From an uncultured Pseudobdellovibrionaceae bacterium (GTDB lineage: Bacteria; Bdellovibrionota; Bdellovibrionia; Bdellovibrionales; UBA1609): a stretch of DNA of 64,000 nucleotides. The stretch covers positions 6,723 through 70,722 of the forward strand of contig CAZVOP010000006.1 of assembly GCA_964628445.1 (NCBI GenBank). The letters are read 5' to 3'. A program made the position numbers and the translations under genes. The first letter of the stretch is position 1. The number at the start of each line of letters is the position of its first letter. Under the pieces are notes generated by a model. The model was not told the DNA's origin. It worked only from the letters and a program-made list of their open reading frames with translations, and did not search any database. This document shows, piece by piece, positions 1 to 64,000 of this stretch.

Positions 1-1
1 T

Positions 2-244
2 CCGTCATCGATCGTGGTCGCTTACCGCCGGGAAGCCATCTCGCAGCCATGAAATGCCAAAAGGTCGGCCAAGGAAAAAAAGAGATTCTATCAGACCGCC
101 TATGGCTCCCTACAAGAATGCAAAACTATTCTGAGGTTAGCAAAATGCACAGATAAGAAGTTAATCGACACCGCCGACAAACTCGGCGCGTGGATCTACA
201 ACCTACTCAAATCAAACATCCAAACAAAAAATTTCGAAAATTGA
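2..244 (+). pseudogene. four-helix-bundle (23S rRNA intervening-sequence type) protein, degenerate 3' fragment
   Basis: Frame 2 reads ...AYRREAISQP*NAKRSAKEKKRFYQTAYGSLQECKTILRLAKC...LGAWIYNLLKS, with the stop at 242-244. The RFxxxAxGSxxE core is typical of this family. An in-frame TGA at 50-52 and a shortened segment where NIAEG normally sits suggest decay. The 5' end is off-window. Confidence 0.35.
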
Positions 245-493
245 TCTACTGGAATCCAGGTATGCCCGTTAACCAGTATACCGGGATCCCGGTATATATA
301 ACTGGCGGGCACGAGTAGATGAAGATGACTTTATAACCCAATATCTCGAATTTACCGCGTAAACGAATTGATTCGAGTTGGCGTGAGGGAGAGCGGGAAG
401 CTATCGAACCCGAAAATCAATTAGGCCGCCTAGGACACCTAAGATTGACGGATAAAGTCACGCCGTTTTAGTTTCTGCATCAGGGGGACCGAA

Positions 494-1462
494 ATGGCCC
501 AAAGTAAATGTTGCTTTTGTAAGAGCGAAGCCAAATACGAAAGGGATCGGGTTAACTACGGAATCGATTGTCCCATTTGTGGCATATATGCCATTCAATG
601 GCGCCTCTACGATAATTTAATAGCTAAAGAAAAAGATAGCTCCCTTCTTTGGGCGATTTCAGAAAATATAAAACACAATCCGAAACGTGATCAAAATTAT
701 GACCCAAATCAAAGGCTTCATTGGTATTCAGGAGATACTTCTCCAGAAAGTCCGTTGAGAGTGCGGAGATTTGAAAATCTTCTCTCACTTCCGATCGATC
801 ACTCGCGGAAACCTGACCAAATTCTGCGTTTAATCGGAAAGAAAACAGGAAGTGGACACCCGTTCTCAGAGATCGAGCTAGAGGAAAGCGACTTATTCTC
901 TCTCAAAATCGGCGACGAGCAGGAAGCCAGACGTTGGATTCTAACTTTAAAAGAACAGGCACTGATTATCTATAGCGGTGGTGTGGGCAGCAAAGCCATC
1001 GGTACCTCTATGTCTGTGACCCCGGCAGGCTGGCAAAGGATTGGCCAACTCTCTCAGTCACACATTTCAAATCTTGGTTTCATTGCAATGTTCTTTGGTC
1101 ATCAGGAACGTGACAAACTTCAGGGAGCACTTGAATCGGGCTGTCGTGAGGCTGGTTTTGATGCAACCACAATCGATCGTCACGAATATGTTGGCGGTGT
1201 TGTTGATGAAGTTGTCTCAAAGATCCGACAGTCAGCATTTGTAATCGCCGATCTTACCGGCCATCGCAATGGAGTATATTGGGAATCGGGATATGCTGAG
1301 GCCCTTGATATTCCTGTCATATACACCGTCGATGACCGCGAGGGTGATCAAAGTCACTTTGACGTGCAACATCTGAATCAGATTCGCTGGAAGTCTTACG
1401 AAGAACTAACCGAAAGAGTCAGAAATAGAATTCTTGCAGTCACCCAACGGAGGGAATTGTAG
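494..1462 (+). CDS. Zn-ribbon / winged-helix-like / C-terminal nucleoside 2-deoxyribosyltransferase-like (NDT/TIR-fold) protein
   Basis: 322-aa ORF with AGGGGGA 5 nt upstream of the ATG. The N-terminus has CCFC-x16-CPIC (zinc ribbon). The C-terminal ~110 aa (GFIAMFFG...SAFVIADLTGHRNGVYWESGYAEALDIPVIYTV) fits, from memory, the Rossmann-like strand-ADLT-x4-NVxxExGxA-x4-PVI pattern of NDT-like/TIR-like effector domains. Not verified by search. Confidence 0.55.
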   Translation: MAQSKCCFCKSEAKYERDRVNYGIDCPICGIYAIQWRLYDNLIAKEKDSSLLWAISENIKHNPKRDQNYDPNQRLHWYSGDTSPESPLRVRRFENLLSLPIDHSRKPDQILRLIGKKTGSGHPFSEIELEESDLFSLKIGDEQEARRWILTLKEQALIIYSGGVGSKAIGTSMSVTPAGWQRIGQLSQSHISNLGFIAMFFGHQERDKLQGALESGCREAGFDATTIDRHEYVGGVVDEVVSKIRQSAFVIADLTGHRNGVYWESGYAEALDIPVIYTVDDREGDQSHFDVQHLNQIRWKSYEELTERVRNRILAVTQRREL

Positions 1463-1489
1463 TTCTGCTAGATATCTGAATGAAGCCTG

Positions 1490-1810
1490 CTAGCGTTTAC
1501 CTTTTGATTCCGCGAGTGCCGCCAAACAAATTGCATGAGCCGCGCTCTTTGAGCACTTCAGCATCGGATGCATCTCCAACCATTCGGGAATTGCGTCTGA
1601 CACTCCTGCCATATGGCCTTCGGACCCCGCAACCCATCCATTCTTATAAGGCTGATATGTTATGTCGAATTTCACCGCGACTGACTTTGCCGCTTCAATA
1701 TCCGTGGAGAATCGAGGTATCGGCGCGGACATCGCGAAACTATTTGGATTCGGAAGTTGAAGGCCCATGATTGAGGCAATTGCTTGATCTAGTTCTGCGC
1801 CATGCTGCAT
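1490..1810 (-). CDS. phage ABA-sandwich-domain-like protein
   Basis: 106-aa ORF. AELDQAIASIMG ... FSTDIEAAKSVAVK ... AAHAICLAALAES resembles the conserved blocks of phage ABA-sandwich proteins (ELDxLVAxxVMG / STDIAAAWEV / LAICxAAL). GAGGAG lies upstream of the ATG. Preferred over the overlapping P/S/R-rich + strand ORF 1480-1770. Confidence 0.45.
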   Translation of the reverse strand: MQHGAELDQAIASIMGLQLPNPNSFAMSAPIPRFSTDIEAAKSVAVKFDITYQPYKNGWVAGSEGHMAGVSDAIPEWLEMHPMLKCSKSAAHAICLAALAESKGKR

Positions 1811-2061
1811 CTGCTCTTCTCCTCTTCCACGCCGCTTAGATGGAAACTACCAGGATCTATAACCACAACCTCAAACTGACCATCGAAGTCTTCCTCATGC
1901 ATTCTTCTCCAGTGCCTGGCTCAAGGGCGTTTTTTCAGCCACATTACTGGAACCAGTAGTATCGGTAATAAAATGGCTGAAGGGCGAGTCGAGTTTTGAT
2001 TGGGTCGAAGCATTAAAACAAGTTGTAGGCTCGGCAGCACTAATTTCATTATCCGGTCTAG

Positions 2062-2238
2062 CTGTCCTTATCGGACTCTCCGTCGTATAAACGCAAAGGT
2101 GTGCCGTTGGGGCGGCCAGTGGAGATCGATCGCGCTAAGGTTATTGAGTTAAAGCCGAAAGGAGGAAGTTATCGCGAAATCGCGTTCGAGGTCGGTTGCT
2201 CCAAGGCTGGAGTTCATAAGATTCTTCGATCGGTGTAA
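2062..2238 (+). pseudogene. serine recombinase (resolvase/invertase) C-terminal HTH remnant
   Basis: The frame ends ...GRPVEIDRAKVIELKPKGGSYREIAFEVGCSKAGVHKILRSV*, the classic resolvase C-terminal HTH. The catalytic domain is absent and the frame is closed upstream by TAG at 2059-2061. Confidence 0.45.
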
Positions 2239-2312
2239 CTTTGAGCCAGTCCAAAGTCTGTTATCGCCTGCCTATAAAACGTTCAATTTCGATAACTTAG
2301 GCAGAAGTTGCG

Positions 2313-2443
2313 CGTTACTGTCTCAATTTGAAACGTTACTAGTCGTCAATGCTAGTAACGATTTATCATTAAAACGTTACTAGCATCTTGCCTAGGTAAC
2401 ACTTGCCGGGGTAAAGTATTACTCATCAAAAGCACAAGTAACG
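2313..2443. promoter_or_regulatory. array of CGTTACT / AGTAACG heptamers upstream of the Fic gene (candidate operator sites)
   Basis: CGTTACT occurs at 2313, 2334 and 2375, and its complement AGTAACG at 2354 and 2437. The 10-mer ACGTTACTAG is identical at 2333-2342 and 2374-2383 and is inverted (CTAGTAACG) at 2352-2360. The last copy abuts the GGAG Shine-Dalgarno (2443-2446) of the ATG at 2453. Confidence 0.4.
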
Positions 2444-2452
2444 GAGCTTTAA

Positions 2453-3598
2453 ATGAGTCGATCAGGAACGTATGTGGATCAACTAACGGGATACAAAGCT
2501 TTTATCCCATCGAACCTGCCGCCACAACCGCCACTCAAACAAGACGACGAACTTACGTACCTTCTCTCGGCAGCAAACCTGGCGTTGGGCAAACTCTCCG
2601 GATTAGCTTCGATCATTTCAGATCCGGACTTATTCGTATATCTGTACGTTCGCAAGGAAGCGCTTTTAAGCTCGCAAATCGAAGGCACCCAGTGTTCGCT
2701 TGAAGATGTTTTGAGCCCCGATGCGGATGCGGAATCGCCAGTTCAAGACATTGAAGAAGTGTCCAATTATGTCAAAGCAATGAATCAAGGTATCGGAAGA
2801 CTGGCGGATTTGCCTGTATGCACCCGCTTAATTAAGGAAATGCATTCGATCTTGATGGCAGGTGTTAGGGGCTCACACAAAACTCCGGGTGAATTTCGAG
2901 AATCGCAGAACTGGATTGGTCGGCCCGGCGCCACACCCTCAACAGCAGAATTTGTTCCGCCACCTCATCACATTGTCGGCAATCTCATGACCGACCTCGA
3001 AAAATTCATTCATACGGAAGATCAAATTGCTCCTTTAATTAAAGCGGCATTCGTACACGCACAATTTGAAACCATTCACCCATTCTTAGACGGCAATGGC
3101 CGACTTGGACGATTGTTGATTACCTATTTGCTCTGCTATTGGAACGTACTCGACCGACCGCTGCTCTACTTAAGCTACTACTTTAAGGCTCACCGTTCTG
3201 AGTACTATGCTCGGCTGATGGACGTGCGTTTGAAGGGTGACTGGGAAAATTGGATAAAATTTTTTCTACGCGCGGTCGCAAGCTCTGCAGACATGGCAAA
3301 TAATGCAGCCGTTGAAATTCATAAGCTTCACAGCGAAGATCGCCGGCGACTCCAAAATAGCAAGCCGACCGCGTATACACTTCAGGCCTTCAACGAATTT
3401 TGTCATTCGCCAATTCTGACAGTTCCACAATTGATCGAGCGGCATAAGTCGACCAAACCTAAAGTACAACGAGCAATTGACCATCTGATTAAGCTAAATA
3501 TTTTAAAGGAAGTGAGCGGGAAGCAAAGAAACCGCCGTTACGCTTATCTTCAATACCTCACCATACTCGTGCGCGACACCACAGAAAAGGCTGGCTGA
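2453..3598 (+). CDS. Fic family protein (AMPylase-type), N-terminal inhibitory helix, C-terminal winged helix
   Basis: Canonical Fic motif HPFLDGNGRLGRLL. The upstream SSQIEG matches the (S/T)xxxE(G/N) auto-inhibition motif. The length (381 aa) and C-terminal DHLIKLNILKEVSGKQRNRRY (wHTH-like) are typical of this class. Confidence 0.9.
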   Translation: MSRSGTYVDQLTGYKAFIPSNLPPQPPLKQDDELTYLLSAANLALGKLSGLASIISDPDLFVYLYVRKEALLSSQIEGTQCSLEDVLSPDADAESPVQDIEEVSNYVKAMNQGIGRLADLPVCTRLIKEMHSILMAGVRGSHKTPGEFRESQNWIGRPGATPSTAEFVPPPHHIVGNLMTDLEKFIHTEDQIAPLIKAAFVHAQFETIHPFLDGNGRLGRLLITYLLCYWNVLDRPLLYLSYYFKAHRSEYYARLMDVRLKGDWENWIKFFLRAVASSADMANNAAVEIHKLHSEDRRRLQNSKPTAYTLQAFNEFCHSPILTVPQLIERHKSTKPKVQRAIDHLIKLNILKEVSGKQRNRRYAYLQYLTILVRDTTEKAG

Positions 3599-3734
3599 TA
3601 ATTACGGCGTACGCGCTTTGAGTATCCGATCACTAATCTAAAGTTAAGTGAACGCCAGAATCTGCCTCTCACGGATAGCCGATTTCAGGCCCTTAGCGCC
3701 TTCCATTTCCAGAGGGTTTAGTAACCGAATGGCA

Positions 3735-4655
3735 TTAGGCGCCCGACTGGCTTTGGGCTCTCATCGATTCGAGCTCCACTCGGCCCTTGTCACCAAATGC
3801 CTTTGGATGGGTGTGAGCGTTGTCTATAAAATAACTTTTTAACAACGGTTCAAGTCCGGAAGCCGTACAGATCTCTAAATGTGAGAACTTAAAGAACTCT
3901 TGGTCACCGCGGAACCCCGATTTAGTCACGCGATCTATAAAATAAGACGTGTGACTTACTCTACGTGCTGCGCCCAACTGCTGCCCTTGATCATCATAGT
4001 CCACTACCCAAAGGTTATTGTCAGAAACAATAAGTACCGGGAGGATCGCAATGTACGAATTCTGTTCATCTCGCTTTTGATCTGCCGCTTGTTCAACCAT
4101 TTCGAAAGCCGAGGAAATGGCTTGTGACATTTTTCCGAAAACCTCAGCGTCTGACCCCACCGATCTCCCATTTTTATTTTCGACTTGATCCATTGATTTT
4201 CCAACAAAGTCGGCCGTCGTATATAAACCATCACCGTCTAACATTCGGAATACCCAACCATCGGCCCTCAAATGCCGTGCTCGATCCTCCGCGGTCTGTA
4301 GTGCGACCTGCACTGTGGTTGTCTTACGAGGCAAGTGAGGAACATAGACAAGATCTTGATACGCTTCCGAGTGCCACCGCTTAAGTCGATGAATTACTAA
4401 CGGCGACAAGGCGCTAATATTTTTGCACTCTACCGCTAAATATCCGCGTTTATTACCATGGAACCACTTTGCCCTAAGATCATATTCACGAGTCTTTTTT
4501 GTTACCTCGTCAACGTAAGTCCCACCCTGCTCAACGTGAAAACCCAAACCTGTTAGGCGTTTTTTAATTTGCACCTCGAAGGAGAAATCCGAATCTGTGG
4601 CCAGGTATGAGGCTATGTCCGCTTCGGTGACTTCGGTTGGAGGGTTCTTAGTCAT
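3735..4655 (-). CDS. PD-(D/E)xK nuclease-fold protein, otherwise uncharacterised
   Basis: 306-aa ORF. TREYDLRAKW ... GYLAVECKN gives the D-x(n)-E-x-K arrangement of restriction-endonuclease-like folds. The remaining ~200 aa contain no motif I recognise. Confidence 0.5.
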   Translation of the reverse strand: MTKNPPTEVTEADIASYLATDSDFSFEVQIKKRLTGLGFHVEQGGTYVDEVTKKTREYDLRAKWFHGNKRGYLAVECKNISALSPLVIHRLKRWHSEAYQDLVYVPHLPRKTTTVQVALQTAEDRARHLRADGWVFRMLDGDGLYTTADFVGKSMDQVENKNGRSVGSDAEVFGKMSQAISSAFEMVEQAADQKRDEQNSYIAILPVLIVSDNNLWVVDYDDQGQQLGAARRVSHTSYFIDRVTKSGFRGDQEFFKFSHLEICTASGLEPLLKSYFIDNAHTHPKAFGDKGRVELESMRAQSQSGA

Positions 4656-4757
4656 TCATTAAACCATCTTCTGATGACACTCCGCCTACTGCTGGAGATT
4701 CTTTATTGTGGGTTGGGATTCATAATCACAACTTTCCCCAATGATTCCGAACAGTGA

Positions 4758-4775
4758 TGGCGGAGAGGGGGGGAT
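4758..4775. repeat. attL: 18-bp direct repeat of the tRNA-Ser 3' end
   Basis: TGGCGGAGAGGGGGGGAT is identical to 17897-17914. It is intergenic. Confidence 0.75.
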
Positions 4776-4939
4776 GGTCGATCACCCCTTCTAAGCAGTT
4801 GTTAGTATTCACGTTACAGTAATTTCAATAACTTGCCATGTTTCAAGTTCGGCCACTGTCGGTTCCTGACGGTCAATTCGGGTCGACTCGTTCCAAAACT
4901 GGCATAATCATCATTAAGAAGTGCTTTAAAGGATGTACG

Positions 4940-5284
4940 ATGAACAAGTTGATTGAAGAATTGAGCAATCCCCCTTTTCTTGACCTAAATATTCTTCCAA
5001 TAATTATCGTGTTTTTGGGCGCCATACTTGGTCCCTTTTATCCGGGCGTCTACGCATCGACCATTTACGCCTCAGCAATCGTTGGTGCCGTCGTTTTATG
5101 GGAAAAAAAGCAAAAATCTGATGCATACACAAAGCTGTCGAGACTCCACGCAAAAATAGAACTTGGAGAGAAAATTGATATTGAGAAATATCTGAGCAGT
5201 GTCATTGGAGATCGGGATTTTCGATTAATTGGCAAAGAAAACTATGCGGCAATTGTAAGCTATATTTCTTCGAGGCAGAAGTAG
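4940..5284 (+). CDS. small two-TM membrane protein
   Basis: The ORF track gives 4838-5284. The internal ATG at 4940 has AAAGGA 8 nt upstream. Predicted TM segments are ILPIIIVFLGAILGPF and IYASAIVGAVVLW, followed by a charged tail. No family recognised. Confidence 0.5.
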   Translation: MNKLIEELSNPPFLDLNILPIIIVFLGAILGPFYPGVYASTIYASAIVGAVVLWEKKQKSDAYTKLSRLHAKIELGEKIDIEKYLSSVIGDRDFRLIGKENYAAIVSYISSRQK

Positions 5285-5393
5285 AGACGATGTGGACAAA
5301 CCAATTGAGAAGGAAACCATTGATCGTTATCCCCAAGAAAGCTCTTACTAGTGGTCCCAATTCAGTCCCGCCAAGGGATATCGGTGGTGTGCG

Positions 5394-6131
5394 ATGGCGA
5401 CAGGTTACTTTGAGCTAGAAAAATACAGAGCTATGCGAAGGCAAGAGCTGACAGACATGCTCAAGCCGTTTGTTCAAGCAACCGACGCATATGGAGTACT
5501 CATCTGTCGGGTGACCTCAATGCTTGGAGAACATGAGCCATGGTCCACGCAGGATAGAGTCATTCGCGATCTGATGGCTGACGCATTTGATTTCCTCTAC
5601 CAGGCACGAGATCACGTATTGTCTGGATATCTGAACACTGCTTATCCGCTCGCAAGGAGAGCTTACGAAACGATATCTCTAATTGGTGTCAGCATTCAGG
5701 ATGCCTTGGTTGCTGAGAAATGGAATAATTTCGCCAAAGTTGGAAATGCCGAGGTGAGGCGACGCTTAGAAAAGCTGCCATATCGAGAAGACGCTAAGAT
5801 TTTGGCCGAACTTTATGATTTTTATTGTCTGGGCACTCATCCCAATCGGGATTTGATTCCCAATAGACGATTAGGAGAAGGTAATAAATTTGTCCTCGGT
5901 GCTATCGGAATGCCGAATCTAGTACTCACTGTTGATTACTGTATGAAGCTTACCGATTTATGGTTTTGGTTTGGCGCCAATATTTCGATGTTTTACAAAG
6001 CTCAAGCCCAAGAAATGTACCCCGATCATATTGAGAGTTATCGAAAGGTTGCGAAGGATCTCGAAGACTGTAAGGTTTGGTTATCTAAGCAATATAAGAA
6101 CGCCTTAAGAGAGCAAGAGGGGCGCGACTAA
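5394..6131 (+). CDS. hypothetical all-alpha protein
   Basis: 245-aa ORF with a GGTGGTG purine-rich stretch upstream. No catalytic motif recognised. There is only a vague, unverified resemblance to helical Abi-type (DUF5677/AbiV-like) proteins. Confidence 0.5.
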   Translation: MATGYFELEKYRAMRRQELTDMLKPFVQATDAYGVLICRVTSMLGEHEPWSTQDRVIRDLMADAFDFLYQARDHVLSGYLNTAYPLARRAYETISLIGVSIQDALVAEKWNNFAKVGNAEVRRRLEKLPYREDAKILAELYDFYCLGTHPNRDLIPNRRLGEGNKFVLGAIGMPNLVLTVDYCMKLTDLWFWFGANISMFYKAQAQEMYPDHIESYRKVAKDLEDCKVWLSKQYKNALREQEGRD

Positions 6132-6357
6132 AATAATCTACCGTGCCTAGTGTAATATCCAATCCTAGTTCGAATTATTTTATTTAGTGGTACTAAATAA
6201 ATTCTAACGGTAGCAGGGGCCGCCACCCGTAGATCTTCACAAGGGCCGCCGTCAGACATAGCTAGGATTAACACCTAGTTCAAAAACGATAGATGCATTC
6301 CACGATCGACGAGTTGATTTCTGACGGGAGGTCAGCGACTACTCGTAATTTATTATC

Positions 6358-6870
6358 TCAAGCAAAGCCGATCGCCCCGAGGCGAATAGACATTGCCACG
6401 GAGGATACTTCAAACGACATTGCAAGCTGCTGAATTTCGAATTCTTCTAATTGATCCAACACTCCCATTTTGTCTAATTCAAGCTGTATCAATTTTTCCG
6501 GCATAAGAAGTTCTCCTGCAAAAAAATTTGCTTCGATTTCCTTCTTGTATTGAGTCGTTGCGGAATTTTTATCTCGAAAATGAACGATCGGCGTCACATC
6601 AACATTCAATCGTTTTTCTGGATGGAGCATTATATGTCCAAGTTCATGCGCTAACGTAAAGCGCTTGCGACTCTCGGAAAGACGCTTATCTATTAAAATA
6701 GCCTTGGAAGAACCTTTTATGACAGCGGCTCCTGAAATTGCCGCAAGATCTATTTCTACAATCTCAACATTCATTCGCTCTACAATGTCGACAATATTAA
6801 CTGGCACAGTTACTTCATCATCTAACAGTGCGCTTACAATATTTTTTATGTGCTTATACCGTACTGACAT
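6358..6870 (-). CDS. ImmA/IrrE family metallopeptidase
   Basis: RFTLAHELGHIMLH (HExxH) followed by EIEANFFAGELLMP is the signature of ImmA/IrrE (M78-type) peptidases. It overlaps the upstream XRE gene by 17 nt. Confidence 0.85.
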   Translation of the reverse strand: MSVRYKHIKNIVSALLDDEVTVPVNIVDIVERMNVEIVEIDLAAISGAAVIKGSSKAILIDKRLSESRKRFTLAHELGHIMLHPEKRLNVDVTPIVHFRDKNSATTQYKKEIEANFFAGELLMPEKLIQLELDKMGVLDQLEEFEIQQLAMSFEVSSVAMSIRLGAIGFA

Positions 6871-7198
6871 TAAATATTTCCAGCCGCCTTAAATCTTGCT
6901 GAATGTCATGGCCGTGCTCATCTAGTTCGCATTCGAGCATAACCTGATCATATAGATTCTGTATCTTTGCTATTGGAAGCTTAAGACGAAAACAAAACTC
7001 TAGAGCGTGCCTTAGCGTGACACTTTGATGCCCCCCTTCGATATTTGCGATCGAAACTCTGCTTAGGCTGACCATTTGAGCCAACTCTTGCTGACTCAAG
7101 CCATGGGCTTCCCGCAGCTTTCTTATTAAACTTCCAAAGGCTCTATTAAAGTCCTGCATGATTGATCCTGTATAATTGCTTTCCGAGATATCGGTCAA
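6854..7198 (-). CDS. XRE-family HTH repressor (ImmR-like)
   Basis: LIRKLREAHGLSQQELAQMVSLSRVSIANIEGG is a typical HTH_3 motif. It sits directly upstream of, and overlaps, the ImmA-like gene. Confidence 0.85.
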   Translation of the reverse strand: MTDISESNYTGSIMQDFNRAFGSLIRKLREAHGLSQQELAQMVSLSRVSIANIEGGHQSVTLRHALEFCFRLKLPIAKIQNLYDQVMLECELDEHGHDIQQDLRRLEIFNVSTV

Positions 7199-7326
7199 TA
7201 TGCTTGCATACTAGTAAGTAAAGTTTGCTTGCCATATGTCGTGGTCTTGCCTCAGTTCCACTTTAGAATACTTATAATATCCCTATAATTACAAGTATTT
7301 ATATTTAATGCTCATTTTGATATTTA

Positions 7327-7374
7327 CATTTTGCAAAATGCAAACCGCATTTTGCATTTTGCAAAATGCAAAAT
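7327..7374. promoter_or_regulatory. palindromic operator array (ATTTTGC/GCAAAAT heptamers)
   Basis: Perfect 14-bp palindrome CATTTTGCAAAATG (7327-7340) and perfect 26-bp palindrome ATTTTGCATTTTGCAAAATGCAAAAT (7349-7374), giving six full heptamer copies in 48 nt. The array lies between divergent regulator genes. Two TATAAT hexamers sit at 7273-7278 and 7284-7289 just upstream. Confidence 0.6.
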
Positions 7375-7393
7375 TAATGCTACTCTTCCTGAC

Positions 7394-7924
7394 ATGAGAG
7401 AGCAAAAAAGTTTGAAGCCTCAGGATATACTAGTTTTACTCTGGCTACTGCTGCGCCCACAAAAGGAAGAGTCGCTTCGCCATCTAGATATCGCTTATTC
7501 CCTTAAAATTAGCCCTTCGGAGGCGGGTCTTGCTATCAATCGACTTATGAAGTCGCGCTTAATTACGCAAGAAAAGATACCGATCAAAGCGGCAGCCTTG
7601 GAGTTCTTAATTCACGGATTAAAATATGTTTTCCCAGTAGAGCCAGGACCAGTAACTAGGGGGGTACCGACAGCTCACTCTGCTCGCCCCTTATCAAACA
7701 AACTGATTGCGACCAACGACTCCGAAAGCTATGTGTGGCCCGACCCTCAGGGAAAGGCTCGAGGACAAGCCATTATGCCTCTTTATAAGACTGTTCCATA
7801 TGCTGCTAAAAATGATGAAAAACTTCATGAATTTTTAGCATTAATCGATGCCATGAGAGTAGGAAGAGCAAGAGAAGTAAATTTCGCAGTAGAAGAACTG
7901 AAGCGAAGAATAAAAGAGGCTTAA
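7394..7924 (+). CDS. winged-helix DNA-binding protein, AbiEi-like antitoxin candidate
   Basis: N-terminal QDILVLLWLL...LDIAYSLKISPSEAGLAINRLMKSRLI looks like a MarR-type wHTH. The conserved LEFLIHGLKYVFP ... LALIDAMRVG blocks recur in partners of nucleotidyltransferases. The start is uncertain: ATG 7394 has no clear SD, and the alternatives are TTG 7331 or TTG 7412. Confidence 0.5.
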   Translation: MREQKSLKPQDILVLLWLLLRPQKEESLRHLDIAYSLKISPSEAGLAINRLMKSRLITQEKIPIKAAALEFLIHGLKYVFPVEPGPVTRGVPTAHSARPLSNKLIATNDSESYVWPDPQGKARGQAIMPLYKTVPYAAKNDEKLHEFLALIDAMRVGRAREVNFAVEELKRRIKEA

Positions 7925-7925
7925 T

Positions 7926-8615
7926 TTGAAGGACGACAATATTAATATTCTTCGGTTAGCGGTTCATGAATTGGGGCCCCTAGCGAACAACGTGGTCTTT
8001 GTGGGCGGCGCAACCGTTGGACTATATATTACTGACTCTGCTGTACCGAACGTTAGAGCGACAGTTGATGTCGATTGTGTCGTTGAGGTAACAAGCCAAT
8101 CTGGTTACCATGATATCGAAGAGCAACTTCGGGCCCGTGGTTTTTCCCACGATACTCAAGGCCCAATATGTCGTTTTCTCAAGGGCCCACTAATATTAGA
8201 TGTAATGCCAACCTCTGGGTCGATTTTGGGGTTTACAAATCAGTGGTACCCCGAAGGAGTTGCTAACTCAATGAGTGTGGCTCTCTCCCCCGGGCAAGAG
8301 ATCGCTGTTTTCACAAGCCCGTATTTTCTTGCCTCGAAACTCGAAGCTTTTAAAGGGCGGGGCGAAGACGACTTTCGAGCAAGTCATGACCTGGAAGATA
8401 TAATTGCTGTACTAGATGGAAACGAAGGAATTGCCAACCATATTGGTGCCGCCCCTAAAACCGTCCAAGCGTATCTCAAGCAAGAGTTTCAAAAACTCCT
8501 GGGAAACTCCGATTTCTTAGAGGCTATGGAAGGACATATTGCAGACCGACAAAATTCTGGCTCCAGAGTTCGCATAGTGATTTCTAGGATGGCCGAAGTA
8601 TTACGCTTGCCTTGA
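7926..8615 (+). CDS. nucleotidyltransferase, AbiEii/AbiGii-like toxin candidate
   Basis: FVGGATVGLYITDSAVPNVRATVDVDCVV fits the minimal NTase motif GG-x(n)-R-x-T-x-D-x-D. ASKLEAFKGRGEDDFRASHDLEDIIAVL resembles the AbiEii C-terminal block. TTG start with AGAGG 6 nt upstream, 1 nt after the stop of the wHTH gene. Confidence 0.5.
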   Translation: MKDDNINILRLAVHELGPLANNVVFVGGATVGLYITDSAVPNVRATVDVDCVVEVTSQSGYHDIEEQLRARGFSHDTQGPICRFLKGPLILDVMPTSGSILGFTNQWYPEGVANSMSVALSPGQEIAVFTSPYFLASKLEAFKGRGEDDFRASHDLEDIIAVLDGNEGIANHIGAAPKTVQAYLKQEFQKLLGNSDFLEAMEGHIADRQNSGSRVRIVISRMAEVLRLP

Positions 8616-8707
8616 AACGTAAAACTCAAGAGCTGCACACCGAAACCCTCGACCACCATGGGAATAGTTTCTAGTCTAACCTGGATGGAAACAATAATTC
8701 TAGATTT

Positions 8708-8797
8708 ACTCGTTCCAAATTTCGTTTCAATTTAATCATCATGATGAGTCTCTTCCAAAGATCCCGTGCTTTCCCGAAAGTTGGCGGAAATACCGAA
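8708..8797 (+). repeat. bipartite direct repeat, copy A (3' flank of the OLD gene)
   Basis: Block 1 at 8712-8732 and block 2 at 8772-8797 are collinear with 11465-11485 and 11522-11549. See findings. Confidence 0.55.
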
Positions 8798-8939
8798 AAA
8801 ATTCAGCCGATTTCAGAATTGCTATAATGTAATTTAATCGATATCCACAAGCAGACGAATATCTGGAAACCCGCACCTTACCCATTCCGACATCAGGGCC
8901 CTTCTTACCACCTCAATTTCACAGCGATTTACAAGTCCG

Positions 8940-10862
8940 CTAAGCAAAAATCTTATTGATCTCCAAAAACATTTTCTCAAAATTGTCCATAGTCAGACCG
9001 GAAAGATCTCCCTTCCTAAGCCCAACTTGATTCAATTTGTTCGCTGGCCGATAATGATTGAATCTTTCCTTCGATATTACCTTATTAATTTGCTTCACAA
9101 TGGTCGGGAGAGAGGGATCTAGCGTGGAAACATCTACCGGGGGAATCTCCCCTTGAAACGAATCATTGAAGATCTTTAGATAATCATCTTTAGAAAACAA
9201 ATCCTCAATATCTGCAACGGCTTTTCCATTATTAGCGAACTCGTCAAAAAACCTAATATTTTTATCTTTAATGATTTTCATTCGAACAAGATCGTCAACC
9301 CTCTGCTTACCAGACTGGTCTGTATACGTGTCCAGAAGGCACGCCACATTTAACTTGGAGCCTCGCAAAAGCGAGATGAATGTCGATACCTTATCAAGTC
9401 CACCTACTGGTACAATTGTAATGTTGTCTTTCAGAAAGGATCTTCCCTCAATCTCAAGCAGATTGGAAATTGCAGTTAAATAAATAAGGTCGGCCGGACC
9501 TTCAACCAGAAGATTATTTTTCGAAATAAATAAATTCTGCGCAATATCATAACCTAACGCAGCCTGGAGAGGGAAAAGCGTGTTGGGATCTTTCTCTTGG
9601 ATCGTTTCAGAGATAATAGTACCAGCCTCCGTCTCAAGGCAGGTCCTAACACTCGCGAGGCGATCAGACTCAACCATGAATGGCGAATGCGTAGTAAAAA
9701 TGATTTGATATTTTCCCGAGAGGTCTCGGAAGAATTGTAACAGGTCTGCCTGGGCAGAAGCATGAAGATTTAACCCCGGCTCATCAAGTAATAATATATA
9801 TCCCGAATTTTTATCCGCCTGAATTTTACTAAACCATACAATAAACGAAAAGAACCAATTGAACCCCTTGCTGCGGCGATCTAACGGTAGGGTAATTTTA
9901 TGACGACGACTTTTGACCCTAATATCAAGGTATTTTTCTCTAGCCCCCTGATCATTAGTTATGTCCTGAATCTTGAATTCAATATCTAGATTTTTATTTG
10001 TTGACCAATATTTAAATATTTCATTGGTAATCTTGTTTGCCGATGCCTCCAATAGAGCCACATACTTTTCATAATCCTTTTCAACAGCATTCAGAATATC
10101 CGCCGGCCTAATTTTGGCTAACTCAAACAAGGCTCTTGAAGTTTTGTCTCTTTCTGACTTTGGTTCCCCCTGCATTTTGTTTATATTTATTTTTCCGGGA
10201 AGCGGGTAATAGTCGTCAAAATACCAAAATTTTGGAATGTTCGGAACGATCCACTTACTTACAATATATGCCTCAAGTGCATTTTCCCAATTTGGATTGC
10301 CGGCCTGAATTATTTGAGCGATCTCTTTCTTTAATCCCGGGAGGCCCTCGTCGCCCTCCATAGCTTCAACCTGCGATATTTCCTTTATATCTACGATTTT
10401 TGAAATCTTTTTTTTCGTCTCTTTTGAAAGCGTATAGTCTTTTAATTTGAACTCGATAAATTTGCCAACATTAGCCGCAATCCCACTTATGGACTGGGTT
10501 TTATTTTTATAATAATGCGTCCGACTGAACTCCCGGGTAATCAGAACTCCCTCACCTACGTCCTGATCAATCAATTTAGTAAGCTTTGGGGCGATCGCAT
10601 AGTGGCAATTAATTATGTCGCAGTCATCTTCAGCATCTTGAAAATCTATGAGTTCGTTCCTGGGATAGTCCGAAACCATATCGAATTTAAAATCGACGTC
10701 ATTGGAATTAAAATAGTTGGTTTTTGCGATTGCGGTAAGGAACGAGGTTTTTCCAGATTCATTCATTCCAACGATAGTTGTTATCGCTGGGTCAATATTT
10801 ATCTGTTGGGGCTTTTGAATGCTTTTGTACTTGGTTACTTTAACCTTTGTCAGGGTCATCAT
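8940..10862 (-). CDS. OLD-family ATP-dependent endonuclease (ABC-type ATPase + TOPRIM), stand-alone
   Basis: N-terminus MMTLTKVKVTKYKSI...IVGMNESGKTSFL (Walker A), LLLDEPGLNLHASAQ (Walker B/D-loop) and FTTHSPFM (H-loop). The C-terminal part has LLVEGPADLIYL and acidic LLDTYTD (TOPRIM). Start moved from 11054 to ATG 10862, which has AGGA ~10 nt upstream and gives the canonical OLD N-terminus. Confidence 0.8.
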   Translation of the reverse strand: MMTLTKVKVTKYKSIQKPQQINIDPAITTIVGMNESGKTSFLTAIAKTNYFNSNDVDFKFDMVSDYPRNELIDFQDAEDDCDIINCHYAIAPKLTKLIDQDVGEGVLITREFSRTHYYKNKTQSISGIAANVGKFIEFKLKDYTLSKETKKKISKIVDIKEISQVEAMEGDEGLPGLKKEIAQIIQAGNPNWENALEAYIVSKWIVPNIPKFWYFDDYYPLPGKININKMQGEPKSERDKTSRALFELAKIRPADILNAVEKDYEKYVALLEASANKITNEIFKYWSTNKNLDIEFKIQDITNDQGAREKYLDIRVKSRRHKITLPLDRRSKGFNWFFSFIVWFSKIQADKNSGYILLLDEPGLNLHASAQADLLQFFRDLSGKYQIIFTTHSPFMVESDRLASVRTCLETEAGTIISETIQEKDPNTLFPLQAALGYDIAQNLFISKNNLLVEGPADLIYLTAISNLLEIEGRSFLKDNITIVPVGGLDKVSTFISLLRGSKLNVACLLDTYTDQSGKQRVDDLVRMKIIKDKNIRFFDEFANNGKAVADIEDLFSKDDYLKIFNDSFQGEIPPVDVSTLDPSLPTIVKQINKVISKERFNHYRPANKLNQVGLRKGDLSGLTMDNFEKMFLEINKIFA

Positions 10863-11217
10863 AGATAAAATCCTGTTTATAGTCTTATTGTTGTTTGATG
10901 TGTTATTGTTGCCTAGGTGGCGTGAATTTCCAATCCCATATGTGTAAGCGCGGCTGAGGTCGGGCGCGGCGTGGGCCACCTGAAGTTCAGAAAAATCGCG
11001 ATCCACCTGGCGCCAAAGGACCTTTGAACCAAGACGGTGCGGGCTGTCGAGCATACAACAGCAGCTACTGCCAATACGCGTACACTTCCTTGGTCCAGAT
11101 GTAATCTCAGGATGAAACAGAACGACTCTAGACTTTAGGTCTCTTAGCCGTGGAAATAATTTTTATGGATCGATTTGCAGCGTCTAGTCCAAACACAATT
11201 TTTTTCGGAGGGGATAA

Positions 11218-11301
11218 ATGTCCAGCGATGTAGTTTGCATAATTGCCGGCCTGGCACTTTCTTTGGCGGGCTCATTGGTTACGGTTGGGTTGCCCCAATA
11301 A
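11218..11301 (+). CDS. candidate 27-aa hydrophobic peptide (type I toxin-like small ORF)
   Basis: GGAGGGG (11207-11213) lies 4 nt before the ATG. It translates to MSSDVVCIIAGLALSLAGSLVTVGLPQ, a single TM-length hydrophobic core. A perfect 7-bp hairpin GCCTCCA-GATT-TGGAGGC at 11317-11334 follows the stop. The ORF is too short for statistical support. Confidence 0.3.
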   Translation: MSSDVVCIIAGLALSLAGSLVTVGLPQ

Positions 11302-11460
11302 GGGTTCTGTTAGTAGGCGCCTCCAGATTTGGAGGCTGCCCCCCGATAAAATTGAATATTACGATAGAAAAATTCGGAAAGATGCGACTATTGCCCGCAT
11401 CCTCTAAGTGCTGGGAGGTTTTTTGCAAATATACGGAAGCCTGCAGTTTAAAATAGTTCC

Positions 11461-11549
11461 CCTTGTTCCAAATTTTGCTTCAATTATTTAGCCCCCATAA
11501 AATATCCGTGTTTTCGTATACTCCCGTCGATATTGGCGGAAACACCGAA
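11461..11549 (+). repeat. bipartite direct repeat, copy B (far upstream of the OLD gene, upstream of XRE gene 11712)
   Basis: Collinear with 8708-8797. GTTCCAAATTTYGYTTCAATT matches 19/21, and TCCCG-N4-6-TTGGCGGAAAYACCGAA also matches. Confidence 0.55.
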
Positions 11550-11711
11550 TCTTCGCCAAACAATTAAAGTTTGCATTCCATATCTGCACCGATAAAGGTC
11601 TTGCCTGAATCACAAAACGGGTAGCCGTGCCACAGGCACAGTCAATCGTTCGTTACAACGGCTAACGGGAAAGCAGTTCCAAGTTCAATCTTATATGTCG
11701 ATCATGAACCT

Positions 11712-12005
11712 ATGAAACTAAATGTCGGGAATGTTTTAACGGAGATCTTTCGCGAACGGCGTTTGACCATAAAGGAAGTTGCCAAAGCCAGCGGCGTTCC
11801 TGCGTCTACTCTCAGCGAATGGAAACTTAACCGTGCCCCAAAGAACCCTGAACAAGCATTGAAGGTCGCCGAGGCCCTCGACATATCCCTACACTTTCTG
11901 CTATTCGGTGTCGAGGACCGGCAAGAGCCTCTACAAAAGCTGCTCAAAGAAGACGTATTTAGCGGCACTTTCGAAATCAACATTAAACGAATCAAGATAA
12001 AATAG
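11712..12005 (+). CDS. XRE-family HTH regulator (Cro/CI-like)
   Basis: LTEIFRERRLTIKEVAKASGVPASTLSEWKLNR is an HTH_3-type motif. 97 aa. Confidence 0.8.
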   Translation: MKLNVGNVLTEIFRERRLTIKEVAKASGVPASTLSEWKLNRAPKNPEQALKVAEALDISLHFLLFGVEDRQEPLQKLLKEDVFSGTFEINIKRIKIK

Positions 12006-12015
12006 GAGAACAGCA

Positions 12016-12648
12016 ATGCAACTTCGGTTAGAAAATCGATCTCTAAGCTTGGTACGCGCATCAGCTATATTCTGCGCATTGAGCCTCACTGCCTGTGCTT
12101 CCATGGGAGCGTACAATGCACGTACATATGCGCAAATCAGACATAAGCGCACCTACGAGCCCGTAAATGCCAAGGAGTTCAAAGTCGAGGACTCAAATTT
12201 GATCGCTGAGTACACACCGGACATTTTGGACGCCGGCACAAGCTTTCAATTCACCAACAAAACCAACAAGGTCATTAAGATCATTTGGGATGAAACAGCC
12301 TACCTTGCTCCAAGCGGTCAGTCCGAAAGGATCTTTCATGCTGGCGTTAAACTAATAGATCGTGGTCAATCTCAGCCACCCACAGTCATTCCACCTCGGG
12401 GCCATCTCTTGGATGACTTAATTCCTATTGCGAATGTTGAGCCTGGATCCGGCCAGTTTGCAGCTTGGAGATACAACACCATGTGTGGAACGCAAAGCCT
12501 ACCGACAAGAGAGCTTCAAGATGCCGAATGCATTGGAAAAATATTCGGATATTTTCTGACCTACGAGATTGATGGGAAGAAAAAGAATATGACAGCTCAA
12601 TTTAGATTTGTTTCGAAGGAGCCTCTCCCAAAAGAAAGCGCAAAGTAG
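12016..12648 (+). CDS. lipoprotein, unknown function
   Basis: Signal peptide with lipobox LSLTAC. Starts 10 nt after the XRE gene stop. No family recognised. Confidence 0.55.
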   Translation: MQLRLENRSLSLVRASAIFCALSLTACASMGAYNARTYAQIRHKRTYEPVNAKEFKVEDSNLIAEYTPDILDAGTSFQFTNKTNKVIKIIWDETAYLAPSGQSERIFHAGVKLIDRGQSQPPTVIPPRGHLLDDLIPIANVEPGSGQFAAWRYNTMCGTQSLPTRELQDAECIGKIFGYFLTYEIDGKKKNMTAQFRFVSKEPLPKESAK

Positions 12649-12680
12649 CAAGCTCGACAGATCTGCCCGCAGTCTTCAAA

Positions 12681-13142
12681 TTAAGTTGCGGGTGATTCGG
12701 AGTTATCTTTCGATGATTGTTTTTCTAAATAGCGCAGGTGTGATTGATTGATTACTTGTAGCCTTTTTCTTTCTTCCAAAAGCTCTTCAATTGACCATTC
12801 TTCATATCGGAGCGGAGCTGGCTCCTCCATTACGTTGCCGGCTTTACCAATGGCCCGATCCAAGAGCCTCTCGAATGCACAAGCATTACCCGTTTCTAAA
12901 ATATGCAAAATAATCTTTATTAGGCATAGTTCAATCGCCGCCAAATCTTTAAGTTGGGACTTGGCACGTAGCTCTTCTTCAGTAAGAAAAAAATTCTGAC
13001 TGATATACCGTGAGAGCATTTCCTTACTCAACTCACGGACCACTCGCTCCTCACTGGTGTACGAAGCTCCGCCCTTAGGCCTTCCACCTCGCCTGCCGAT
13101 CTGATTGCCAGCTCTAAAACTCGTTCGATTTTTTTTGCCCAT
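12681..13142 (-). CDS. hypothetical protein with N-terminal GNQxGxxGGRPKG motif (DUF5681 / small-terminase-like?)
   Basis: Start set at MGKKNRTSFRAGNQIGRRGGRPKG (ATG 13142). The basic N-terminal motif resembles phage DUF5681/TerS-like DNA-binding N-termini. The assignment is weak. Confidence 0.4.
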   Translation of the reverse strand: MGKKNRTSFRAGNQIGRRGGRPKGGASYTSEERVVRELSKEMLSRYISQNFFLTEEELRAKSQLKDLAAIELCLIKIILHILETGNACAFERLLDRAIGKAGNVMEEPAPLRYEEWSIEELLEERKRLQVINQSHLRYLEKQSSKDNSESPAT

Positions 13143-13242
13143 ATATAGGCATTCTGCCGGTTCGCTGCGCGGCATGTCAATCGCGCGCTCATCTTATATA
13201 TCCCACTGGCTGAATGAAGAAATTCACAGGAGCGAAGTCCAA

Positions 13243-13920
13243 ATGAAACCCTCTCAAAACACAACCACGCAGGCATGGCTGCCCGCTGAAGCCCAAGCGT
13301 TTTATTCATCGAAGACCTTCAAGGAAGCCCCTTCCCAGTTCTCCTGGATACAATCCCAACATATGAAAAGGGTCTGGCAATGCTTCGACCGTTTACCAAA
13401 GAATCGACGGAAGGAAATCACCAAGTTCATCGAATTGCTTCCGATTATTCTCAAACATTCGCAAGAACGAAAGGCTAAGAAACAAATAAATGACTGGCTT
13501 GGTGAAATTACGAGCGCCGCCGCCAAAATAAAGAGAAACATGGACTTGCTTCAAGAATTTGATGGCTTCTCTTTCGAATTGCCTTCGCATGAGGCCGTAC
13601 TCGAAATTGAGCAGGCGACTGAGTTGCGGTCGAGACAGCTAAACGACGATTTAATTGACCTTTATCTAGGTAAAGAGTTCGCACGCGTTGGCTTTTTTAA
13701 AAAAAAGACGTCAAAAGATGCGGTTGAAATCTATCTAATAAAAACTCTTATCAAATTATTTAAAAAATATTTTAATAAACCTAACTATTTGTTGGCCGGA
13801 ATAACCGCGTTGGTGCTTACAAATAACAATAAATATGTAGATGGTGCTGGAAATTTGGAGATTGATCTCATCAGAGATCGTGCGACAAAACTCGCAAAAA
13901 TAGGGAACATTCCTCTCTAA
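13243..13920 (+). CDS. hypothetical protein
   Basis: The ORF track gives 13105-13920, but its first 46 codons overlap the divergent gene. ATG 13243 has AGGAG 11 nt upstream. No motif recognised. Confidence 0.4.
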   Translation: MKPSQNTTTQAWLPAEAQAFYSSKTFKEAPSQFSWIQSQHMKRVWQCFDRLPKNRRKEITKFIELLPIILKHSQERKAKKQINDWLGEITSAAAKIKRNMDLLQEFDGFSFELPSHEAVLEIEQATELRSRQLNDDLIDLYLGKEFARVGFFKKKTSKDAVEIYLIKTLIKLFKKYFNKPNYLLAGITALVLTNNNKYVDGAGNLEIDLIRDRATKLAKIGNIPL

Positions 13921-13996
13921 ATTTAGCAGAATCGTCTCTACTCCCTTTAAGCCCCTTCGAATAAGTTCGCTCCTTTAAAACAAAGGAGTCAGAATC

Positions 13997-16213
13997 ATGA
14001 AATCGGAAAATAATTCGGATCAGTTACAGGAAGCATTGAGACTACACAAATTAGGATTCGGAATTCACTGGCTAAGGCCTCACTCCAAAATACCTGTGAA
14101 AAGTGGTTGGACAAATGGGGGGCGACTATCGCCAAGTTCTCTCAAAAATGAATTTAGAACAGGAATGAATATCGGGGTTCGCCTAGGCAAAGCTTCGAAA
14201 CTGCGATCCGGAGGGTTCCTTGCAATAATCGATTGCGATGTAAAATCCTCGGCGCCCAAGCACCTTCAGGAGATGACCGCTAAGCTGAACGAACTATTTC
14301 CAGACTATAAGAAAGCGCCCTGCGTGAAATCTGGCCGAGGCAACGGATCGGCCCACTACTATTTGCAAACATCTGAGCCAACGGCACCATACAGAGCTTC
14401 TCAAAGTTCTGAGAAAGTCCCAGTTCACATGCCCGGAATTTCTCCATCAGCAAATGACAAGGTTTCGCTCAGCAAAAAGCAAATTGAAAAAGGTCTGCGC
14501 CTAAGAGCTGCGTGGGAAATTTCGGTTATGGGAGAAGGCCAACAGGTCGTATTGCCCCCCTCCATTCATCCTGATACCGGAATTACTTATCAATGGGTTC
14601 GCCCCCTGAAAGATGACGCTGAAATTCCAACACTCGGCCTCAAAGGCTCTTCGAAAAAAATTGAGAAAGCCACGATCGACGACTTCGAATTTGAAACTAT
14701 CGACCTGAAGAAATCAACTCTCCCACTAGAACTGATCGACGGCATCATCGACGGCGATGGCGTTGAAGATCGATCCGCGTTTCTCTTCAAAGTCGCCATT
14801 GCCATGTTTCGGGAGGGATGGGGTGATAAACAAATTTTGTCAGTTTTGACTGACAAAAATCTCTATATTGGAAAAACCGCTTTTGATCACTGCAAAACTC
14901 AATCGCGCAAAAAAGCCGCACAGTGGATAAGCGACTACACTCTATCCAAAGTGAAAATCGAACACTCGGCAGCTAATGCATTTGACGACCTGGCCGTAGT
15001 CGATGGGAAAGATAGCGATTGGAAACGATCTCTTGATCGCAACAGGTATGAGCGTCCTCACCCGAGTTTCAAAAATATCAAACTGATTTTAGGAAAAACT
15101 GTTAATGAACCTCTTCTCGCTAGAAACGAATTTTCTATGGAGGACATCTGGCTTACCGATACTCCCTGGAACACCAAAGCCGGCATGCCTATTACCGATT
15201 GCGACTCCATTCAAATAAAAGATTGGCTTGCTCATAAGTGGAGGATAGAGCCAAACAAGGATAAGATCGAAGAAGTTCTTCAACAATTTGCAATGGAGAA
15301 CTCATTTCACCCAGTACGGAAATACCTAAAAGCTCTAGAGTGGGACAAAACCAAAAGAATAAATTCTTGGCTAAAAACATATCTCAAAGCAAATGGTCCT
15401 GAACGTTACTTGCAAGCTGTCGGTCAAAAACTTCTATGTGCGATGGTGAAAAGAATCTTCGTGCCCGGATGTAAGTTTGATCAGGTTGTAATTTTAGAGG
15501 GGCTCCAAGGAGTCGGCAAAAGCACCACGGTAAGAATTTTGGCTGACCCTTGGTTTTCTGATTCTCATTTAAATATTGGCGACAAAGATGCCGTGATGAA
15601 TATGCAGGGCATTTGGGTTTACGAACTGGGGGAGCTTTCTGCAATGAGACGAGCCGAAACCAACACCTTAAAAGAGTTCATTACTCGCTCAACGGATCGC
15701 ATCCGACCGCCCTATGGCAAAAGGACAATATCGTTCCCAAGACAATCTGTTTTTATTGGAACGACGAACTCTAAAGAGTATTTGAAAGACCCCTCGGGAA
15801 ATCGACGCTTTTGGCCAGTTGAGGTCGGAAGGATTGACCTGAAGGCACTGCAGAAGGATCGCGATCAATTGTTGGCCGAAGCCGTGGTTTATTCAAAAAT
15901 GGAATCTCTTTGGATTGAAGATGAGTCGATTCAAGAGCTTGAACGTCATGAACAATATTTACGAGTAGAGCACGATGAGCTGAAAGATCTCATACAAGAA
16001 TTTTTGGAAGATTCGAACAATCTCTTTCCCAAACAATTTAAAATTTCAGATCTTCTCGAACGCGTGCCATTCACTTCTATGCGACACGATATTGGATTAG
16101 AAAGACGAATCCATGCATCTCTTAGAGCCCTAGGTTATGACAACCGGGAAAAGTGGGATAAGGCCTTGTGCCGTAACGTCCGACGGTGGCGAAAGCTGAA
16201 ACCTTTAAGGTAG
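13997..16213 (+). CDS. bifunctional primase-polymerase (Prim-Pol) / VirE-type P-loop replication protein
   Basis: The N-terminal part has LGFGIHWLRPHSKIPVKSGW and AIIDCDVKS (Prim-Pol domain with DxD). The C-terminal part has VVILEGLQGVGKST (Walker A) ... FITRSTDRIRPPYGKRTISFPRQSVFIGTTN ... GNRRFWPV, typical of the VirE/D5-like family. Confidence 0.85.
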   Translation: MKSENNSDQLQEALRLHKLGFGIHWLRPHSKIPVKSGWTNGGRLSPSSLKNEFRTGMNIGVRLGKASKLRSGGFLAIIDCDVKSSAPKHLQEMTAKLNELFPDYKKAPCVKSGRGNGSAHYYLQTSEPTAPYRASQSSEKVPVHMPGISPSANDKVSLSKKQIEKGLRLRAAWEISVMGEGQQVVLPPSIHPDTGITYQWVRPLKDDAEIPTLGLKGSSKKIEKATIDDFEFETIDLKKSTLPLELIDGIIDGDGVEDRSAFLFKVAIAMFREGWGDKQILSVLTDKNLYIGKTAFDHCKTQSRKKAAQWISDYTLSKVKIEHSAANAFDDLAVVDGKDSDWKRSLDRNRYERPHPSFKNIKLILGKTVNEPLLARNEFSMEDIWLTDTPWNTKAGMPITDCDSIQIKDWLAHKWRIEPNKDKIEEVLQQFAMENSFHPVRKYLKALEWDKTKRINSWLKTYLKANGPERYLQAVGQKLLCAMVKRIFVPGCKFDQVVILEGLQGVGKSTTVRILADPWFSDSHLNIGDKDAVMNMQGIWVYELGELSAMRRAETNTLKEFITRSTDRIRPPYGKRTISFPRQSVFIGTTNSKEYLKDPSGNRRFWPVEVGRIDLKALQKDRDQLLAEAVVYSKMESLWIEDESIQELERHEQYLRVEHDELKDLIQEFLEDSNNLFPKQFKISDLLERVPFTSMRHDIGLERRIHASLRALGYDNREKWDKALCRNVRRWRKLKPLR

Positions 16214-16356
16214 AGCCTCACACCGAACTGCAAATTTCTCTAAAATGATTACAAATAACAGGTTAACAGGGTGGCCACCACGCAGCCAAAGTGTCTGGAA
16301 GACAAGCTGTGCGGTGTGCGCTTTCCTTTATTGAACCGTAAATAGGGATCAAGTAC

Positions 16357-16647
16357 ATGGAAGACAAACTATCGGCGTCCAATACTGAACTTGGATTGAT
16401 TGAACGACATAGACTCCATATCAGTCAGCAGTCAGAAATACGTACCAAGTCCGATGGATCTGATAAAGATTGGTTCTTTGAAAATCGAGTGGCTCTTTCG
16501 GTCTCAGAAGCAGCTTTCGCACTAGGTGTATCTGTTCGCACTGTCGAACGAATGATTCGACGAAATGAACTTAGAATCCGCCGCCTAGGCAAACGCATTC
16601 TGATTCCGAAAGAAGAACTTGGAGCATGGCTCAGCCGAAAGGAATGA
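16357..16647 (+). CDS. excisionase/AlpA-type HTH DNA-binding protein
   Basis: LSVSEAAFALGVSVRTVERMIRRNELRIRRLGKRILIPKEEL matches the excisionase-family HTH pattern. It sits immediately upstream of the integrase. Confidence 0.7.
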   Translation: MEDKLSASNTELGLIERHRLHISQQSEIRTKSDGSDKDWFFENRVALSVSEAAFALGVSVRTVERMIRRNELRIRRLGKRILIPKEELGAWLSRKE

Positions 16648-16650
16648 GCT

Positions 16651-17862
16651 ATGTCCAAAATTGATAGAGCAGTGCCCAAACATCCACAGATTTATCGCGT
16701 TCATGATGTCGATAGTCTGGGAAAGATGAGCCCCACAAGCACGTATCGAGTTCGAAAGCGCGTAAAGGTTAACGGCAAGTGGAGTACAAAGGTGACAACC
16801 TTTAGCAGCTTCGAAGACGCCAAACATTTTGCGCGGCAAAAGTTCGACATCAACGTCATGGGTGCAATCCAAATGCGCTTTAGTGAAGTCCTCAGCAAGT
16901 TTTTGCACCATAAAGAATTTGAAGAGCTGCGCGCTCCGGGTACGATTCACGGTTATCGATCAAGAGCTAAGCATTTTAAATTCTTCGATGACCTTTCCAT
17001 GCGCGATATCACACCTCAAGTGATCGACGGATGGGCGAATCTCATGCTTGATCCGCAGTACAAGGCACTTCAACAAAGCTCCAGAGCGGACTACGACCAT
17101 GAACTGACTTTGCTTTCCGCGATCCTGAGATATCATCGCGAGTATTGGGATGAAACTTACGTCGTCCCAATTATGAGACGACACCGAAAGCGGCTTTGCC
17201 CTCATCGAAAATGTAAGGACGAGATTCGCTACCTCTCCGGTGAGCAAGAACTTCTTTTTCTTGAAGCGCTGAAGCCTTGGCCAGTTGTCCACGATATCGC
17301 CTTATTCCAGCTCCATACCGGGGCTCGCATCGGTGAAGCCGCCGCGATGGATTTTGGCGCGGTCGAATTTGTGAAACATCAGGTTCATATTCGACAACAT
17401 CTTCACTGGGACCGAGTTAAGAAGGGGCAAATATCGATCTTAAAGGGCACCAAGGCCGGACCGGATCGAACCGTGCCTCTAACGTCGGAATGTCTTGATA
17501 TGCTTCGCCATCGCTACCAGACACGCTCTGGATCGGTTGTATTCGCCGACCCCAAACGCGTTACTGGGTGGATGCACTACAGGAGTATTCAAGCCATCTA
17601 TGATCGAGCTTTTGAGAGGCTTGGCTTTTCTCACCGTGGAACCCACACCCTTAGACACACTTTCGCCGTTCGCTTTCTCGAACAAACGAAGGACGTCTAT
17701 GCACTTCAGCGGGCGCTTGGACATACGGATCTGGAAATGACGATGAGATATGCGAAGTACTCCAACGATTCCGTGCGAAAAGCGTTTCAAATTTTTCGCG
17801 GTGGAAGAGAAAACGCCAAAGGTGACGTTCCAAATTTGTTACATGGAACAAGCACCCAATGA
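16651..17862 (+). CDS. int: tyrosine recombinase / phage-type integrase
   Basis: The C-terminal catalytic blocks are TGARIGEA, HTLRHTFAVRFL and LGHTDLEMTMRYAKY (R..HxxR..H..Y). It ends 35 nt from the tRNA-Ser 3' end. Confidence 0.9.
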   Translation: MSKIDRAVPKHPQIYRVHDVDSLGKMSPTSTYRVRKRVKVNGKWSTKVTTFSSFEDAKHFARQKFDINVMGAIQMRFSEVLSKFLHHKEFEELRAPGTIHGYRSRAKHFKFFDDLSMRDITPQVIDGWANLMLDPQYKALQQSSRADYDHELTLLSAILRYHREYWDETYVVPIMRRHRKRLCPHRKCKDEIRYLSGEQELLFLEALKPWPVVHDIALFQLHTGARIGEAAAMDFGAVEFVKHQVHIRQHLHWDRVKKGQISILKGTKAGPDRTVPLTSECLDMLRHRYQTRSGSVVFADPKRVTGWMHYRSIQAIYDRAFERLGFSHRGTHTLRHTFAVRFLEQTKDVYALQRALGHTDLEMTMRYAKYSNDSVRKAFQIFRGGRENAKGDVPNLLHGTSTQ

Positions 17863-17896
17863 GTTTTCTAAGTGATTTCAACAGGTCCCAAAGAAC

Positions 17897-17914
17897 TGGC
17901 GGAGAGGGGGGGAT
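17897..17914. repeat. attR: 18-bp repeat within the tRNA-Ser 3' end
   Basis: Identical to 4758-4775. Confidence 0.75.
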
Positions 17915-17989
17915 TTGAACCCCCGGTACAGGTTTACCCTGTACGACAGTTTAGCAAACTGCTGGTTTAAGCCACTCACCCACCTCTCC
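17897..17989 (-). tRNA. tRNA-Ser(GCU): tRNA-Ser (anticodon GCU)
   Basis: The reverse complement folds as acceptor GGAGAGG/CCTCTCC, anticodon stem-loop GCAGT-TTGCTAA-ACTGT, long variable arm, T-arm GGGGG-TTCAAAT-CCCCC, with encoded CCA. Confidence 0.9.
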
Positions 17990-18124
17990 AGCGGGATAAA
18001 CTTGACCGTGAAAAACTGAAGCTGCCATAGGCCCCCCCTAGAATCAAGTGCCCGGAACCCCTAAAGATCCTTGCCTTATGGGCAACTAATGTCTAAAAAC
18101 GTGTTTCCTAATTCAAGGAAATGC

Positions 18125-18201
18125 GCGCTCGTAGCTCAGCTGGATAGAGTACTTGACTACGAATCAAGTGGTCGGAGGTTCAAATCCTTCCGGGCGCGCC
18201 A
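18125..18201 (+). tRNA. tRNA-Arg(ACG): tRNA-Arg (anticodon ACG)
   Basis: GCGCTCG acceptor, TAGCTCAGCTGGATAGAGT D-arm, anticodon loop CTACGAA, T-arm GGAGGTTCAAATCCTTC, CGGGCGC-G-CCA. Confidence 0.9.
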
Positions 18202-18253
18202 ATTTTTTCTTTCCCTTGACCTAATGCCAACCCTGCGACATTTTTGGCGAATT

Positions 18254-18982
18254 ATGAAAAAGCTTTTCCTGATTCTGTTGCTCCCTGGATCCCTCGCCCT
18301 CGCCGCCGTCATCGGCACCAGCCCCGAAAAAATCGAGCGGGAATATGATGGCGCCCTCGTCGAAAAGCTCCATGTCGAAAACACCTCGGGCCGCATTAAC
18401 ATCACCGCCGGCGACCGCCCGCGCATCGTGATCACCGCTGCAAAGATTAAATTTCCCGAGAAGTGCGCTCTTATCACCGAAAAGTCCGAGTTCAACGAAG
18501 TCCTCGTGCGTGTCGAGCGTCCGGTCGCCAGCGAGTGCCAAATCGACCTTGATATTCAAGTGCCCAAAGAGATCTCGCTGAACTTATGGTCGGGCTCGGG
18601 GCACATCAATGTGGCCGGCATCCGCGGCAATCTGGTTTTCAATGTCGGTAGCGGAACGGTAAATGCCAACGGCGAATTCGCCAAGATTGACGGCAAATCC
18701 GGCAGCGGCGACGTCACCATCAACGGCATCGCGGGCGGCGGGCAGGTCAGCGTCGGCAGCGGTAATGTGAATTTAAAATTCTTAGAGGACCTTCAAGGTG
18801 CGATCGACGTGAAAACCGGCAGCGGTAACGCCAACCTCGCCTTCCCGAAGGGTTCCAAAATCAAAGCCGAACTGGGCGCGGGTAGCGGCGATGTTTCGAA
18901 TGACATCGACACCTCCGACTCCGCCGATTTCGGTGTTTCGGTAAAAACGGGTTCGGGCGATCTTAAGATCAAAGCCTACTGA
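18254..18982 (+). CDS. secreted beta-strand repeat protein (DUF4097-like)
   Basis: Start moved to MKKLFLILLLPGSLALA (signal peptide) because ORF 18071 overlaps tRNA-Arg. The repeated GSGxVN/TI units (SGSGHINV, GSGTVNA, GSGDVTI, GSGNVNL, GSGNANL, GSGDVSN, GSGDLKI) are typical of DUF4097-type repeats. Confidence 0.5.
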   Translation: MKKLFLILLLPGSLALAAVIGTSPEKIEREYDGALVEKLHVENTSGRINITAGDRPRIVITAAKIKFPEKCALITEKSEFNEVLVRVERPVASECQIDLDIQVPKEISLNLWSGSGHINVAGIRGNLVFNVGSGTVNANGEFAKIDGKSGSGDVTINGIAGGGQVSVGSGNVNLKFLEDLQGAIDVKTGSGNANLAFPKGSKIKAELGAGSGDVSNDIDTSDSADFGVSVKTGSGDLKIKAY

Positions 18983-18988
18983 GGACGG

Positions 18989-19459
18989 ATGAAACAAAAA
19001 GTCGGAATTTATTTTTGGGTGAGAGTCATCGTTATGTGCGCGGCTCTCGTCGCGGTCATCACCATCATGTTCCGGCTGAACTCGCCCCCCTCTAGCGAAC
19101 TCAACATTTGCCCGACCCGAGTATCCTCCGTCGCCGTAATCGGAAGCATGGCACTCATGCAAGACGGCATGACTTGGTACCGCGCTAAAGGCGGCCAGCG
19201 TGAAGAGCTTGAGCCGGTCGCCGTCGAAAAGTGGTTCGGTCTTCACTGCAAGGTCGACATCGAGGCCGTCAGTGGACCTGCGCCCAAAGAAACCCATCCT
19301 TGGGTGACGCTGGCCTACGTTTCGGGCGTGCCGAAGACCGTGCAACGCGCGGAAGACATTTATATGTGGGATGGCCGCTATTTTCGCTCAACTGAATTGA
19401 CCCAAGCGATGACCGAACTTGAAAGCTTGCCGTCGGCGAAGAAACCAGGCCAAAATTGA
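18989..19459 (+). CDS. hypothetical membrane-anchored protein
   Basis: 156-aa ORF with an N-terminal TM (VIVMCAALVAVITIMF). No motif recognised. Confidence 0.4.
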   Translation: MKQKVGIYFWVRVIVMCAALVAVITIMFRLNSPPSSELNICPTRVSSVAVIGSMALMQDGMTWYRAKGGQREELEPVAVEKWFGLHCKVDIEAVSGPAPKETHPWVTLAYVSGVPKTVQRAEDIYMWDGRYFRSTELTQAMTELESLPSAKKPGQN

Positions 19460-19482
19460 ATGCAAAGCTTAAAGGAGTGCCC

Positions 19483-19968
19483 ATGTTGCGCTTAATCATC
19501 GTTCTTGTCGCCGCGTTTTCAATTCCTGCCTTTGCGCAACCGCAAGGGAAGGCCCCGAACTCACCCCCGTCCCTCGATAATAATGGTGGCGGACGTAAGG
19601 GCATGGGCAAATCCAAGGGACGAGCGGGCCGTATTGGTAGCTATCCCGCCTGTGTGCCGCTCAAAGAAGCTTGCGAAAGGGCCGGATTCTCTAAATCTCA
19701 GCCGCGCAATTCGCCAAAAAACATCGTCCTCGGTTGCATGGCCCCTTTCTCCCGCGGTGAACGCATAACGGGCATCACGCTTAAAACCACCGATCCGCTG
19801 ATTCAGCCTTGCATTGCATTTATAAAATCAAAATTGGACAACAAGTCCGCTGCGGACGGCGTTGCACCGAACGTTCCACCGCCTGCACAGCCCGCACCGT
19901 CTGCACCGAAGATGCCTATTGCTCCGGCAAAACCGGCACCTCCGGCCGCCAAACCGGCAGGCCGTTAG
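19483..19968 (+). CDS. secreted proline-rich protein
   Basis: AAAGGAG lies 5 nt upstream of ATG 19483. It has a signal peptide (MLRLIIVLVAAFSIPAFA) and a Pro/Ala-rich C-terminus. Confidence 0.45.
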   Translation: MLRLIIVLVAAFSIPAFAQPQGKAPNSPPSLDNNGGGRKGMGKSKGRAGRIGSYPACVPLKEACERAGFSKSQPRNSPKNIVLGCMAPFSRGERITGITLKTTDPLIQPCIAFIKSKLDNKSAADGVAPNVPPPAQPAPSAPKMPIAPAKPAPPAAKPAGR

Positions 19969-20044
19969 CGTCTTCGACCTCCGCGTCATGTCGGCATGAA
20001 TTGACAACGAGTAAGGCGTTCTTTATTCAATAGATTCCCACTGT

Positions 20045-20120
20045 TCAGGCGTAGCTCAGTTGGTAGAGCAAGCGGCTGTTAACCGCTTTGTCGGGGGTTC
20101 GAGTCCCTCCGCCTGAGCCA
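20045..20120 (+). tRNA. tRNA-Asn(GUU): tRNA-Asn (anticodon GUU)
   Basis: TCAGGCG acceptor, TAGCTCAGTTGGTAGAGC D-arm, anticodon loop CTGTTAA, T-arm GGGGGTTCGAGTCCCTC, CGCCTGA-G-CCA. Confidence 0.9.
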
Positions 20121-20360
20121 ATTTTCACTCTTCATTTTATGGTACCCGGCGGGGTTTCGCGTTTTTGGCGGAATCTTGATGGAGGGACTTGAGTCCTTCG
20201 GGCTCAACGCTTTGCCGTGCTCGCCTCCGCTCGCGAGGCGTCGCGTACGACATCGCTTCAAAACAGTCCGCTGGACTGCTTTGCCGCGATCGAAACCTCC
20301 GCCTGAGGCCGAAGTGGCACTCGGCTTGCTTTATTCATTAGCTCAAAGAGAGAGAGCGAT

Positions 20361-21494
20361 ATGAAGGCCATAAAACCGATCATCTGTTGGGCATTGGTGA
20401 CCTTATTTGTAACGGCCGCGAACGCCGAAACTATGGCCCGCTCAAACGGCCAGAAACCTGTTTTCGATCCCTCCGCAGCGATGGAGCAACGGCTTCAGCG
20501 GGACGTTATGGCGGCCGTTCAGCAGGCGCAGATGACCGGCCATGCACCCGAAGGTATGGGCTTCTTAACGCCGGATTCCCGCCTTTTGCCGGACGCCGTG
20601 AAGAGAGCCGCCAACTCCGTATTTGCGATCGCCGTCCCTGCAGGCGACATCGTTAAAGCCAGCGCTCTCTTTGGCCCCCTCCCCCTCGAAGAGGTTATTC
20701 GCAAACTTCAGACTATTCCGAACAGTGCGAACTTCGGGCCGGCAGACCGCGCGATTTACGCCTACCAAGTGAATGAATGCATTCGCCAAAAAGTGCGAGA
20801 CTGCCTCATGTTCGATGGAATTTCCTATGGAACCGCGTTTGTCACGGGTGACGGCCGGGATTTAAGAACGGCCCTGCATGTGGTGAGCGACTTTTCGAAA
20901 AACGCACGCGCTAAACGTGCCTCGGGTCAAATCCCGGTCTACCTCTTGGGTTCAAACGGACAGATCGTCTTTGGACCTCACAACGTCAGTGCCACGGTCG
21001 CCGCCACCTATGACGGCGCATTGGATGCTTCCATTTATGAGGGCAAGAATTTCGGTCAATTTAATTTGGATCAAGTTTTAATTAAGCTCAGCACGCGCAT
21101 CGCCAATCCCATTCCCATCGCGGATCGAGCGCTTCGCGACGGCGAGCCGGCATTTATCGCCGGCGTCGCTAAACGAACTCAGGATCGTGCGATCTTCAGT
21201 GCACGCGACGCTGATGGCACATCCGTGAGAATCAGCCGAGGCACCGCGATGGGTTCAAGAAGCCTTATGGAGCGTCTTGAGAAGGCCGGATTTTACACGA
21301 ACGAAACGGCGACTTCGCAAATGCTCCGCGAGGGAACGGCGGTAACCGCCGACGGCGCCCCCCGCTCATCGGGTGGAGCGATTTTGAATGCTAAAGGTGA
21401 AGTTGTCGGCGTTTATAACTCGGGGCTACCGCAGTCCGGAGCGGCTTTTCCGTTTCGGGTGAGTTACGGCGGGAACTCCTTGATCCAACCCTAA
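20361..21494 (+). CDS. secreted trypsin-like (S1 family) serine peptidase candidate
   Basis: Signal peptide. TAFVTGDGRDLRTALHVV is a His-box-like block, and the C-terminal APRSSGGAILNAKGEVVGVYNSG is a GxSGG-type Ser box. Confidence 0.5.
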   Translation: MKAIKPIICWALVTLFVTAANAETMARSNGQKPVFDPSAAMEQRLQRDVMAAVQQAQMTGHAPEGMGFLTPDSRLLPDAVKRAANSVFAIAVPAGDIVKASALFGPLPLEEVIRKLQTIPNSANFGPADRAIYAYQVNECIRQKVRDCLMFDGISYGTAFVTGDGRDLRTALHVVSDFSKNARAKRASGQIPVYLLGSNGQIVFGPHNVSATVAATYDGALDASIYEGKNFGQFNLDQVLIKLSTRIANPIPIADRALRDGEPAFIAGVAKRTQDRAIFSARDADGTSVRISRGTAMGSRSLMERLEKAGFYTNETATSQMLREGTAVTADGAPRSSGGAILNAKGEVVGVYNSGLPQSGAAFPFRVSYGGNSLIQP

Positions 21495-21583
21495 GAGTTA
21501 GATTCGCCGCCCTGATCTTGTAACTGAGGAATAGCAATTGCAGAAGCAAGCCTTTCGTAAGGGAAAGATGCTGAAGGCTCGCC

Positions 21584-22315
21584 ATGGTAAAAAAATTCAT
21601 CTCTGTCATAATTATTCTATCTATCCACGCACCGATCGCGGTGGCGCAGTCACATTCCGAATCGTCGAGACTGGATGCTCCGATCGCCCCTCTAAAGGCG
21701 CATTCTCTTCTCTGGACAAATCTTCGCGTCGTTGATCCCACCCTCAATGACCAAACTCCCTTTCGGCAAATCGTCACGCAAACGTTTCTCGCTCGTTTTC
21801 TTGCGAACTGCCCACTCGGTGCCCAAAACGAAGGGATGAGCCCCGAACCATTGGAGGTCTTGGAGCTTCGCAAGGCACTCCGAGAAGAAGGCCTGCCGGC
21901 CAATTTGACGGAAGAAGAACTAAAGGTCTTCGAATCCGACCCCGGGGATTTTCGCTTCCGGCTGCTTGATGACATTCAGTTCGTTAAGCGCTTTCATGGA
22001 GGAGGCAATTTCGCAAAACGGGTGAAATACAATGGGCTTCACTTCGTGATCGATTTTATCAAAGCGTACGCGGTCGAACGCATGCGCAAGCCCAGCTTCA
22101 GATTTAAGAACTATCTTGGTGTTTCTCAAGTCAACATGGACCAAGCCGCGGCCGTTATTGGCGAACTGGATGTAAATTGCGAATCACTGATTGCGAATTC
22201 GCACGTCGGCCCCGTTCCGTTCGAGCCGCCATTTTTTGCTAGAATCCGCGAAGCCAACAAACAGCACCGTCGGCAATTCGACATGGCCTTTGATCCGAAG
22301 AAAACACTGCATTAG
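21584..22315 (+). CDS. hypothetical secreted protein
   Basis: 243-aa ORF with a signal peptide (MVKKFISVIIILSIHAPIAVA). No motif recognised. Confidence 0.4.
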   Translation: MVKKFISVIIILSIHAPIAVAQSHSESSRLDAPIAPLKAHSLLWTNLRVVDPTLNDQTPFRQIVTQTFLARFLANCPLGAQNEGMSPEPLEVLELRKALREEGLPANLTEEELKVFESDPGDFRFRLLDDIQFVKRFHGGGNFAKRVKYNGLHFVIDFIKAYAVERMRKPSFRFKNYLGVSQVNMDQAAAVIGELDVNCESLIANSHVGPVPFEPPFFARIREANKQHRRQFDMAFDPKKTLH

Positions 22316-22317
22316 TA

Positions 22318-23013
22318 ATGTCATCTCCTCAACTGGGCTTACGGAAGGAGCGCTACCTGCCAAAAGCAAAACGTAAAAGCTTACCGCCGCCCAGGATCTT
22401 CACGGTCGGGCATTCCAACCGCTCCGCGCGCGAATTCGTCGAATTGCTAAATGCGTACAAACTAAAACTACTGATCGATGTGCGCACTATCCCGAAATCC
22501 CGGCACAATCCGCAGTTCGGCGGAACACGCCTAAAGAAAACCCTGGCGAAGCACGGGATCGAGTACGTGCACATGGCCAGTCTCGGCGGGCTTCGCCACA
22601 CCACCAAAGATTCGCCGAACAAAGCGTGGAGGAACACGTCCTTTCGTGGATACGCGGACTATATGCAGACCGAGGAATTCAAGAAGAGCTTGCGTCGCCT
22701 GATCGCGCGCTCGAAGCGCAAACGTTTGGTTATGATGTGCGCGGAGGCCGTGCCGTGGCGATGCCATCGTTCATTGGTCGGCGATGCGCTCTTGATTCGT
22801 GGACTCCATGTGGAAGACATCTTCACGAAGTCGTCCCATCGTCCTCACCGCCTTACGCCGTTTGCCAAGGTGGCTGGAGAGAAGATCACCTATCCTAGTG
22901 TTCCCGGCCATCCACTCGCGCTTGCCACAAAAATGGAATCAGGCGAAAGCCTAAAAGCGAAAAGCACAAAAACCAAGCGCCTGCCGCGCAGGCAATCCAC
23001 AAAGCGTAATTAG
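22318..23013 (+). CDS. DUF488 family protein
   Basis: IFTVGHSNRSAREFVELL ... LIDVRTIPKSRHNPQF ... MMCAEAVPWRCHRSLV are the conserved DUF488 blocks. The basic C-terminal tail overlaps the convergent nnrS 3' end. Confidence 0.75.
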   Translation: MSSPQLGLRKERYLPKAKRKSLPPPRIFTVGHSNRSAREFVELLNAYKLKLLIDVRTIPKSRHNPQFGGTRLKKTLAKHGIEYVHMASLGGLRHTTKDSPNKAWRNTSFRGYADYMQTEEFKKSLRRLIARSKRKRLVMMCAEAVPWRCHRSLVGDALLIRGLHVEDIFTKSSHRPHRLTPFAKVAGEKITYPSVPGHPLALATKMESGESLKAKSTKTKRLPRRQSTKRN

Positions 23014-24058
23014 CCGGCCACAGTTGTGTGGCCAATAAGCGAAACATCGCCCCCACGCCCATGATCCAAATCGCGGCGCGGTCACTCCGCGTGAACTGCA
23101 GCTTACGCCCCGTATGTCCTTGGCAAATGCGAATCAACATCGCCGGGATGATAATCGCCATCGTCAAAAACACAAACGTGTGGGTTGCAATCGCGCCGAC
23201 CACCGGCAAATTTCCCGCGACACGAAGACATTCCAAAACTAAATGCAGAACTATACCCAAATATCCCACATACATGACCGCGATATTGAATTGCGAAAGG
23301 CCCGCAAGCGGCCGCCACAGAAAAAAGCGAATCAATAACAGAGCAGCCAACAACGCCAGCGCCACCACGCCCAAGGGTAAAGGCAAAAACGGCTGAAACA
23401 CCGAAAGCATCGCCAACCCTTTGATCGACATGTCCAAAGGTTTAATCCGCCGCAGTTGGATCGCCATCGCGCTTTTCATAAACTGCGTGACCGTGCGCTC
23501 AAGCATGACGATAAAGGCCAAGCGAAACAGCCCAAGGCTCATCACCCAGCCCGTAGCAAATGTTTCATCCACCAGAATCAGATTTTTCGCCACCACAAAA
23601 AGCGGAAGCGCGACGATAAAGAAATAGTTGTCGCTAAATGTATCTTGTTTTCTATATCGCACCAGGGACCAAACGACATAAGCCGCGATGAAAATCACCG
23701 AGCCGTTCACCAAAGGCCACCACAGTAACGCCGGAATATCGGCGCGAAATAAGATCACGGCGCGCTCCACGCACCAAGCCAGCACCGCAAAGGCTAAGGG
23801 AAATCCATGAATACCGCGAATCTTCACCCAATTTTTGCTGGCGGTCAGAAGAAAGCCGCCGATCATGGACCAGCCGAAGCCGAAAAACATTTCGTGCGCA
23901 TGCCATTGTAGAGTGCTGAGTCCGCCACCCGGAAGCTGAATTGTGCCGCTAAAAGCCGCGGCCCAAATCAGCGGGTACAGCGCGCCGGAAATTATCGCCA
24001 AAGTGAAAAACGGTCGGAATCCCGCCTGCCATATCGGTTGGTGAAAAAAGTTTTTCAC
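22895..24058 (-). CDS. nnrS: NnrS family membrane protein
   Basis: The N-terminus has PIWQAGFRPFFTLA, and there are ~12 predicted TM helices, typical of NnrS. GTG start overlaps the globin stop (GTGA). Confidence 0.7.
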   Translation of the reverse strand: MKNFFHQPIWQAGFRPFFTLAIISGALYPLIWAAAFSGTIQLPGGGLSTLQWHAHEMFFGFGWSMIGGFLLTASKNWVKIRGIHGFPLAFAVLAWCVERAVILFRADIPALLWWPLVNGSVIFIAAYVVWSLVRYRKQDTFSDNYFFIVALPLFVVAKNLILVDETFATGWVMSLGLFRLAFIVMLERTVTQFMKSAMAIQLRRIKPLDMSIKGLAMLSVFQPFLPLPLGVVALALLAALLLIRFFLWRPLAGLSQFNIAVMYVGYLGIVLHLVLECLRVAGNLPVVGAIATHTFVFLTMAIIIPAMLIRICQGHTGRKLQFTRSDRAAIWIMGVGAMFRLLATQLWPANYALWIACAAGAWFLCFSLLGFRLIPFLWQARVDGREH

Positions 24059-24474
24059 ATGCTTCTTCGCATGTATTCATTTTTGGCCGACAGGGCTTCG
24101 CCCATCCGATTGGCGAGAGTGCCCCAAAGCTCGGCTTGCTCGGGGCGCAGGCTTGAGTTCAGCGCCTCCCAAAATAATCCAAGCCAGCGCGCTAAGAATT
24201 CTTGATTGAATCCAGCCTCGAAATGTTTTGCGACCGGATTGTAAGAAACGGCCAGATAGGGCCGGCCGCCCAGCCGCATCCACCAAAAATGTGTCAGACG
24301 CTCAATATGATGAGGCCAGTCGCCGACGGTGCTGAAGGGCACGCTCAGCATTTCGTCTTTTTCAACGACTCTATAAAATTTGTCGATAACCGTACTCACG
24401 TCCTGAAACGTAAACGTCACCGAATTCGCCGTAATGAAATCCGCCGCTTGCGGGCGCACCAGTTCGAACGACAT
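24055..24474 (-). CDS. truncated hemoglobin (group III-like)
   Basis: IDKFYRVVEKDEMLSVPF ... WPHHIERLTHFWWMRLGGRPY ... QEFLARWLGLFWEAL parallels the Ctb-type trHb pattern (W..H....FW...LG..Y / QEFF..WL.LF.E.L). Start set at MSFELV (ATG 24474). Confidence 0.6.
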   Translation of the reverse strand: MSFELVRPQAADFITANSVTFTFQDVSTVIDKFYRVVEKDEMLSVPFSTVGDWPHHIERLTHFWWMRLGGRPYLAVSYNPVAKHFEAGFNQEFLARWLGLFWEALNSSLRPEQAELWGTLANRMGEALSAKNEYMRRSM

Positions 24475-24475
24475 A

Positions 24476-25090
24476 TCAATCCCACTTCTGCTGGCGAAGT
24501 TCGGCCTCACCGGCCCAAGGACCCGTGTGGTCCTTCGTTTTTTCGCGCACCGATTGAACCGCCTCGAGCGTTATGCCATCAGACTTATTGCTCCAAGCTT
24601 GACGGACATATGTCACCACCGCGGCGATATCTTCATCTTTAAGCTGATCTTTAAGCGGCGGCATGGCCGCCTGAAACTTCTGCCCCTTAACGGTGATCTC
24701 GCCCTGAAGGCCGTGCAGCACGATCGCTGCGACCATCGCGGGAGAGCCGCTCACCCACTCCGAACCGTCAAGCGGCGGAAAGGCTCCGGGAATTCCCGCG
24801 CCGTTCGCCTGATGACAAGCCTGACATGTGGTGGTGAAAACTCTTTTGCCGTTTTCCACTAGTGCTGCGGGATTGCCACCCGCGGGTGGGGGTACCGCAG
24901 TCGTGACCGCGGTCCGGCTGTCGCCCGCATCCACTTTGGTGTTGTCCGTCTTTAGAGTTAAAAACGTCACTCCAAAACCGATAAACATCGACAGCAATAT
25001 CACCGGCACATAAATAAATTTTATCGAGTTTCCTTCGACCGGATCCGGCTTTTCGTTGGCAATCCGATCTGCTTTGAATTTGTCCGTCAT
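24476..25090 (-). CDS. membrane-anchored monoheme c-type cytochrome (in the ccoP position)
   Basis: N-terminal TM and a single CQACHQ heme-binding site with a downstream Met. The ATG overlaps the ccoO stop (ATGA). Confidence 0.7.
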   Translation of the reverse strand: MTDKFKADRIANEKPDPVEGNSIKFIYVPVILLSMFIGFGVTFLTLKTDNTKVDAGDSRTAVTTAVPPPAGGNPAALVENGKRVFTTTCQACHQANGAGIPGAFPPLDGSEWVSGSPAMVAAIVLHGLQGEITVKGQKFQAAMPPLKDQLKDEDIAAVVTYVRQAWSNKSDGITLEAVQSVREKTKDHTGPWAGEAELRQQKWD

Positions 25091-25677
25091 TTCTTCTCTC
25101 TCAGGTCTTGCGGTTCGCGGTCTCGTTGTAAACTTTTAAGATAAGCCACCAAGGCCTCGGCCTGGTGGCTGGGCTTGATCCAGCGCTTGGATTCACCGGG
25201 AATCTGCAAAGTATTTTCGCCGGGCGATTGATCCGCTTCGATCACCTCATATAAAAAGGGAAAGCCGGGCATGATGCTCCACTTGACCAACAGCCTTGGA
25301 TTGTAGAGGTGCAGATGATTCCATGTGGCGCTGGGCTGGCGTGAGCCGATATTGGAAAGATCCGGCCCGGTTCTCATGGTGCCCAATAGGTGCGGGCTAT
25401 CATAAATGTAATCCGACGGACGGCTTGGACGGCCCCAGCCGAATTGTTGATCCGCCCCCGCCGAGGGGTCGCGCACTTGTTGGGAGTGGCAGTACACGCA
25501 GCCATTCTCGATATAAACTTTGCGACCTTCGCTTTCCAGTTCGGTATACGGCGCCTGCGCGCTAAGGTGGCGGTCATTCACGGCTTGAATCTGAATCCGT
25601 GGCACGATCACAAAAAGAAACAACGAGAGAAGAATCGTGCTGGTTCCGCCGAAAACAAAAATGTAGGCCTTTTTCAT
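25087..25677 (-). CDS. ccoO: cbb3-type cytochrome c oxidase subunit II (monoheme)
   Basis: N-terminal TM with CVYCHSQQVRD, and FixO/CcoO-like length. Start set at MKKAYIF (ATG 25677), overlapping the ccoN stop (ATGA). Confidence 0.8.
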   Translation of the reverse strand: MKKAYIFVFGGTSTILLSLFLFVIVPRIQIQAVNDRHLSAQAPYTELESEGRKVYIENGCVYCHSQQVRDPSAGADQQFGWGRPSRPSDYIYDSPHLLGTMRTGPDLSNIGSRQPSATWNHLHLYNPRLLVKWSIMPGFPFLYEVIEADQSPGENTLQIPGESKRWIKPSHQAEALVAYLKSLQRDREPQDLREKK

Positions 25678-27209
25678 CGCGCGCCTTCCTTTCTGTCCAG
25701 CCACATCAAATCAACGACATTGAAAAGCAAAATAAGATGTGACAGCAGCATCAATGTTCCGCCGACACTTCGGGTAATAAGATAAGGCATCGTGATCGCC
25801 ACCGAAGCTTCAAAACTACCTTGCGGGTTTTGCAGTTCGAAGCCTTGTAAAAATCCTCCGATACCCAGCGCCACGGCATAAATCAGCACGCCGATCGCCG
25901 CGATCCAAAAATGCCAATTGATCAACCATGGATAGCGCCAGTCGCGGGCCAGCAAGCGCGGCATCGCAAAATAGATCCCGCCGAAAAAAACCATCGAAGT
26001 AAATCCATAAAGCCCCAGGTGGGCGTGAGAAACCGTCCAATGCGTAAAGTGCGTAATATAATTGAAATACCTAAGCGAATGCAGCGAGCCCTGAAGAGAA
26101 CTGACGGTGTACATCATCGCTCCGAACACGATGAAGCGCAAAACCGCCGACTCTTTTAGTACGTGAAAATGCCGATACGCCGTAACGTGGTGATTGATGG
26201 CCACCGTGATGACCGGAATCGCCATCCCCACGCTCATGACAATCGAGAGATTCCCCACCCAAGTCGGAATTGGGCCGCCCAACAAGTGGTGGGCGCCGAC
26301 TTGCGAATAAAAAAGGGCAAGCCCCCAAAAACCAAAAAGAGAAAGCTGGTAAGAGGCGATCGGCCGCCCGATAATTTTGGGTAGCAGATAATAGATGATA
26401 CCCAGGCCAAGCGGCGTGACCCATAGACCCAGAACGTTGTGCGCGAACCACCAATTGGAAATTCCCTGCTCGACGCCGCTATGAAGAAAGTGCGAATTGC
26501 CGATGATGAAAAGGATCGGGAACCAAATCAAAGCGCAAATCGAATACCACATCGTCACGTACAAATGCTTTTCTTTACTCAACAAAATCGTTTTAAATAA
26601 CGGAATCGCGATAAGCCCGCCGGCCACGGCCAAAAGAATATCCACGGGCCACCAGAACTCAAGCCACTCCAAGCCGTCGGTATATCCATAAAGAATTCCC
26701 AAACAGCCGAGTATCACGCCGATGTTCCACAATATCCCGGCCACATAAAGAACGTTCTTGCTTTGTAGCGGCACCTTCGCCAGACGCGGGACCAACCATA
26801 ACGAAATCCCAAGACCTGCAAAACTCAACCAGCCATAAGCGATAATATTTAAATGAAGAGGCCGAAGCTTTCCAAACGTCAGCAAGCCTTCGCTACCGAG
26901 AAATTCCGGGCTATGAAATTTGAAAGAAACTAAAAGCCCGAGAAGGGAGCCCAGCACCAACCATATGACTGAGGACACAATAAAAAAGACGATGGGCCCG
27001 CGCGCGGATTGATCGAGTTCTTTCCATTTTTCACTCAGGCCGCTGCGGCTATCAAGTTCGGAATGGCCTTCTTCGCCGGCGGAGAAAATTGAGCTTGCGG
27101 CCTCCGGAGGAACCAAAACTTGTTTTTGAATGAGTGCCACGACAAATGCGAACATTCCCAAAACGGATATGGCAAATGTCAGGACAAGAAAAACAACTTT
27201 GGCATCCAT
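25674..27209 (-). CDS. ccoN: cbb3-type cytochrome c oxidase subunit I
   Basis: Polytopic heme-copper oxidase with WFAHNVLGLWVTP, GAHHLLGGP and HWTVSHAHLGLYGF His ligand blocks. Start set at ATG 27209 (GAAGG upstream) rather than TTG 27221. Confidence 0.85.
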   Translation of the reverse strand: MDAKVVFLVLTFAISVLGMFAFVVALIQKQVLVPPEAASSIFSAGEEGHSELDSRSGLSEKWKELDQSARGPIVFFIVSSVIWLVLGSLLGLLVSFKFHSPEFLGSEGLLTFGKLRPLHLNIIAYGWLSFAGLGISLWLVPRLAKVPLQSKNVLYVAGILWNIGVILGCLGILYGYTDGLEWLEFWWPVDILLAVAGGLIAIPLFKTILLSKEKHLYVTMWYSICALIWFPILFIIGNSHFLHSGVEQGISNWWFAHNVLGLWVTPLGLGIIYYLLPKIIGRPIASYQLSLFGFWGLALFYSQVGAHHLLGGPIPTWVGNLSIVMSVGMAIPVITVAINHHVTAYRHFHVLKESAVLRFIVFGAMMYTVSSLQGSLHSLRYFNYITHFTHWTVSHAHLGLYGFTSMVFFGGIYFAMPRLLARDWRYPWLINWHFWIAAIGVLIYAVALGIGGFLQGFELQNPQGSFEASVAITMPYLITRSVGGTLMLLSHLILLFNVVDLMWLDRKEGAR

Positions 27210-27281
27210 AGAAACCTTCAATCTGAACTAAACACGCTTAATTGTTGTATTTGTTATGCAACTATTATAGACAACCTGTCA

Positions 27282-29462
27282 ATGACCGAGTCTCAGGACG
27301 CCCCACTCATCTATTTTATTTCGGGAATGTGGTGCTCCACTTGCGCCAAAACCATTCAAGATGGTGCGTCAAAAATCACGGGCATCGCTTCGGCGGAAGT
27401 CAGCTATCCCAGCAAACTTCTGTTGGTTGGGCTGCGCGACCAGGCGGATCCAGTCGCCGCCGACGAAGAAATACGGAAAAAAGTCGAAGCGATCGGCTTC
27501 GGAATAAAAAAACAGTCCGCGGGCTGGCTTCAATCATTCAATGAAGATCTTGATCGGGAGCAAAAGCGCGGTTTGTCCACCGTTAGAATGAGCTTGGTGT
27601 GGTTTCTTGCCATGTGGTCGTCGATGATCGCATTTGCGGGCTACCTTGGCGGCGGCATCAGCACCGACGAGCGCTATTATTTTTCTTTGGCCTCGAGTGT
27701 TTTCGGCATTCCCGCCATTATTATCGGCATTATCCCGTATGCCCAATCGGGATGGCGAGCCCTAAGTTCAAGCCGGCTGTGGACACTTGACCTATTTATT
27801 TCTGTCGGCGGAGTCGCCGCCGTTTCGCTCACGGCGTTGAACCTGCTTTCCGGCCAAGCACACAGCTATGCGGACTCGGGCGCGATGATTGTCGCCATTT
27901 TATTGCTGACTAAGTTTATCGAAAGCTCAGTGGCACAAAAGCTTTCGTCCTCAATCCTCTTTCAAATTAATCAGTTTCATGACTTCACCGAAGTCTTCAA
28001 GGCCGGCGACTGGAAAAAGGCCCAAGCCTCGCAAATCAGAAAAGAAGATCGTGTCCGTGTCGCGCGCGGCACCACCGTCGCTTTTGACGGACGGCTTTTA
28101 AGTTCGTCCGCATTGTTGAATAGCCATCTTTTAAGCGGGGAAGATGCTTTATTGCCGTTATCCGAAGGTGACCATGTGCTGGCCGGTACGATCGCCCATT
28201 CGGATTTCGAAATGATCGTCGCCCAGCCTCTCGGATACCGCCGCATCGACACGTGGGCCGAGTCGGCGCTGGCCTCGGGAGGCGGCTCGCTCTCGGGATC
28301 AAAGAGATTTTTGAGATTAGAGAGTTCGCTCACCGCGGTGGCTTTCAGCGGAGCTATTGTCGTCTCTGCCGCGCAATGGTGGCGCGGCGGCACGCCGATC
28401 GAAACCGCCGAAGCTTTTTTTACCGGCATTTTGATCTTTTGCCCGTGCCTCTTTGCAAGCATTATTCCGATTTCAAAACAAATGGTTCACCTCACCCTGC
28501 TTAAAATGGGCGTTATCATTAACCGTACCGAGGCGTTGCTCGATTTAAAGAAAATTAAAAATGTTTATCTCGATAAAACCGGAACGCTTGAGGCCGCCGA
28601 GTCCGAACTGATTTGCCTGGATCGCCAAAACACCGACCGTATTCAAATTATTCTGCATCAACTCTCGCTGAAATCGCACCATCCAATTTTGCGAGGGTTG
28701 CCACAGCTCACCGGCCAAACCGCAGCGGCCGCGCCGCCCGTCCTCAGTGAGATTCAAGAATTTCCCGGACAGGGAGTCACCGCCACGGTCGATGGTCTTT
28801 CGCCTCTTGTCGTCGGCCGATTCGAATTCGTCAATGAACGAACCGGCGTTGCGCAGGTGCCTTCGCCTTATCCCGTTATCGCGCTTAACGGCCAAACCGC
28901 CGGTCATATTGTGGTGAAGACGATATTCAACCATCAGGCTAAAAATTTTTTAGGCGAACTGTTGAACGAATTGCCGCGTGCCGAAATTGAGATTCTCTCC
29001 GGCGATCCCCGCCTTGAGGCCGGCGCACCATTGCTGATGATCGCCCCTAAGCGCCTCATTTACCGCGGCGGCCTTAGCCCCGAAGAGAAGGCGCAGGCGA
29101 TTCTTCCTCACAGCCTTTATATCGGCGACGGGCTTAACGATACCCTTGCACTTGCCAAAGCCAGCGTCAGTTGCCGCGTGGGGAATCGTGTCCTGGGTTT
29201 CGCGCCCGTCGATATTCAGTTGCAAGTTCCCGATTTGGAAATCATTTTGTCGGTTATGAAATATGCCAAAAGATACCGCCGGATTTTGTTACAAACGGCG
29301 CTGAGCGCGCTTTTATATAACGTGATCGCTTTTTCACTGGCGATTGCGGGAAAATTTTCTCCCCTGGGGGCCGTGGTGGCCATGCTCTTAAGCTTCGTCC
29401 TGCTTTTTCTTAGCTCGTCCCGACTTCTTTTACCCATACGGAGATCCCATGCGGCTGTCTGA
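27282..29462 (+). CDS. heavy-metal (copper)-translocating P-type ATPase, CcoI/FixI-like
   Basis: GMWCSTCA (HMA motif), FCPCLF (CPC), DKTGTLE and GDGLNDT. Start set at MTESQD (27282) to avoid overlap with divergent ccoN. Confidence 0.85.
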   Translation: MTESQDAPLIYFISGMWCSTCAKTIQDGASKITGIASAEVSYPSKLLLVGLRDQADPVAADEEIRKKVEAIGFGIKKQSAGWLQSFNEDLDREQKRGLSTVRMSLVWFLAMWSSMIAFAGYLGGGISTDERYYFSLASSVFGIPAIIIGIIPYAQSGWRALSSSRLWTLDLFISVGGVAAVSLTALNLLSGQAHSYADSGAMIVAILLLTKFIESSVAQKLSSSILFQINQFHDFTEVFKAGDWKKAQASQIRKEDRVRVARGTTVAFDGRLLSSSALLNSHLLSGEDALLPLSEGDHVLAGTIAHSDFEMIVAQPLGYRRIDTWAESALASGGGSLSGSKRFLRLESSLTAVAFSGAIVVSAAQWWRGGTPIETAEAFFTGILIFCPCLFASIIPISKQMVHLTLLKMGVIINRTEALLDLKKIKNVYLDKTGTLEAAESELICLDRQNTDRIQIILHQLSLKSHHPILRGLPQLTGQTAAAAPPVLSEIQEFPGQGVTATVDGLSPLVVGRFEFVNERTGVAQVPSPYPVIALNGQTAGHIVVKTIFNHQAKNFLGELLNELPRAEIEILSGDPRLEAGAPLLMIAPKRLIYRGGLSPEEKAQAILPHSLYIGDGLNDTLALAKASVSCRVGNRVLGFAPVDIQLQVPDLEIILSVMKYAKRYRRILLQTALSALLYNVIAFSLAIAGKFSPLGAVVAMLLSFVLLFLSSSRLLLPIRRSHAAV

Positions 29463-29874
29463 TTACACGGACTATTCGCTCCGCGTTCTTATTTATCTCA
29501 ACCGGACAAAAGAGACGTCCACTTTGGACCGTCTGGCCAAAAGCTTAGCCATCTCGAGGAATAATTTGATTCAGATTTCCAGCCAACTTTCCAAACTCGG
29601 CTACATCGAAGCTTCAAGGGGCCCAGGCGGAGGCCTAAAAATACGTGAAAGCGCGGGCAAAGCCCGCATCGGCGAGATCGTCCAAAAGACGGAACAGACA
29701 TTTCACATGGCTCAGTGTTTTACGGGCGGAAATGTCAGCTGTCCGATTTATCCACAGTGCGTTTTAAAAGAATGCCTGCAAGAAGCACTCGGGGCCTTTG
29801 TGTCTACCCTCGATAAATACAATCTCAATGATATTTCGCTTCCGCACAAAACCCGAGTAAGGAAGCGCCAATGA
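29449..29874 (+). CDS. Rrf2 family transcriptional regulator (NsrR-like)
   Basis: MRLSDYTDYSLRVLIYL is an Rrf2 N-terminus, and C-x7-C-x5-C (CFTGGNVSCPIYPQC) is the cluster-ligand spacing. It overlaps the ATPase stop. Confidence 0.8.
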   Translation: MRLSDYTDYSLRVLIYLNRTKETSTLDRLAKSLAISRNNLIQISSQLSKLGYIEASRGPGGGLKIRESAGKARIGEIVQKTEQTFHMAQCFTGGNVSCPIYPQCVLKECLQEALGAFVSTLDKYNLNDISLPHKTRVRKRQ

Positions 29875-31001
29875 CCGTCAGCCCCAATATGCCGGATTTC
29901 ATGGGCGCACTCTTTAAAAGCGTCGACGACGGAATCATTGTCGGCGATATCAACGGACAAATCATTTTCGCGAACGATTCCGCAAGACGCATCAACGACA
30001 ATGCGGATTTCCCGTCAAATCCGGACGAGCGCATTCTGCATTACTTTTCCGGCGACGGCGACGATCAGCCCATTAAGCCAAGCGACCTTCCACTTCGCGT
30101 AGCGCTTGCAAAAGGAGAGGTCCGCGGCTTTGAAACTTCGTACGTCACGCCGGCGGGGCATAAGAAAAATCTGATTTGCAATGGCCGCGCCCTTTTTGGT
30201 GCTCGCGGCGAACGAATTGGCGCGATTTTGGTTATGCACGACCGCACCGAAGAGCGCGCCGCAGCCGAGCAAAAGCGCGGGCTTGAGAATGAGCGCACCG
30301 ATCTACTTAGGATCAACGCCGAGCTTGAACGATTCTCCGCCATTGCCGCCCATGATTTGAAATCGCCGCTGAATTCCATAACCCAGTTCGTGGAACTGCT
30401 GCATGAAAGCCTTGGCGACAAAGTCGGCCCGAATGAAGCCATACTTCTACAACGAATCGTCAACGCGGGCACAAGGCTTCGTGCACTTATCGACGACCTT
30501 CTGGGCTATGCAAGAGCCGGCAAGAGCTTGGGCGAAAAAGCTTCCGTCGATTTGGACGGTGTTATCAATGACGTACTGGCCGCATTGCGTGGAGAGCTGG
30601 GGCAATCAAAGGCCCTTGTCGATGTCGGTGCAATGCCGGTGGTTTACGGCGACCGAATTGGCATCTCCCAAGTTTTTCAAAATTTAATTTCAAACGCCGT
30701 GAAATACAGAAGTGAGAGCGCGCTGATTATAACGATCCGCGCGCAGGAAACCGAATCCCACTGGCACCTGTCCGTCAAAGATAACGGCATTGGCATCGCC
30801 GCAAAAGATCACTCCGCCGCTCTTGAACTTTTCAAACGAGTTGAGAGCACGACAAAATGCGAGGGGACCGGGCTCGGCCTCCCCATCTGTAAGAGAATTA
30901 TAGAAGCCCACGGCGGGACCTTGATGCTGGATTCAGAGCGGGGGAAGGGAACGAATGTCCTCTTCACTCTCCCAAAATTGAATCTAAGCACGGGTAATTG
31001 A
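29871..31001 (+). CDS. PAS-domain sensor histidine kinase
   Basis: H-box FSAIAAHDLKSPLNSI, N-box NLISNAVKY and G-boxes DNGIGI / GTGLGLPICKRIIEAHGG. ATGA overlap with the Rrf2 gene. Confidence 0.85.
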   Translation: MTVSPNMPDFMGALFKSVDDGIIVGDINGQIIFANDSARRINDNADFPSNPDERILHYFSGDGDDQPIKPSDLPLRVALAKGEVRGFETSYVTPAGHKKNLICNGRALFGARGERIGAILVMHDRTEERAAAEQKRGLENERTDLLRINAELERFSAIAAHDLKSPLNSITQFVELLHESLGDKVGPNEAILLQRIVNAGTRLRALIDDLLGYARAGKSLGEKASVDLDGVINDVLAALRGELGQSKALVDVGAMPVVYGDRIGISQVFQNLISNAVKYRSESALIITIRAQETESHWHLSVKDNGIGIAAKDHSAALELFKRVESTTKCEGTGLGLPICKRIIEAHGGTLMLDSERGKGTNVLFTLPKLNLSTGN

Positions 31002-31364
31002 AACCACCTGCAGGCGCCGCGTTTGGCCGCCGGGAACGGGCCACTCGATAATTTCGTCCAACTTGAGCCCGATCAACGCGATTCCAATCGGCGCCAAAAT
31101 CGATATCCTTCCTTCGCCCGCATCCGCCTTCTCAGGGTAAACCAAGGTGATCGTCGATTCACTTTTCGACTCGAGATCACGGAATTTGAGGGTGGAATTC
31201 ATCGCCACGATCGTCGGTGACAGCTCGGAATCGGGAACCACGACGGCTCGTCCCAACTCCTCCTCCAGCTCCTCGGCGGCCGAGTTTTTGACGTTATTCG
31301 CCAAGCGCGAAAGCTTTTCGAAGTCGGTCGATGAAATATAAATATTCGGCAGTGTCTCTTCCAT
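30984..31364 (-). CDS. rnk: GreA/GreB-family regulator of nucleoside diphosphate kinase
   Basis: Collinear with E. coli Rnk as remembered: VAMNSTLKFRDL ... TLVYPEKAD ... ISILAPIGIALIGLKLDEIIEWPVPGG. Confidence 0.7.
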   Translation of the reverse strand: MEETLPNIYISSTDFEKLSRLANNVKNSAAEELEEELGRAVVVPDSELSPTIVAMNSTLKFRDLESKSESTITLVYPEKADAGEGRISILAPIGIALIGLKLDEIIEWPVPGGQTRRLQVVSITRA

Positions 31365-31611
31365 GTAGATCTCCTAAATCTGTATGTTTGAAATGAGAAT
31401 TAAATCCTGGAGGCGAAACGATTAGATTTTCGTTCGCCCAAATAAAATGAAGACCTTGCTCCCGTGGAAGCAAAGGATACGCGTGGAATGTGATGTCTTC
31501 AGACTTTGTATCACGTTTAGTAGGTCCTCTATTTAGAAGTATAACAGCTTTGCTCGCCCGACACAACTGGACCGATTTTAGACATCTCAAGGCCGGTTTA
31601 GCTCATAGTTT

Positions 31612-32352
31612 TTAGGCCGGCGGCTGGCGGCGTCCCATTTTTTGGCGGATCTCTTTCAACTCCGAGTCCATAAACGAAGAAACCGTTTGGTCCCGGCTGC
31701 GCATCTTTTGAATTACCTTCTGTGCCTGCTCCAGGCGATTGGCCGCAACCAGATATTTCACATAGTTTTGCACGACCGTAACTTGCATGACCCGCGGTCG
31801 CGCTGCGAGCACATACTCGAAGTGCTTTGCCGCTTCGTCGATTCGGCCGGTCTCACCCAAGGCCTTCGCATAGAAGTAGTTCACTTCGATATCCCCGTGG
31901 CCGTTGGCAAAGTAACGGCGAAAAGAGTCGGCGGCCTCTTTGTACTTGTGCTGTGCCACCTGAAAGCGGCCAAGCCTCGCAAATTGGCGCGAATCCGCCC
32001 GCGCGACTTCGAAATACATTTTTTCGACGCAATCGTATTTTTTAAGGCTGAGGCAGACCTCGCCCATGTGTTCATAATCTTGCGGAGCATGCGATCCTAA
32101 AATCTCGCCGACCTGAAAGAAGACGGCCTCAACGCTATGATTTCCCCAATTCGCGACCAACATAAACCCGAGCACCAGCGAGGCGGAAAAGCCGATAATG
32201 GAATAAAGAAAACTTCTCTCCATTTTCTCTTCGACAACAATTTGATTGGCCGATAAGACGTGCCCGCAGCAGTCGCATATGATGGGAAAGGACCTTAGCC
32301 GGTCGTTGTTAATCTTCAACTGGCAGCGAGGACAATTTTGAACAGCGAACAT
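31612..32352 (-). CDS. Zn-ribbon / TM / TPR-like repeat protein
   Basis: Start set at MFAVQNCPRC (GGGGGGAAG upstream). It has CPRC ... CDCCGH, one TM and C-terminal TPR-like helices. Confidence 0.45.
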   Translation of the reverse strand: MFAVQNCPRCQLKINNDRLRSFPIICDCCGHVLSANQIVVEEKMERSFLYSIIGFSASLVLGFMLVANWGNHSVEAVFFQVGEILGSHAPQDYEHMGEVCLSLKKYDCVEKMYFEVARADSRQFARLGRFQVAQHKYKEAADSFRRYFANGHGDIEVNYFYAKALGETGRIDEAAKHFEYVLAARPRVMQVTVVQNYVKYLVAANRLEQAQKVIQKMRSRDQTVSSFMDSELKEIRQKMGRRQPPA

Positions 32353-32639
32353 GCTTCCCCCCCGGATCTCTCTAAAGGAAGTAGAAGCAAGACCTCCGCC
32401 AACCCGCGACCGCCTAAATGCGCGCTGGCCTGTATAGCGCGAAAACTTTGCCTTCATAATTGACGGATCGATTTGAGACGTACCAACCGGCCCCTGGCCT
32501 TTAACATACGAGCGAAAACTAGCATCTCCCATACCATCTTGCTCGCTAATGAAAATGAACCGCCAAAACAACCTGAAGATTTTTCTGCTTTTCCCCTTTC
32601 GCATTGAAGAAGGGGCGCTTCGCCGCTAGTCATTGCTCC

Positions 32640-34130
32640 ATGATTTACATCTCAATGCTTCTCGTGCCGCTCTTGGCCGCGGCCAACGCCCTTGCCCAGA
32701 CACCCATTCGTCAAGGCCTTGGCTTTGACTCCGCAATCTTGCCGGCCTTCAGCGATCAGCACTTACTTTCCGCGATCAAAACTTCCGTTGAAAACTCGGG
32801 CGTAAATCCGATTTTTACAATCACTATGACGCCCAAAACACTCGATCAGGTGCAGGTTTCGGTGCGCGGAGCTGAGAAGAGCGCGAACTTCGTTTGCACG
32901 GTCGACGGAGCGGGAGCGGTCTGTGCAAAAAACCGCGATAGCGCAACCTCAACCTCCTCCACTTTGCTGACACAACACGTGGAAATTCCCTTCGGGAATA
33001 TAAAGGCCTATGGCTTCAAGTCTCACGACGAAGCCTTCTCACCTGGCGTCGCCGAGTGGGTCGCCATCGCCGTAGTTTCAGTTTACGCCGCAAAAAAAAT
33101 CCTGAACAAGTTCACAACCGGAAAATTTCTTGCCTCACAAAACGACCATTCGCATTTCTTTTTGCAGCCCGCGGAAATGCGCTCTGAAATGGCAAGCAAT
33201 AAGACGGCAATGGAAAATGCCCTCGCGAAAGCCGCAAATAATTTAGAAAGCGACTTGCTGCATGTGGCGGCACCGTTGGTTGCGGCCGCCGGATGCGGAC
33301 ATGATCACCACCGCGATCACGATCGTCATCATGAACTCGCTTGCGAAGGTGTCGACGCACCCTCCAGCGCGGAAGCGCAGCGAAGCCTATTGACGGCCTT
33401 CCCTCGTATGGCCGGAACGATTGCCAAAGATTTCTATAGTGAAATCCTCAGCCCAGTGATCGCCGTGGCTAAGTCCGCAGGCGACACGAACACGCGCAAT
33501 CAGCTCCTAAGCTTCGCCGAGCTTGTTTCCCTGCGTATGGTGAAAGAGCGCGGCGTATGGCCGGCGGTCGCGACCGGTGCATTTACCGTGGTCAGCCAAG
33601 TGGTGTGGGAAGGCCTCGAAAGCATCGTTCTTCCCGCCGGAGCACATATGTTTTGCCAGGTCGGCAACATCGCCATCCTCGGCGTTGCGGCTTCCGCTTA
33701 CACGGCCTATTACTGCTTGCGCCAGACGGCCGAACTGAAAGGCCTGACGCTTGCCCAGCGTGGGAGCGTGATCGCCCATGTTTCACGCCTCAATTGGCGC
33801 GCCAATCAAGGCGAAGATGCGAACCTCAAAGATCTCAAACCAAGTGAGAAGTTAGCGCTGTCCTTCCATTTACTTTTCAAGATGGTGGAAAAAGATGTGC
33901 GCAATGCGCGCAATCTCGGCGAAATCTCCAAGGCCGAGTCGCGCCAACTGGCCGCACGGCTCGGCGAACTCAAACGCGAACTGAATTTGATTTCGCTGAA
34001 GGCCGTGCTTGTGCCTGCGGACGATGCCGAGCTACAGGGCTGGCTGAAGAATTTGGCGGACCTTCATTCCTCGCTATTTCCGAAAGTGGAAACATGCGAA
34101 GAAATCCTCGTGCAAACCGCGGCTTCTTAG
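32640..34130 (+). CDS. hypothetical secreted/membrane protein with His-rich segment
   Basis: Signal-like MIYISMLLVPLLAAANALA and a GCGHDHHRDHDRHHELAC cluster. No family recognised. Confidence 0.4.
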   Translation: MIYISMLLVPLLAAANALAQTPIRQGLGFDSAILPAFSDQHLLSAIKTSVENSGVNPIFTITMTPKTLDQVQVSVRGAEKSANFVCTVDGAGAVCAKNRDSATSTSSTLLTQHVEIPFGNIKAYGFKSHDEAFSPGVAEWVAIAVVSVYAAKKILNKFTTGKFLASQNDHSHFFLQPAEMRSEMASNKTAMENALAKAANNLESDLLHVAAPLVAAAGCGHDHHRDHDRHHELACEGVDAPSSAEAQRSLLTAFPRMAGTIAKDFYSEILSPVIAVAKSAGDTNTRNQLLSFAELVSLRMVKERGVWPAVATGAFTVVSQVVWEGLESIVLPAGAHMFCQVGNIAILGVAASAYTAYYCLRQTAELKGLTLAQRGSVIAHVSRLNWRANQGEDANLKDLKPSEKLALSFHLLFKMVEKDVRNARNLGEISKAESRQLAARLGELKRELNLISLKAVLVPADDAELQGWLKNLADLHSSLFPKVETCEEILVQTAAS

Positions 34131-34378
34131 TTGCCGGAATTAAAAGCCCAGTCGCTTCCACAGTCGCGCTCGTAATAGCCTTTGCGTGAACTCCACGCGC
34201 AGAAATTATTCACTTCGTCGCTTTTAAGGGCCGCGCAATAGTCGTTGTGACTGTTAAACTCGTGCTTACCGGTCGCGCAGCCGTTTTCATTGATGTTGTA
34301 ACTGTATCTTTCCGTCTTATTTTCCTGGCCGCAGGCGCAAACCAATAAAACCAGCGCCAACCAAATGAGCTTGTTCAT
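34127..34378 (-). CDS. small Cys-containing lipoprotein
   Basis: AAGGAG upstream of ATG 34378. MNKLIWLALVLLVCACG contains a lipobox. Confidence 0.5.
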   Translation of the reverse strand: MNKLIWLALVLLVCACGQENKTERYSYNINENGCATGKHEFNSHNDYCAALKSDEVNNFCAWSSRKGYYERDCGSDWAFNSGN

Positions 34379-34444
34379 AACTCTCCTTAAGCCCCGGCAA
34401 ATTAACATTGCCAGCGGCGCGAACAAAAGATTAATTTTCAGGCC

Positions 34445-35404
34445 ATGAAAAATCCTCTACCCTTTTTATTGAGCGCGACAGGCCATTACCGAGGCCGCGG
34501 CATTAACCATGAAACTCAAAAGTTTAGAGGCGAATTCACCCTAACTCCGGTGCTTGGCGGAAAAGCGGTGCAAATTCATTTCAAGGCCAGCGGCGCCGAC
34601 CGAATGGTTTTTCATGAGGAGCTTTCGACCATTTCTTTGGATGCGAATGAAAATCCCCTTCTCGCCAATCTCAACACCAACATGCCCGGTTTAGTCATTC
34701 ATGAATTCAAAGGATCGAAGCCTGAACTCGGGGCCAAGGAAGGGTTTATCTTCCAGTTTAACGATCCAGAAAACCGGCAAGTCTTTCGCGAAGAAATCTG
34801 CCTCGGATTTTACGCAAACGGGGATCTAAGTTACCGCTATTCGTGGGGCCTGCCGGACGGCGATTTTGGATTTCGCTCAAGCGTTCGCCTCGCACCGTTT
34901 ACAAAGAAAGAACGGCCGGCATGCATTCAACACTGGTCGCAAAATCTTGATAAGGACAACTCCACATACGAAGGCAGCGACGAGCTGCTCAGCTACGGCG
35001 CGCGTTTGGGCAAAATCACCGGCCTCACGAAGATCGGCGTCCATCACGAAATCATGCCTCCTGCGCGGCGCACGTCGTGGCCTCACGCGGAAAGCCTGGA
35101 AGACGAGTTTGTTTATGTTCTTAAAGGTTATCCGCAGGTGTGGATTGACGGTGAACTCTATCCGCTCGAACCGGGCGATGCCGTCGGCTTTCCTTCAGGT
35201 ACGGGAATTGCCCACACCTTTATCAACAACTCGAATTCCGAAGTTCATTTGTTGGTGCTTGGCGAAACGGCCAAAAGGGAAAACAAAATCTTTTACCCAC
35301 TTCATCCGAAGCGCAATGAAGAGCTTAAAAGTTCCCTGTGGACGGATCGGCCTCAGCGGCCCTTGGGCTCTCATGATGGCCTACCGGATAAGTTCGAAGC
35401 ATAA
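34445..35404 (+). CDS. cupin-domain protein
   Basis: The C-terminal GDAVGFPSGTGIAHTFINNSNSEVHLLVLGE is a cupin motif 1/2-like block. Confidence 0.5.
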   Translation: MKNPLPFLLSATGHYRGRGINHETQKFRGEFTLTPVLGGKAVQIHFKASGADRMVFHEELSTISLDANENPLLANLNTNMPGLVIHEFKGSKPELGAKEGFIFQFNDPENRQVFREEICLGFYANGDLSYRYSWGLPDGDFGFRSSVRLAPFTKKERPACIQHWSQNLDKDNSTYEGSDELLSYGARLGKITGLTKIGVHHEIMPPARRTSWPHAESLEDEFVYVLKGYPQVWIDGELYPLEPGDAVGFPSGTGIAHTFINNSNSEVHLLVLGETAKRENKIFYPLHPKRNEELKSSLWTDRPQRPLGSHDGLPDKFEA

Positions 35405-35759
35405 ACGAGCAGGCCCCGCAGCGCTGAACTTTGGGCCACTCCTCCGCCTCGCGCGGAAGAATCATTTTATGCTTGCAGTTCGGGCAAGTGAACTCACCCT
35501 CAAGCACTTCGCCGGTTTCAAGCCATGTCGTCCAAAAGAAGACGATACCCACGATTAAAAATAACGGCGGTAAAATGAAGTGTAAAATCGGAACGAAAAT
35601 CGTGAAGAGCGCGACAGCAAAGAAGATTCCGAATATTTTTGCGGAGCGGGAGAGTCTCTCATTTTTACTGAGGTCGCGGCGGATGACAAAACCTTCGGTC
35701 TTAATCCCGTCGACTTCGGTTTCAAGCACCAATCTTTGCGAATCGGAAGACAGTTCCAT
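35325..35759 (-). CDS. membrane protein with C-terminal Zn-ribbon
   Basis: Two TM helices followed by CPNC-x17-CGAC. It overlaps the 3' end of the convergent cupin gene. Confidence 0.4.
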   Translation of the reverse strand: MELSSDSQRLVLETEVDGIKTEGFVIRRDLSKNERLSRSAKIFGIFFAVALFTIFVPILHFILPPLFLIVGIVFFWTTWLETGEVLEGEFTCPNCKHKMILPREAEEWPKVQRCGACSFMLRTYPVGHHESPRAAEADPSTGNF

Positions 35760-35807
35760 GAATTCCGATTCAATGCCTGGTCCGCTTATTGGTCAAGTTT
35801 GTTTTTA

Positions 35808-36278
35808 TTAACCCTGGGACGCTTGCGACCAGTGCGGTGCGGGATAGTTTTTCTTGCCCTTAGGATCGTAATTCTCGCCGAATTTGCTTTCGAAGATCCG
35901 CAAAGACTTCTGCATCACCAGGATGTGTTCAACTTTCGCCTCTAAGACTTCCTTGTTCGTCACGTAAATGCCGGCCTTCGCATCCAGCTCAAGGACACGT
36001 ACCGAATGAGTCAAAAGTTCCGCCAAATTTTCCTTTATCGCTTGGCGCTCAGCCTTTGACCGGCGCGACCAGCCGAAATCCGCGATGCCCACAACCTTCT
36101 GCTCCAGATTCATCCCGTAGCGCGTGCTTAACCCCGCTTCAATGGCCGAGGCCCGAGTGAGATGATCATTGCCCTCGCTGACAAACTCGCCACGTTGGTT
36201 CCGCCCAGAAGTGCAGCCCACGCCAACGGCAGTGACCAAAGCCAATACAGAAGTGACAAAAAAGCGCGGCAAAGCCAT
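35808..36278 (-). CDS. lipoprotein, unknown function
   Basis: Signal peptide with lipobox AVGVGC. Confidence 0.45.
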   Translation of the reverse strand: MALPRFFVTSVLALVTAVGVGCTSGRNQRGEFVSEGNDHLTRASAIEAGLSTRYGMNLEQKVVGIADFGWSRRSKAERQAIKENLAELLTHSVRVLELDAKAGIYVTNKEVLEAKVEHILVMQKSLRIFESKFGENYDPKGKKNYPAPHWSQASQG

Positions 36279-36354
36279 ATCTCCACCCTTGTGAATAGAA
36301 TCTACCCTAAGAGGAGCAAACGCGGTGCCCGAGGAACGGCTTTACCGGCGATTT

Positions 36355-36447
36355 TTATGAGAATAGGACGGCGACATAAGAGCCCACCGTGAAGGCGGCA
36401 AAAGCGCAAACAAACATGAGAAATGAAATTGTCATGGCATGAGCCAT
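36355..36447 (-). CDS. 30-aa hydrophobic small protein candidate
   Basis: GGAGG lies 5 nt upstream of ATG 36447. It translates to MAHAMTISFLMFVCAFAAFTVGSYVAVLFS. Confidence 0.3.
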   Translation of the reverse strand: MAHAMTISFLMFVCAFAAFTVGSYVAVLFS

Positions 36448-36623
36448 CTTTGCCTCCATTTTGGATCTTTCCCTTACGCAATTCATAGGCCGCTGTGCCC
36501 CCGTCCTAGTTCGTTTCTGGAACCAAATCCGCGCTTTGACCGGTACAAATTTCAAGACCGTCTAACAGTTCCATACGGCGGAATTATTTGGAGTTCCGCT
36601 TTTTCACGCGTTGAGCTAGAACG

Positions 36624-37370
36624 ATGGTGAAAATGTCACAGCGACACTTATTTTTTAGCCTACTCTTCGTCATCTTCTCCAGCGCTTCGTGCTTCGGCGC
36701 TATATGCGAAGGCGAGCTGATTGCGACCTTTGATCGTGCCCCGAACGATGACAAAAACGGTTTAGTCACCGATCGGGTTCCCATTAATGTAAGCAATTTA
36801 ATTCAAGGCTACAGGCGCGGGCTCTTCGCTTGGAAGGCGGAAGAAAACGGCATCGGGGAATGGTACAGTCCGCCTCGCCGTGGGATTCTTCGTCTTTCAG
36901 CTGTCCACTATTCCAGCCGCGATGAGCGCTATTTTCGGCAGCAAGAAAAGCTGGGCGAGTTGCGTGTGACCTTCGATCAAGATTTCGCCCGCGTCATCGC
37001 GGCATGCGCGGCGCAAGCGCGCGGGACCGGCCGTTGGATTTCCGAAACCCATGTTCGTGAATACACCAATCTTCACCGGGCCGGGCATGCTCACAGTGTG
37101 GAAGTGTGGCGCGGCGATAATTTGGTCGCGGGGCTTTACGGCGTTTTCGTTAACGGCGTCTTCAGCGGCGAAAGCATGTTCCATCAAGAGCGCGATGCCA
37201 CCAAACTCGCCTACCGCGCTCTGATCGAGCACTTACGCAAGAGCGGCCATGTCTTCATCGACACGCAAATGAATCTTGGCCTGACGCAAAAATGGGGGGG
37301 CGAAGAGGTTCTCCGTTACGAGTTCTTGCGCTTAATCCGCGAAGCCCAAATAGCCAATCGCCGCTTCTAG
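36624..37370 (+). CDS. aat: leucyl/phenylalanyl-tRNA--protein transferase
   Basis: YRRGLFAW, WYSPPRRGIL, GHAHSVEVW and LYGV..G.FSGESMFH are collinear with E. coli Aat. The N-terminus is unusually hydrophobic. Confidence 0.8.
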   Translation: MVKMSQRHLFFSLLFVIFSSASCFGAICEGELIATFDRAPNDDKNGLVTDRVPINVSNLIQGYRRGLFAWKAEENGIGEWYSPPRRGILRLSAVHYSSRDERYFRQQEKLGELRVTFDQDFARVIAACAAQARGTGRWISETHVREYTNLHRAGHAHSVEVWRGDNLVAGLYGVFVNGVFSGESMFHQERDATKLAYRALIEHLRKSGHVFIDTQMNLGLTQKWGGEEVLRYEFLRLIREAQIANRRF

Positions 37371-37703
37371 AGTTTCCGCCCACGGCGCCACACCATGAAC
37401 ATTTGCCCTATTGACCTTCTTGTACTCGCCCCGCTAGACAAGGTTCATGCAAAAATTCTTACTCGCCGGTTTAATCTCGCTGTTATTTCCTATTGATTTT
37501 GTCTTTGCGGCGAAAAAAATGCCGCCCTTGCGCGACCGCAGATGCCGGCACCTATTGGAAAACTCTCGTCATCGCGACCCGCCGACGCTCGACTACGAAA
37601 CATTCTATTCGAATTCATTTGAAGAAGACGTGCAAGCCGGCGGCGAGGATTGGTCTTGGGATGTAACCTATCCCTCCGATGATGCGCGCGATCCCGGCGA
37701 CTT

Positions 37704-38960
37704 TTAAAGCAGAGTTCCTTGCTCCGTGTCCGGATCTTCGGCCGGCGCGTCCAATAAGGTTTTATTGGATTTTGCACCCAAAGCTTCGAAGCGGCGGGCT
37801 TGCACCAATAGGCGCGACTCGAGCCGCGTTCTGCCCTTGTCATACTCATCTTTCGCTTTGCCCAGATGTTTTCCGACCGCATCATAGGTGTCGGCGAAAT
37901 CGCATATGCGTTTATGCAACTCTTGTCCCATTTCCGAAATACGGTGCGCATTTTCAGTCAGCTTTTGTTCGCTCCATCCGAAGCGAATCACTTTTAGTAA
38001 GCCAATCAATGTCGGTGGCGTCGCGATCAAAACCTTTTTCTGAAGAGCGAACTCAACGATATCCGGCTCCATCTCGAGCGCGGCATACAAAAACGATTCA
38101 TTCGGCAAAAACAAGACCGTGAAATCCGCGCTGTCTTTGACCACTTCGGTATAGGCGCGCGCCGAAAGCTTCTTCACATGCTCTTTGACGTGGCGGCCAT
38201 GGCGGGCCATCTCGGTGCGGCGCAATTCTTCGGTCGGCGCCTCCAGTGAATTGAGAAAAGCATCGATCGGCGTTTTCGCATCGACGATCACATTGCGGCC
38301 GCCGGGCATGCGCACGACCATGTCGGGAATATGGCGAGAGCCGTCCTCATCCGTGCTGAAACTTTGAAAGCTGACATCGGCATATTCGGACATCCCGGCA
38401 AGCTCGATGCAATTGCGCAATTGCACCTCACCCCAGCGACCGCGCACATGCGGTTTCTTTAAAGCATCTTTGAGCGCGGAGGTTTCCTTCGTTAAATACA
38501 AATGGGCTTCGGAAACTTTTTTAAGCTCGCTGTCGATCGTTTGAAACGCGCGGGCGCGGTCCTTTTCGAGCTGCTGGATCTGCTCTTGATATTTGATCAG
38601 CGAGTCCGAAACCGGCTTGATGAGCGAGTCCATCGCTTTATGGCGTTGCTCGGAATCCATTTTGTGCATTTCATTGGCGCGCTCAAAGGTCGACTGCGCC
38701 AGATTCAAGAATTGACCCATCGAGCTTTCCAAAGCACTGGCGGCAAGACCCTTAAAAGATTCGTTGAGCTCGGCCTTCACCTGGCCTTGCTCGACAATGC
38801 TCGCCTCAAGCAAGCGCGCTTTTTCACGCAAGGTCACCACTTCGGTATGCAGCAAAAAGTTTTGGGCTACGGCCCGCTCACGCTGGCGCCATAAGTAAAC
38901 AAGACCGCAAACCGAAATAATAAGGAGCACGAGCAGACTAACGATCGTCAAAGTGAACAT
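37704..38960 (-). CDS. rmuC: DNA recombination protein RmuC
   Basis: N-terminal TM and a long coiled coil. The C-terminal RGRWGEVQLRN ... PDMVVRMPGGRNVIVDAKTP ... FLPNESFLYAALE matches the RmuC nuclease-like domain. Confidence 0.85.
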   Translation of the reverse strand: MFTLTIVSLLVLLIISVCGLVYLWRQRERAVAQNFLLHTEVVTLREKARLLEASIVEQGQVKAELNESFKGLAASALESSMGQFLNLAQSTFERANEMHKMDSEQRHKAMDSLIKPVSDSLIKYQEQIQQLEKDRARAFQTIDSELKKVSEAHLYLTKETSALKDALKKPHVRGRWGEVQLRNCIELAGMSEYADVSFQSFSTDEDGSRHIPDMVVRMPGGRNVIVDAKTPIDAFLNSLEAPTEELRRTEMARHGRHVKEHVKKLSARAYTEVVKDSADFTVLFLPNESFLYAALEMEPDIVEFALQKKVLIATPPTLIGLLKVIRFGWSEQKLTENAHRISEMGQELHKRICDFADTYDAVGKHLGKAKDEYDKGRTRLESRLLVQARRFEALGAKSNKTLLDAPAEDPDTEQGTLL

Positions 38961-39124
38961 CCGACCACCCTAGGTTTTTCTAGAAAAAATTGCAATGCTC
39001 CGGTGACGTTTCCGCGCTCTTTTGCGTCGGGTTTGAGTCTGGAAGCCCGGTAAAAACGAGGGCTTCCGTGGCACGTCTCTTGGATTAAAGACTTTCGGCT
39101 GCGTTCACGGAAGAGGTCCAAGCC

Positions 39125-39643
39125 ATGCTCCGCTCCCACATTCTTTATTTCCTGATCTCCATTTTCTGCGCGGCCGCCGTGGCGCAAGAACCTGTGGTCC
39201 CTGTTTACACGTTTCAGACTTGGAAGGAGCAACAGGTTCTCGAGGCGCAAAATCAGGTTTTACGCATCTCCGCGCGCATCTCACAACTCAAGCCGGTTAA
39301 AGCGGCCGGTGCTGCCGAAAAGGAATCCCTGCATTTGCGCAACAGCCGGGTGAAAAAGGTGGAGTCGGATCCGCTCACCTCGGCAGAACGCGACTTGCGC
39401 CGGGCTCAAGAAAGTTTACAGGCGGCTTCGAATTACGGAATGGATGAGTACATCGCGATTTATCTGCCTTCTCTTGCCGACCAGCCCGATGCGATTCAGT
39501 CGCTCACGCAGCGTTTAAGCAAAGAGGAACTTGCCGAAATCTTTAAGGGTTTGCTTAACAAAGCCGCCTCCATTGACGCGAGGCGCAACACAGCCCTCGT
39601 GGTAGATGCGTTGAGCCTTACTTCGCGCGGCAAAAATCCCTGA
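39125..39643 (+). CDS. hypothetical secreted protein
   Basis: 172-aa ORF with a signal peptide (ILYFLISIFCAAAVA). The rest is helical and charged. Confidence 0.4.
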   Translation: MLRSHILYFLISIFCAAAVAQEPVVPVYTFQTWKEQQVLEAQNQVLRISARISQLKPVKAAGAAEKESLHLRNSRVKKVESDPLTSAERDLRRAQESLQAASNYGMDEYIAIYLPSLADQPDAIQSLTQRLSKEELAEIFKGLLNKAASIDARRNTALVVDALSLTSRGKNP

Positions 39644-39677
39644 CCCCCTTCGCACGCACAAATATTTAGCCGCTAAA

Positions 39678-39705
39678 CTTGACTAAAAATCCCCACCCTC
39701 CATAT
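39678..39705 (+). promoter_or_regulatory. sigma-32-type heat-shock promoter candidate for groESL
   Basis: CTTGACT (39678-39684), then 13 nt, then CTCCATAT (39698-39705), compared with the consensus CTTGAAA-N13-15-CCCCATNT. It lies ~95 nt upstream of the groES ATG. Confidence 0.35.
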
Positions 39706-39802
39706 TGGCAGTGGCAAAAAGCACATTTAAATTTGCTTTAGTTTTATTTAAGAGAAGTCGCGCTGCCGCGGCTTCGCAATATTAGACCCAGGAGGTATTT
39801 TT

Positions 39803-40105
39803 ATGGCAAAGACTGACATCGGTGTTCGTCCGCTACATGACCGCGTTCTTGTGCGCCGCATGCCCGAAGAGATGAAAACCGCCGGCGGATTATTCATCCC
39901 CGAAACGGCTAAAGAAAAACCCCAGCGTGGTGAGATCGTCGCCGCCGGCAAAGGCCGCGTTCAGGAAGACGGAAAAGTCACCCCCCTCGACGTGAAAATC
40001 GGCGACAAAATCTTGTTCGGAAAATATTCCGGAACCGAACTCAAGCTTAACGGCGAAGAGTATCTGATGATGCGCGAAGAAGATATTCTCGGGATCATGA
40101 ACTAA
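39803..40105 (+). CDS. groES: co-chaperonin GroES
   Basis: [12 protein letters not shown] ... [22 protein letters not shown] is a canonical Cpn10 sequence. AGGAGG lies upstream. Confidence 0.95.
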
Positions 40106-40112
40106 ATTTTAT

Positions 40113-40165
40113 GGGTCGCGGGTTACGCGTCCCTTTTGATATTGCGGGTCGCGGCTACGCGCCCC
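40113..40165. repeat. tandem imperfect hairpin repeats in the groES-groEL spacer
   Basis: GGGTCGCGGGTTACGCGTCCC (40113-40133) and GGGTCGCGGCTACGCGCCCC (40146-40165). Each can fold GGGTCGCG/CGCG(T/C)CCC with one mismatch. Confidence 0.5.
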
Positions 40166-40184
40166 ACTTTTAAAATTTTATTAA

Positions 40185-41861
<1,677 letters not shown>

Positions 41862-41953
41862 TTTCTCAGAAACGGACATTTGGAGATCCCGGTTGCGGGA
41901 TCTCCGGATATAGGGAGATCTCAATTAATGAGAACTCCGGATATCAGAAAAGA

Positions 41954-41976
41954 CCCGGGCATGACCCGGGTTTTTT
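41954..41976 (+). terminator. rho-independent terminator after groEL
   Basis: CCCGGG-CATGA-CCCGGG followed by TTTTTT. An additional perfect hairpin GGAGATCCCG-GTTG-CGGGATCTCC at 41882-41905 lies 20 nt after the stop. Confidence 0.6.
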
Positions 41977-42700
41977 ATTTGGAGCTTGCGATGCTACGGC
42001 TAGATTGCGTGGTCTTGTCGATGCGAGCGTAGAACGCGGTGTAATTTCCGATCACACGGCTGGAATAAATCTTAGGTTCTTTATTCGATTTCAATAAACG
42101 GCGTACATTTTTTGAACCCATGTTGTAAGCCGAAACGTAGCGGGTGCCATGGCCCATAAAGCTTTTGCGGAGTTGGGCAAAATAAGTGGCGCCGATACGG
42201 ATGTTCACTGCGGGATCCTCAAGATCGATCTGTTCACTCTTCACGCCGGCCTGAGCCGCCAACCACTGCGCGGTCTTCGGCAAGATCTGCATCAAGCCGA
42301 TCTCGCCATGGCTGCCGCGTGCTTTGGGATTAAATGTGCTTTCGGTGGTGATGACAGCCATCAAAAAAAGAGGGTCCATGCCATGATGATTGGCTTCGCT
42401 AATGATGGAACGGGCCACTTCAAAAGCGCGATGACGGTAAGCCTCCGGCAAGGATTTGCGGACGGTGTTCAAGATGAACGGGCGCAGGTCGCCTTTTGCA
42501 TCCATCGAAAGAAGCTGCGTTTGTAGACGGCGCGGGAAAAGCTCAAGTGCATGCTCAAGTTGGCCCTGGCCCTGAACGCGGGGCAAATCCTTGGGGCTGT
42601 CCGTAACCTTCGGCATTCTTGTTTTCACGCCGGCAGCCAGAAGCGCGATCAGAAGGAGTGCCGCCAGCCAGTGATATTTGTATCGTTTTAGTAAGTTCAT
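41975..42700 (-). CDS. lytic transglycosylase (SLT domain)
   Basis: AVITTESTFNPKARGSHGEIGLMQILPKTAQW contains the catalytic ES motif and the GLMQ block of family 1 transglycosylases. N-terminal anchor present. Confidence 0.8.
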   Translation of the reverse strand: MNLLKRYKYHWLAALLLIALLAAGVKTRMPKVTDSPKDLPRVQGQGQLEHALELFPRRLQTQLLSMDAKGDLRPFILNTVRKSLPEAYRHRAFEVARSIISEANHHGMDPLFLMAVITTESTFNPKARGSHGEIGLMQILPKTAQWLAAQAGVKSEQIDLEDPAVNIRIGATYFAQLRKSFMGHGTRYVSAYNMGSKNVRRLLKSNKEPKIYSSRVIGNYTAFYARIDKTTQSSRSIASSK

Positions 42701-42906
42701 ACCCTTACATAGAGCAACCCCCCTACCAACTTATAACCCATTGATTTTATTGAATTATTGAAATAAGACGCCCTTAAAATCGAGCCGGATTGTCGATGTT
42801 CAGTGCACCCGTCTAGTGATCACTAGTCGTCTCAATAAGGTACGCCGTTCCCGATAGGCTCAAAGGCCCAGTGGGCCTTTGAGGCGTACCTTATCTCGTT
42901 TAATTT

Positions 42907-44538
42907 CTAGAACATGTAGTACAAGCCGCCAGATAGGGTCGTGTATTTGTGACTTGAGCTCGAAGCAGGTTCAGCCCGGCTACCGGTTCCGCTGAAGTTT
43001 GAGGAGTACATTTCGAAGTCTAAGTTGCCTTGCAATCTGAGGCGCTCACCGAGCTTTTTAAATCCAAGCACGCCGAATTGTACCACCTGACTTTTTGAGC
43101 TGGCGCCCGAGGTGACCGGCGACTCTTTAACGTGGGGATTCCAAACCATGGAGAATTCGCCGCCGATTCCATACTCGCCGCCGGGGCCGAGCGGTGCCGA
43201 ACCGTTTACGCCCATTTTAAAGCCCGAGTATTGCTGAGTCAGGAAAGCTTCGGGGGCCGCATTATCGGTGTAGAGCTTGTAGTTCATGTAGCCAAGATAA
43301 GGCTCCGCGAAGGGCGACCAATTGTAGGGACCGAACCGTAGCCGGTAACCGATGCCGGCTTCGTAATAGCTCATCGATTGATTGAGATCTTTCGGGGATG
43401 AGCCGCCGCGCGGATTCGATACGCCGACAATCCCTTGTTTTAAGCGTGCGTGAAAAGTCCATTCGGGCGTGACCCAAATTTCACCTTCTAACAAAACACT
43501 TGGGGCAAAATCGTTGCTGCTTTCAAGACCGCCCGCCGGCGCAAGGGCTTGGGTGTTTTCTTTGAAGCGGCTCAAGCCTAAGCGCGCGCCCACTTGGCCG
43601 AATGAAGCCGGGCTTTCAGGTTGCCAGGCCTTCGCATTTTTACCGAACGCGATGTCGCCGTCTTCACGAGTGGTTAGGGCTTCTTCCGCCGTCGGCGTTA
43701 ACGATAAGCTGTCGCCGGAATAAGTGACAAAATCGATCGGGCCGATCTTAGCGTTTTTTTGGATCGCGCCACGCTCTTTTTCACTGACCACCACGCCGAA
43801 ACTTAAGGTGTCTTCGACTTTCAAAACTTTGATCCGCCCAAAAATCTCTTTTTCGGTACGCACTAAAAAATTAAATTTCGGATGGCGATGCGCCTGGATA
43901 ATTTGGATCACGCTGAGCAGTTGGTTTTTTTGAATTCCGTCTTTCAGGCCTAAGTTTACGGTCACGCGATTGGTTTCGCGGCTAAGTACGCGGCCGGAAT
44001 AGGGAAGGCGCAAAACGATCTCGTTGAGCAGGCGCTGAATCTGTTCTTTAAGATCGGCGATATTGAACTGCTTGTAATCTTTAAGAATGGCTTGCGATAA
44101 AAGTTTGCCGTCTTTATTCAAGAACAAACTCAAGTGAATCGTTACGCCGTTCGGCCCTTTTGTAATGCGCGAAACGAAGAAAGCATCGGCGCCGACGCCT
44201 TGGCTGACTTGCAAAGCTTTTTCCGGCGAAGCCTCAAGCTCTTCAGGCGAAAAAATCGGACCGGAGTTATTGACCGCCACAAAATCCCAGCGATGCATTT
44301 TATCCAGGAGCGATGTGAAATGCGCTTCCAATGGACGCGCGTAAATGCCCTGCAAGTTATCGGTGAACGGAAGCAGCGAAACCTTTTCGACGGTCAACAA
44401 ATCATCGACGTCGCTGTGATATATGCCTTTTGCGGAGGAGGTGGCGACGTCCTGGGCGAAAGTCCTGTAGCTCATCGATACACCAACAAGCATTACGGCC
44501 GCGATAATTTGAAATCGTCGAAGGAGTAGACAAAGCAC
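42907..44538 (-). CDS. outer-membrane beta-barrel-like protein
   Basis: Signal peptide. The C-terminal half has alternating-pattern strands and ends in an aromatic residue (...GGLYYMF). Confidence 0.45.
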   Translation of the reverse strand: MLCLLLRRFQIIAAVMLVGVSMSYRTFAQDVATSSAKGIYHSDVDDLLTVEKVSLLPFTDNLQGIYARPLEAHFTSLLDKMHRWDFVAVNNSGPIFSPEELEASPEKALQVSQGVGADAFFVSRITKGPNGVTIHLSLFLNKDGKLLSQAILKDYKQFNIADLKEQIQRLLNEIVLRLPYSGRVLSRETNRVTVNLGLKDGIQKNQLLSVIQIIQAHRHPKFNFLVRTEKEIFGRIKVLKVEDTLSFGVVVSEKERGAIQKNAKIGPIDFVTYSGDSLSLTPTAEEALTTREDGDIAFGKNAKAWQPESPASFGQVGARLGLSRFKENTQALAPAGGLESSNDFAPSVLLEGEIWVTPEWTFHARLKQGIVGVSNPRGGSSPKDLNQSMSYYEAGIGYRLRFGPYNWSPFAEPYLGYMNYKLYTDNAAPEAFLTQQYSGFKMGVNGSAPLGPGGEYGIGGEFSMVWNPHVKESPVTSGASSKSQVVQFGVLGFKKLGERLRLQGNLDFEMYSSNFSGTGSRAEPASSSSHKYTTLSGGLYYMF

Positions 44539-44631
44539 AGATATTTCTCCCTTTTTTAGTCTGCATGTGGCCCCACATTCAGGTCAATTGGCATAAAGTC
44601 CACCAAGACAAAAGCCGATCAGGACTTGAGT

Positions 44632-45822
44632 ATGAGTCGAGCTATTCAATACCTTAGTCTAATACTGCTGATCTTGAGCGCGGGTCCCGCTTTCGCGCAA
44701 CTGGACTCCACGTCGGCTATTCTCCTGCGCCCCAGCGGCAAGTCACCGAGCAAAAAAAATCTCGATTCCACCCGGTATAAAATTCGCGCACCCGAATCGC
44801 GTAAAGATGACGACGAAGAAAAACCGGGGACAATGATTCCAACGCCTGTGAAGCGTCCCACCAAGGCAACGGCTTCCGCCGAAGTCACCATTCCCGCGGC
44901 AAGTGAACCGGTGCCTTCGCCCGTTCCGCCCGAAGAAAAACCCGCAACACCTAATATCGAACCCGTGATCGCCGCGCCAACCTCTGCCACTGCCTCACCG
45001 CCGCCGGTAACTCCTCCGGCGCAGTATCCGGTGACGGATCAAGTGCGCGACCTTATTTTGGGCGGCACTCAGGGCGATATTGAGGAATATAAAAATAAGA
45101 TCCATCCGCAAGATCCACGCGCGAATGTCGTGCAGATCTCTCTGGCGCCCGCCTATTATTATAATTCTTCGCAAAGCGGTTACTCTTACCGGCGCTACAC
45201 TTCAAACGGCCCCGCCATGGGACTGGGAATGAACTTGTGGCTGACGCCTTTCTTCGGCGTGCAATCGCGCTTTTTCAGTAATATGTCGTCAAGCATTCGC
45301 AGCGGCGGCACCAATATGGTCCCGACGGATATTCAAACTTTGGAAGCCGGCATCCGCTTTCGCAAGCATTTTGGGATGTCGCGCAAGTCCTCATATCTGA
45401 CTTGGGGACTCGATTATTATGACTCTGCAAACAAAATCAGTAAGGCTGCAACGACCGCGGTAGGGCGCAAATCAAGCGGCCTCGGCGTTTCTCTTGAAGC
45501 CGTGATCCCGGTCACCAACGGCTATGCCAACACTTTGCAGGTCGATATTCATCCGCGTTTGAAGCACACCGAAACCAGCACCGGCGCCGACGCGCACTCG
45601 GGCGAAAAACCTGAAACCAACGGCATCGGCTTCGGCCTCGGCGGCCAGTGGACTTTGGATCGGCGCAATCAAGTTTTCTGGAAAGCGCAATACAGCGTGG
45701 AACGCAATCTCTTCAAAGGCCCGGCTTCGCAAGTCGATCCACACACAGGAGAGACTCCTGACGGCGTGAGCGTGACAAATAGTACGGCGGTTATTTATTT
45801 CGGGTTCAGCTGGGGATCTTGA
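44632..45822 (+). CDS. secreted Pro-rich / beta-barrel-like protein
   Basis: Signal peptide (LSLILLILSAGPAFA), a Pro-rich linker, and a C-terminal beta-rich region ending FGFSWGS. Confidence 0.4.
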   Translation: MSRAIQYLSLILLILSAGPAFAQLDSTSAILLRPSGKSPSKKNLDSTRYKIRAPESRKDDDEEKPGTMIPTPVKRPTKATASAEVTIPAASEPVPSPVPPEEKPATPNIEPVIAAPTSATASPPPVTPPAQYPVTDQVRDLILGGTQGDIEEYKNKIHPQDPRANVVQISLAPAYYYNSSQSGYSYRRYTSNGPAMGLGMNLWLTPFFGVQSRFFSNMSSSIRSGGTNMVPTDIQTLEAGIRFRKHFGMSRKSSYLTWGLDYYDSANKISKAATTAVGRKSSGLGVSLEAVIPVTNGYANTLQVDIHPRLKHTETSTGADAHSGEKPETNGIGFGLGGQWTLDRRNQVFWKAQYSVERNLFKGPASQVDPHTGETPDGVSVTNSTAVIYFGFSWGS

Positions 45823-46472
45823 TATTTTGAATTCATGTAAAACATGAGTCGCTGCGCGCGCCGGCCTTTGCGGATGCGGCGAAAGACAACGTAAATTGCA
45901 ATAGCCAAAAGAATGACCGCCCCAAGTGACAATTGAATGCGCTCCGCGACTTTCATCGCCATGTCTAAATTCTCACCCAGCCAAAAACCAACGTACACCC
46001 AAAGCGGCACGCTGATCAGCGCCGCCAATCCATCGAGCGCGTAAAAAACAAGCGGACGCACGCCCATAATTCCCGCCATCAAAAAAACCGGCGAACGCAG
46101 ACCGGGTAAAAAGCGCGCCGTAAAACAAATGAAATGGGAATTGCGAATGATCTTACGCTCCGCCAACGCAATTCTTCTCGGAGTCATGACGGCGCGGATC
46201 AGCGGCAGGCTAAACGCCTTGCGCCCATAAATGCGGCCCACTGTATAAAGAAACGCATCACCCAAAATAACGCCGGCAAAACCGGCGGCGATGGCTCCGG
46301 GAAAAGAGATCGAGCCCAAAGAGGCAAGAATTCCCGCCGCGATCAATGTAATGTCCTCCGGCAGAGGCACACCTAGACCACAGATCAGTAACAACCCGAC
46401 GATAGCAGAGTAAGCGGTGTAGCCGTCGAGTTGCGAAAGATTGGTTATTAACGCTTCTTTGAATGAAGTCAT
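45795..46472 (-). CDS. DedA family membrane protein
   Basis: GVPLPEDITLIAAG and FTARFLPGLRSPVFLMAG are DedA/SNARE-associated blocks. The start is ambiguous (ATG 46472 or GTG 46517). Confidence 0.75.
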   Translation of the reverse strand: MTSFKEALITNLSQLDGYTAYSAIVGLLLICGLGVPLPEDITLIAAGILASLGSISFPGAIAAGFAGVILGDAFLYTVGRIYGRKAFSLPLIRAVMTPRRIALAERKIIRNSHFICFTARFLPGLRSPVFLMAGIMGVRPLVFYALDGLAALISVPLWVYVGFWLGENLDMAMKVAERIQLSLGAVILLAIAIYVVFRRIRKGRRAQRLMFYMNSKYQDPQLNPK

Positions 46473-46531
46473 ACCCGACCGCTTAGAAACCCTTTGGGGA
46501 CTGAGGTTGGAAGACACTATAATAACAGACT

Positions 46532-46918
46532 ATGGGAATAAGACTAGTCATAGTGGATGACGCCCCGTTCATCCGCGAAGTTCTTCGGCATACTTTTATG
46601 AGCACCGAAATAGAGATCGTTGGCGAAGCCGCAGACGGCGAAGAGGCGATCGAGGTGGTCACTCGCCTGCGCCCACACGTTGTCCTCATGGACATCGTGA
46701 TGCCTCGTAAAAGCGGCATCGAGGCGGCCTCCGAGCTGACGAAAGCGCTACCGGACATAAAGATCGTGGCATGCTCGACGGTGGATCAAAACAGCATGAT
46801 CATGCGCGCCCTCGAAGCCGGATGCTGCAATTACGTGACGAAACCCTTTCGCGCAGAAGATGTAATTAATGCCGTGCGGAGCGCGGCACTCGGAAAACCC
46901 AAGGAGGCAGGAACATGA
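46532..46918 (+). CDS. single-domain response regulator (CheY-like)
   Basis: LVIVDDAPFIREVL, VLMDIVMPRKSGIEA and the conserved K in TKPF. Confidence 0.85.
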   Translation: MGIRLVIVDDAPFIREVLRHTFMSTEIEIVGEAADGEEAIEVVTRLRPHVVLMDIVMPRKSGIEAASELTKALPDIKIVACSTVDQNSMIMRALEAGCCNYVTKPFRAEDVINAVRSAALGKPKEAGT

Positions 46919-47184
46919 TGGATTTTTTATTTTTCATTAAAACATTTTTCTTAACAATTGCGATCGTGCTGGTGATGCAAATTCAGGTCGGCGATCACAG
47001 TTTGGAATCGCATGCGATGGGATGGGTGCAAAGCTCGGCCGTGGTGGCCCCGCTGAATATGGTCGCCAAAGGCGCCGCGAAACTCGTCCGCGATTTCACT
47101 CAGACTGTTTCGATCAGCGTAAAACGCAATAGCAAAAAGACGAAGAAGGAAGTGACACACGTCTCTTCCCCGTCTCAAGACTAA
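46915..47184 (+). CDS. small membrane protein
   Basis: ATGA overlap with the response-regulator stop. N-terminal TM (FFIKTFFLTIAIVLVM). Confidence 0.4.
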   Translation: MMDFLFFIKTFFLTIAIVLVMQIQVGDHSLESHAMGWVQSSAVVAPLNMVAKGAAKLVRDFTQTVSISVKRNSKKTKKEVTHVSSPSQD

Positions 47185-47188
47185 AGAG

Positions 47189-47410
47189 TTATTTAATACC
47201 TTTTATATCTTCCAAAGACGGTTGCGCGGCAGCCGTTTTGGCAAAAATGGTATCGACCCTCTTTTGACTGTTCGCTTGCGAGCTATCAGAAATACTTTCT
47301 TTATTGCGATTAGCCGCACAGTTAAAAGGCTTCGATGCGTCCGAAGAAGCATGCGAGAATTGCGCGCCCATTAATAGTGCCGCCGCAGCGATAAACATTT
47401 GGAACTTCAT
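47189..47410 (-). CDS. small secreted protein
   Basis: 73-aa ORF with a signal peptide (MKFQMFIAAAALLMGAQFSHA). GAGGAG upstream. Confidence 0.35.
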   Translation of the reverse strand: MKFQMFIAAAALLMGAQFSHASSDASKPFNCAANRNKESISDSSQANSQKRVDTIFAKTAAAQPSLEDIKGIK

Positions 47411-47565
47411 AGGATACTCCTCATTTGAAACCTAGTGACATAAGCTTGTATTGCTAAGGCCGTGCCGAGGCTGATTTCTTTCTGGGGAGACTTGAGGCCA
47501 AAGGGCTGTCTAAAAAATATTCGGGTGTTGGCGGTAAGGGGCCTGTCTCATTTTGAGACACGTCC

Positions 47566-47823
47566 CTATCGCTCGGTGGTGCTCTCAGGAGGCGGTCCTT
47601 TACGATTTGGATCCATGATCCAGTCGACAATCTTTTTAGATTCGGCGGCTGAGCGAATGCCCGCGGATTTTGAATTAACGGCGCTCCAGCAATGTCCGTC
47701 GGGGCAGGTCTCACTGATCACGGCTTCGGTCGACCCCTCGCCCGGGGACGTCTCTGCGTAAGTATTAAAGCCCGCCAAAATCATCCCCGCCAAAGCCAAC
47801 TGAAGAACTATAAGTCTATTCAT
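47566..47823 (-). CDS. small secreted protein
   Basis: 85-aa ORF with a signal peptide (LIVLQLALAGMILAGFNTYA). AGGAGG upstream. Confidence 0.35.
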   Translation of the reverse strand: MNRLIVLQLALAGMILAGFNTYAETSPGEGSTEAVISETCPDGHCWSAVNSKSAGIRSAAESKKIVDWIMDPNRKGPPPESTTER

Positions 47824-47832
47824 AATTCCTCC

Positions 47833-49536
47833 TTAAAGCGGCGTTTCGCTGGTGGCCGGCGCGATGATATCGAGCAGGTTGTTAAATATGCTCGCGACCT
47901 GTACCGCCACGTTCGGACCTTCTTTACTGTCCACTTTCGCGATTTCACCGTCAGACTTGTAAGTCACTTGGATCGTGCCGAGGCCCGGGCGTGAAACAAC
48001 CCATGGTTTGCCGAACTTCGCTTCATATTTAATTTTCACCAATTTTTTGGACTGATCTTCGATCTGCGAGATACGGCCTTGCGGATCATATTGCAACTTT
48101 ACACTTTGCCCTTCGGAAGTGTCGGCGGTGATCAGATTGCATTTTTGCGGCTCATACGCAAATTTCGTGCGCACGGTTTTTATAAGCTTTTCGCTCTTCG
48201 CCTGGGCGGTCTTACGCGTCTGCTTATTGTCGGAAATCGTGTTGTCATCAAAAACCTGGGTCGTTAGCTGCGAAACCTTATTGCAGCTATTCTTGTATTC
48301 AAAAGCCAGGGTACGACCCGGCTCCCTTTTCGTTTTCACGAAGCCATTATCAAAATACGTATAGTCGGTCTTTTGATTGTCGCGCAAAACCGAAATCGGT
48401 TTGCCGAAAGTTTCATGGTACACGATATCTGTCACGCTTGAGTTGATCTCCGTGCGAACCCGGTAAAGATACACGCCCGTGCCATCGGGCCGTGCGCGGT
48501 GGAAGAATTCGTATTTGCTTTGGTTGGTGATTTTTTCGCCGCACTTCTTAACGACGTTCGACCAAAAATGATTTTTAGGGTCGTCTTTGCTTAATTGATA
48601 CTCGTAAGTCTCAATGCAACCCTTGGGATTGCGGAACGACGTGACCCAGTCTTTATCCTTATTGTAGGTCAAAGCTTTGTAGGTATTGTCAAAATCCACG
48701 CGTGTCAGATTGTGGACGTCGTCGTACTGATACTTGAACTTCTTCCCTTTGGAATCGGTGACTTCGGCCAAGTCTTCGCCCTTGATCACGTACTTCGCGT
48801 TCAAATTATTCGGTCCGATGATCTCGGAAACTTTTTTATTTGCCGGATTGTACTTAAAGCTCAACTTACGGCCCAAATTATCGGCCACGCTCTGAAGCGT
48901 GTCGCGCTCCCATGTCAGCTTTAAGTAATTTTGGTTTTTGTCATACATGTGGGTCATGTGGCCCGTAGCCGCATCAAACAATTGGTATGTGCCGTCGCTA
49001 AGCGTGCGCTTGTAAACACCGGCCTTTAGCGTGACATTCTCGGCCTCTTTGCCGTTCGCCAAATACGTCACGCCGTCTTCGACTTTTCCCTTGATGTTCA
49101 TGCGGCGACTGAATTCTTCGCGCATAAAATCATTGGTTTTCAGTTCTTTCTCAAGGTTCGCGGTGTAATCGTCTTTTAAATCGGGACGACGGCGCTTCAC
49201 CTCGGTCATGATCATTTTAATCGTATGATCGACCTTCGCCGGATTGAAATTCTTCGCGGAGAAGATGACTTCCATCCCGCCGCCGCACTCGGTGAGTTTC
49301 ACATTGCTTTCCGGCGTGACCTCGACACGGGTCTCGTAATCCGAACACCAGCCGAATCCGAAGAGCCCATTGAACAACGAGCGGCTGTTGTACGAGCGGT
49401 TTACGCGCAAATCGTATCCAACCCCGGGAACGGTCAGATCCGTCCAGCTTTCCGAATAATTGGCGCTTTTCATGTCGACGATGGCAAAAGCGGACGATGT
49501 AAATAGAAAGGCGAGAGCAAGAAAGATGTTTTTCAT
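47833..49536 (-). CDS. secreted YD/RHS-type repeat protein (short form)
   Basis: Start set at MKNIFLALAFLFTSSAFA (GAGGA upstream). VNRSYNSRSLFNGLFGFGWCSDYE resembles the RxYxS-x(n)-GxFGxGW opening of Rhs/YD proteins. It is followed by YD-like repeats (KFKYQYDDVHNLTRVDF, ALTYNKDKDWVTSF, IETYEY). No Rhs core PxxxxDPxGL or toxin tip was seen. Confidence 0.5.
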   Translation of the reverse strand: MKNIFLALAFLFTSSAFAIVDMKSANYSESWTDLTVPGVGYDLRVNRSYNSRSLFNGLFGFGWCSDYETRVEVTPESNVKLTECGGGMEVIFSAKNFNPAKVDHTIKMIMTEVKRRRPDLKDDYTANLEKELKTNDFMREEFSRRMNIKGKVEDGVTYLANGKEAENVTLKAGVYKRTLSDGTYQLFDAATGHMTHMYDKNQNYLKLTWERDTLQSVADNLGRKLSFKYNPANKKVSEIIGPNNLNAKYVIKGEDLAEVTDSKGKKFKYQYDDVHNLTRVDFDNTYKALTYNKDKDWVTSFRNPKGCIETYEYQLSKDDPKNHFWSNVVKKCGEKITNQSKYEFFHRARPDGTGVYLYRVRTEINSSVTDIVYHETFGKPISVLRDNQKTDYTYFDNGFVKTKREPGRTLAFEYKNSCNKVSQLTTQVFDDNTISDNKQTRKTAQAKSEKLIKTVRTKFAYEPQKCNLITADTSEGQSVKLQYDPQGRISQIEDQSKKLVKIKYEAKFGKPWVVSRPGLGTIQVTYKSDGEIAKVDSKEGPNVAVQVASIFNNLLDIIAPATSETPL

Positions 49537-49546
49537 TGATTGTCCT

Positions 49547-50425
49547 CTACACCTTAATGGTAACAATCTTTTTCATCACGAATAAACCTATTACCTGCAG
49601 GGTTAGCATTAGGGCCAGGCAGACCCAACCCAAAGGCTTGGTGAATAGGGGCATCACATAGTTGGGATCCAAGATCAGAAAAATACCGAGCAGCAGCAGC
49701 GGGACCAAGGTAATGATCACGGCCTGCATCGTTCCTTGCGCCGTTAAGGCTTCGATTTTCTTTTCGACTTTCTGGCGTTCACGAACGGTGGTCACGATTG
49801 TCTGAAAAGTTTCGGCCAGATTACCGCCCGTTTCCTTCAAAATATTCACCGCGGTCACGAACATCTGCACGTCTTGGCGGGGAATGCGCTCGCCGAATTC
49901 ATTCAAAGCTTCTTCCACCGACATACCCAGTCGCACTTTATTCAACACCAACCCGAATTCCTGCGAAATCGGGCCGTTGATGTTCTCCACCACACGCTCC
50001 ATACTTTGCGTTAAGCTTTGCCCGGCTTTGATGCCGTTCGACATGATTGTCATCCCGTCGACCATTTGGTTGATCAGCCGGCTGCAGCGCTTTTCCCACA
50101 AATAGGTCATGATGATTTTGGGGGCGGTCCAGCCAGCCAGCGTAAATGCGCCGCCCAAAATAATGCCCAAAATAAAATGCGGCCAAACCACCAGAAACAT
50201 CAGCGCGCCGACACCAAAGCTTCCGGCGAGCATCGTATAGGTCACTTTCTGGCGATCCGTGGTGATGAACATACGATCCATCAGCTCAAGAACTTCCTCG
50301 CGACTACCCAGGCTTTTGCGGTGCAAGTAATCCAAAATCCGGTCCGAGGTGAAATAGGAAAAGATAAAAACCGTGATTCCGAAGAGCGGAATAAAAATCG
50401 CCTCGTTGCCGATGAAAAAGCTCAT
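49547..50425 (-). CDS. tadB: TadB/TadC-type pilus platform protein (T2SS F family)
   Basis: RLGMSVEEALNEFGERIP ... VNILKETGGNLAETF ... KIEALTAQG with flanking TM helices. ATGA-type overlap with the upstream ATPase gene. Confidence 0.75.
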   Translation of the reverse strand: MSFFIGNEAIFIPLFGITVFIFSYFTSDRILDYLHRKSLGSREEVLELMDRMFITTDRQKVTYTMLAGSFGVGALMFLVVWPHFILGIILGGAFTLAGWTAPKIIMTYLWEKRCSRLINQMVDGMTIMSNGIKAGQSLTQSMERVVENINGPISQEFGLVLNKVRLGMSVEEALNEFGERIPRQDVQMFVTAVNILKETGGNLAETFQTIVTTVRERQKVEKKIEALTAQGTMQAVIITLVPLLLLGIFLILDPNYVMPLFTKPLGWVCLALMLTLQVIGLFVMKKIVTIKV

Positions 50426-52719
50426 GTATGCCCTCCGGTGCCCGTTTTCTTAGGAGGTGCGGCCGGCGCCCCGCCGATGCGCGGAATGGACGGCGGCTTA
50501 GGACCGCCGGCACTCGACGAGTGCTTGGGTTTCGTGGCGGCGGCTTCACTGGAAATAAATAGATTGCGCGGGATACTGACGCCCTTTTGCTCAAATTCTT
50601 CGATGAACGTGGGAATCAATCCCATCGCTTGGAATTGCCCGACGACTTTGCGGTTCTTATCGAAACCTTCTTCTTTAAAGCGAAAAATTTCTTGCAACGT
50701 CACCGTATCGCCCTGCATGCCGCAAACTTCTGTGATGTACATAAGCTTACGTGAACCGTCGGAAAGGCGTGAAATCTGAATGATCAGTTGCACCGCTCCC
50801 GCGATCTGCTCGCGGATGGCTTTTGCCGGAAGCTCCATACCGGCCATCAAGCATAAAGTTTCCAAACGGCTGATCGCTTCGCGCGGCGTGTTCGCGTGGA
50901 CCGTGGTCATCGAGCCGTCGTGACCCGTGTTCATCGCCGCCAACATATCGAGGGCGGCGCCGTCACGGCACTCCCCCACCACGATGCGGTCGGGGCGCAT
51001 ACGCAAAGAGTTTCGAATCAGATCGCGAATGCTGACCTCACCGGTTCCTTCTAAATTCGCGGGCCGGGTCTCCAGTCGCACCACATGCTCTTGTTTCATC
51101 TGCAATTCGGCCGCGTCTTCCACGGTCACAATGCGCTCGTTGGCGGGAATGAAACTCGACATCACATTCAGTAAAGTCGTTTTACCGGAGCCGGTACCGC
51201 CCGAGATAATGATATTCAAACCTTGCTCGACGCAAATTTTTAGAAAGTCCATCATCGGGCGGGTCATCGATCCAAAGCGCTCGACGTAATCTTTGTCGGT
51301 GATGCGCTCTTGCGGGAACTTACGGATCGTCAGTGCGGGTCCGTCAATCGACAGCGGCTCGATGATCGCGTTCACGCGAGATCCATCGGGCAAGCGCGCA
51401 TCGACGTAAGGCGTTCTTTCATCGATACGGCGACCAAGGGGCGCCACAATCCGCTCGATCACGTTACGCAATTGTAAGTTCGAGGTGAACGTCGTTTGCG
51501 AAAGCGTCAACTTGCCGCTTTTCTCCACGTAGATCATATCGCAACCGTTGACCATGATCTCCGTCACGGTCGGATCCGCCAGCAATTCCTCCAGCGGCCC
51601 AAGGCCCAAGGCTTCATCCAAAGTTTCTTTGATCACGCGTGAGCGGTCTTCGCGCGACATGCCCGGCGACAAACGGTCGGTCAAATCCGAGATCGTGCGC
51701 TGAGTTTTGTTTTTCAACTCTCGCGCCTTCACTGGATCGCCGTCGGTCTTCATCACATCGGCCTTCAAGTCCATCTCTTTGATTAGGCCGCTATGAACCT
51801 GCATTTTTAAAAGCGTAAGCGGGCTCAACTGCTTACGTGAACCGCGCTTCGCGTTCTTCGGATCCATCATGCTGGGCAGGCCGGAGCCGCCTGCTTTTTC
51901 CGATGTCCCGCCGCCGACACTTTCCTTGGCGAGGTTGGTGATCTTAGGGCGTGACGCCGTTTTTAATTTTTGTAAGACACCGCCGGTCAGCTTACGCACC
52001 AAATCGTGATAGGCCGATGACATGGGGCTGGTGGGTGCACCGATAACGAAAGGAATCGAGCGCTGAAGCGCGTTCGTCGCCGCGGCGTCATCCTGCGGGA
52101 TCGAGGCCAGCACCGGCCGACGCAAGCTTTGCGCGATGGCGTTGGCATCAAGGCCGCTGCGATTCACTTTATTCAAGCAGATCTGAATGAATTCGCCAGG
52201 CACCGACATCGACAACAAATCGTTCATCAAGCGCCGTGTTTGATTGACCACCAAAACTTCCGGGGTCGTTACGACAAGGATCGCCGTCGCGTCCTCAATC
52301 AATCCGGTTTGCACCGCTTCGAGTTCACTGCCGACATCGACGATAATGTATTTGTAATGCTGGCTCATGGCGCCGATCTGTTTGCGCAATAAATCGACCT
52401 GTACATTGAAGACCTGATCGGGGCCTTGGACCGCGCCGATAAAATTCAATCCCGAGGGATGGGCTGTGACCAGCGCGCTCACCGACTGCGGCGTGATCGC
52501 ACCGGCATAGCTCGCTAGATCCATGACGGTCTTGTGAGGACGAATTCCGGTGATGAAGTTTTGATCCCCGCAGCTTTTCGGATCGCAATCGATCAACAGC
52601 GTTTTGGCTTTCATTTCCTTGATAAAGGCATGCGCAAGATTCGCGGCAAATACGGATTTACCCACGCCGCCTTTGCCGCCGATCACCACGATTAAATGTG
52701 AACTTTCATGAATGGACAA
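50422..52719 (-). CDS. cpaF: fused CpaE/TadZ-like (MinD/ParA-type) ATPase + CpaF/TadA secretion ATPase
   Basis: The N-terminal ~250 aa has IVVIGGKGGVGKSVFAANLA (deviant Walker A) ... IIVDVG. The C-terminal ~400 aa has VTEIMVNG ... IIISGGTGSGKTTLLN ... RPDRIVVGECRDGAALDML ... TGHDGSMTTVHAN. It is a single uninterrupted 765-codon frame with a TTG start. Confidence 0.8.
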   Translation of the reverse strand: MSIHESSHLIVVIGGKGGVGKSVFAANLAHAFIKEMKAKTLLIDCDPKSCGDQNFITGIRPHKTVMDLASYAGAITPQSVSALVTAHPSGLNFIGAVQGPDQVFNVQVDLLRKQIGAMSQHYKYIIVDVGSELEAVQTGLIEDATAILVVTTPEVLVVNQTRRLMNDLLSMSVPGEFIQICLNKVNRSGLDANAIAQSLRRPVLASIPQDDAAATNALQRSIPFVIGAPTSPMSSAYHDLVRKLTGGVLQKLKTASRPKITNLAKESVGGGTSEKAGGSGLPSMMDPKNAKRGSRKQLSPLTLLKMQVHSGLIKEMDLKADVMKTDGDPVKARELKNKTQRTISDLTDRLSPGMSREDRSRVIKETLDEALGLGPLEELLADPTVTEIMVNGCDMIYVEKSGKLTLSQTTFTSNLQLRNVIERIVAPLGRRIDERTPYVDARLPDGSRVNAIIEPLSIDGPALTIRKFPQERITDKDYVERFGSMTRPMMDFLKICVEQGLNIIISGGTGSGKTTLLNVMSSFIPANERIVTVEDAAELQMKQEHVVRLETRPANLEGTGEVSIRDLIRNSLRMRPDRIVVGECRDGAALDMLAAMNTGHDGSMTTVHANTPREAISRLETLCLMAGMELPAKAIREQIAGAVQLIIQISRLSDGSRKLMYITEVCGMQGDTVTLQEIFRFKEEGFDKNRKVVGQFQAMGLIPTFIEEFEQKGVSIPRNLFISSEAAATKPKHSSSAGGPKPPSIPRIGGAPAAPPKKTGTGGHT

Positions 52720-52793
52720 TGGAGCTAACCCCCCGAAATCTTATCGGAAGAAGCACGGCACTCCTGGAGGTACGGCGCCCCTTCCCCCCAGGT

Positions 52794-54296
52794 CTAGTTC
52801 TGGTCTAGACGAAACTTGCGTTTGATTTTGTCGCTTCCCGCGCTGGCCGAGCTTTTAATGATCGGCGTGACAAAGACCACGAACTGGCTTTGATTGCGGC
52901 GGAAATCTTTAGAGGCATAAAGTGAAATCAACGGGTTTTTGCTGGCGCCCGCGGGCAGCTTATTGAAGTTCGTACCGCTATCGTTGGTGATCAAACCGCC
53001 GACTGCGGCACTTTGCCCGCTGCGTATGTGCAATACCGTCTGGATTTCGCGTGAAGCCGTCAATGGACCTTGGTCCGAGTAGCTGAGCAAAGATTTTACC
53101 GCGAAATTCAGCGCCAACTTAACGGAGTCGGAACGAGCGCCCATAATTTGCGGCGTAACGTTGGTGCGGATACCCGTTTCCTCGAAGTTCGTCGAAGGCT
53201 GTCCCTGTCCGTTAACAACTTGGTATGGCAGACGGGTCAATGAGTTGATCACGCCCTGTTTGCCGTCTTCCACGGTCACGCTTGAACTTTGCAAAACGCG
53301 CGCGAAGCCATGCTGCTTCGCCCAGTTCAATTTCGGCAACAGGTTTGAGATCGTACCGGTAATCGTCGTCGCAATGCCTCCCGGATTGCGACCGCCGCTT
53401 GAGAATTCAATCCCCGAGCTGTCGCCGATGTCCGGCATCCACTGAAAACGGAAGGACTTACTGTAATCTTTCTGCAATTCAACGTAGTGGACCACCATCT
53501 GCACGATCTTGCTGGGCTCGCCTTCGGGCGGCGGGCGCACGGCGATCAAGTTGATGACCACGTCAACTTTTCTCTCCAAAACCTTTTTGTCGGCCACAGC
53601 TTCGTCAACGACCACATCGGGCACGTACATCTTGGCGACGATCTCGGCTTTGTCTTTTTCTTCACGCGTGTTGGCGAAACCCTCGAGAATGAACTTGCCG
53701 TTGACGGCATTCACCCGGATTTCGGGGTTACCGACTTTGCGCTCGATGAACTGCGCGATCTTGTTTTGCGCGATCGGGCTCAAGACGACCAAAGAAGTCG
53801 CTTGTCCGCCGTACTGCTTAACGACCGAGTGGATACGCTTCATATCCGACGGCAAAAGAATCTGGCCGTCGACCACGATCTTGTTGTTCAGCATTTTGAT
53901 CGAGATGCCTTCGATCCCCTGAAGCAAAGCTTGGATCTCGCGCGCGACCTTTTGCAAGTCGGTCTTCTTCACGTCGATCGTGTATTCCGCCAAAACTTTC
54001 CCGGTCGACGGGTTTTTGATGATCAAGGTTCCCACGCCCACCGCACGCGGATTAAAACGTAAGGTCTTGGATTCCGGATTCCATTGAATACGGGTGAGCT
54101 TGCGGAAGGTTCCGTCCAAGTCGATCTTGGCCGGAAGTTCTTCCAGCGGTTCATCATGATAGATACCGATCGAGAGATTCAGGTAGCTCTTCGTTCTGTC
54201 CCCTTCGACTTCCTGCCCATGCGCGATGGGCAGCGCGAACCATGAAGCCAGCACAAGAGTGAGGACCGAGATTTTACATACCGTTTTCATACTCAC
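52794..54296 (-). CDS. cpaC: CpaC/RcpA secretin
   Basis: Signal peptide. The C-terminal secretin block is LQSSSVTVEDGKQGVINS ... GGLITNDSG ... QSQFVVFVTPIIK. Confidence 0.8.
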   Translation of the reverse strand: MSMKTVCKISVLTLVLASWFALPIAHGQEVEGDRTKSYLNLSIGIYHDEPLEELPAKIDLDGTFRKLTRIQWNPESKTLRFNPRAVGVGTLIIKNPSTGKVLAEYTIDVKKTDLQKVAREIQALLQGIEGISIKMLNNKIVVDGQILLPSDMKRIHSVVKQYGGQATSLVVLSPIAQNKIAQFIERKVGNPEIRVNAVNGKFILEGFANTREEKDKAEIVAKMYVPDVVVDEAVADKKVLERKVDVVINLIAVRPPPEGEPSKIVQMVVHYVELQKDYSKSFRFQWMPDIGDSSGIEFSSGGRNPGGIATTITGTISNLLPKLNWAKQHGFARVLQSSSVTVEDGKQGVINSLTRLPYQVVNGQGQPSTNFEETGIRTNVTPQIMGARSDSVKLALNFAVKSLLSYSDQGPLTASREIQTVLHIRSGQSAAVGGLITNDSGTNFNKLPAGASKNPLISLYASKDFRRNQSQFVVFVTPIIKSSASAGSDKIKRKFRLDQN

Positions 54297-54301
54297 CTAT
54301 C

Positions 54302-55177
54302 CTATAAATCGATGAACGGACCTTTTTTCTTCGGCTTCGGCGGCGGCGCCGGAGGCGGAGGCGGACTCGCGGGAGCCCGCTGCTGCAAATTCAGCATTTC
54401 CTGGGATACTTTTCCTAATAAGGATTCGATCGTCGATTCGGGGAAGCGCTTCTTGGTGTGATCCGAAGGATGGCGCAGAGTTAGGAAGATCGAGCCCGGC
54501 GAGGTCGAAAGCAGATAAATCAAATCTTGCGATTCTTCGGGCGAAGCTTCGATCGTGATGGTCGCGAAGTTCATATCCCCGCGCAACGGGATCACCTGCC
54601 AGGCGTCTTTGCCTTGCTTTTCAAGAGTCGCGGGCAATTCGTTGGAAATACGGACCCCCGTGGAAAGCACCACTACGTCTTGCATAAGCGTTTTGACTTC
54701 GCGGTGTTGGGCCACGCCCTTTCCGACATCCAGCGCGGCGATAATATCGATGCGATCGCCTGGATTTAAAAGCTTTGCGACCGCATTGGTTTCGTTAACC
54801 GGCACGGCCAAGGCACGTTTACTGGGTGAAACCTGAAGCGACAATCCGGTTACGGGACCGGGCCGAATCACTTTACTTTGCAAGACCTGTTCACCCATTT
54901 TGATGGGTGCAAGCGCGATCATTCCGACCGCGGGCTCGGGATCGCTGAATGCGCCGGGCTCGACGAAGTCCATCGGCTTTTCTTCGACTTTCAACATCGT
55001 TTCGTCGACTGTTTCCATCTCATTAATGTCGCGAATCGCTACGACAACGTTTTGTTTCGCGCCGAATTTCTTCTGTAGCTCCGCACTCTTGTCTTGCGTG
55101 TAACTATAAAGAAGGAAGACCGCGAACAGCGCGCTTCCCACCGATATCCACAACGTCCTGGTTTCATTCTGGTTCAC
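54302..55177 (-). CDS. cpaB: CpaB/RcpC pilus assembly protein
   Basis: N-terminal TM, SAF-like VVVAIRDINEMETVDETML, and a C-terminal Pro-rich tail. Confidence 0.7.
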   Translation of the reverse strand: MNQNETRTLWISVGSALFAVFLLYSYTQDKSAELQKKFGAKQNVVVAIRDINEMETVDETMLKVEEKPMDFVEPGAFSDPEPAVGMIALAPIKMGEQVLQSKVIRPGPVTGLSLQVSPSKRALAVPVNETNAVAKLLNPGDRIDIIAALDVGKGVAQHREVKTLMQDVVVLSTGVRISNELPATLEKQGKDAWQVIPLRGDMNFATITIEASPEESQDLIYLLSTSPGSIFLTLRHPSDHTKKRFPESTIESLLGKVSQEMLNLQQRAPASPPPPPAPPPKPKKKGPFIDL

Positions 55178-55189
55178 GATGCCACCTCT

Positions 55190-55687
55190 TTAGTTCCCAC
55201 AATTCGCATTCAGGCAAATCCCGTAACCAACCATCACCCATGCGGGGTTCACGTTGATTCGTTCGTTGCGCGGTAATATTTCAAAAATCTGTTGGTTATG
55301 CGTCTCACCACTGGTGTCGCTTGAGGCGACCGACCGTCCAAGGGCGATGGGCCTGGTCGTGGCAATGAACTTCTCACGCAAGTCGCTCTCATGGTTAATG
55401 GCATGGAAACGCCAGCCCTTTTTCGAATAGCTAATCGGGCGCGTAAGACCGGAGCCGTTTTCGCGGAAGTAGTAAAGGTTCGCGCGCTGGCGGAAAGTTT
55501 CGAACGCATAAGTTCGCGCGCCGATCGAGTGCAATACGGCAGTATGTACGATTCCAAAAAAGCCCATGCCGAAACTGGTGAGCACGACAAAAATCACGAG
55601 CAACGGAACGGTTTCCAGCATCGCCAGACCCTTTTCGTTACGCAAAATTTGCGATGCTCTCAATTTCTTCATCTCAACATCCGTCAT
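55190..55687 (-). CDS. TadE-like minor pilin/pseudopilin
   Basis: EKGLAMLETVPLLVIFVVL fits the TadE N-terminal motif (G-x4-E + hydrophobic helix). Confidence 0.55.
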   Translation of the reverse strand: MTDVEMKKLRASQILRNEKGLAMLETVPLLVIFVVLTSFGMGFFGIVHTAVLHSIGARTYAFETFRQRANLYYFRENGSGLTRPISYSKKGWRFHAINHESDLREKFIATTRPIALGRSVASSDTSGETHNQQIFEILPRNERINVNPAWVMVGYGICLNANCGN

Positions 55688-56288
55688 CTGACATAGGAAA
55701 ATATCCGTTCGTGCTGGTTCCCGTGCTGTACGAAGAACCGCCCGTCACTGAAAGATTGCGAATCGCCGTCCAGCGGGCGGCCGTGAACGCCAAACATTCT
55801 TCCGTTGTGGGTTCGCGCCCCAAATAGGACCCCATATACGTCTTGAAACCGCTGCCATCTTCGTCGCCGTCGGGAACGGTCGTACCGAAGAAAGGGATCT
55901 TGAAAGCAAGAACCGCCGCGGTGAACGACGTACCGACGCCCCAAAAATTATTTGTGTCTTGGGCGGCCGTCGCGTATCCGTCGATAATTTTCGTGTGATC
56001 GCCGATAGTGGGCTCGGCATCGACTTTAAACCAGCCGTTGCTATAGAGAGGCTTAAACACCGGATGACCGATCAACTCTTTATACTTAGCGGCGCCGCGC
56101 TTTTCTTGTTCTTCCTTCGTGATATGCGCGACTCCATAATTCCGGGCCGCCGCAAAGGTGATGTATTGAGTGACCGAGGCCAGTGAGAGTGTGAAAGTCA
56201 AAACGAACATCAACGACGCCAATCCCAAAATCAACACCATCGAGAAAACAAAATCCACCGTGAGAATACCGCGCTCGTTTCTGATCAC
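55674..56288 (-). CDS. TadE/TadG-like minor pilin
   Basis: Start reassigned to GTG 56288, with GGAGGAGG 4 nt upstream and a GTGA overlap with the preceding gene. The N-terminus is VIRNERGILTVDFVFSMVLILGL. The first 93 codons of ORF 55674-56567 are out-of-frame overlap with the neighbouring gene. Confidence 0.5.
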   Translation of the reverse strand: MIRNERGILTVDFVFSMVLILGLASLMFVLTFTLSLASVTQYITFAAARNYGVAHITKEEQEKRGAAKYKELIGHPVFKPLYSNGWFKVDAEPTIGDHTKIIDGYATAAQDTNNFWGVGTSFTAAVLAFKIPFFGTTVPDGDEDGSGFKTYMGSYLGREPTTEECLAFTAARWTAIRNLSVTGGSSYSTGTSTNGYFPMSDDGC

Positions 56289-56560
56289 TGCGCCTCCTCC
56301 CCGGTAATAACGATATGCCGGCCGTGACCGTTGGGATGCATGATCGCCCCCGCCTGCGGCGTCGCCCAAACTCCGTTTTGCAACATGCCCGAAAGGGTTT
56401 GCCATGGGCCCGTAATAATTTGTTTTAAAACGTCTTGGTCTTTGAAGTAATTGGCCACGGCGAAAGTGAATCCCACCAGCATAACTATAATCAAAATCGC
56501 TTCGGTGATCCCTTGACCGGCCTGTGAACGAAGACTCGGAAGTTTGCGCGCCGGCTTCAT
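56285..56560 (-). CDS. Flp/TadE-type prepilin-like protein
   Basis: Start at MKPARKL (ATGA overlap with the cpaA stop). SQAGQGITEAILIIVMLVGF has a G/xxxE processing-type motif. Confidence 0.45.
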   Translation of the reverse strand: MKPARKLPSLRSQAGQGITEAILIIVMLVGFTFAVANYFKDQDVLKQIITGPWQTLSGMLQNGVWATPQAGAIMHPNGHGRHIVITGEEAQ

Positions 56561-57051
56561 AATCCACCCGTCACCCGCATGTAAGTGAGTTGTGTCAGCC
56601 AACCCAGAAGCAAGGCGAAGGTATAGGGGATCTTGTGCAGGTGTTGCGCTTCGATCTTCTGCCTTTGTCCAACCTTGGTCGTATTTTTTACGACCGCAAG
56701 CAGTTGATTGGACAATGCCGCGCGCGTAACACCGAACAATGCGCCCCAGATGAAAGAGTAAATTAAGGTCCAGAACATGGTGAGCGGATTCACCGCAAGC
56801 GCGAACACCGCAAACAGCTTCACGTCGCCGCCGCCTAAAACTCTAAAGGCAAATAAAGGAATCGTTAAAATCAAAGCCAACAGCAACGTGCCGATGCCGG
56901 TCATGAATCCTTCGATTCCCAAAAAATAGAAATTTGCGAGCACCACGGCCGGAAGCAAGGACAATACGAGGACGTTGTGAACTTTGCGCGAACGCAAGTC
57001 ATCCACCATACCGGCAACCAACGTAAATGTGGCAACGCCCAACATAACCAT
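56557..57051 (-). CDS. cpaA: prepilin peptidase CpaA/TadV (A24 family)
   Basis: GMVDDLRSRKVHN and GGGDVKLF are the two Asp boxes, and the protein is polytopic. Start at ATG 57051 (TGATG overlap with the upstream ORF). Confidence 0.75.
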   Translation of the reverse strand: MVMLGVATFTLVAGMVDDLRSRKVHNVLVLSLLPAVVLANFYFLGIEGFMTGIGTLLLALILTIPLFAFRVLGGGDVKLFAVFALAVNPLTMFWTLIYSFIWGALFGVTRAALSNQLLAVVKNTTKVGQRQKIEAQHLHKIPYTFALLLGWLTQLTYMRVTGGL

Positions 57052-57269
57052 CAGTTTCCCCCCGATGGACCGTCCGGCTTCGTCCACGTCACACCGAGGC
57101 CGTCTTTCGAGGTGCGAAATCCATCTCCAGTGGAAATGTTTCTCTCAACTCGAGCAGCTAAGCGGGGAGCTGATTTCTTGAAGGTCTCGATAGGACCAAG
57201 ATCCCCAAGAAAAGCTCCTAAGACTAAAAAAGCGTAAATGCCCAATAAGAGCACTAGCTCGACTGTCAT
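57051..57269 (-). CDS. small hydrophobic-N-terminus protein (leaderless pilin-like?)
   Basis: 72 aa. MTVELVLLLGIYAFLVLGAF resembles a mature Flp N-terminus (TEYxLLL) without a leader. Confidence 0.4.
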   Translation of the reverse strand: MTVELVLLLGIYAFLVLGAFLGDLGPIETFKKSAPRLAARVERNISTGDGFRTSKDGLGVTWTKPDGPSGGN

Positions 57270-57295
57270 TTAGCCCCCACTTCCCCGCGCGCGGG

Positions 57296-57484
57296 TTACT
57301 GAACCGTAAAGCCGCCGATAGCTCCACCGAGTTCCTCAAGTTTTGCCGTCAATGTTTCCGTGATTTTACCGCGGAACAATAGCGCCAGAGCCACAACCAC
57401 AACGAGCAACAAGATGTACTCGGTCGCGCCTTGGCCGGATTCGTCTTTCCACAAATTCTTAAGCATGGATGTCATGTTCTTCAT
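57296..57484 (-). CDS. flp: Flp family type IVb pilin
   Basis: DESGQGATEYILLLVVVVALALLF is the textbook Flp motif (G/ATEYxLL). 62 aa. Confidence 0.85.
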   Translation of the reverse strand: MKNMTSMLKNLWKDESGQGATEYILLLVVVVALALLFRGKITETLTAKLEELGGAIGGFTVQ

Positions 57485-57699
57485 GATAATTCCCCCTGAT
57501 ATCTAATATCGGCGTGTTGCACGACCGACATAAGGTCTGTTGTTTGGAAATTGGAGAGGTTACGGGCAGATACTCAAAGAGTAACAAAATTCGGCACCGA
57601 GATAAACAATCGCACTTGAGAACGTCTCAAACTGAAACACGACGAAGAGCCGGGCTTGCCTATCTTCAAAAAAATCTTTGGAATTGCCGATAAGTAGAT

Positions 57700-58536
57700 G
57701 TGGAATTCTCAATTCGAGACGAGCAAACGGCAGCCGGGCTTCTGTGCAACCAGCGCGGCCAGGGTATCGTCGAATACATTCTGACATTGATCATCGGCGT
57801 CTCGCTGATCCTTGGCGGCATGTATCAACTCAACTCCGCTTTTAAAGGTTGGGCGACAAATTATTTTGGGACATACTTAGCTTGTTTACTTGAGGCCGGC
57901 GAATTGCCGAGCATCTCGGGCACCGGCGGCGACAGCGGTGTTTGCAATCAATTGTTCAAGCCTTTCACCTTGGCTGAAGGCCGCCCGTTAAAACCCGGCA
58001 CAAATTCCGGCGCGGAAAAAGGCAGCACCGGAACCGGAGGCGCGGCGAGCGAGAAAGTCGCGGGCTCATCCACCGTTGGCGGTGGCGGCGGTTCATACGG
58101 AGGAGGCCGCGCATTCGGCCGCGGCTCGACTTCGCGTGGAATCGCCGCAAAAGGCTCGCGCGGCAAGGGTGCCGGCGCAACTTTTACCGGCAGTACGGAG
58201 GCCGGCGATTATGGCGGCGGTTACTCAAACACCAGAAAAAAACTCGATGTGCGGGTGAAGAAAAATTTGGATAACCGTTTTGCCTTCGACGACGAACGCG
58301 ACAAGCCGGAAAAGCGCAAGGCAATGAGTTCGTTCCGCAAACCGAGCGAAGAAGGCGGTAAAGCACCACGCATCCGCGTTAAGAAAACGGACAAGAAACG
58401 TGACATCGCCGCACAAGAAGACACAGGTCTGAACATTCCAAACTTTCTGCGCTATTTGATTATTGCGGGAATCATCGTCGCGCTTGTGGTGTTCCTCGGG
58501 GGACAAACTCTGCAAATCGGAAAGTCGATGGACTAA
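57700..58536 (+). CDS. Gly/Lys-rich protein with N-terminal Flp-like processing motif and C-terminal TM
   Basis: GTG start. NQRGQGIVEYILTLIIGVSLILGG is Flp-like. The centre is G-rich low complexity, followed by a basic segment and a C-terminal TM (LIIAGIIVALVVFLGG). It is divergent from the flp operon. Confidence 0.5.
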   Translation: MEFSIRDEQTAAGLLCNQRGQGIVEYILTLIIGVSLILGGMYQLNSAFKGWATNYFGTYLACLLEAGELPSISGTGGDSGVCNQLFKPFTLAEGRPLKPGTNSGAEKGSTGTGGAASEKVAGSSTVGGGGGSYGGGRAFGRGSTSRGIAAKGSRGKGAGATFTGSTEAGDYGGGYSNTRKKLDVRVKKNLDNRFAFDDERDKPEKRKAMSSFRKPSEEGGKAPRIRVKKTDKKRDIAAQEDTGLNIPNFLRYLIIAGIIVALVVFLGGQTLQIGKSMD

Positions 58537-58698
58537 TTTCGGTGCGCTTTCCGATGCTGCGCATCGCCATTTGTATTCACACACGACACAAGAAAATTTT
58601 TTAACGACTCCACATATCTAGACAGTCCTGTTTGGCCGGGGGATACCTTTATATGTGTCAAGGGAGGAAGCGGTTACTGGGGTAGTTTAGGGGGAGCA

Positions 58699-59076
58699 AT
58701 GGAAGATCGTGGTTTAATCACGATTAACCGCCGCGGGGTATTTAGCTTGGACGAGGCGCGCAGTATTCTGCCTGTTGTACGCAGAATTACGCATGAGTTT
58801 AGCGCCAAAGTTGAGCTGTTGATCGCAAGGTTAGAGACATTACAACTGAATCAAACGGAAACCATCTGCGCACTCGAAAAGCAGGTGAACGATCTTATTC
58901 AAACTTGGAATGATAAAATTCGTAAGCTTGGGGCCGATCCACGTGGCCTATGGGTCGTGGATTTCAATAGTGGTGAAGGATATTACTGCTGGAAGCATCC
59001 GGAGATCGACATTCTTTACTGGCACAGTTATGAAGATGGTTATTCGGGCAGGAAACCGCTCGCGAATAACCACTAA
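58699..59076 (+). CDS. DUF2203-like protein
   Basis: VFSLDEARSILPVV ... GLWVVDFNSGEGYYCWKHPEIDILYWH..EDGYSGRKP matches the remembered DUF2203 pattern. Confidence 0.55.
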   Translation: MEDRGLITINRRGVFSLDEARSILPVVRRITHEFSAKVELLIARLETLQLNQTETICALEKQVNDLIQTWNDKIRKLGADPRGLWVVDFNSGEGYYCWKHPEIDILYWHSYEDGYSGRKPLANNH

Positions 59077-59090
59077 CGAATGGATTTGGG

Positions 59091-60722
59091 ATGCGCATCG
59101 CGCTCGCTCAAATTAACGCCGTCATCGGCGATTTTGAAGGCAACAAGGCGAAAATTTTAGATTACGTCCGGCGCTCATTTGAACGCCGATGTGACCTCGT
59201 CGTTTTTCCCGAAGCGGCTTTGTTCGGTTATCATCCTGTCGACCTCTTAGAGCGCCCCTCTTTGGTCGCGGAGCAAGAAAGACATCTTAAGGAAATCCAC
59301 AAGCTCACGCCGAAAGGCATGGCGGTTTTGGTCGGCGCATTTATGCGCAACACTTCCGGCAAAGGAAAAGGCTTCTGGAACGCGGCCGTGTTTTTAGAAA
59401 AAGGCAAGAAGCCGAAAATTTTCGCTAAACAACTTTTACCGACTTATGATGTGTTTGATGAAAGCCGTCATATCGAACCCGGCCGAGTGGCCGATAATAT
59501 TTTAAAATTCAAAGGCAAAAAAATCCTCGTCACCATCTGCGAAGACATTTGGGGCTGGAAGCGCAAAGACAATCCGTTCTTCTCGACCTATGGACGGAAT
59601 CCTCTCGAAGACGTGAAATCATCAGGTCTGGATCTGATTCTGAATCTCAGCGCTTCGCCGTTTACGCACAGCAAATGGAAAAACCGCGGCGTCGTTACAC
59701 GCAATTGCGTGAAGCATTTCAAATGTCCGCTGGTTTACGTGAATATGGTGGGCGCGCAGGATGAATTGATTTTTGACGGCGGCTCATTCGCTTTGGATCA
59801 AAAGGGCAAAGTGATCGCGCAGTGCTTGCGTTTCACGGAGGACCTGAACGTCGTCGACGTGTTGACCAAATCCTCTGGCGGCGGGATTCGCGATTTACCA
59901 ACCGATCTGCAAGAAATCATTCGCTGCGCGCTTGTTTTGGGCGTCCGCGACTTCGTCAAGAAAACCGGATTCAAGAAAGTCCACTTTGGCTTAAGCGGAG
60001 GCATTGACTCCGCTCTTGTCGCGGCATTGGCCGCGGATGCCGTCGGCCCGATGAACGTGACTGGAATTATGCTGCCCGGCCCGTTCACGTCGCCCGAGTC
60101 GACGAAATGGTCCAAAGAGCTCGCAAAAAATTTGGGAATCGGATTGCATGAAGTGCCAATCACCGCAATGTACCAGCAGGCGCTCAAGGATTTTGAGAGA
60201 GAATTCGGACATAAGGATTTTGGCCTGGTGAATGAGAATCTACAAGCCCGGATGCGTGGGATTGTCCTTATGGCTTTTTCCAACCGCGAAGGCAGCATGT
60301 TGCTTGGGACTTCGAACAAAAGCGAATTAGCGGTCGGCTACTCCACTTTGTACGGCGATATGATCGGCGGGCTTATGCCGATCGGCGATTTGCTAAAAAC
60401 GGAAGTGTTCGCTCTGTCGAAATACTACAGTCTTGAAAGCGAGGTTATCCCTCGCGGTATTATTGAACGGTTGCCCTCTGCGGAACTGCGCGAAAATCAG
60501 ACCGATCAGGATAGCCTGCCCCCGTATGAGGAACTTGATCGCATTATTTCTAAATTGGTCGTCGGCTTTCACCCGCCAAGCGGAGATCTCGAAAAAAAGA
60601 TTTTGAATATGATGATGAACAGCGAATTCAAACGCTGGCAATCGCCGCCGGTGTTAAAAGTGAGTGATCACGCTTTCGGACGCGGCCGCCGGTTTCCCGT
60701 CGCGCATAAGGCGCGTGGATAA
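59091..60722 (+). CDS. nadE: glutamine-dependent NAD+ synthetase
   Basis: An N-terminal CN-hydrolase domain (MRIALAQIN ... FPEAALFGY ... VTICEDIW) plus a C-terminal synthetase domain (GLSGGIDSALVAAL ... NLQARMRG ... GTSNKSELAVGY). Confidence 0.9.
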   Translation: MRIALAQINAVIGDFEGNKAKILDYVRRSFERRCDLVVFPEAALFGYHPVDLLERPSLVAEQERHLKEIHKLTPKGMAVLVGAFMRNTSGKGKGFWNAAVFLEKGKKPKIFAKQLLPTYDVFDESRHIEPGRVADNILKFKGKKILVTICEDIWGWKRKDNPFFSTYGRNPLEDVKSSGLDLILNLSASPFTHSKWKNRGVVTRNCVKHFKCPLVYVNMVGAQDELIFDGGSFALDQKGKVIAQCLRFTEDLNVVDVLTKSSGGGIRDLPTDLQEIIRCALVLGVRDFVKKTGFKKVHFGLSGGIDSALVAALAADAVGPMNVTGIMLPGPFTSPESTKWSKELAKNLGIGLHEVPITAMYQQALKDFEREFGHKDFGLVNENLQARMRGIVLMAFSNREGSMLLGTSNKSELAVGYSTLYGDMIGGLMPIGDLLKTEVFALSKYYSLESEVIPRGIIERLPSAELRENQTDQDSLPPYEELDRIISKLVVGFHPPSGDLEKKILNMMMNSEFKRWQSPPVLKVSDHAFGRGRRFPVAHKARG

Positions 60723-60741
60723 ATTATAAGTATTTACCGAT

Positions 60742-61155
60742 TTATTCGTCCTTCAACGGCAGCATCAACGTAAAATCTTCGTCACCGCCGGCGCGGCCGT
60801 CTTTCCCTAGGGAACGGATGATCAAACGCTCACTATCACGAAAGTAATCAAACGGGCGGCCCCATGCATCCTTAAGATCCTCAGGTTTTAAGCAATCCAC
60901 CTGAGGACAAGCCTTCGAGCACAGACCCTCTCCGACCAATTCTTCCAGAGAATCTGGATAGGCCCCACATTCCTTTTTCAAGGTCGTCAAACTCTCGCCG
61001 ATCATTTCAATCAACGAAGTCGTCGCCGCGACTTGTGCTTTGTCATCGACTCGCGGAGCCCTTTTGCTGTTTTCGACAAGAAAAAAGCGTATAGAAAACG
61101 CCATAAAAAACATGGTGATGAAGGCTAAAATCAGAAGAACGGTTTTTCTTTTCAC
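60742..61155 (-). CDS. GspG C-terminal-domain-like protein
   Basis: N-terminal TM. KDAWGRPFDYFRDSERLIIRSLGKDGRAGGDED resembles the DPWGxPYxY...SxGxDGxxG block of T2SS major pseudopilins, but no prepilin cleavage motif is present. Confidence 0.4.
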   Translation of the reverse strand: MKRKTVLLILAFITMFFMAFSIRFFLVENSKRAPRVDDKAQVAATTSLIEMIGESLTTLKKECGAYPDSLEELVGEGLCSKACPQVDCLKPEDLKDAWGRPFDYFRDSERLIIRSLGKDGRAGGDEDFTLMLPLKDE

Positions 61156-61219
61156 ACCTTCAGGCTAACGCGAGGCTTCTTGCCCAGACAAGAAGCTTCG
61201 CGTCGCTTACGCTATCCGT

Positions 61220-61594
61220 ATGCGAAATTTGATTCTATTTTCCACGCTTGCCCTCATCTCCACATCAACGTTCGCGGACTCGCTTATCACCTGCACCTAT
61301 CAATTCGCCGGCGTCGACTTCGCGACTCTCGAGGTCGCTATATATGACGATGGGACACCCGCCTCCTCAGTCAGCGTCACCCATCAAGGCAAAACTCATA
61401 AAGAAACCGCAACCGGCGACGCTATCGCGCCCGGCGAATTCGCGCATTACTGGGTCTCGAAGCAAAGCGCCGAAAACGACCTCGAAGTGATCATCTACAG
61501 CCCCAAGCAGCCGCAAGGCGATTCCAAGATGATCAACCATCACGTGCCTTTCGGCGATACCATGTGGGCGCAAAATTGTACGGGAATTCCCTGA
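61220..61594 (+). CDS. hypothetical secreted protein
   Basis: 124-aa ORF with a signal peptide (LILFSTLALISTSTFA). Confidence 0.4.
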   Translation: MRNLILFSTLALISTSTFADSLITCTYQFAGVDFATLEVAIYDDGTPASSVSVTHQGKTHKETATGDAIAPGEFAHYWVSKQSAENDLEVIIYSPKQPQGDSKMINHHVPFGDTMWAQNCTGIP

Positions 61595-61599
61595 GGCGA

Positions 61600-62220
61600 C
61601 TACAAAAGATCGAGAAGGTTAAGCTGCTTCGGCTGCGGATCGATCACGGGAAAACGAACTTCCGCCTTACCGGTCAATGCCACCAAATTCTGTACCGGCG
61701 GTGGGTTCAGATGCGAGCCGGTCATGCGCTCGATCATCTTTAAAAATAACTTACCACAATAAGTCGCATCGGCTTCGGCACGGTGAAAACCGGCCGCATC
61801 GATATTCAAATGCTGCACCAATGTACCAAGTTTGTAGTTCGCCAGGCCCGGATAGACTTTCTTCGCCATCAAATAGGAGCAAAGGACCAAACCCTTGGGC
61901 GTACGCATCTCATGTTTTTTAAAATCGGAAACGAGAAACTGAAAATCAAAAGCCGCGTTATGCGCGACCATGATGTCGTCGCCGCAAAATTCGACCAAAC
62001 TCTCGAGCAGCTCTTCGATTTTTGGTTTACCACGAACCATCTCATCGGAAATTCCGTTCACCGCGGATGCGCCGGCGGGAATGGACATCTGAGGGTCCAC
62101 TAACGTCGAAAATACAGCGTCGACTTCACCGTTAACCATGCGCACAGCGCCCAGCTCCACAACCCTATCAACACCGGGCAAAAAACCGGTGGTCTCTAAA
62201 TCGAATGCGACAAATCTCAT
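61600..62220 (-). CDS. DEDDh 3'-5' exonuclease (DnaQ/epsilon-like)
   Basis: FVAFDLETTG (ExoI), MVAHNAAFDFQFL (ExoII) and FHRAEADA (ExoIII, His type). Confidence 0.8.
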   Translation of the reverse strand: MRFVAFDLETTGFLPGVDRVVELGAVRMVNGEVDAVFSTLVDPQMSIPAGASAVNGISDEMVRGKPKIEELLESLVEFCGDDIMVAHNAAFDFQFLVSDFKKHEMRTPKGLVLCSYLMAKKVYPGLANYKLGTLVQHLNIDAAGFHRAEADATYCGKLFLKMIERMTGSHLNPPPVQNLVALTGKAEVRFPVIDPQPKQLNLLDLL

Positions 62221-62259
62221 GACATCATCATAGTCATCCCTCTAAGCTCCCATCAAGAG

Positions 62260-62574
62260 ATGACGAGCAAATTTATCTATTTTCAACCCTTAAAAAAACC
62301 CTGTGAAATCAAGGGTCAGGGGTCGGTTCTTGAGGTCGCCCTCGGTAACGGCATCGAAATTCCACATTCCTGCGGGGCAATGGGCAGCTGCACCACCTGC
62401 CGGGTGATCGTTGAAAGCGACCTCAAAGCACTTCCCGAAAGAAACGAGCTCGAACAAGACATCGCGGATATGCGAAACTTTAAGCCTGAAGAGCGGCTTT
62501 CATGTCAGCTGCCGCCTTTAGATGGATTGATTTTACGCATTCCTGATATTTTAGAGGACGACGCCCTCACGTAA
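62260..62574 (+). CDS. 2Fe-2S ferredoxin
   Basis: C-x5-C-x2-C (SCGAMGSCTTCRV) plus the distal Cys in LSCQL. Confidence 0.75.
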   Translation: MTSKFIYFQPLKKPCEIKGQGSVLEVALGNGIEIPHSCGAMGSCTTCRVIVESDLKALPERNELEQDIADMRNFKPEERLSCQLPPLDGLILRIPDILEDDALT

Positions 62575-63773
62575 AATGGGTTCGTGTAAATCCACGGAAT
62601 CCACTTTTTTCCGTCGGGAATAGGCATAGTGGGGATCACACGAACCATCACTCGGTACACGCCGGGCCCATTCAAAAAGTAATTCGTTACTTGCGAGTTC
62701 GAAGTCATCATACGCTCGCCGTTTTTATAAATCACGGTATCAAAAGGCACGTCCGGCTTTTGCGGCAAGGCCACCTCCAACGTCATCCCTTCTTCGAATT
62801 CAGTCTTGCCGCCCATCATGGTCACCTGGCCGCGCTTATTTTTTAAAATCGCATTGAAGCCTTTCGGATTCCCCAATATGTCGAGCGACATATAGAGCTG
62901 CCCCTGGCGTAACGCGCCTGACAGCTTTTCGAAATCAGTCGCCGCATTTCCCGTCAGTTCCGAGCGCAGCAGTACGTGATTTCGCACCAAAGAGAAAAGC
63001 GTTTCGTACGTTGGAAATTTCAAAAATGAGTTTGCGCCGCCGATAATCAGCTTGGCATCGGCATCGGCTCCGGCGATCCCGATCGCCGGGCGGGTTTGAT
63101 TCAATTCATCCCAAAGCTTAAGTTCGTCGTCCGGCGCTTCGAATAACCGCAATAAAGCCAACTGCTCATGAAAGGGATAAACAATTAAGCTCAGCAAAAA
63201 AGAAAATTTGTTTTTTGTCCACGACTCTTGCCAAACGCTTTTTAAATTGATGACTTCAATGCCGTCGAGACCGGGAGGATATGCGCCGCTCCAACCATAT
63301 TTGGGCTTTAAAGGATGGGCCAAAATCAAAAGTCCGACGTCGTTGTCCTTTTTTGTTTGCGACAAAAGATCGGCGAACAAGACTTGCGAACGCCCCACGC
63401 CTTGTAAGTGCCGACTTGTGCTCGCGCCGATGTTCAGTAGCCGCGTGTTCAAGTAGCTGTATTCGCCGTCCATCATCACCAGCAAGTTGCTGTGATAGCC
63501 GGCGAATGAACTTGGCTTATCAAATACATTCAGATCGGTAATCGATAGGAAGTCGAGGCCCGTCGTTTGCGCGGCTTCGATCACTCGAGTAATATCGCCG
63601 GACCCGGAACTCATATTGGTGTGCACATTGGTGACGCCGCGATAATCAAAATAGCCGCGCGGCGGCTCCGCCACTAGATCCTCGCGAAAGACACGCACAT
63701 CGTAATTCGCAATGTACAACCCGTAGATCAAATAAAAGAAAATCGCGCCGGTAAGAATAAAAAAACTTTTCAT
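62505..63773 (-). CDS. membrane-anchored PHP/CehA-like metallohydrolase candidate
   Basis: N-terminal TM. GVTNVHTNMSSGSGD ... GLDFLSITD loosely resembles the PHP H-x-H ... S-x-D-G opening. This is weak. Confidence 0.35.
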   Translation of the reverse strand: MKSFFILTGAIFFYLIYGLYIANYDVRVFREDLVAEPPRGYFDYRGVTNVHTNMSSGSGDITRVIEAAQTTGLDFLSITDLNVFDKPSSFAGYHSNLLVMMDGEYSYLNTRLLNIGASTSRHLQGVGRSQVLFADLLSQTKKDNDVGLLILAHPLKPKYGWSGAYPPGLDGIEVINLKSVWQESWTKNKFSFLLSLIVYPFHEQLALLRLFEAPDDELKLWDELNQTRPAIGIAGADADAKLIIGGANSFLKFPTYETLFSLVRNHVLLRSELTGNAATDFEKLSGALRQGQLYMSLDILGNPKGFNAILKNKRGQVTMMGGKTEFEEGMTLEVALPQKPDVPFDTVIYKNGERMMTSNSQVTNYFLNGPGVYRVMVRVIPTMPIPDGKKWIPWIYTNPFYVRASSSKISGMRKINPSKGGS

Positions 63774-64000
63774 GGCGCCTCAATCTTCCATAGCTCAAAG
63801 TGGTCGTCCACAGGAATCACTTCCACGATCTTATGTCCACTCGAAGAATATTGAATCGGCAATACGTCGCCCTTTTCCACCGCCAAATAGTAGATGCCGG
63901 GCTGCGGTTCGCTCTCGCGCAGATAATCGTAAAAATCTTTGCGGTTCATCCCACGCAACTTAAAGACCGGGCGCCCCTGCTCGAAATGAAGTTTTGCGGC

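Follow-up and report, generated by a model that had tools for sequence, protein, structure and literature searches.

The open reading frame at positions 494-1462 of the 64-kb stretch of DNA analyzed here (the window) raises the question of whether a gene standing alone on a mobile element could encode a complete nucleotide-targeting defense effector. The original prediction placed the gene at these coordinates, which proved exact; it lies on the plus strand, with an ATG start and a length of 322 aa. The product is identical in sequence to database protein P0001, and in an exhaustive HMMER search the family profile matches it end to end at E=7e-103, which puts the ORF far beyond chance. ORF 494-1462 is an intact gene with three modules: a zinc ribbon, a winged helix, and an NDT/DNPH1-like Rossmannoid domain (Table 1). 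A promoter and terminator scan of positions 1-2500 returned nothing exceeding shuffled expectation.

Table 1. Features of ORF 494-1462, of its product, and of the surrounding island, in window coordinates
Feature	Residues	Nucleotides	Strand	Basis or remark
Complete CDS, ZnR-wHTH-NDT-like protein		494..1462	+	322 aa + stop, ATG start; ORF list
Shine-Dalgarno-like AGGGGGA		482..488	+	5 nt 5' of ATG; read from sequence
Zinc ribbon	1-45	494..628	+	Cys conservation, AF2, Zn-ribbon model matches
CxxC knuckles of the zinc ribbon	C6-C9, C26-C29	509-520, 569-580	+	
Variable linker/helical region	46-99	629..790	+	low confidence, pLDDT 35-58 in both AF2 models
Winged helix-turn-helix (predicted)	100-189	791..1060	+	AF2, Foldseek, profile vs PDB
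NDT/DNPH1-like (DrHyd-type) Rossmannoid domain, predicted N-glycosidase	190-322	1061..1459	+	PF05014, PDLC00733, Rcl, Foldseek
Catalytic core VIADLT-GHRN-GVYWESGYAEAL-DI-PVIY	250-277	1241..1324	+	alignment to Rcl, conservation
Glu264 codon GAA	264	1283-1285	+	predicted catalytic Glu
CCFC in ORF 494-1462 protein	6-9			motif check
CPIC in ORF 494-1462 protein	26-29			motif check
SVTPAGWQRIGQL in ORF 494-1462 protein	174-186			motif check
FIAMFF in ORF 494-1462 protein	196-201			motif check
VIADLT in ORF 494-1462 protein	250-255			motif check
GVYWESGYAEAL in ORF 494-1462 protein	260-271			motif check
PVIY in ORF 494-1462 protein	274-277			motif check
SoFic		2453-3598	+	PADLOC 3e-119; Pfam Fic
CapP-like M78 peptidase		6358-6870	-	PADLOC capP 7.7e-29; Pfam Peptidase_M78
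PDC-M21A/B		7331-8615	+	PADLOC PDC-M21A 1.1e-45, PDC-M21B 5.4e-63
OLD-family ATPase-TOPRIM		8940-11054	-	PADLOC Old 9.5e-29; Pfam AAA_15 + OLD-like TOPRIM
Tyrosine integrase		16651-17862	+	PF00589 E=1.4e-21
tRNA-Ser		17897-17989	-	ARAGORN + Rfam

The CxxC-x16-CxxC arrangement of the zinc ribbon (C6xxC9 and C26xxC29) had been called correctly. Its four Cys are invariant in alignment A1 and are retained in 97, 80, 79, and 79 of the 103 family members examined, AF2 builds four beta strands here with pLDDT values of 80-87, family members match the Lar_restr_allev, Zn_ribbon_3, and TFIIB ribbon Pfam models, and the family profile searched against the PDB finds Zn-ribbon chains. The linker that follows is the most gapped and most divergent stretch of the family alignments. 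For residues 100-189, the AF2 model (pLDDT 84-97) has an H-S-H-H-S-W-S topology with elements at H103-118, E127-129, H131-136, H142-154, E158-160, E172-175, and H177-188, and a conserved (L/I/V)-T-x-x-G179-W motif spans the wing and the following helix. The sequence that had been quoted as the wing-like close of the middle region, SVTPAGWQRIGQL, is present and lies inside this winged helix. The fold becomes visible to Foldseek once the N-terminal part is modeled separately, the whole-model run being dominated by flavodoxin-like folds; the top matches are then all MarR/PadR winged-helix regulators, at weak E-values of 0.05-0.3. The family profile reaches MepR/MarR in the PDB at E=0.016-0.04 (MepR at E=0.016). 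The models thus support a MarR/PadR-like winged helix at residues 100-189, and the N-terminal two thirds, which the original prediction could match to nothing, are matchable to a zinc ribbon and a winged helix of this type. Mean column identity is 14% in the N-terminal module vs 38% in the C-terminal domain; a faster divergence of this kind is expected where a module that recognizes a target is caught up in an arms race.

All of the motifs quoted for the C-terminal domain are present, with two spacings miscounted by one residue. The protein reads VIADLT-GHR-NGVYWE, not VIADLT followed by four residues, and AEAL-DI-PVI, not AL-x-PVI; the miscounts have no consequence for the observation, and the quoted residues are the conserved ones of the family (Cys6 in 97/103 members, G179 in 99/103, F196 in 100/103). 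Within the core, D253 is kept in 102 of the 103 members, T255 in 97, R258 in 81 (with Lys in 13 more), G260 in 97, Y262 in 101, E264 in 102, G266 in 103, and A268 in 101. D253, Y262, E264, G266, and H288-F-D290 are each retained in at least 98/103 members from many phyla, and this persistence of the catalytic signature argues, at the level of sequence, for an active enzyme over a ligand-binding relic. Pfam PF05014 matches the protein at E=2.3e-5 with 24.9 bits, below the gathering score of 28.8; across the family it matches 98/103 members at E<=0.01, the best of them at 2e-8, and PF05014 is among the precomputed annotations of several homologues in the database. The family profile searched against the PDB finds Rcl at E=0.002 and Trypanosoma brucei NDT at E=0.0075. 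E264, the Glu of WESG that had been proposed to occupy the position of the catalytic acid, aligns with the catalytic nucleophile of Rcl, the Glu in GVGYELG, and with its counterpart in the GTAFEVG motif of T. brucei NDT. For the acid that contacts the sugar 3'-OH (Rcl D69/NDT D72), the ungapped HMMER alignment pairs Rcl position 69 with I/V240; two residues from it is D238, conserved in 85/103 members, and D253 (102/103) lies on the next strand.

The structural models agree with this placement. AF2 gives the C-terminal domain block pLDDT values of 65-95, with alternating strand and helix elements, in keeping with a flavodoxin-like three-layer alpha/beta fold that has a 5-stranded parallel sheet. 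Foldseek with the whole model returns, for this domain, DNPH1, Rcl, NDT, and BcmB with probability 1.0 and target-normalized TM-scores of 0.55-0.70. The E-values of that search are weak (about 1e-3 for this domain), with mostly generic flavodoxin-like folds among the matches, and the full-length pTM is 0.48, with an unreliable inter-domain arrangement. In the viral structure library, matches are limited to isolated NDT, CMP-hydrolase, or TIR domains. DNPH1/Rcl and the NDTs (PF05014, clan Nribosyltransf) are the closest relatives among both solved structures and sequences, and they have in common with the family the motif ...(A)D/E-x-T...G-x-x-x-E-x-G-x-A...P-(V/I) with the Glu aligned. Unlike these small, single-domain housekeeping enzymes, the ORF 494-1462 protein carries a 190-residue ZnR-wHTH extension, and its family has specific features of its own, namely F-x-A-M-x-F on beta1, H-F-D, and a Trp near the C-terminus. 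The family also lacks an Asp at the position that we take to be equivalent to D92 of Lactobacillus leichmannii NDT, where it has the conserved Arg/Lys258 instead.

The original prediction left the choice between NDT and TIR within this fold, and the TIR side was examined in the same way. Only 1/103 members matches TIR_2 (E=0.0068) and 1/103 matches DUF4062 (E=0.0033), both weakly; the ThsB_TIR and SEFIR Pfam models match 0/103, and the family profile finds no TIR chain in the PDB at E<=10. Membership in the canonical TIR, ThsB, or DUF4062 families was rejected on these grounds. Foldseek does return the TIR domains of SARM1, RUN1, TcpB, RPS4, and TIR-APAZ (probability ~1.0, target-normalized TM-score ~0.5, E~2e-3). 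These scores are no better than those to NDT/DNPH1 and flavodoxin folds, which fits a shared TIR-DrHyd-SLOG clade and not TIR membership. Profile searches place the C-terminal domain, as judged from its sequence, with NDT/DNPH1 and not with canonical TIR. A link between the two enzyme classes does exist in nature: the N-terminal modules of P0262 and P0095 are 66% identical, and the head is an NDT-like domain in one and a canonical SEFIR/TIR_2 domain in the other. The alignment of the two proteins extends through beta1 as far as the GGVxYE segment. This swap, seen in one TIR-bearing protein on one contig, points to a sensor whose NADase-type head can be exchanged.

Among defense models, the best library match is PADLOC PDLC00733 ('Effector', described as 'TIR'), which the ORF 494-1462 protein hits at E=8.7e-12. 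With 100/103 members matching this model (best E=4e-18), the enzymatic head belongs to a kind that defense catalogues already list as an effector. The match covers only model positions 274-366 of 388; the N-terminal ~270 positions are unrelated and presumably constitute that effector's own sensor. Membership among the CBASS/Pycsar effectors was considered and rejected, as only the C-terminal part of PDLC00733 is matched, the window holds no cyclase, and 87 loci of relatives show no conserved partner.

ORF 494-1462 is cargo of a low-GC integrase/tRNA-Ser island that also carries SoFic, PDC-M21, and OLD. The integrase and tRNA-Ser (16651..17989) mark the right end of the island, and GC content runs at 0.415-0.477 as far as 18 kb and at 0.483-0.551 after that (mostly 0.50-0.55). 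The gene had been described as standing alone in a decayed mobile region. The region is a mobile island, but decay does not describe it, with its intact integrase, Prim-Pol/VapE gene, and several intact defense systems. The gene does stand alone: in all-vs-all clustering of the +-4 neighbors of its relatives, there is no conserved partner gene, and the largest cluster occurs in 8/87 loci. Pfam and PADLOC find no RT domain in the ORFs neighboring ORF 494-1462, PADLOC finds no cyclase or other signal-producing partner among the window neighbors, and Rfam at the gathering threshold finds three tRNAs and nothing else in the 64-kb window.

The neighborhoods of the relatives are mixed. One locus adjoins OLD and AbiGi, and another adjoins a resolvase, type I R-M, and Mrr; one relative sits inside a prophage directly 5' of the terminase genes. 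Others lie on plasmids amid integrase, recombinase, and HNH genes, sit within type I R-M operons together with HEPN/MNT, or adjoin type III and type IIG R-M, ThsB_TIR, IetA, and PDC-S65/S05. Loci L023 and L042 are two further, independent cases in which PDC-M21A/B and OLD are found together. An apparent '197 + 232 aa pair + OLD' common to the window and locus L001 was discarded; the pair is not homologous, and the two contexts are therefore independent. Many loci have housekeeping neighbors, among them tRNA synthetases (four cases), aconitase (two), malate synthase (two), and ribosomal protein L19 (two). For the +-2 neighbors (two sets, 290 proteins, 87 loci), the 25 Pfam families listed per set as the commonest by raw count include no RT family. 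With many defense or mobile cases and many housekeeping neighbors too, the defense-neighborhood signal is moderate.

The family itself is very large and common. An early count of 36 relatives from a word-indexed search suggested a rare family, which was an artifact of the sensitivity limit of that search; the exhaustive HMMER search finds 4,650 clusters (50% identity) at E<=1e-30, nearly all 300-345 aa long and from many phyla, and a genome scan of species representatives finds at least 581 relatives. Members occur in Bdellovibrio, Planctomycetota, Verrucomicrobiota, Chloroflexota, Bacillota, Proteobacteria, and others; the distribution across phyla is patchy, and tree neighbors share low identity. 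The family is unnamed and looks like a one-gene anti-phage system. Literature searches (PF05014, NDT-like, DrHyd, or deoxyribosyltransferase with defense) found no description of the ZnR-wHTH-NDT architecture, although an earlier computational mention may exist, and no experimental work on any family member.

Several characterized systems resemble parts of this protein. The type II retron effectors (Retron-Eco1/Ec86, Sen2 RcaT, Ec73) likewise join a winged helix to an NDT-like N-glycosidase domain whose catalytic residue is a Glu, in a protein of similar size (~310-320 aa), and the known anti-phage role is that of the retron. The retron-Ec86 effector needs its catalytic Glu106 and dimerization, and it is reported to deplete adenine derivatives/NAD+ (10.1101/2023.08.16.553469; PMC13276650). 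In the retron proteins, however, the NDT domain is N-terminal and the winged helix C-terminal, whereas the order in ORF 494-1462 is ZnR-wHTH-NDT; they have no zinc ribbon, and their control lies with msDNA and a neighboring RT. Retron effector chains are absent from the profile-vs-PDB search at E<=10 and from the top 50 Foldseek matches listed, and a retron-like system was rejected given the lack of an RT or ncRNA, the reversed domain order, and the lack of sequence similarity. In Swarozyc, a DUF4062 TIR-like NADase, an HTH/winged auxiliary domain binds the phage portal (10.64898/2026.05.01.722283). Swarozyc and SpbK follow the logic proposed here, with a TIR-class Rossmannoid hydrolase and a winged-helix-type recognition module in one polypeptide, which is activated by assembly on a phage structural protein and causes abortive infection by NAD+ depletion (SpbK: PMC11984713). 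These TIR proteins differ in enzyme family and have the opposite domain order, and the zinc ribbon belongs to the ORF 494-1462 protein. The AbiJ-type Abi proteins offer a further parallel, with a predicted N-terminal recognition module and an interchangeable C-terminal toxin (HEPN, REase, TIR, NDT), NDT and TIR both being noted as swappable (PMC3710099). Their AbiJ-NTD1 is mainly helical, in contrast to the N-terminal ZnR and wHTH here, and the AbiJ-NTD Pfam models match 0/103 members.

On balance, we favor the reading that ORF 494-1462 encodes a sensor-effector that works alone, as a single polypeptide, against phage by abortive infection. The reading of the gene as a candidate defense effector gains from the PDLC00733 match, from the defense-island, prophage, and plasmid contexts, and from the natural TIR swap. 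In the mechanism we propose, the fast-evolving ribbon, variable linker, and winged helix would detect a phage protein or a nucleic acid as the sign of infection, and would probably also govern the oligomeric state. The conserved C-terminal domain would be an N-glycosidase with Glu264 as its catalytic carboxylate, and activation would probably proceed through formation or rearrangement of a dimer or oligomer that completes the active site, by analogy with NDTs and TIRs. The activated head would then split base from ribose in an essential nucleotide, and depletion of the nucleotide pool would halt phage replication. DrHyd/NDT-type domains have been predicted to be NADase effectors equivalent to TIR (PMC9503650). 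We consider NAD+ the most likely substrate, the alternative being adenine or deoxy-nucleotides.

DNPH1 and Rcl, the nearest solved relatives, hydrolyze dNMPs and not NAD+. A bolder version of the proposal, which we regard as doubtful, would make this protein the founding example of a widespread, unnamed one-gene immune system in which the fast-diversifying ZnR/wHTH directly recognizes a phage component and the DNPH1-like head attacks a target other than NAD+: dNMPs, modified phage nucleotides (hydroxymethyl-pyrimidine nucleotides, for example), or DNA bases. If so, the family would represent nucleotide-depletion or base-excision immunity distinct from TIR/SIR2 NADases, dNTPases, and deaminases.

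The alternative that survives best, although we judge it improbable, is a DNA-directed glycosylase, in which the ribbon and winged helix would bind (phage) DNA and the head would strip normal or modified bases, the resulting abasic sites blocking phage replication as a direct form of restriction. Anantharaman et al. (2013) proposed that the NDT domains of Abi fusions act on DNA as ricin acts on RNA (PMC3710099). Zinc ribbons and winged helices are classic nucleic-acid-binding modules, the closest solved relatives cut a deoxyribose-base bond, with DNPH1 favoring the phage-type modified nucleotide hydroxymethyl-dUMP, and a role directed at DNA would suit the members found within type I R-M operons. 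However, neither N-terminal domain is basic (median net charge over 103 members of -2 for the winged helix and -1 for the ribbon), and the family alignments show neither polar nor basic residues conserved in the recognition helix. Moreover, the natural swap partner is TIR/SEFIR, whose characterized bacterial roles center on NAD+, and we know of no NDT-family enzyme that acts on polymeric DNA.

Repeated presence on plasmids, prophages, and integrative islands, with some relatives on mobile elements beside TA genes (HigBA, MNT/HEPN, DUF433), would also suit a toxin-like module serving mobile elements for addiction or regulation. Here the wHTH/ZnR, of a MarR/PadR-like class whose members are usually transcription factors, would autoregulate or bind a site on the element, and the enzyme would be a growth-arresting toxin that stabilizes the island, plasmid, or prophage, with no sensing of phage. 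The 87 loci contain no conserved antitoxin-like partner, many chromosomal members adjoin housekeeping genes with no obvious mobile element nearby, and the N-terminal module diverges (14% mean column identity) much faster than typical autoregulators, all of which makes this quite unlikely in our view.

The exchange of the head for a TIR domain, together with the ThsB_TIR genes that adjoin two members, raises the prospect of a signal-generating enzyme like Thoeris ThsB, which, on sensing infection, would turn NAD+ or another nucleotide into a second messenger that switches on an effector whose gene lies elsewhere. TIR/DrHyd enzymes have been predicted computationally to be able to make cADPR-type signals (PMC9503650). 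Against this stands the lack of a conserved adjacent receptor or effector gene (SLOG, SIR2, Macro, SAVED, or similar) across the 87 loci. To our knowledge, signaling systems are almost always operon-encoded, and we give this explanation very little weight. The least probable explanation is a housekeeping or stress protein for nucleotide salvage or regulation with no role in conflict, such as a nucleotide-sensing transcription factor or a regulated Rcl-like dNMP hydrolase; the NCBI label 'nucleoside 2-deoxyribosyltransferase' on plasmid homologues and the sizeable fraction of housekeeping neighbors agree with it, but the patchy spread across phyla with low identity between tree neighbors, the presence on islands, plasmids, and prophages, the absence of a conserved metabolic operon, the fast-evolving sensor module, the existence of a TIR swap, and a best library match to a defense effector model (PDLC00733) do not.

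Should the sensor-effector reading hold and the family defend, a common single-gene system would be added to the catalogue, and the NDT/DNPH1-type N-glycosidases of immunity would reach beyond retrons. PADLOC v2 detects the family only through the partial effector match, and defense annotation pipelines therefore probably miss it. The small size of the protein (about 320 aa) and its clear catalytic and metal-binding residues make it easy to test, and a sensor scaffold that occurs naturally with either a TIR or an NDT head provides a compact test of whether the two Rossmannoid heads are biochemically equivalent.

The 322-aa product of the gene under study (the window protein) is read from an intact ORF with an AGGGGGA run 5 nt upstream of its ATG. 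It is a 100% match to one database entry, P0001, and aligns with the family profile end to end (E=7e-103, exhaustive search). The motifs quoted in the original prediction are all found in the stated order, with two spacings off by one residue; its assignment of an NDT/TIR fold to the C-terminal domain, with a conserved Glu at the catalytic-acid site, is borne out. PF05014 matches the window protein with E=2.3e-5, under the Pfam gathering score, and 98 of 103 relatives also match this model; Foldseek recovers Rcl/DNPH1 (target-normalised TM-score ≤0.70), with NDT and TIR domains ranking behind. When a C-terminal-only profile was compared with solved structures, the sole relatives were Rcl/DNPH1 (E=0.002) and trypanosomal NDT (E=0.0075), with no TIR, CD38, or retron effector at E≤10. 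In the profile alignment, E264 falls on the catalytic Glu of Rcl and is kept in 102 of the 103 sequences, which span multiple phyla. Also retained in this set are F196 (100), A198 (100), D253 (102), T255 (97), G260 (97), Y262 (101), G266 (103), A268 (101), H288 (98), D290 (102), and W299 (96); the domain appears to be under strong purifying selection as an enzyme rather than to be a degenerate ligand-binding fold.

Features of the window protein, its island, and the head-swap pair
Feature	Location	Strand	Basis or remark
ORF	494-1462	+	ATG start, 322 aa, intact
Zinc ribbon	residues 1-45		C6, C9, C26, C29; AF2; Pfam matches of relatives
Linker	residues 46-99		variable; low-confidence model
Winged helix	residues 100-189		AF2, Foldseek, family profile
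NDT/DNPH1-like Rossmannoid domain	residues 190-322		PF05014, profile search, Foldseek
P0095	L089, 784-1965		SEFIR/TIR_2 head
P0262	L090, 8001-9011		NDT-like head
Low-GC integrative island	1-17989		left end beyond window edge
M78/IrrE-type peptidase	6358-6870	-	best PADLOC match capP, 7.7e-29
Prim-Pol/VapE gene	13997-16213		near right end of island
Tyrosine integrase	16651-17862		abuts tRNA-Ser
tRNA-Ser	17897-17989	-	right end of island
DUF4097 'toastrack' protein	18071-18982	+	just beyond island
DUF488 protein	22318-23013	+	just beyond island

The four ribbon cysteines are invariant in the aligned closer homologues, and AF2 models this region as four short strands (pLDDT 80-87). Among the 103 members scanned, relatives match zinc-ribbon Pfam models (Lar_restr_allev, n=9; Zn_ribbon_3, n=4; TFIIB ribbon), and in about one-fifth of the wider family a 'C-x-I-W...RAGGDY' variant takes the ribbon's place (C9 to W, C26 to S, C29 to A). 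The winged helix (pLDDT 84-97) has the topology H-S-H-H-S-wing-S, followed by a helix. All of its top Foldseek matches are MarR/PadR regulators (target-normalised TM-score ≤0.62), with E-values of only 0.05-0.3, as expected because the domain is small; the family profile independently matches MepR/MarR sequences (E=0.016). Only the wing motif (L/I/V)-T-x-x-G179-W is strongly conserved here. With a mean column identity of 14%, vs 38% in the enzyme domain, the N-terminal module evolves much the faster of the two. A profile search with this module returned NDT-type proteins almost exclusively, plus P0095, a 393-aa protein annotated by Pfam as SEFIR + TIR_2. Its closest N-terminal relative, P0262 (336 aa, 66% identity across the whole module), has an NDT-like C-terminus (FVAMWF...VADFS...GGVYFEAGFA...HFDTRQYNHIVW), and BLAST extends the match between the two beyond the sensor, through beta1 and the GGVxYE segment in each head. 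The two genes come from separate genomes of one metagenome, each in a small TA/R-M patch. This swap, seen in one TIR-bearing protein, P0095, indicates that the N-terminal part is probably a self-contained module and that NDT-like and canonical TIR heads are apparently treated by evolution as interchangeable.

On balance, we lean towards reading the window protein as a stand-alone abortive-infection sensor-effector. The ribbon-linker-winged-helix module would sense an infection cue and govern assembly, and the head would then hydrolyze the N-glycosidic bond of an essential nucleotide via Glu264; activation by oligomerization is suggested by analogy with NDT and TIR enzymology and with Swarozyc, whose HTH/winged auxiliary domain turns on a TIR-like NADase on binding the phage portal (10.64898/2026.05.01.722283). 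In presumed working, the nearest systems may be the retron type II effectors, from which the window protein differs in having no RT/msDNA and a reversed domain order, and the single-protein sensor-NADases Swarozyc and SpbK, from which it differs in enzyme family and domain order. The principle of a variable sensor joined to a Rossmannoid N-glycosidase is familiar, but the substrate question of this head could bring something new. A DNA-directed glycosylase, in line with the head's kinship to DNPH1 and with a 2013 proposal (PMC3710099), is unlikely in our judgment; the median net charge over the 103 members is -2 for the winged helix and -1 for the ribbon, so the module is not basic and DNA binding is not a given.

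The family is very common, and its ZnR-wHTH-NDT architecture is so far without a name. A word-indexed search gave only 36 relatives, a misleading measure of family size: scanning a single genome per species by pattern turned up at least 581, spread over Bdellovibrio, Planctomycetota, Omnitrophota, Verrucomicrobiota, Chloroflexota, Bacillota, Acidobacteriota, Proteobacteria, and other taxa. In exhaustive HMMER against 1.84 billion cluster representatives, the number of proteins retrieved rose from 4,650 at E≤1e-30 to 14,017 at E≤1e-10 and 26,674 at E≤1e-3. Each of the 150 top-scoring HMMER matches is full-length (292-383 aa). Across 87 loci the protein is nearly always 300-345 aa with a C-terminal enzyme domain, and 61 of the 87 carry an explicit CxxC-x(8-30)-CxxC. 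No PADLOC v2 model covers the whole protein, whose match to an 'Effector/TIR' model is confined to the final quarter of that model, and a literature search that left aside the 2015 TIR/DrHyd/SLOG survey found no description of the architecture. Current annotation probably misses this large family, which is cheap to test. The same enzyme head occurs in another architecture in SpyM3_0974 (L006, 3896-4675), a 259-aa protein of Streptococcus prophage 315.2 and related Javan prophages, in which an NDT-like domain near the N-terminus is followed by an unrelated C-terminal portion. It is encoded in the lysogeny module, with a cI-like repressor on one side and cro on the other, a typical site for defence genes carried by prophages.

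Clustering of ±4 neighbours over the 87 loci revealed no conserved partner gene (largest cluster, 8/87), in agreement with the prediction that the gene stands alone. One relative adjoins OLD and AbiGi; another adjoins a resolvase, type I R-M, and Mrr. In a Chloroflexota subclade (L024, L029, L046, and similar loci, ∼7.5-15 kb), the gene sits inside type I R-M operons that also contain a HEPN/MNT pair; upstream of it are a HEPN (NTase_sub_bind) gene and a gene for an HsdS-like protein fused to a nucleotidyltransferase, and downstream is HsdR. Relatives in unrelated genomes have, at L023 2102-3306 and L042 1992-3977, neighbours homologous to the PDC-M21A/B pair (42% and 35% identity) and the OLD protein (28% over 644 aa) of the window, a repeated, independent co-occurrence. 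A similar-looking pair at L001 was rejected as a counterpart, having no homology to the window's pair. Further relatives lie within a prophage immediately 5' of terminase genes, amid integrase, recombinase, and HNH genes on Bacillus mycoides megaplasmids, and on a Hydrogenimonas plasmid, where genes for an ATPase, a hypothetical protein, and HNH come next. A module for addiction or regulation of mobile elements seems quite improbable to us. Among the matches listed for 290 proteins at ±2 positions, seven are type I S subunits; other matches related to defence or mobility are HsdR, enzymes of types III and IIG, GT4-conflict, AAA_15/21, ThsB_TIR (twice), IetA, PDC-S65/S05/M02B, integrases, and RhuM. 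Overall, these contexts suggest a solitary gene that moves horizontally and has an apparent association with defence genes. A ThsB-like signal generator is very improbable. By sequence, the head belongs with NDT/DNPH1 ('DrHyd') and not with TIR, ThsB, or DUF4062. Housekeeping neighbours are also many (tRNA synthetases, aconitase, malate synthase, ribosomal protein L19, and others). A housekeeping enzyme or regulator is the least probable reading of all.

In the window, GC content is 0.415-0.477 over the first ∼17.9 kb vs 0.483-0.551 (mostly 0.50-0.55) further on. The low-GC part carries SoFic (3e-119), a CapP-like M78 peptidase, PDC-M21A/B, and an OLD-family ATPase-TOPRIM nuclease. Because of this defence cargo, the integrase at tRNA-Ser, and the Prim-Pol/VapE gene, the region is an intact integrative defence island and not the decayed mobile region originally described. 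Neither an RT among the neighbouring ORFs nor a retron ncRNA in the ncRNA scan was found in the window, and the surroundings of the M78 peptidase show neither a cyclase nor an effector of CBASS. A 106-aa ORF (1490-1810, -) convergent on the family gene's 3' end has a weak, sub-threshold Phage_ABA_S match (E=0.0068) and is not conserved beside homologues of the family gene. The start called for the DUF4097 ORF beyond the island is probably wrong, because the ORF overlaps tRNA-Arg (18125-18201). Six island ORFs of 306, 148, 245, 210, 164, and 271 aa (3735-4655, -; 4838-5284, +; 5394-6131, +; 12016-13920) have no Pfam match, and the first four, the ones also compared with PADLOC, have no match there either; lying between known defence genes, such Pfam-less ORFs could be further uncharacterised defence candidates.

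Follow-up and report, generated by a model that had tools for sequence, protein, structure and literature searches.

The segment at positions 4758-17914 of the window, the 64-kb contig stretch analysed here, is in our overall reading likely to be an intact site-specific integrative element with defence cargo, inserted in a tRNA-Ser gene. Its host is a Bdellovibrio-like bacterium, and the 13.2-kb element lies at the end of a gene for serine tRNA. Since its relatives also lie at tRNA-Ser 3' ends and, like it, have conserved arms flanking the core, we regard it as an intact site-specific integrative element of a small Bdellovibrionales family. It represents a common type rather than a new one and is well preserved.

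Boundaries and integration site

4758-4775: attL core, an 18-bp copy of the tRNA-Ser 3' end and exact repeat of 17897-17914
4818-4897, plus strand: conserved P' arm block (alignment of elements with a visible attL)
16357-16647, plus strand: excisionase or AlpA-type HTH_17 protein (HTH_17 1.3e-12; TIGR01764 excisionase family 2.1e-14)
16651-17862, plus strand: tyrosine integrase (int), 403 aa (Phage_integrase 1.4e-21)
17826-17896, plus strand: P arm, kept in 8 of the 8 relatives aligned
17897-17989, minus strand: intact tRNA-Ser(GCU) (ARAGORN; Rfam tRNA, 57.3 bits)

A sequence-only reading had placed 18-bp direct repeats at the ends of the island, the second of them as the 3' terminus of a complete tRNA-Ser(GCU) on the minus strand, and both observations were confirmed. 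The perfect repeat TGGCGGAGAGGGGGGGAT occurs in exactly two copies in the 64-kb window (4758-4775 and 17897-17914), with no further copy when up to two mismatches are allowed and no match in 100 shuffles. The right-hand copy, the attR core, is the last 18 nt of tRNA-Ser(GCU) and spans the CCA, the discriminator base, the acceptor strand and the start of the T-stem; ARAGORN and Rfam agree on the tRNA and its encoded CCA end. The tRNA-Ser(GCU) 3' end is supported as the site of insertion, and 4758-17914 is almost certainly the product of an integrase-mediated event.

The catalytic set of the integrase is complete, with R226, K268, H332, R335, H358 and Y367 invariant across 26 homologs. Its gene is preceded, as had been read, by an HTH excisionase gene and a PrimPol/VirE-type gene, and its stop codon lies 34 nt from the tRNA, rather than the 35 nt first given. 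The excisionase-family gene is found directly 5' of int, as in every relative examined.

Related elements and attachment-site arms

Eight metagenome elements carry integrases that are 46-68% identical to that of the window, all of them 33-42 nt from the 3' end of a tRNA-Ser, with anticodon GCU in L017, L018, L020, L102 and L103, UGA in L001 and L003, and CGA in L019; a further element, L101 (integrase 43% identical), is located at tRNA-Pro. Complete relatives measure 6,348 bp (L017, with its own 19-nt repeat), 7,218 bp (L103, with its own 16-nt repeat) and approximately 10.9 kb (L003). The replicase in these three is of variable type or not recognisable, which indicates that replication is not a fixed property of the family. 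Defence genes were also seen among the relatives, namely Avs4 in L101 (2.3e-171), a Ppl-like ATPase and a RES/Xre pair in L001, and an Mrr-like enzyme in L019.

On the left side, approximately 80 nt of the P' arm are kept in the four elements with a visible attL, amid DNA that cannot be aligned, and this block keeps a fixed 72-nt spacing from the start of the core in the window element, L003, L017 and L103. It contains an inverted repeat, AACTTG-N8-CAAGTT (4830-4849), and a CGTTCC arm-type motif (4888-4894), and has no second copy elsewhere in the window. On the right side, the P arm begins within the 3' end of int with the tandem arm-type motif CGTTCCA-N5-GTTACA (17826-17843), followed by a conserved box, TTTTCTAAGTGATTTCAA, at 17864-17881; the tandem CGTTCCA repeats are present in eight elements.

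In the mechanism we propose, the circular form would carry an attP with the 18-bp copy of the tRNA-Ser(GCU) 3' end, and the element's tyrosine integrase would have recombined it with the tRNA gene (attB), so that attR retained the whole tRNA and attL only 18 bp of it. Besides the core, the integrase would bind the CGTTCCA arm-type repeats of both arms, those of the P arm being located within the 3' end of int itself, and together with the HTH_17 excisionase it would catalyse the reverse reaction. We consider it reasonably probable that the element is still excisable.

The sequence-only reading had also suggested a search for an empty tRNA-Ser site. A tRNA-Ser/tRNA-Arg locus is common to eight Bdellovibrionales genomes, and both the 13-kb block and any integrase homolog are absent from all eight. 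These genomes, the closest available, belong to other species and the left neighbour differs in each, so that none matches the left flank of the window. To the right, a homolog of ORF 18989-19459 occurs in four of the eight (L008, L009, L010 and L014), and a tRNA-Asn is shared by only these same four.

The conserved right-hand backbone

11462-11549, plus strand: internal site i2, 5' region of the core module (CTTGTTCCAAATTTTGCTTCAATT, about 46 nt, then TTGGCGGAAACACCGAA)
11712-12005, plus strand: cI/Cro-type HTH regulator, 97 aa, first gene of the core module (HTH_3 2.1e-9; Phage_CI_repr 1.2e-4)
12016-12648, plus strand: ORF of 210 aa without family match (Pfam, PADLOC, PHROGs and NCBIfam negative)
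12681-13175, minus strand: DUF5681-like small helical protein of phage affinity, 164 aa (homologs in L001, L003, L019)
13105-13920, plus strand: ORF 5' of the primase, 271 aa as listed (positional homolog in L001)
13997-16213, plus strand: PrimPol and VapE/D5-type SF3 helicase, 738 aa, predicted replicase (VapE-like_dom 3e-76; Prim-Pol 1.2e-17; DUF5906 8.1e-7)

The right-hand 6.4 kb, comprising the cI-like HTH gene, an unassigned gene, the DUF5681-like gene, a second unassigned gene, the primase-helicase, xis and int, would constitute the conserved backbone of the element. The cI/Cro-type regulator is 60% identical to a protein of L001 and 32% to one of L020, and regions homologous to i2 also lie 5' of the cI-like HTH genes in these two elements; a minus-strand ORF at 11702-12061 was rejected as the antisense shadow of this gene. 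The DUF5681-like protein has 77 homologs among protein representatives, and its homolog in L003 matches Pfam DUF5681 at 2.3e-9; the AF2 model (pLDDT 84) finds its best Foldseek matches among phage DUF5681 proteins (E 9e-4 to 2e-2). The ORF at 13105-13920, 35% identical over 79 aa to the 229-aa L001 protein in the same position, probably starts later than listed.

The primase-helicase matches a PHROG DNA helicase/primase at 4.9e-105, is 51% identical to its homolog in L001 and 36% to Rhodobacter phage primases, and is homologous (E 1.9e-45) to PDB chain 7pds, annotated as 'similar to D. nodosus vapE', which we take to be a SaPI-type replication helicase. It would replicate the circle after excision. 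The suggestion that the element is self-replicating is thus upheld as far as the replicase gene goes, but a search of the element for a replication origin or iterons found none, and from the gene we rate replication after excision at about even chances.

Defence genes and other left-hand cargo

4940-5284, plus strand: ORF of 114 aa without family match (ATG after an AAGGA ribosome-binding site)
5394-6131, plus strand: ORF of 245 aa (Pfam, PADLOC and NCBIfam negative; single weak PHROGs match, E 0.001)
6358-6870, minus strand: M78/ImmA-type metallopeptidase, CapP-like (Peptidase_M78 2.8e-23; PADLOC capP 7.8e-29)
6854-7198, minus strand: XRE-type HTH regulator, CapH-like (HTH_31/HTH_3 ~2e-9; PADLOC capH 8.6e-8)
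7326-7367: two copies of the 14-bp palindrome CATTTTGCAAAATG, probable operators (read from the sequence)
7331-7924, plus strand: PDC-M21A, candidate defence system subunit A (PADLOC PDC-M21A 1.1e-45)
7926-8615, plus strand: PDC-M21B, AbiEii-like nucleotidyltransferase (PADLOC PDC-M21B 5.4e-63)
8709-8797, plus strand: internal site i1, a copy of i2 (CTCGTTCCAAATTTCGTTTCAATT, about 46 nt, then TTGGCGGAAATACCGAA)
8940-11054, minus strand: stand-alone OLD-family ATPase/TOPRIM nuclease, 704 aa (AAA_15 4.7e-23; OLD-like_TOPRIM 4.2e-9; PADLOC Old 9.6e-29)

The left-hand 6.7 kb holds a stand-alone OLD nuclease, a PDC-M21 (AbiE-like) pair and a CapH/CapP-like pair, and would be exchangeable cargo that protects the host against phages. 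The description of the cargo as mostly defence-type is borne out for its identifiable part (OLD and the PDC-M21 pair) by Pfam, PADLOC and PDB matches; six ORFs of the element are left without annotation. Equally, the reported lack of capsid, tail, relaxase and conjugation genes stands, as neither these families nor terminases were matched in the element by Pfam, PHROGs, NCBIfam or PADLOC. A longer ORF start at 4838 was rejected for the first gene, as it overlaps the non-coding arm block and L003 reads CTG at the position of that ATG.

The OLD gene, the G+C minimum of the island (40.4%), has no helicase or partner gene beside it. Its product, a predicted nuclease, resembles the Class 1 stand-alone OLD nucleases (P2 Old) in its N-terminal ABC-type ATPase, C-terminal TOPRIM, lack of a partner gene and location on a mobile element, but has an N-terminal extension of approximately 65 residues, and it is distantly related to the solved OLD structure 6p74 (E 1.3e-9).

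PDC-M21B also matches Pfam AbiEii, at a value (0.0019) under the curated cut-off, and the true start of PDC-M21A may be the ATG at 7394. The pair adjoins a putative divergent switch formed by the CapH/CapP-like HTH and M78 peptidase genes, which share one orientation, and the two CATTTTGCAAAATG palindromes, which lie downstream of a promoter-like TTTAGA-16-TATAAT (7262-7289). CapH/CapP-regulated defence operons (bioRxiv 10.1101/2022.04.27.489752) likewise have an HTH repressor and M78-type peptidase divergent from the adjoining operon with palindromic operators between, putative here, although the operon is CBASS there and PDC-M21 here. HTH and M78 gene pairs are also found in L017 and L020. 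Since the pair recurs in the minimal 6.3-kb L017, which has no recognisable defence operon, it may control the element itself. ImmR and ImmA control the element in ICEBs1, and by analogy the pair may be an induction switch of the ImmR/ImmA type.

Base composition and the left flank

494-4655: left flank outside the repeats, foreign DNA (composition; PADLOC)
494-1462, plus strand: TIR-like protein gene (PADLOC TIR effector 8.7e-12)
2453-3598, plus strand: SoFic (PADLOC SoFic 3e-119)
3735-4655, minus strand: gene without assigned function, listed with the left flank

The island had been described as AT-richer than the 18-64 kb part, and this proved correct, with a G+C content of 43.9% against 52.2% in positions 17915-64000, taken as the core, where 13-kb windows do not fall below 51.4%. 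In tetranucleotide distance the island lies 0.305 away from the core, whereas core windows of equal size reach at most 0.091. The expected break at the repeats is found only at the right end, as an abrupt G+C step from 0.45 to 0.54; windowed composition has no real break at attL, because positions 1-4757 are themselves atypical (G+C 46.6% versus a minimum of 50.0%, and tetranucleotide distance 0.281 versus a maximum of 0.164, in core windows of equal size). This region, which is without an integrase, is thus compositionally foreign too, and its genes have no homolog in any syntenic relative.

Comparison with known systems and alternative explanations

The element is like a tycheposon, a PICMI or a PICI of type C. 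In gene types and layout it resembles the cargo-carrying tycheposons of Prochlorococcus (bioRxiv 10.1101/2020.12.28.424599), which share a tyrosine recombinase at a tRNA, the partial tRNA repeat left behind, an excisionase, a PrimPol or VirE-type primase/helicase, a modular backbone with cargo, a size of 10-20 kb and a location in larger tRNA-adjacent islands with older integrase-less material. Their labelled targets include tRNA-Ser(TGA), but their hosts are cyanobacteria and their cargo serves nutrient acquisition, whereas here the host is one of the Bdellovibrionota and the cargo is defence. The phage-inducible chromosomal minimalist islands (PICMI) of Vibrionaceae (PMC10803314) have the same core of int, AlpA-type regulator (PF12728) and primase (DUF5906), are small, lack capsid-remodelling genes and protect the host against other phages, a protection that here is predicted from the genes. 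For PICMIs, which lie next to fis and measure approximately 6 kb, experiments have demonstrated induction and transduction by a virulent helper phage; the window element, in contrast, lies at tRNA-Ser, measures 13 kb and has no known helper phage or packaging. With PICI and P4-like satellites (SatelliteFinder, PMC10085698), of which the latter carry defence hotspots too, it shares an integrase, an AlpA-type regulator and a primase-replicase, but it lacks the terS and capsid morphogenesis genes of PICI and the psu, delta, sid and epsilon of P4, and would score only as PICI 'Type C', a class that the authors excluded as ambiguous.

These likenesses bear on the earlier proposal that the element is probably helper-dependent. 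Were it a minimal phage satellite similar to PICMIs or type-C PICIs, its AlpA/Xis would be induced by a helper phage, and excision, replication and packaging into helper capsids, perhaps as a concatemer, would follow, the defence genes acting against competing phages. We regard this as possible but rather doubtful. The triad of int, AlpA-type (PF12728) and primase (PF19263/DUF5906) genes, mandatory in the published PICMI model (PMC10803314), is present, 13 kb falls within the satellite size range, the element has no transfer genes of its own, and both the 7pds-like replicase and the DUF5681-like protein, whose nearest structural relatives are tailed-phage proteins, are consistent with a satellite; capsid genes are missing in VEIME satellites as well. 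However, the DUF5681-like protein matches small terminases only at E ~1, terS, capsid-morphogenesis and other hijack genes were not found (Pfam, PADLOC, PHROGs, NCBIfam), and having only three of the five PICI core components is a state held ambiguous by the SatelliteFinder authors (PMC10085698). No helper phage is visible in the window or known, and the viral contigs of IMG/VR hold no relative of the integrase, primase or att-arm sequences. Helper dependence was thus not substantiated.

An island that integrated once, lost its mobility and was retained only for its defence genes would agree with the location in an older foreign region without an integrase, with the lack of any observed excised form and with the finding of the element's proteins on a single contig in the protein collection. 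We nevertheless think it unlikely, as the repeats, int, xis and arms are the parts where decay is expected first, and the repeats are perfect, int (with its full catalytic set) and xis are intact, and the two arms agree with the family consensus at every invariant position. Transfer by a co-resident conjugative system via an unrecognised oriT would suit an element with several unannotated ORFs that encodes no transfer machinery of its own, and the inverted repeat at 4830-4849 could in principle be an oriT-like hairpin; but its fixed 72-nt spacing from the att core better fits an att arm, no relaxase, coupling protein or MOB family was matched in the element or any relative, and the Tad-pilus-type secretion genes at 50-57 kb are the host's own, which makes such a mobilisable element quite improbable. 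Most improbable is a degraded prophage: the integrase, excisionase, cI-like repressor, primase-helicase and DUF5681-like gene do have phage affinities, but structural and lysis genes are absent, and complete relatives of 6.3-10.9 kb that have both att sites and the same compact layout likewise lack structural genes, so that the small size is the native state and not the result of decay.

The element within a larger variable region

Since the DNA to the left of attL is foreign as well, the repeats bound not a whole island but the youngest unit, the one with the integrase, within a variable region of greater extent, and the presence of SoFic and a TIR-like gene in this flank places the integrative element within a larger defence hotspot. 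The element would thus be the most recent addition to a larger, variable region of defence genes located 3' of tRNA-Ser(GCU).

A tRNA-bounded element with an intact recombinase

A search of the window that allowed up to two mismatches found the 18-mer TGGCGGAGAGGGGGGGAT at 4758-4775 and 17897-17914 only, and none of 100 shuffled sequences contained it. The right copy runs from the CCA end over the discriminator base and acceptor strand into the start of the T-stem of a tRNA-Ser gene, so that the element has the direct repeats of a tRNA island, one of which forms the 3' terminus of a complete tRNA gene. The perfect 18-bp repeats, the second of them ending a minus-strand tRNA-Ser, as described by the sequence-only reading, are thus borne out by exact search, ARAGORN and Rfam. 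A further Rfam match, "Plastid-psbl-rps4" at 17900-17954 on the plus strand, is probably spurious: it falls inside the tRNA-Ser gene but on the other strand, and its 52 bits do not reach the gathering score of 68.

Features at the right end of the element
16357-16647, HTH_17 / TIGR01764 excisionase-family gene (xis)
16651-17862, tyrosine integrase gene (int), stop codon 34 nt from the tRNA
17897-17989, minus strand, tRNA-Ser(GCU) (ARAGORN, Rfam)
18125-18201, tRNA-Arg(ACG) (ARAGORN, Rfam)
20045-20120, tRNA-Asn (ARAGORN, Rfam)

Family searches upheld the gene calls that the same reading had made for int, xis, the PrimPol/VapE gene and the OLD gene. Beside one repeat, again as in a tRNA island, stands an intact tyrosine recombinase with the full catalytic set (R226, K268, H332, R335, H358 and Y367), which is invariant in 26 homologs. 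The element circle is predicted to carry the putative attP junction ...TTTCAACAGGTCCCAAAGAAC-TGGCGGAGAGGGGGGGAT-GGTCGATCACCCCTTCTAAGC..., and the element-free site the putative attB junction ...CCAATGATTCCGAACAGTGA-TGGCGGAGAGGGGGGGAT-TTGAACCCCCGGTACAGG...

Composition and the left flank

The G+C content of the island is 43.9%, versus 52.2% for the core of the window (17915-64000), where every 13-kb window has at least 51.4%, and its tetranucleotide distance to the core is 0.305, where equally long core windows reach 0.091 at most. The compositional boundary is sharp at the right repeat. There is no sharp boundary on the left because 1-4757 is itself atypical, with a G+C content of 46.6%, where core windows of equal length have at least 50.0%, and a tetranucleotide distance to the core of 0.281, where they reach 0.164 at most. 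The compositional argument for an AT-rich segment bounded by the repeats therefore holds at the right end and not at the left.

Genes of the left flank
494-1462, TIR-like effector domain protein (PADLOC, 8.7e-12)
2453-3598, full-length SoFic defence protein (PADLOC, 3e-119)
within 1-4757, gene of 306 aa without assignment

Since the left flank is foreign and holds defence genes, the repeats enclose the most recent unit, and not the entirety, of a larger foreign region rich in defence genes. A search of 1-4757 for extra att copies found none and no integrase is visible there; this stretch resembles an older section, devoid of an integrase, of a defence hotspot that continues beyond the window. 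Elsewhere, G+C dips to 46.3% at 48001-49000, with strong negative AT skew, inside the gene of a 577-aa YD-repeat protein (47833-49566), which adjoins a Tad-type pilus/secretin cluster at 50-57 kb.

The tRNA-Ser site in syntenic relatives

When one genome per species was scanned with a tRNA-Ser(GCU) pattern, 13 loci were obtained, eight of them from Bdellovibrionales or Pseudobdellovibrionaceae bins with the tRNA-Ser/tRNA-Arg pair. Four of these relatives (L008, L009, L010 and L014) additionally have a homolog of ORF 18989-19459 and the tRNA-Asn, and the right side is therefore syntenic. Genes of the 13-kb block and integrase homologs are found at none of the eight loci, and the neighbour 3' of tRNA-Ser is a different one in all eight, including a histidine phosphatase, a GST, unknowns, a Fic protein (L008) and a GNAT-like ORF judged from the sequence alone. 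The contrary interpretation, already weighed in the sequence-only reading, that the block is a conserved syntenic core was looked for and is refuted by this absence and by the left neighbours, all of which differ. With a different neighbour in every relative, the 3' side of tRNA-Ser is a variable hotspot, and the element combines two further marks of a tRNA island, atypical composition and absence from syntenic relatives, with a left flank that is also atypical and common to none of them. Because none of the relatives has this left flank, the comparison gives no exact empty site: what the proposed search for one yielded were block-free tRNA-Ser/tRNA-Arg loci, in 8/8 cases. A genome contig scan with the neighbouring DUF4097 protein returned no relative.

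In L010 (JBFWQY010000013.1), a large serine recombinase is represented by its C-terminal portion, with weak matches to Recombinase and zinc-ribbon domains, in the stretch of about 1.1 kb located 3' of tRNA-Ser(GCU), and reads into the 3' end of the tRNA gene; a second recombinase family thus seems to use the same site. In L008 (JAYQON010000002.1), a Fic-domain protein with only 25% identity to the SoFic of the window lies 45 nt off the 3' end of tRNA-Ser, and the 1.7 kb of sequence there shows no integrase; this again hints that defence or toxin genes accumulate at the site throughout the order.

A family defined by integrase and att arms

The integrase has 32 homologs, mostly metagenomic, and genomic context was recovered for nine; a protein on a 75.7-kb NCBI contig matches it with 100% identity, and its nearest named relative is from a Bdellovibrionales bin. 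Exact look-ups of three proteins of the window returned no record. All eight integrases with at least 46% identity end 33-42 nt from a tRNA-Ser 3' end, and an HTH_17 gene lies directly upstream of int in every context recovered. The elements visible at both ends are small, each flanked by its own tRNA-derived repeats. A scan of metagenome contigs with the integrase alignment returned almost exclusively distant recombinases (24-36% identity), plus one 1.3-kb fragment.

Contigs with related elements: target, replicase type, defence genes and, where both ends are visible, size
L001: tRNA-Ser(UGA); PrimPol-VapE, as in the window; Ppl-like ATPase and RES/Xre pair
L003: tRNA-Ser(UGA); no replicase recognised; no defence genes identified; about 10.9 kb
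L017: tRNA-Ser(GCU); no replicase recognised; no defence genes identified; 6,348 bp, 19-nt repeat
L018: tRNA-Ser(GCU)
L019: tRNA-Ser(CGA); D5_N; Mrr-like enzyme
L020: tRNA-Ser(GCU); AEP-like
L101: tRNA-Pro(TGG), integrase 43% identical; DnaG-Toprim; Avs4 (2.3e-171)
L102: tRNA-Ser(GCU); PrimPol + AAA_25
L103: tRNA-Ser(GCU); no replicase recognised; no defence genes identified; 7,218 bp, 16-nt repeat
Contig of P0004: VapE alone

Within otherwise unalignable DNA, a P' block of about 80 nt (4818-4897) is conserved in all four elements whose attL is visible. It contains the inverted repeat AACTTG-N8-CAAGTT and a CGTTCC motif, starts 72 nt past the core in 4/4 elements, and is present as a single copy in the window. 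On the opposite arm, the last int codons hold a tandem CGTTCCA-N4-5-(C)GTTCCA in all eight aligned relatives, most of which also have a TTTTCTAAGTGATTTCAA-like box ahead of the core. We infer that the CGTTCCA repeats are arm-type integrase sites, or possibly Xis sites. Given the perfect repeats, the intact recombinase and excisionase and the consensus arms, the element is probably recent and still excisable.

The contig L003, 10,925 bp from Logan, opens exactly with the att core (TGGCGGAGAGGGTGAGATT, 1-19) and ends after TGGCGGA of the next core (10919-10925). It thus covers one element exactly, att core to att core, and the assembly must have broken precisely at the att sites; mixed junctions in the sample, whether from integrated and excised forms or from several target tRNAs, would fit this break, which is the one hint of excision and comes from a relative.

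Backbone and replication module

Comparison with L001, L003, L019 and L020 defines a backbone at 11.5-17.9 kb, in the following order up to xis and int.

Genes of the backbone
11712-12005, plus strand, cI-type HTH gene, 60% identical to the L001 protein
next, 210-aa gene without assignment
next, DUF5681-like gene, on the strand opposite to its neighbours
next, gene without assignment, before the primase-helicase
13997-16213, Prim-Pol + VapE/DUF5906 gene, followed by xis and int

A minus-strand ORF at 11702-12061 (119 aa) was rejected as a gene, tblastn matches in relatives notwithstanding, being the antisense shadow of the HTH gene. The replicase is the part of the backbone that varies most among the family contexts. 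In the window it matches the solved VapE-type helicase 7pds (1.9e-45) and, with about 36% identity, primases of phages; no convincing origin of replication and no iterons were detected near the primase gene.

The DUF5681-like protein has 77 homologs, and its alignment-based AF2 model reaches a pLDDT of 84, the single-sequence model 50. The alignment-based model resembles phage DUF5681 proteins only (E 9e-4 to 2e-2), with E of about 1 against small terminases and no match among PDB structures. A profile search of PDB sequences gave nothing significant, tblastn against phage genomes gave no match, and a word-indexed homolog search returned the protein itself alone.

Two internal sites that resemble the P arm and core

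The pattern GTTCCA-N63-65-TGGCGGA, which was devised after the data had been seen, occurs three times in the window, always on the plus strand and within the island, against 0.13 expected from shuffled sequences. One of the three is the genuine P arm (17826-17896) with the core. The other two, i1 (8709-8797) and i2 (11462-11549), have CTYGTTCCAAATTTYGYTTCAATT and TTGGCGGAAAYACCGAA in common. On the same strand and with the same spacing of 76-77 nt, they mimic the P arm and the initial 7 nt of the att core. Between them lies the OLD gene, where the island is richest in A+T.

A reading of these sites as relic att junctions of a tandem array of three stacked elements was rejected. The P' block is absent after both, and the second box departs from the 18-bp core after 7 nt in a manner common to i1 and i2. 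The regions upstream of the cI-like HTH genes in L001 and L020 moreover align with i2 (TGATAGA replacing TGGCGGA in L020), which also argues against stacked elements. Remnants of integrase genes were likewise rejected, as just some eight codons resemble the integrase tail. The best reading is that i2 would be the regulatory region that precedes the backbone in this family, and i1 a copy that arose when the OLD segment was acquired there. Given the likeness to the P arm, one could also speculate that Int or Xis binds i2-type sites. A site similar to the second box of i1 and i2, TGGCGGAAAATCCGAGAA, is found in L017 at 737-754, 4 kb left of the attL of that element, where it adjoins a resolvase gene and has no arm motif.

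Defence cargo

Cargo genes of the element, in its part at 4.8-11.5 kb
6358-7198, minus strand, HTH + M78 peptidase pair (capH and capP matches)
7331-8615, PDC-M21A/B, divergent from the HTH/M78 pair (1.1e-45, 5.4e-63)
8940-11054, OLD-family ATPase-TOPRIM gene

As it has no partner gene, the OLD gene is of the stand-alone type. The interval between the HTH/M78 pair and PDC-M21 contains a promoter-like site and, twice, the palindrome CATTTTGCAAAATG. Immune operons controlled by CapH/CapP show an HTH/M78 pair, a divergent operon and palindromes between them (bioRxiv 10.1101/2022.04.27.489752), the same layout as here. Alternatively to controlling a defence operon, the pair may be the element's own damage-responsive switch, since L020 and the minimal element L017 (6.3 kb) also have an HTH/M78 pair. 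Defence genes in L101, L001, L019 and the window together establish that several family members carry defence cargo. That of L101 encodes a 1,682-aa Avs4-type STAND NTPase (866-5914, PADLOC), in an element in which a DnaG/Toprim-type primase replaces PrimPol-VapE.

Transfer route and classification

Searches that included Pfam, PHROGs and NCBIfam identified no genes for capsid, tail, terminase, relaxase or secretion functions in the element or its relatives. Searches of IMG/VR found neither relatives of the integrase or primase nor either att-arm pattern, and therefore nothing that positively indicates encapsidation. Transfer by hitch-hiking on phage particles remains the most plausible route, although we regard it as rather unlikely.

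SatelliteFinder calls a PICI from at least four of five core components and treats three of five as the ambiguous "Type C" (PMC10085698). The element falls into this ambiguous "Type C", having an integrase, a regulator (alpA/merR/stl) and a primase-replicase, and lacking matches in Pfam, PHROGs and NCBIfam to small terminase and capsid-morphogenesis genes. PICMIs are defined by co-located int, AlpA (PF05930/PF12728) and primase (DUF3987/DUF5906) genes downstream of fis (PMC10803314); the element has the triad (PF00589, PF12728 and PF19263, the last at 30.1 bits for a cut-off of 27.6), but is located in tRNA-Ser(GCU). The psu, delta, sid and epsilon families of P4-like satellites are unmatched in it. 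It differs from ICEs and IMEs in that neither it nor its relatives have a recognisable relaxase, type IV secretion or coupling protein or oriT, and from prophages in having no virion structural, packaging or lysis gene. Like tycheposons as described (bioRxiv 10.1101/2020.12.28.424599), it combines a tyrosine recombinase at a tRNA, flanked by a partial tRNA copy, with xis, a primase/helicase and cargo genes, and the layout is that of cargo-carrying tycheposons.

One could combine these observations by considering the element and its relatives as minimal phage satellites of predatory Bdellovibrionota, in which the DUF5681-like protein would redirect helper-phage packaging and i1 and i2 would be Int/Xis-bound entry points for swapping defence cassettes directly upstream of the backbone; we consider this joint scenario very improbable.

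Implications

The observation made from the sequence, and the core of its interpretation, proved right: the element is a well-preserved island of an ordinary kind, which integrates at a tRNA gene and carries defence genes and a replication module. It comes from a little-studied phylum and belongs to a small, now definable family. It leaves the general understanding of such islands unchanged, as defence-bearing int-xis-primase islands at tRNA genes are already documented in tycheposons, PICMIs and P4-like/PICI satellites. For the Bdellovibrionales, which are known mostly from metagenome bins and whose mobile elements and phage defences have been little described so far, it provides a cleanly delimited and apparently intact mobile element. 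The family definition, consisting of integrase, excisionase, conserved att arms and a specificity for tRNA-Ser over three isoacceptors, can be used for finding more members and their defence cargo, here represented by OLD, PDC-M21, Avs4 and Ppl-like genes.

Follow-up and report, generated by a model that had tools for sequence, protein, structure and literature searches.

The bipartite repeat that frames an OLD-family nuclease gene in the window, a 64,000-nucleotide stretch of contig CAZVOP010000006.1 from an uncultured Pseudobdellovibrionaceae bacterium, is probably a relic of the integrase-end/tRNA-Ser att-core junction of the island that carries the gene, left by tandem accretion and decay. 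The repeat marks the joins of island modules, an ordinary feature of tRNA-integrated islands. This reading follows from a third copy at the live attR, the equivalent junction in a related island (L191, from a sediment metagenome), the in-frame integrase tails of the repeat copies and the position of copy B.

The region had been proposed to be a mobile island, and it is indeed a 13.1-kb integrative island in the 3′ end of tRNA-Ser(gct). Its limits at 4758 and 17914 are set by the same 18 nt, TGGCGGAGAGGGGGGGAT, found at 4758 and at the 3′ end of the tRNA gene; the two match over 18/18 nt (4758-4775 versus 17897-17914), and the local alignment score of attL against attR (36) was reached by 0/500 shuffles. 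As expected of a tRNA island, a tyrosine integrase adjoins the tRNA 3′ end and a repeat of the tRNA end lies at the far border. The island has a GC content of 0.41-0.46 against 0.52 in host sequence, and its defence cargo comprises OLD, PDC-M21AB and a capP-like/XRE pair. The main features, apart from the repeat itself, are as follows.

4758..4775, + strand: attL core, the 18-nt direct repeat TGGCGGAGAGGGGGGGAT, at the left end of the island
4818..4860, + strand: attL-proximal (P′) arm box, conserved, 88% identical to L191 377-419
4890..4898, + strand: GTTCCAAAA, candidate arm-type integrase site, 132 nt from the attL core
8940..10862, - strand: OLD-family ATPase-Toprim nuclease, 640 aa, cargo between copies A and B
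11712..12005, + strand: XRE/cI-like HTH regulator, the first gene inside attL in relatives
13997..16213, + strand: PrimPol-VapE replication protein of the island
16357..16647, + strand: excisionase-like HTH gene, a DNA-level homologue of the L191 HTH_17 gene
16651..17862, + strand: resident tyrosine integrase (Pfam PF00589, 1.4e-21; stop codon at 17862), whose last codons, ...GDVPNLLHGTSTQ*, hold a third block 1 at 17827-17837
17897..17989, - strand: tRNA-Ser(gct), whose 3′ end (17897-17914) is the attR core and the block 2 equivalent

The two copies of the repeat, A and B, lie on either side of the OLD gene, and each consists of two short conserved blocks.

8709..8735, + strand: copy A block 1, reading ...LLVPNFVSI*, with GTTCCAAATTT 70 nt before the core
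8781..8797, + strand: copy A block 2, att-core-like TTGGCGGAAATACCGAA, with the TGGCGGA common to attL, attR and the tRNA-Ser 3′ end
8798..8939, + strand: stretch to the right of core A, with weak homology to the DNA from core B to the XRE gene, cut short by the OLD 3′ end
11462..11491, + strand: copy B block 1, reading ...PLVPNFASII*, with GTTCCAAATTT 69 nt before the core
11533..11549, + strand: copy B block 2, att-core-like TTGGCGGAAACACCGAA, 178 nt upstream of the XRE start codon

Block 1 is 21/24 identical between 8709-8732 and 11462-11485, and the 21-mer GTTCCAAATTTYGYTTCAATT occurs in the window solely at 8712 and 11465, a pair of matches reached in 0/100 shuffles. Block 2, TTGGCGGAAAYACCGAA, is 16/17 identical between 8781-8797 and 11533-11549, again with 0/100 shuffles reaching it. 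The copies are collinear, the distance from block 1 to block 2 being 69 nt in A and 68 nt in B, as had been reported, and the start-to-start offset between them is 2753 nt for block 1 and 2752 nt for block 2. The spacers are strongly diverged, also as first described, their global alignment score being equalled by 55/500 shuffles. This lack of significant similarity between spacers would suit a chance match in AT-rich intergenic DNA, but block 1, block 2 and the combined pattern were each reached by 0/100 shuffles and the same arrangement is present in an independent genome (L191); a chance origin, with virtually no probability left to it, is refuted by the shuffle controls on which the original prediction had staked the reality of the repeat.

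A search for GTTCCAAATTT-N(58-59)-TGGCGGA gave three sites in the window (8712, 11465 and 17827) and none in 100 shuffles. The third copy, 17827-17903, had been overlooked; it is the live integrase-end/tRNA-Ser junction, where GTTCCAAATTT makes up the last codons of the resident integrase and the TGGCGGA 70 nt further on (17897) starts the tRNA-Ser(gct) 3′ end. Both A and B lie in direct orientation, with the int-3′-end motif and TGGCGGA at the spacing of this live attR. Similarity between spacers is marginal here as well, the A-attR score being reached by 20 and the B-attR score by 9 of 500 shuffles. The blocks had been taken to belong to OLD or to a cassette system, a view that does not hold, as the same pair constitutes the attR of this island and the attR of L191.

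The block 1 frames of both copies read as an integrase C-terminus (LLVPNFVSI* in A, PLVPNFASII* in B), and one of the two differences between them in block 1 is synonymous (TTC/TTT). They fit the tails of integrases of the family, namely DLVPQLVPKQRDL* in L191, SPLVPQLVPRNA in P0342, PLVSQLVS in P0300 and NVPNFLKV in P0415. Peptide similarity of A and B to integrases upstream of VPN is not significant, tblastn and blastn searches in front of A and of B for remains of an integrase beyond about 10 codons gave only noise, and 8798-11461 holds no integrase or recombinase ORF or pseudogene. Because no int pseudogene extends upstream beyond those ~10 codons, a coding relic and a pure DNA-binding site are inseparable as origins of block 1. 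In block 2 only TGGCGGA(AA) is tRNA-Ser-like (compare L107): the A/B cores TGGCGGAAAYACCGAA match the resident tRNA-Ser over TGGCGGA(.A) only, an identity with the live core of 7-9 nt, and no tRNA with the A/B core 3′ end TGGCGGAAAYACCGAA was found among the loci examined. Read strictly as the end of a real tRNA, block 2 was rejected, since its T stem would be non-canonical, starting with T61, and no T arm comes after it.

L191 is a syntenic island with the order XRE, PrimPol-VapE, HTH_17, Int, tRNA-Ser(tga), its own 18-nt attL/attR repeat and the same int-3′-end/tRNA-Ser junction at the same spacing. When A, B and the two live junctions are placed in a four-way, almost gap-free alignment, GTTCCA..A..T.G.T.CA and TGGCGGA.A are invariant and equally spaced. 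The P′ arm box, at 88% identity, is more conserved between the two islands than the island genes aligned by blastn (68-77%), and the cargo between this arm and the XRE gene is wholly different. In relatives (L105, L107, L109 and L191) 170-440 nt separate the attL tRNA-end copy from the XRE homologue downstream of it, and the core of copy B sits where simpler relatives have attL, a short way before the XRE gene. In L191 the alignment of this region runs through TGGCGGAA, the counterpart of the copy B core, which precedes the XRE gene by 169 nt. L191 keeps an inner core upstream of XRE, with a degenerate block 1, a hint either that the two islands share an old event or that the inner core has some function.

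Family-level statements are limited to two islands, that of the window and L191, since L191 alone was retrieved as a syntenic relative. An identical XRE protein is encoded on a 923-nt contig that ends before block 2. Exact-product look-ups with the OLD protein of the window (two candidate start codons, and P0001) and with PDC-M21B gave no match. The strict block 1 to block 2 pattern had no match in JGI metagenome contigs, and the 19 matches of a looser pattern in viral contigs were all chance occurrences within coding sequence, with no extension of the similarity to the blocks. Viral contigs also gave no match to the conserved P′ box or to the integrase as anchor, and genome contigs none to the primase alone. 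Scanning by primase alignment found relatives of at most 46% identity, all without the blocks; in viral contigs it found phages without a related Int or XRE, and L193 proved to be a phage. Integrase alignment against metagenome contigs, which relied on a generic catalytic motif, gave only matches at no more than 38% identity, and these were left out.

In the proposed relic origin, block 1 would consist of the last codons of an integrase (LVPxΦV(P/S)...stop), probably doubling as an arm-type binding site of the GTTCCA(A) kind; block 2 would be the crossover core TGGCGGA..., derived from a tRNA-Ser acceptor end, and the 45-60 nt between the two the non-coding gap from the int stop codon to the core. 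Copies A and B would then be internal relics or secondary copies of the integrase-proximal att junction, each made up of a few last integrase codons, the core and a right-hand stretch resembling the XRE-proximal arm. Most probably, related islands integrated or recombined in tandem at att-type sites, and the inner elements then lost their integrase and most of their genes by deletion, leaving a 2.75-kb integrase-less module from core A to core B with OLD as its cargo. That islands can evolve by tandem accretion followed by decay to integrase-less, att-flanked modules (CIMEs) is documented (PMC5704250), and two features of an accreted island or CIME are present in the window, namely direct internal att-type junctions and an inner module without integration genes. 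While the sequence identities, positions, reading frames and synteny with relatives are there to be read directly, the order of events, and any present-day recombination at A or B, are what we infer from them. Conserved blocks around a diverged spacer had been taken as a sign of selection acting now. They need no present-day selection, because constraint on the int codons and the core would have held the blocks while the source islands were live and left the spacer free to drift.

A more demanding reading, which we regard as unlikely, is that A and B are functional internal att sites at which the resident integrase and excisionase excise, capture or swap the OLD module; the module would then be cis-mobilizable, and the cargo region would serve as a platform on which defence genes are captured site-specifically. 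The TGGCGGA of attL, attR and the tRNA is unchanged in both copies, with GTTCCAAATTT at -69/-70 in direct orientation, and GTTCCAA on the + strand is almost confined to arm-like positions: -70 from the three cores, +132 from attL and +142 from core B in the window, with the same motif in L191 at +133 from the attL core (GTTCCAAAA) and at -59. The complete difference in P′ arm-XRE cargo between the two islands would accord with exchange at such sites, and other systems in which modules of this kind are mobilized in cis have been documented (PMC5704250). The conservation of the blocks is nevertheless explained in full by coding and core constraint in the past. Neither A nor B has to its right a recognisable counterpart of the 43-nt P′ box (4818-4860) found at the true attL, identity to the live core is only 7-9 nt, and no island without the OLD module, nor any other alternative configuration, occurs in the public data searched. 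Slightly less probable again is the extended form of this idea, in which internal sites of a GTTCCA(A) arm and a TGGCGGA core let the island integrase capture and exchange integrase-less defence modules, in an integron-like shuffling based on tRNA-type attachment sites, and the inner core couples recombination to XRE regulation.

The position of copy B, 160-250 nt upstream of the XRE gene, together with the inner TGGCGGAA kept upstream of XRE in L191 and a TATAAT hexamer after copy A (~8823), raises the question of whether the repeat is a duplicated transcriptional control region, a promoter or operator for the XRE repressor or another island regulator. This is more improbable still: the third copy lies inside the integrase 3′ end/tRNA junction before no gene, the gene next to copy A is convergent and turns its 3′ end towards the repeat, and a consensus scan found no extended sigma-70-like -35/-10 in either copy and fewer promoter-like sites than in shuffles. 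The motif that is common upstream of XRE homologues is AGTCGTT-like, closer to the gene and outside the blocks.

Of protein-binding sites, an RNA element and recombination borders, the three options first offered for the blocks, the last was essentially right and the RNA element has fallen, having neither an Rfam match nor a fold. Conserved ends around a variable centre do give the repeat a superficial likeness to attC, and on that basis it might be imagined to encode or form something structured, whether a small RNA, a leader of the riboswitch kind or a hairpin resembling an integron attC. Folding of both copies and strands against dinucleotide shuffles gave z = +1.76, -0.34, +0.99 and +0.62, a range from -0.34 to +1.76 in which no conserved structure is apparent, and there was no Rfam match at E ≤ 1 and thus none to a known family. 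Blocks 1 and 2 are not mutually complementary, the live copy of block 1 is coding sequence, and the sole integrase is of the tRNA-targeting phage type rather than the IntI type; the repeats accordingly show neither the hairpin inverted repeat nor the IntI and attI of an attC system. A structured element is effectively refuted, only the faintest probability remaining with it.

The cargo of the module appears to be independent of the repeat. The OLD protein matches AAA_15 (3e-23, residues 2-397), AAA_21 and OLD-like_TOPRIM PF20469 (3.5e-9, residues 445-511) in Pfam, and its translation carries the Walker motifs GMNESGKTS and LLLDEPG. Its best solved-structure match is PDB 6P74, a distant one (E = 1e-9 over residues 311-500). 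PADLOC, to which the original prediction had referred the classification, gave ‘Old’ as best match (7e-29). The gene had been described as the most AT-rich seen, in keeping with its place among the lowest-GC kilobases of the window (0.40; CDS 0.394), and as lacking a partner, which is borne out, its neighbours being PDC-M21B, a 27-aa ORF and the XRE regulator. A neighbouring UvrD/PcrA-like helicase would point to Class 2, a reverse transcriptase or ncRNA to Class 3 and a split AriA/AriB to Class 4; none of these is present, and there is no Rfam match. From its sequence, OLD is a stand-alone, Class 1-type single-gene nuclease, presumably an effector against phage whose action would not depend on the repeats. 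The protein is one of a numerous and highly homogeneous clade (636-645 aa) whose members share about 70% identity between Bacteroidota, Paenibacillus and candidate phyla; the searches made turned up no characterised member. These homologues are widespread as lone genes in unrelated contexts in other genomes and lack the blocks, so that the supposed tie between OLD and the blocks does not stand. Their neighbours are not conserved, and a 48-aa ORF upstream of some of them was ruled out as a partner gene, not being conserved either.

The relic junctions around OLD are a new example of a known phenomenon. The closest parallel is with composite islands and CIMEs, such as ICESt1/CIME of Streptococcus thermophilus and the tandem IME/ICE arrays at tRNA genes (PMC5704250), with which the window island shares tyrosine-integrase insertion at a tRNA 3′ end, internal direct att-like sites, an integrase-less inner module and an adaptive cargo gene. 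It differs in being a small PrimPol-VapE/XRE island, with relatives from Pseudobdellovibrio-like MAGs and a sediment metagenome, in having no conjugation genes and in inner sites that share 7-9 nt with the live core; any mobility of its inner module is hypothetical.

The nuclease itself resembles the Class 1 OLD proteins (P2 Old; Thermus scotoductus OLD, PDB 6P74; Vibrio cholerae OLD, PMC12392090) in being one polypeptide with an ABC-type ATPase and a C-terminal Toprim, in having no adjacent helicase, reverse transcriptase or separate Toprim gene, and in its location on a mobile element. Its place in a defence-rich island is contrary to the original description of Class 1 (PMC10568477). Judged by the citation of Rousset et al. 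2022 within PMC10568477, the P2/P4 defence hotspots of phage satellites are similar in holding variable defence cargo between conserved ends, here OLD, PDC-M21AB and capP-like/XRE, with entirely different cargo in L191; the relic att junctions of the window set it apart from what is cited there and point to site-specific accretion as the means of cargo gain. The island is not a P4-like satellite, being without psu, sid and delta-type genes and without capsid genes. Integron cassettes offer a promoter-less-looking single gene between repeats with conserved ends and a variable centre, whereas the repeats in the window are direct, form no hairpin, have no IntI and go back to the 3′ end of an integrase gene and the end of a tRNA.

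The finding gives a simple, checkable origin for a repeat with conserved blocks and a diverged spacer at a defence gene, and it delimits the island (4758-17914) and its modules. It provides a clean example of defence cargo (OLD, PDC-M21 and capP-like) accreting at att sites in small tRNA-Ser islands, in a lineage that is poorly studied and probably Bdellovibrionota-related. A tRNA ending in TTCGGTRTTTCCGCCA, if present in Bdellovibrionota genomes, would be the original target of the A/B-type islands. Should the inner sites be active, they would offer a tractable system in which to study how defence genes are exchanged site-specifically; as matters are, this is ordinary island biology, in which relic junctions can be used as markers of module boundaries and cargo hotspots in other islands.

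The first ~17,900 nt of the window have a GC content of 0.40-0.48, below the ~0.52 found elsewhere. Within this stretch a tyrosine integrase (16651-17862) stops 35 nt short of the 3' end of a tRNA-Ser(gct) gene (17897-17989, minus strand). The first 18 nt of the tRNA end, read on the plus strand as TGGCGGAGAGGGGGGGAT, recur at 4758-4775, which delimits an island at 4758-17914 with attL and attR as its limits. From the left, it contains:

two small ORFs
6358-7198, minus strand, capP-like protease and XRE gene
7331-8615, PDC-M21A/B (PADLOC 1e-45 and 5e-63)
copy A of the bipartite repeat
8940-10862, minus strand, OLD gene
27-aa hydrophobic ORF and terminator-like hairpins
copy B of the bipartite repeat
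XRE/cI-like gene
three ORFs without domain matches
13997-16213, PrimPol-VapE
excisionase-like HTH gene
16651-17862, integrase

Further defence-type cargo, a TIR-like effector (494-1462) and SoFic (2453-3598), lies left of attL in a stretch that is likewise low in GC (0.466), which suggests an additional island or hotspot outside 4758. Relatives of PrimPol-VapE (45-53% identity) are mostly found on 38-46-kb contigs, and among them is L193, a phage that carries genes for terminase, portal and capsid. The island thus has a phage-related replication module, a hint of a satellite-like lifestyle.

Both blocks of the predicted repeat around the OLD gene were recovered at the predicted places by a repeat search of the window, block 1 at 8709-8732 and 11462-11485 (21/24 identical) and block 2 at 8781-8797 and 11533-11549 (16/17), with start-to-start offsets of 2753 and 2752 nt. 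In 64 kb, the block 1 pattern is present at just two sites (0.04 expected) and block 2 is matched exactly at two, and shuffled controls ruled out chance for block 1, block 2 and the combined pattern. Pairwise alignment found little similarity between the copies in the ~48-nt spacer, and a weak resemblance in the ~150-nt right flank of block 2. In both copies block 1 forms the in-frame end of an ORF, ...LLVPNFVSI* in copy A and ...PLVPNFASII* in copy B, the two differing by two substitutions of which one is synonymous (TTC/TTT).

A third copy reveals what the element is. The pattern GTTCCAAATTT-N{50,75}-TGGCGGA has three matches in the window, at 8712, 11465 and 17827, whose gaps measure 59, 58 and 59 nt respectively, and none in 100 shuffles. 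At 17827 the 11-mer falls within the final codons of the resident integrase (...FQIFRGGRENAKGDVPNLLHGTSTQ*), and the tRNA-Ser 3' end, which is the attR core, supplies the TGGCGGA at 17897. The third copy thus joins the last integrase codons to the attR core, which identifies the bipartite element as the integrase-proximal att junction of the island and copies A and B as additional, internal versions.

The same junction is found in L191, a syntenic island from a sediment metagenome located through its primase (51% identical to that of the window), with the order XRE, two or three small ORFs, PrimPol-VapE, HTH_17, Int and tRNA-Ser(tga), and its own 18-nt attL/attR repeat, ATTGGCGGAGAGGGTGAG. Its integrase ends in ...DLVPQLVPKQRDL* (coding DNA CTCGTTCCACAGCTTGTTCCAAAACAG...), and by hand count 16 of 21 block 1 positions of copy A match this 3' end. 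Copies A and B and the live junctions of the window and L191 align over 97 columns almost without gaps, with GTTCCA.A..T.G.T.CA and TGGCGGA.A invariant and equally spaced. Related tails (PLVPQLVPRNA, PLVSQLVSRSEV, FVPRAVPQR, NVPNFLKV) are frequent among representatives of the integrase family.

Only five segments of the two islands align by blastn. Four, the XRE, primase, xis/int and int 3' regions, are 68-77% identical; the fifth, a 43-nt box right of attL (4818-4860 versus L191 377-419), is 88% identical, better conserved than any aligned coding segment, and is probably the P' arm that functions in attP. In the window this box and the start of an ORF (4838-5284) overlap. Between these segments the cargo is unrelated, making this a variable cargo hotspot between conserved island ends. 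In place of the window's OLD/PDC-M21 cargo, L191 735-5876 carries a RES-Xre toxin-antitoxin pair, a Zn-ribbon protein and a 1019-aa SMC_N/AAA_21 ATPase (minus strand). Five of the six plus-strand occurrences of GTTCCAA in the window lie inside the island, and the GTTCCA(A) sites of both islands are:

window 4890, 8712, 11465, 11676 and 17827
L191 450, 12280 and 12292

These lie about -70/-59 and +132 to +142 from att cores, and GTTCCAAAA stands at +132/+133 from the attL core in both islands; given such fixed distances, GTTCCA(A) could plausibly be an arm-type integrase site.

In small integrase islands, XRE homologues (59-72% identity) occupy the far end. At one such locus, L105, a 17-nt copy of a tRNA-Leu end lies 356 nt upstream of XRE, with the integrase and tRNA-Leu 6.5 kb beyond it, while at another, L107, a 30-nt tRNA-end copy (tRNA-Ser(tga), read by eye) lies 440 nt upstream. 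The copy B core, 178 nt upstream of the window XRE gene, occupies the same kind of position. In L191, TGGCGGAA lies 169 nt upstream of XRE and the surrounding region aligns with copy B, which suggests that the B-type inner junction is probably old.

A promoter or operator role for the blocks was rejected: a scan found no sites, the third copy does not precede a gene, and the motif common to XRE upstream regions is a different, AGTCGTT(C/T)-like repeat. In every relative examined this repeat precedes the XRE homologue by 40-110 nt; in the window it reads CAGTCAATCGTTCGTTAC. It is a candidate XRE repressor operator separate from the blocks. Its positions are:

window ~11640-11660
L105 7900-7960
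L107 ~690-730
L109, a further XRE locus, ~7730-7760

The RNA element that had also been proposed fared no better, as there was no Rfam match and the blocks folded no better than shuffles, which disposes of an attC hairpin as well.

The gene between the copies encodes a 640-aa protein with an AAA_15/AAA_21 ATPase and an OLD-like Toprim domain, whose top PADLOC match is 'Old'; its best relative of solved structure is 6P74, the Class 1 OLD from Thermus scotoductus. It lies, as predicted, where the GC content of the window is lowest, and it is indeed partner-less: helicase, reverse transcriptase and separate Toprim genes are all absent. Since OLD classes are defined by genomic context (PMC10568477), it is Class 1-type, despite a location in a defence-rich island that is unlike Class 1 as described there. 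Its clade is very large and uniform (636-645 aa), with ~70% identity in Bacteroidota, Paenibacillus, candidate phyla and others; these lengths show that the start at 10862 is correct, although the frame stays open upstream (10863-11054, minus strand) across a GC-rich patch (~10910-11060) to an ATG at 11054, giving 704 aa. Gene neighbours vary among the homologue loci, and none of those examined has the blocks. A 48-aa ORF lies 22 nt upstream of some OLD homologues that share 71% identity with the window protein (L021 5833-5979, L022 825-971, L023 39-185); it was rejected as a conserved OLD partner, being absent from the window and from a fourth locus, L024. Between OLD and copy B, a 27-aa hydrophobic ORF, MSSDVVCIIAGLALSLAGSLVTVGLPQ (11218-11301, plus strand, GGAGG 7 nt upstream), may encode a small membrane peptide or be a type I toxin-like gene; after it come a GC-rich hairpin (11308-11335) and back-to-back terminator-like hairpins on both strands (11378-11424).

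The original prediction took conserved blocks around a diverged spacer as a sign of selection on the blocks. Past constraint suffices: block 1 would have been conserved as integrase C-terminal coding sequence, perhaps also as an arm site, and block 2 as a recombination core, with the spacer an unconstrained gap from the int stop codon to the core. This would be exactly the pattern expected of two diverged members of an island family, making present-day selection unnecessary. From the left, core A is followed by a short XRE-arm-like stretch and then OLD; no integrase remnant was found in the ~600 nt after OLD; and the int-tail relic of copy B is followed by core B and a complete XRE...Int element. 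Tandem accretion at att sites with later deletion would produce this layout; a review gives the same three-step route for ICEs and IMEs, in which integration and decay to a CIME are followed by integration of a second element (PMC5704250). The A and B cores diverge from the resident tRNA end outside TGGCGGA(.A), and a search for a tRNA matching them found none. The proposed recombination borders were right in kind, but they are ordinary relics of tRNA-island att junctions and not a cassette-specific element. The repeat around OLD is a further example of a known process; on a less likely reading, the integrase would still use the inner sites for exchange of defence modules.
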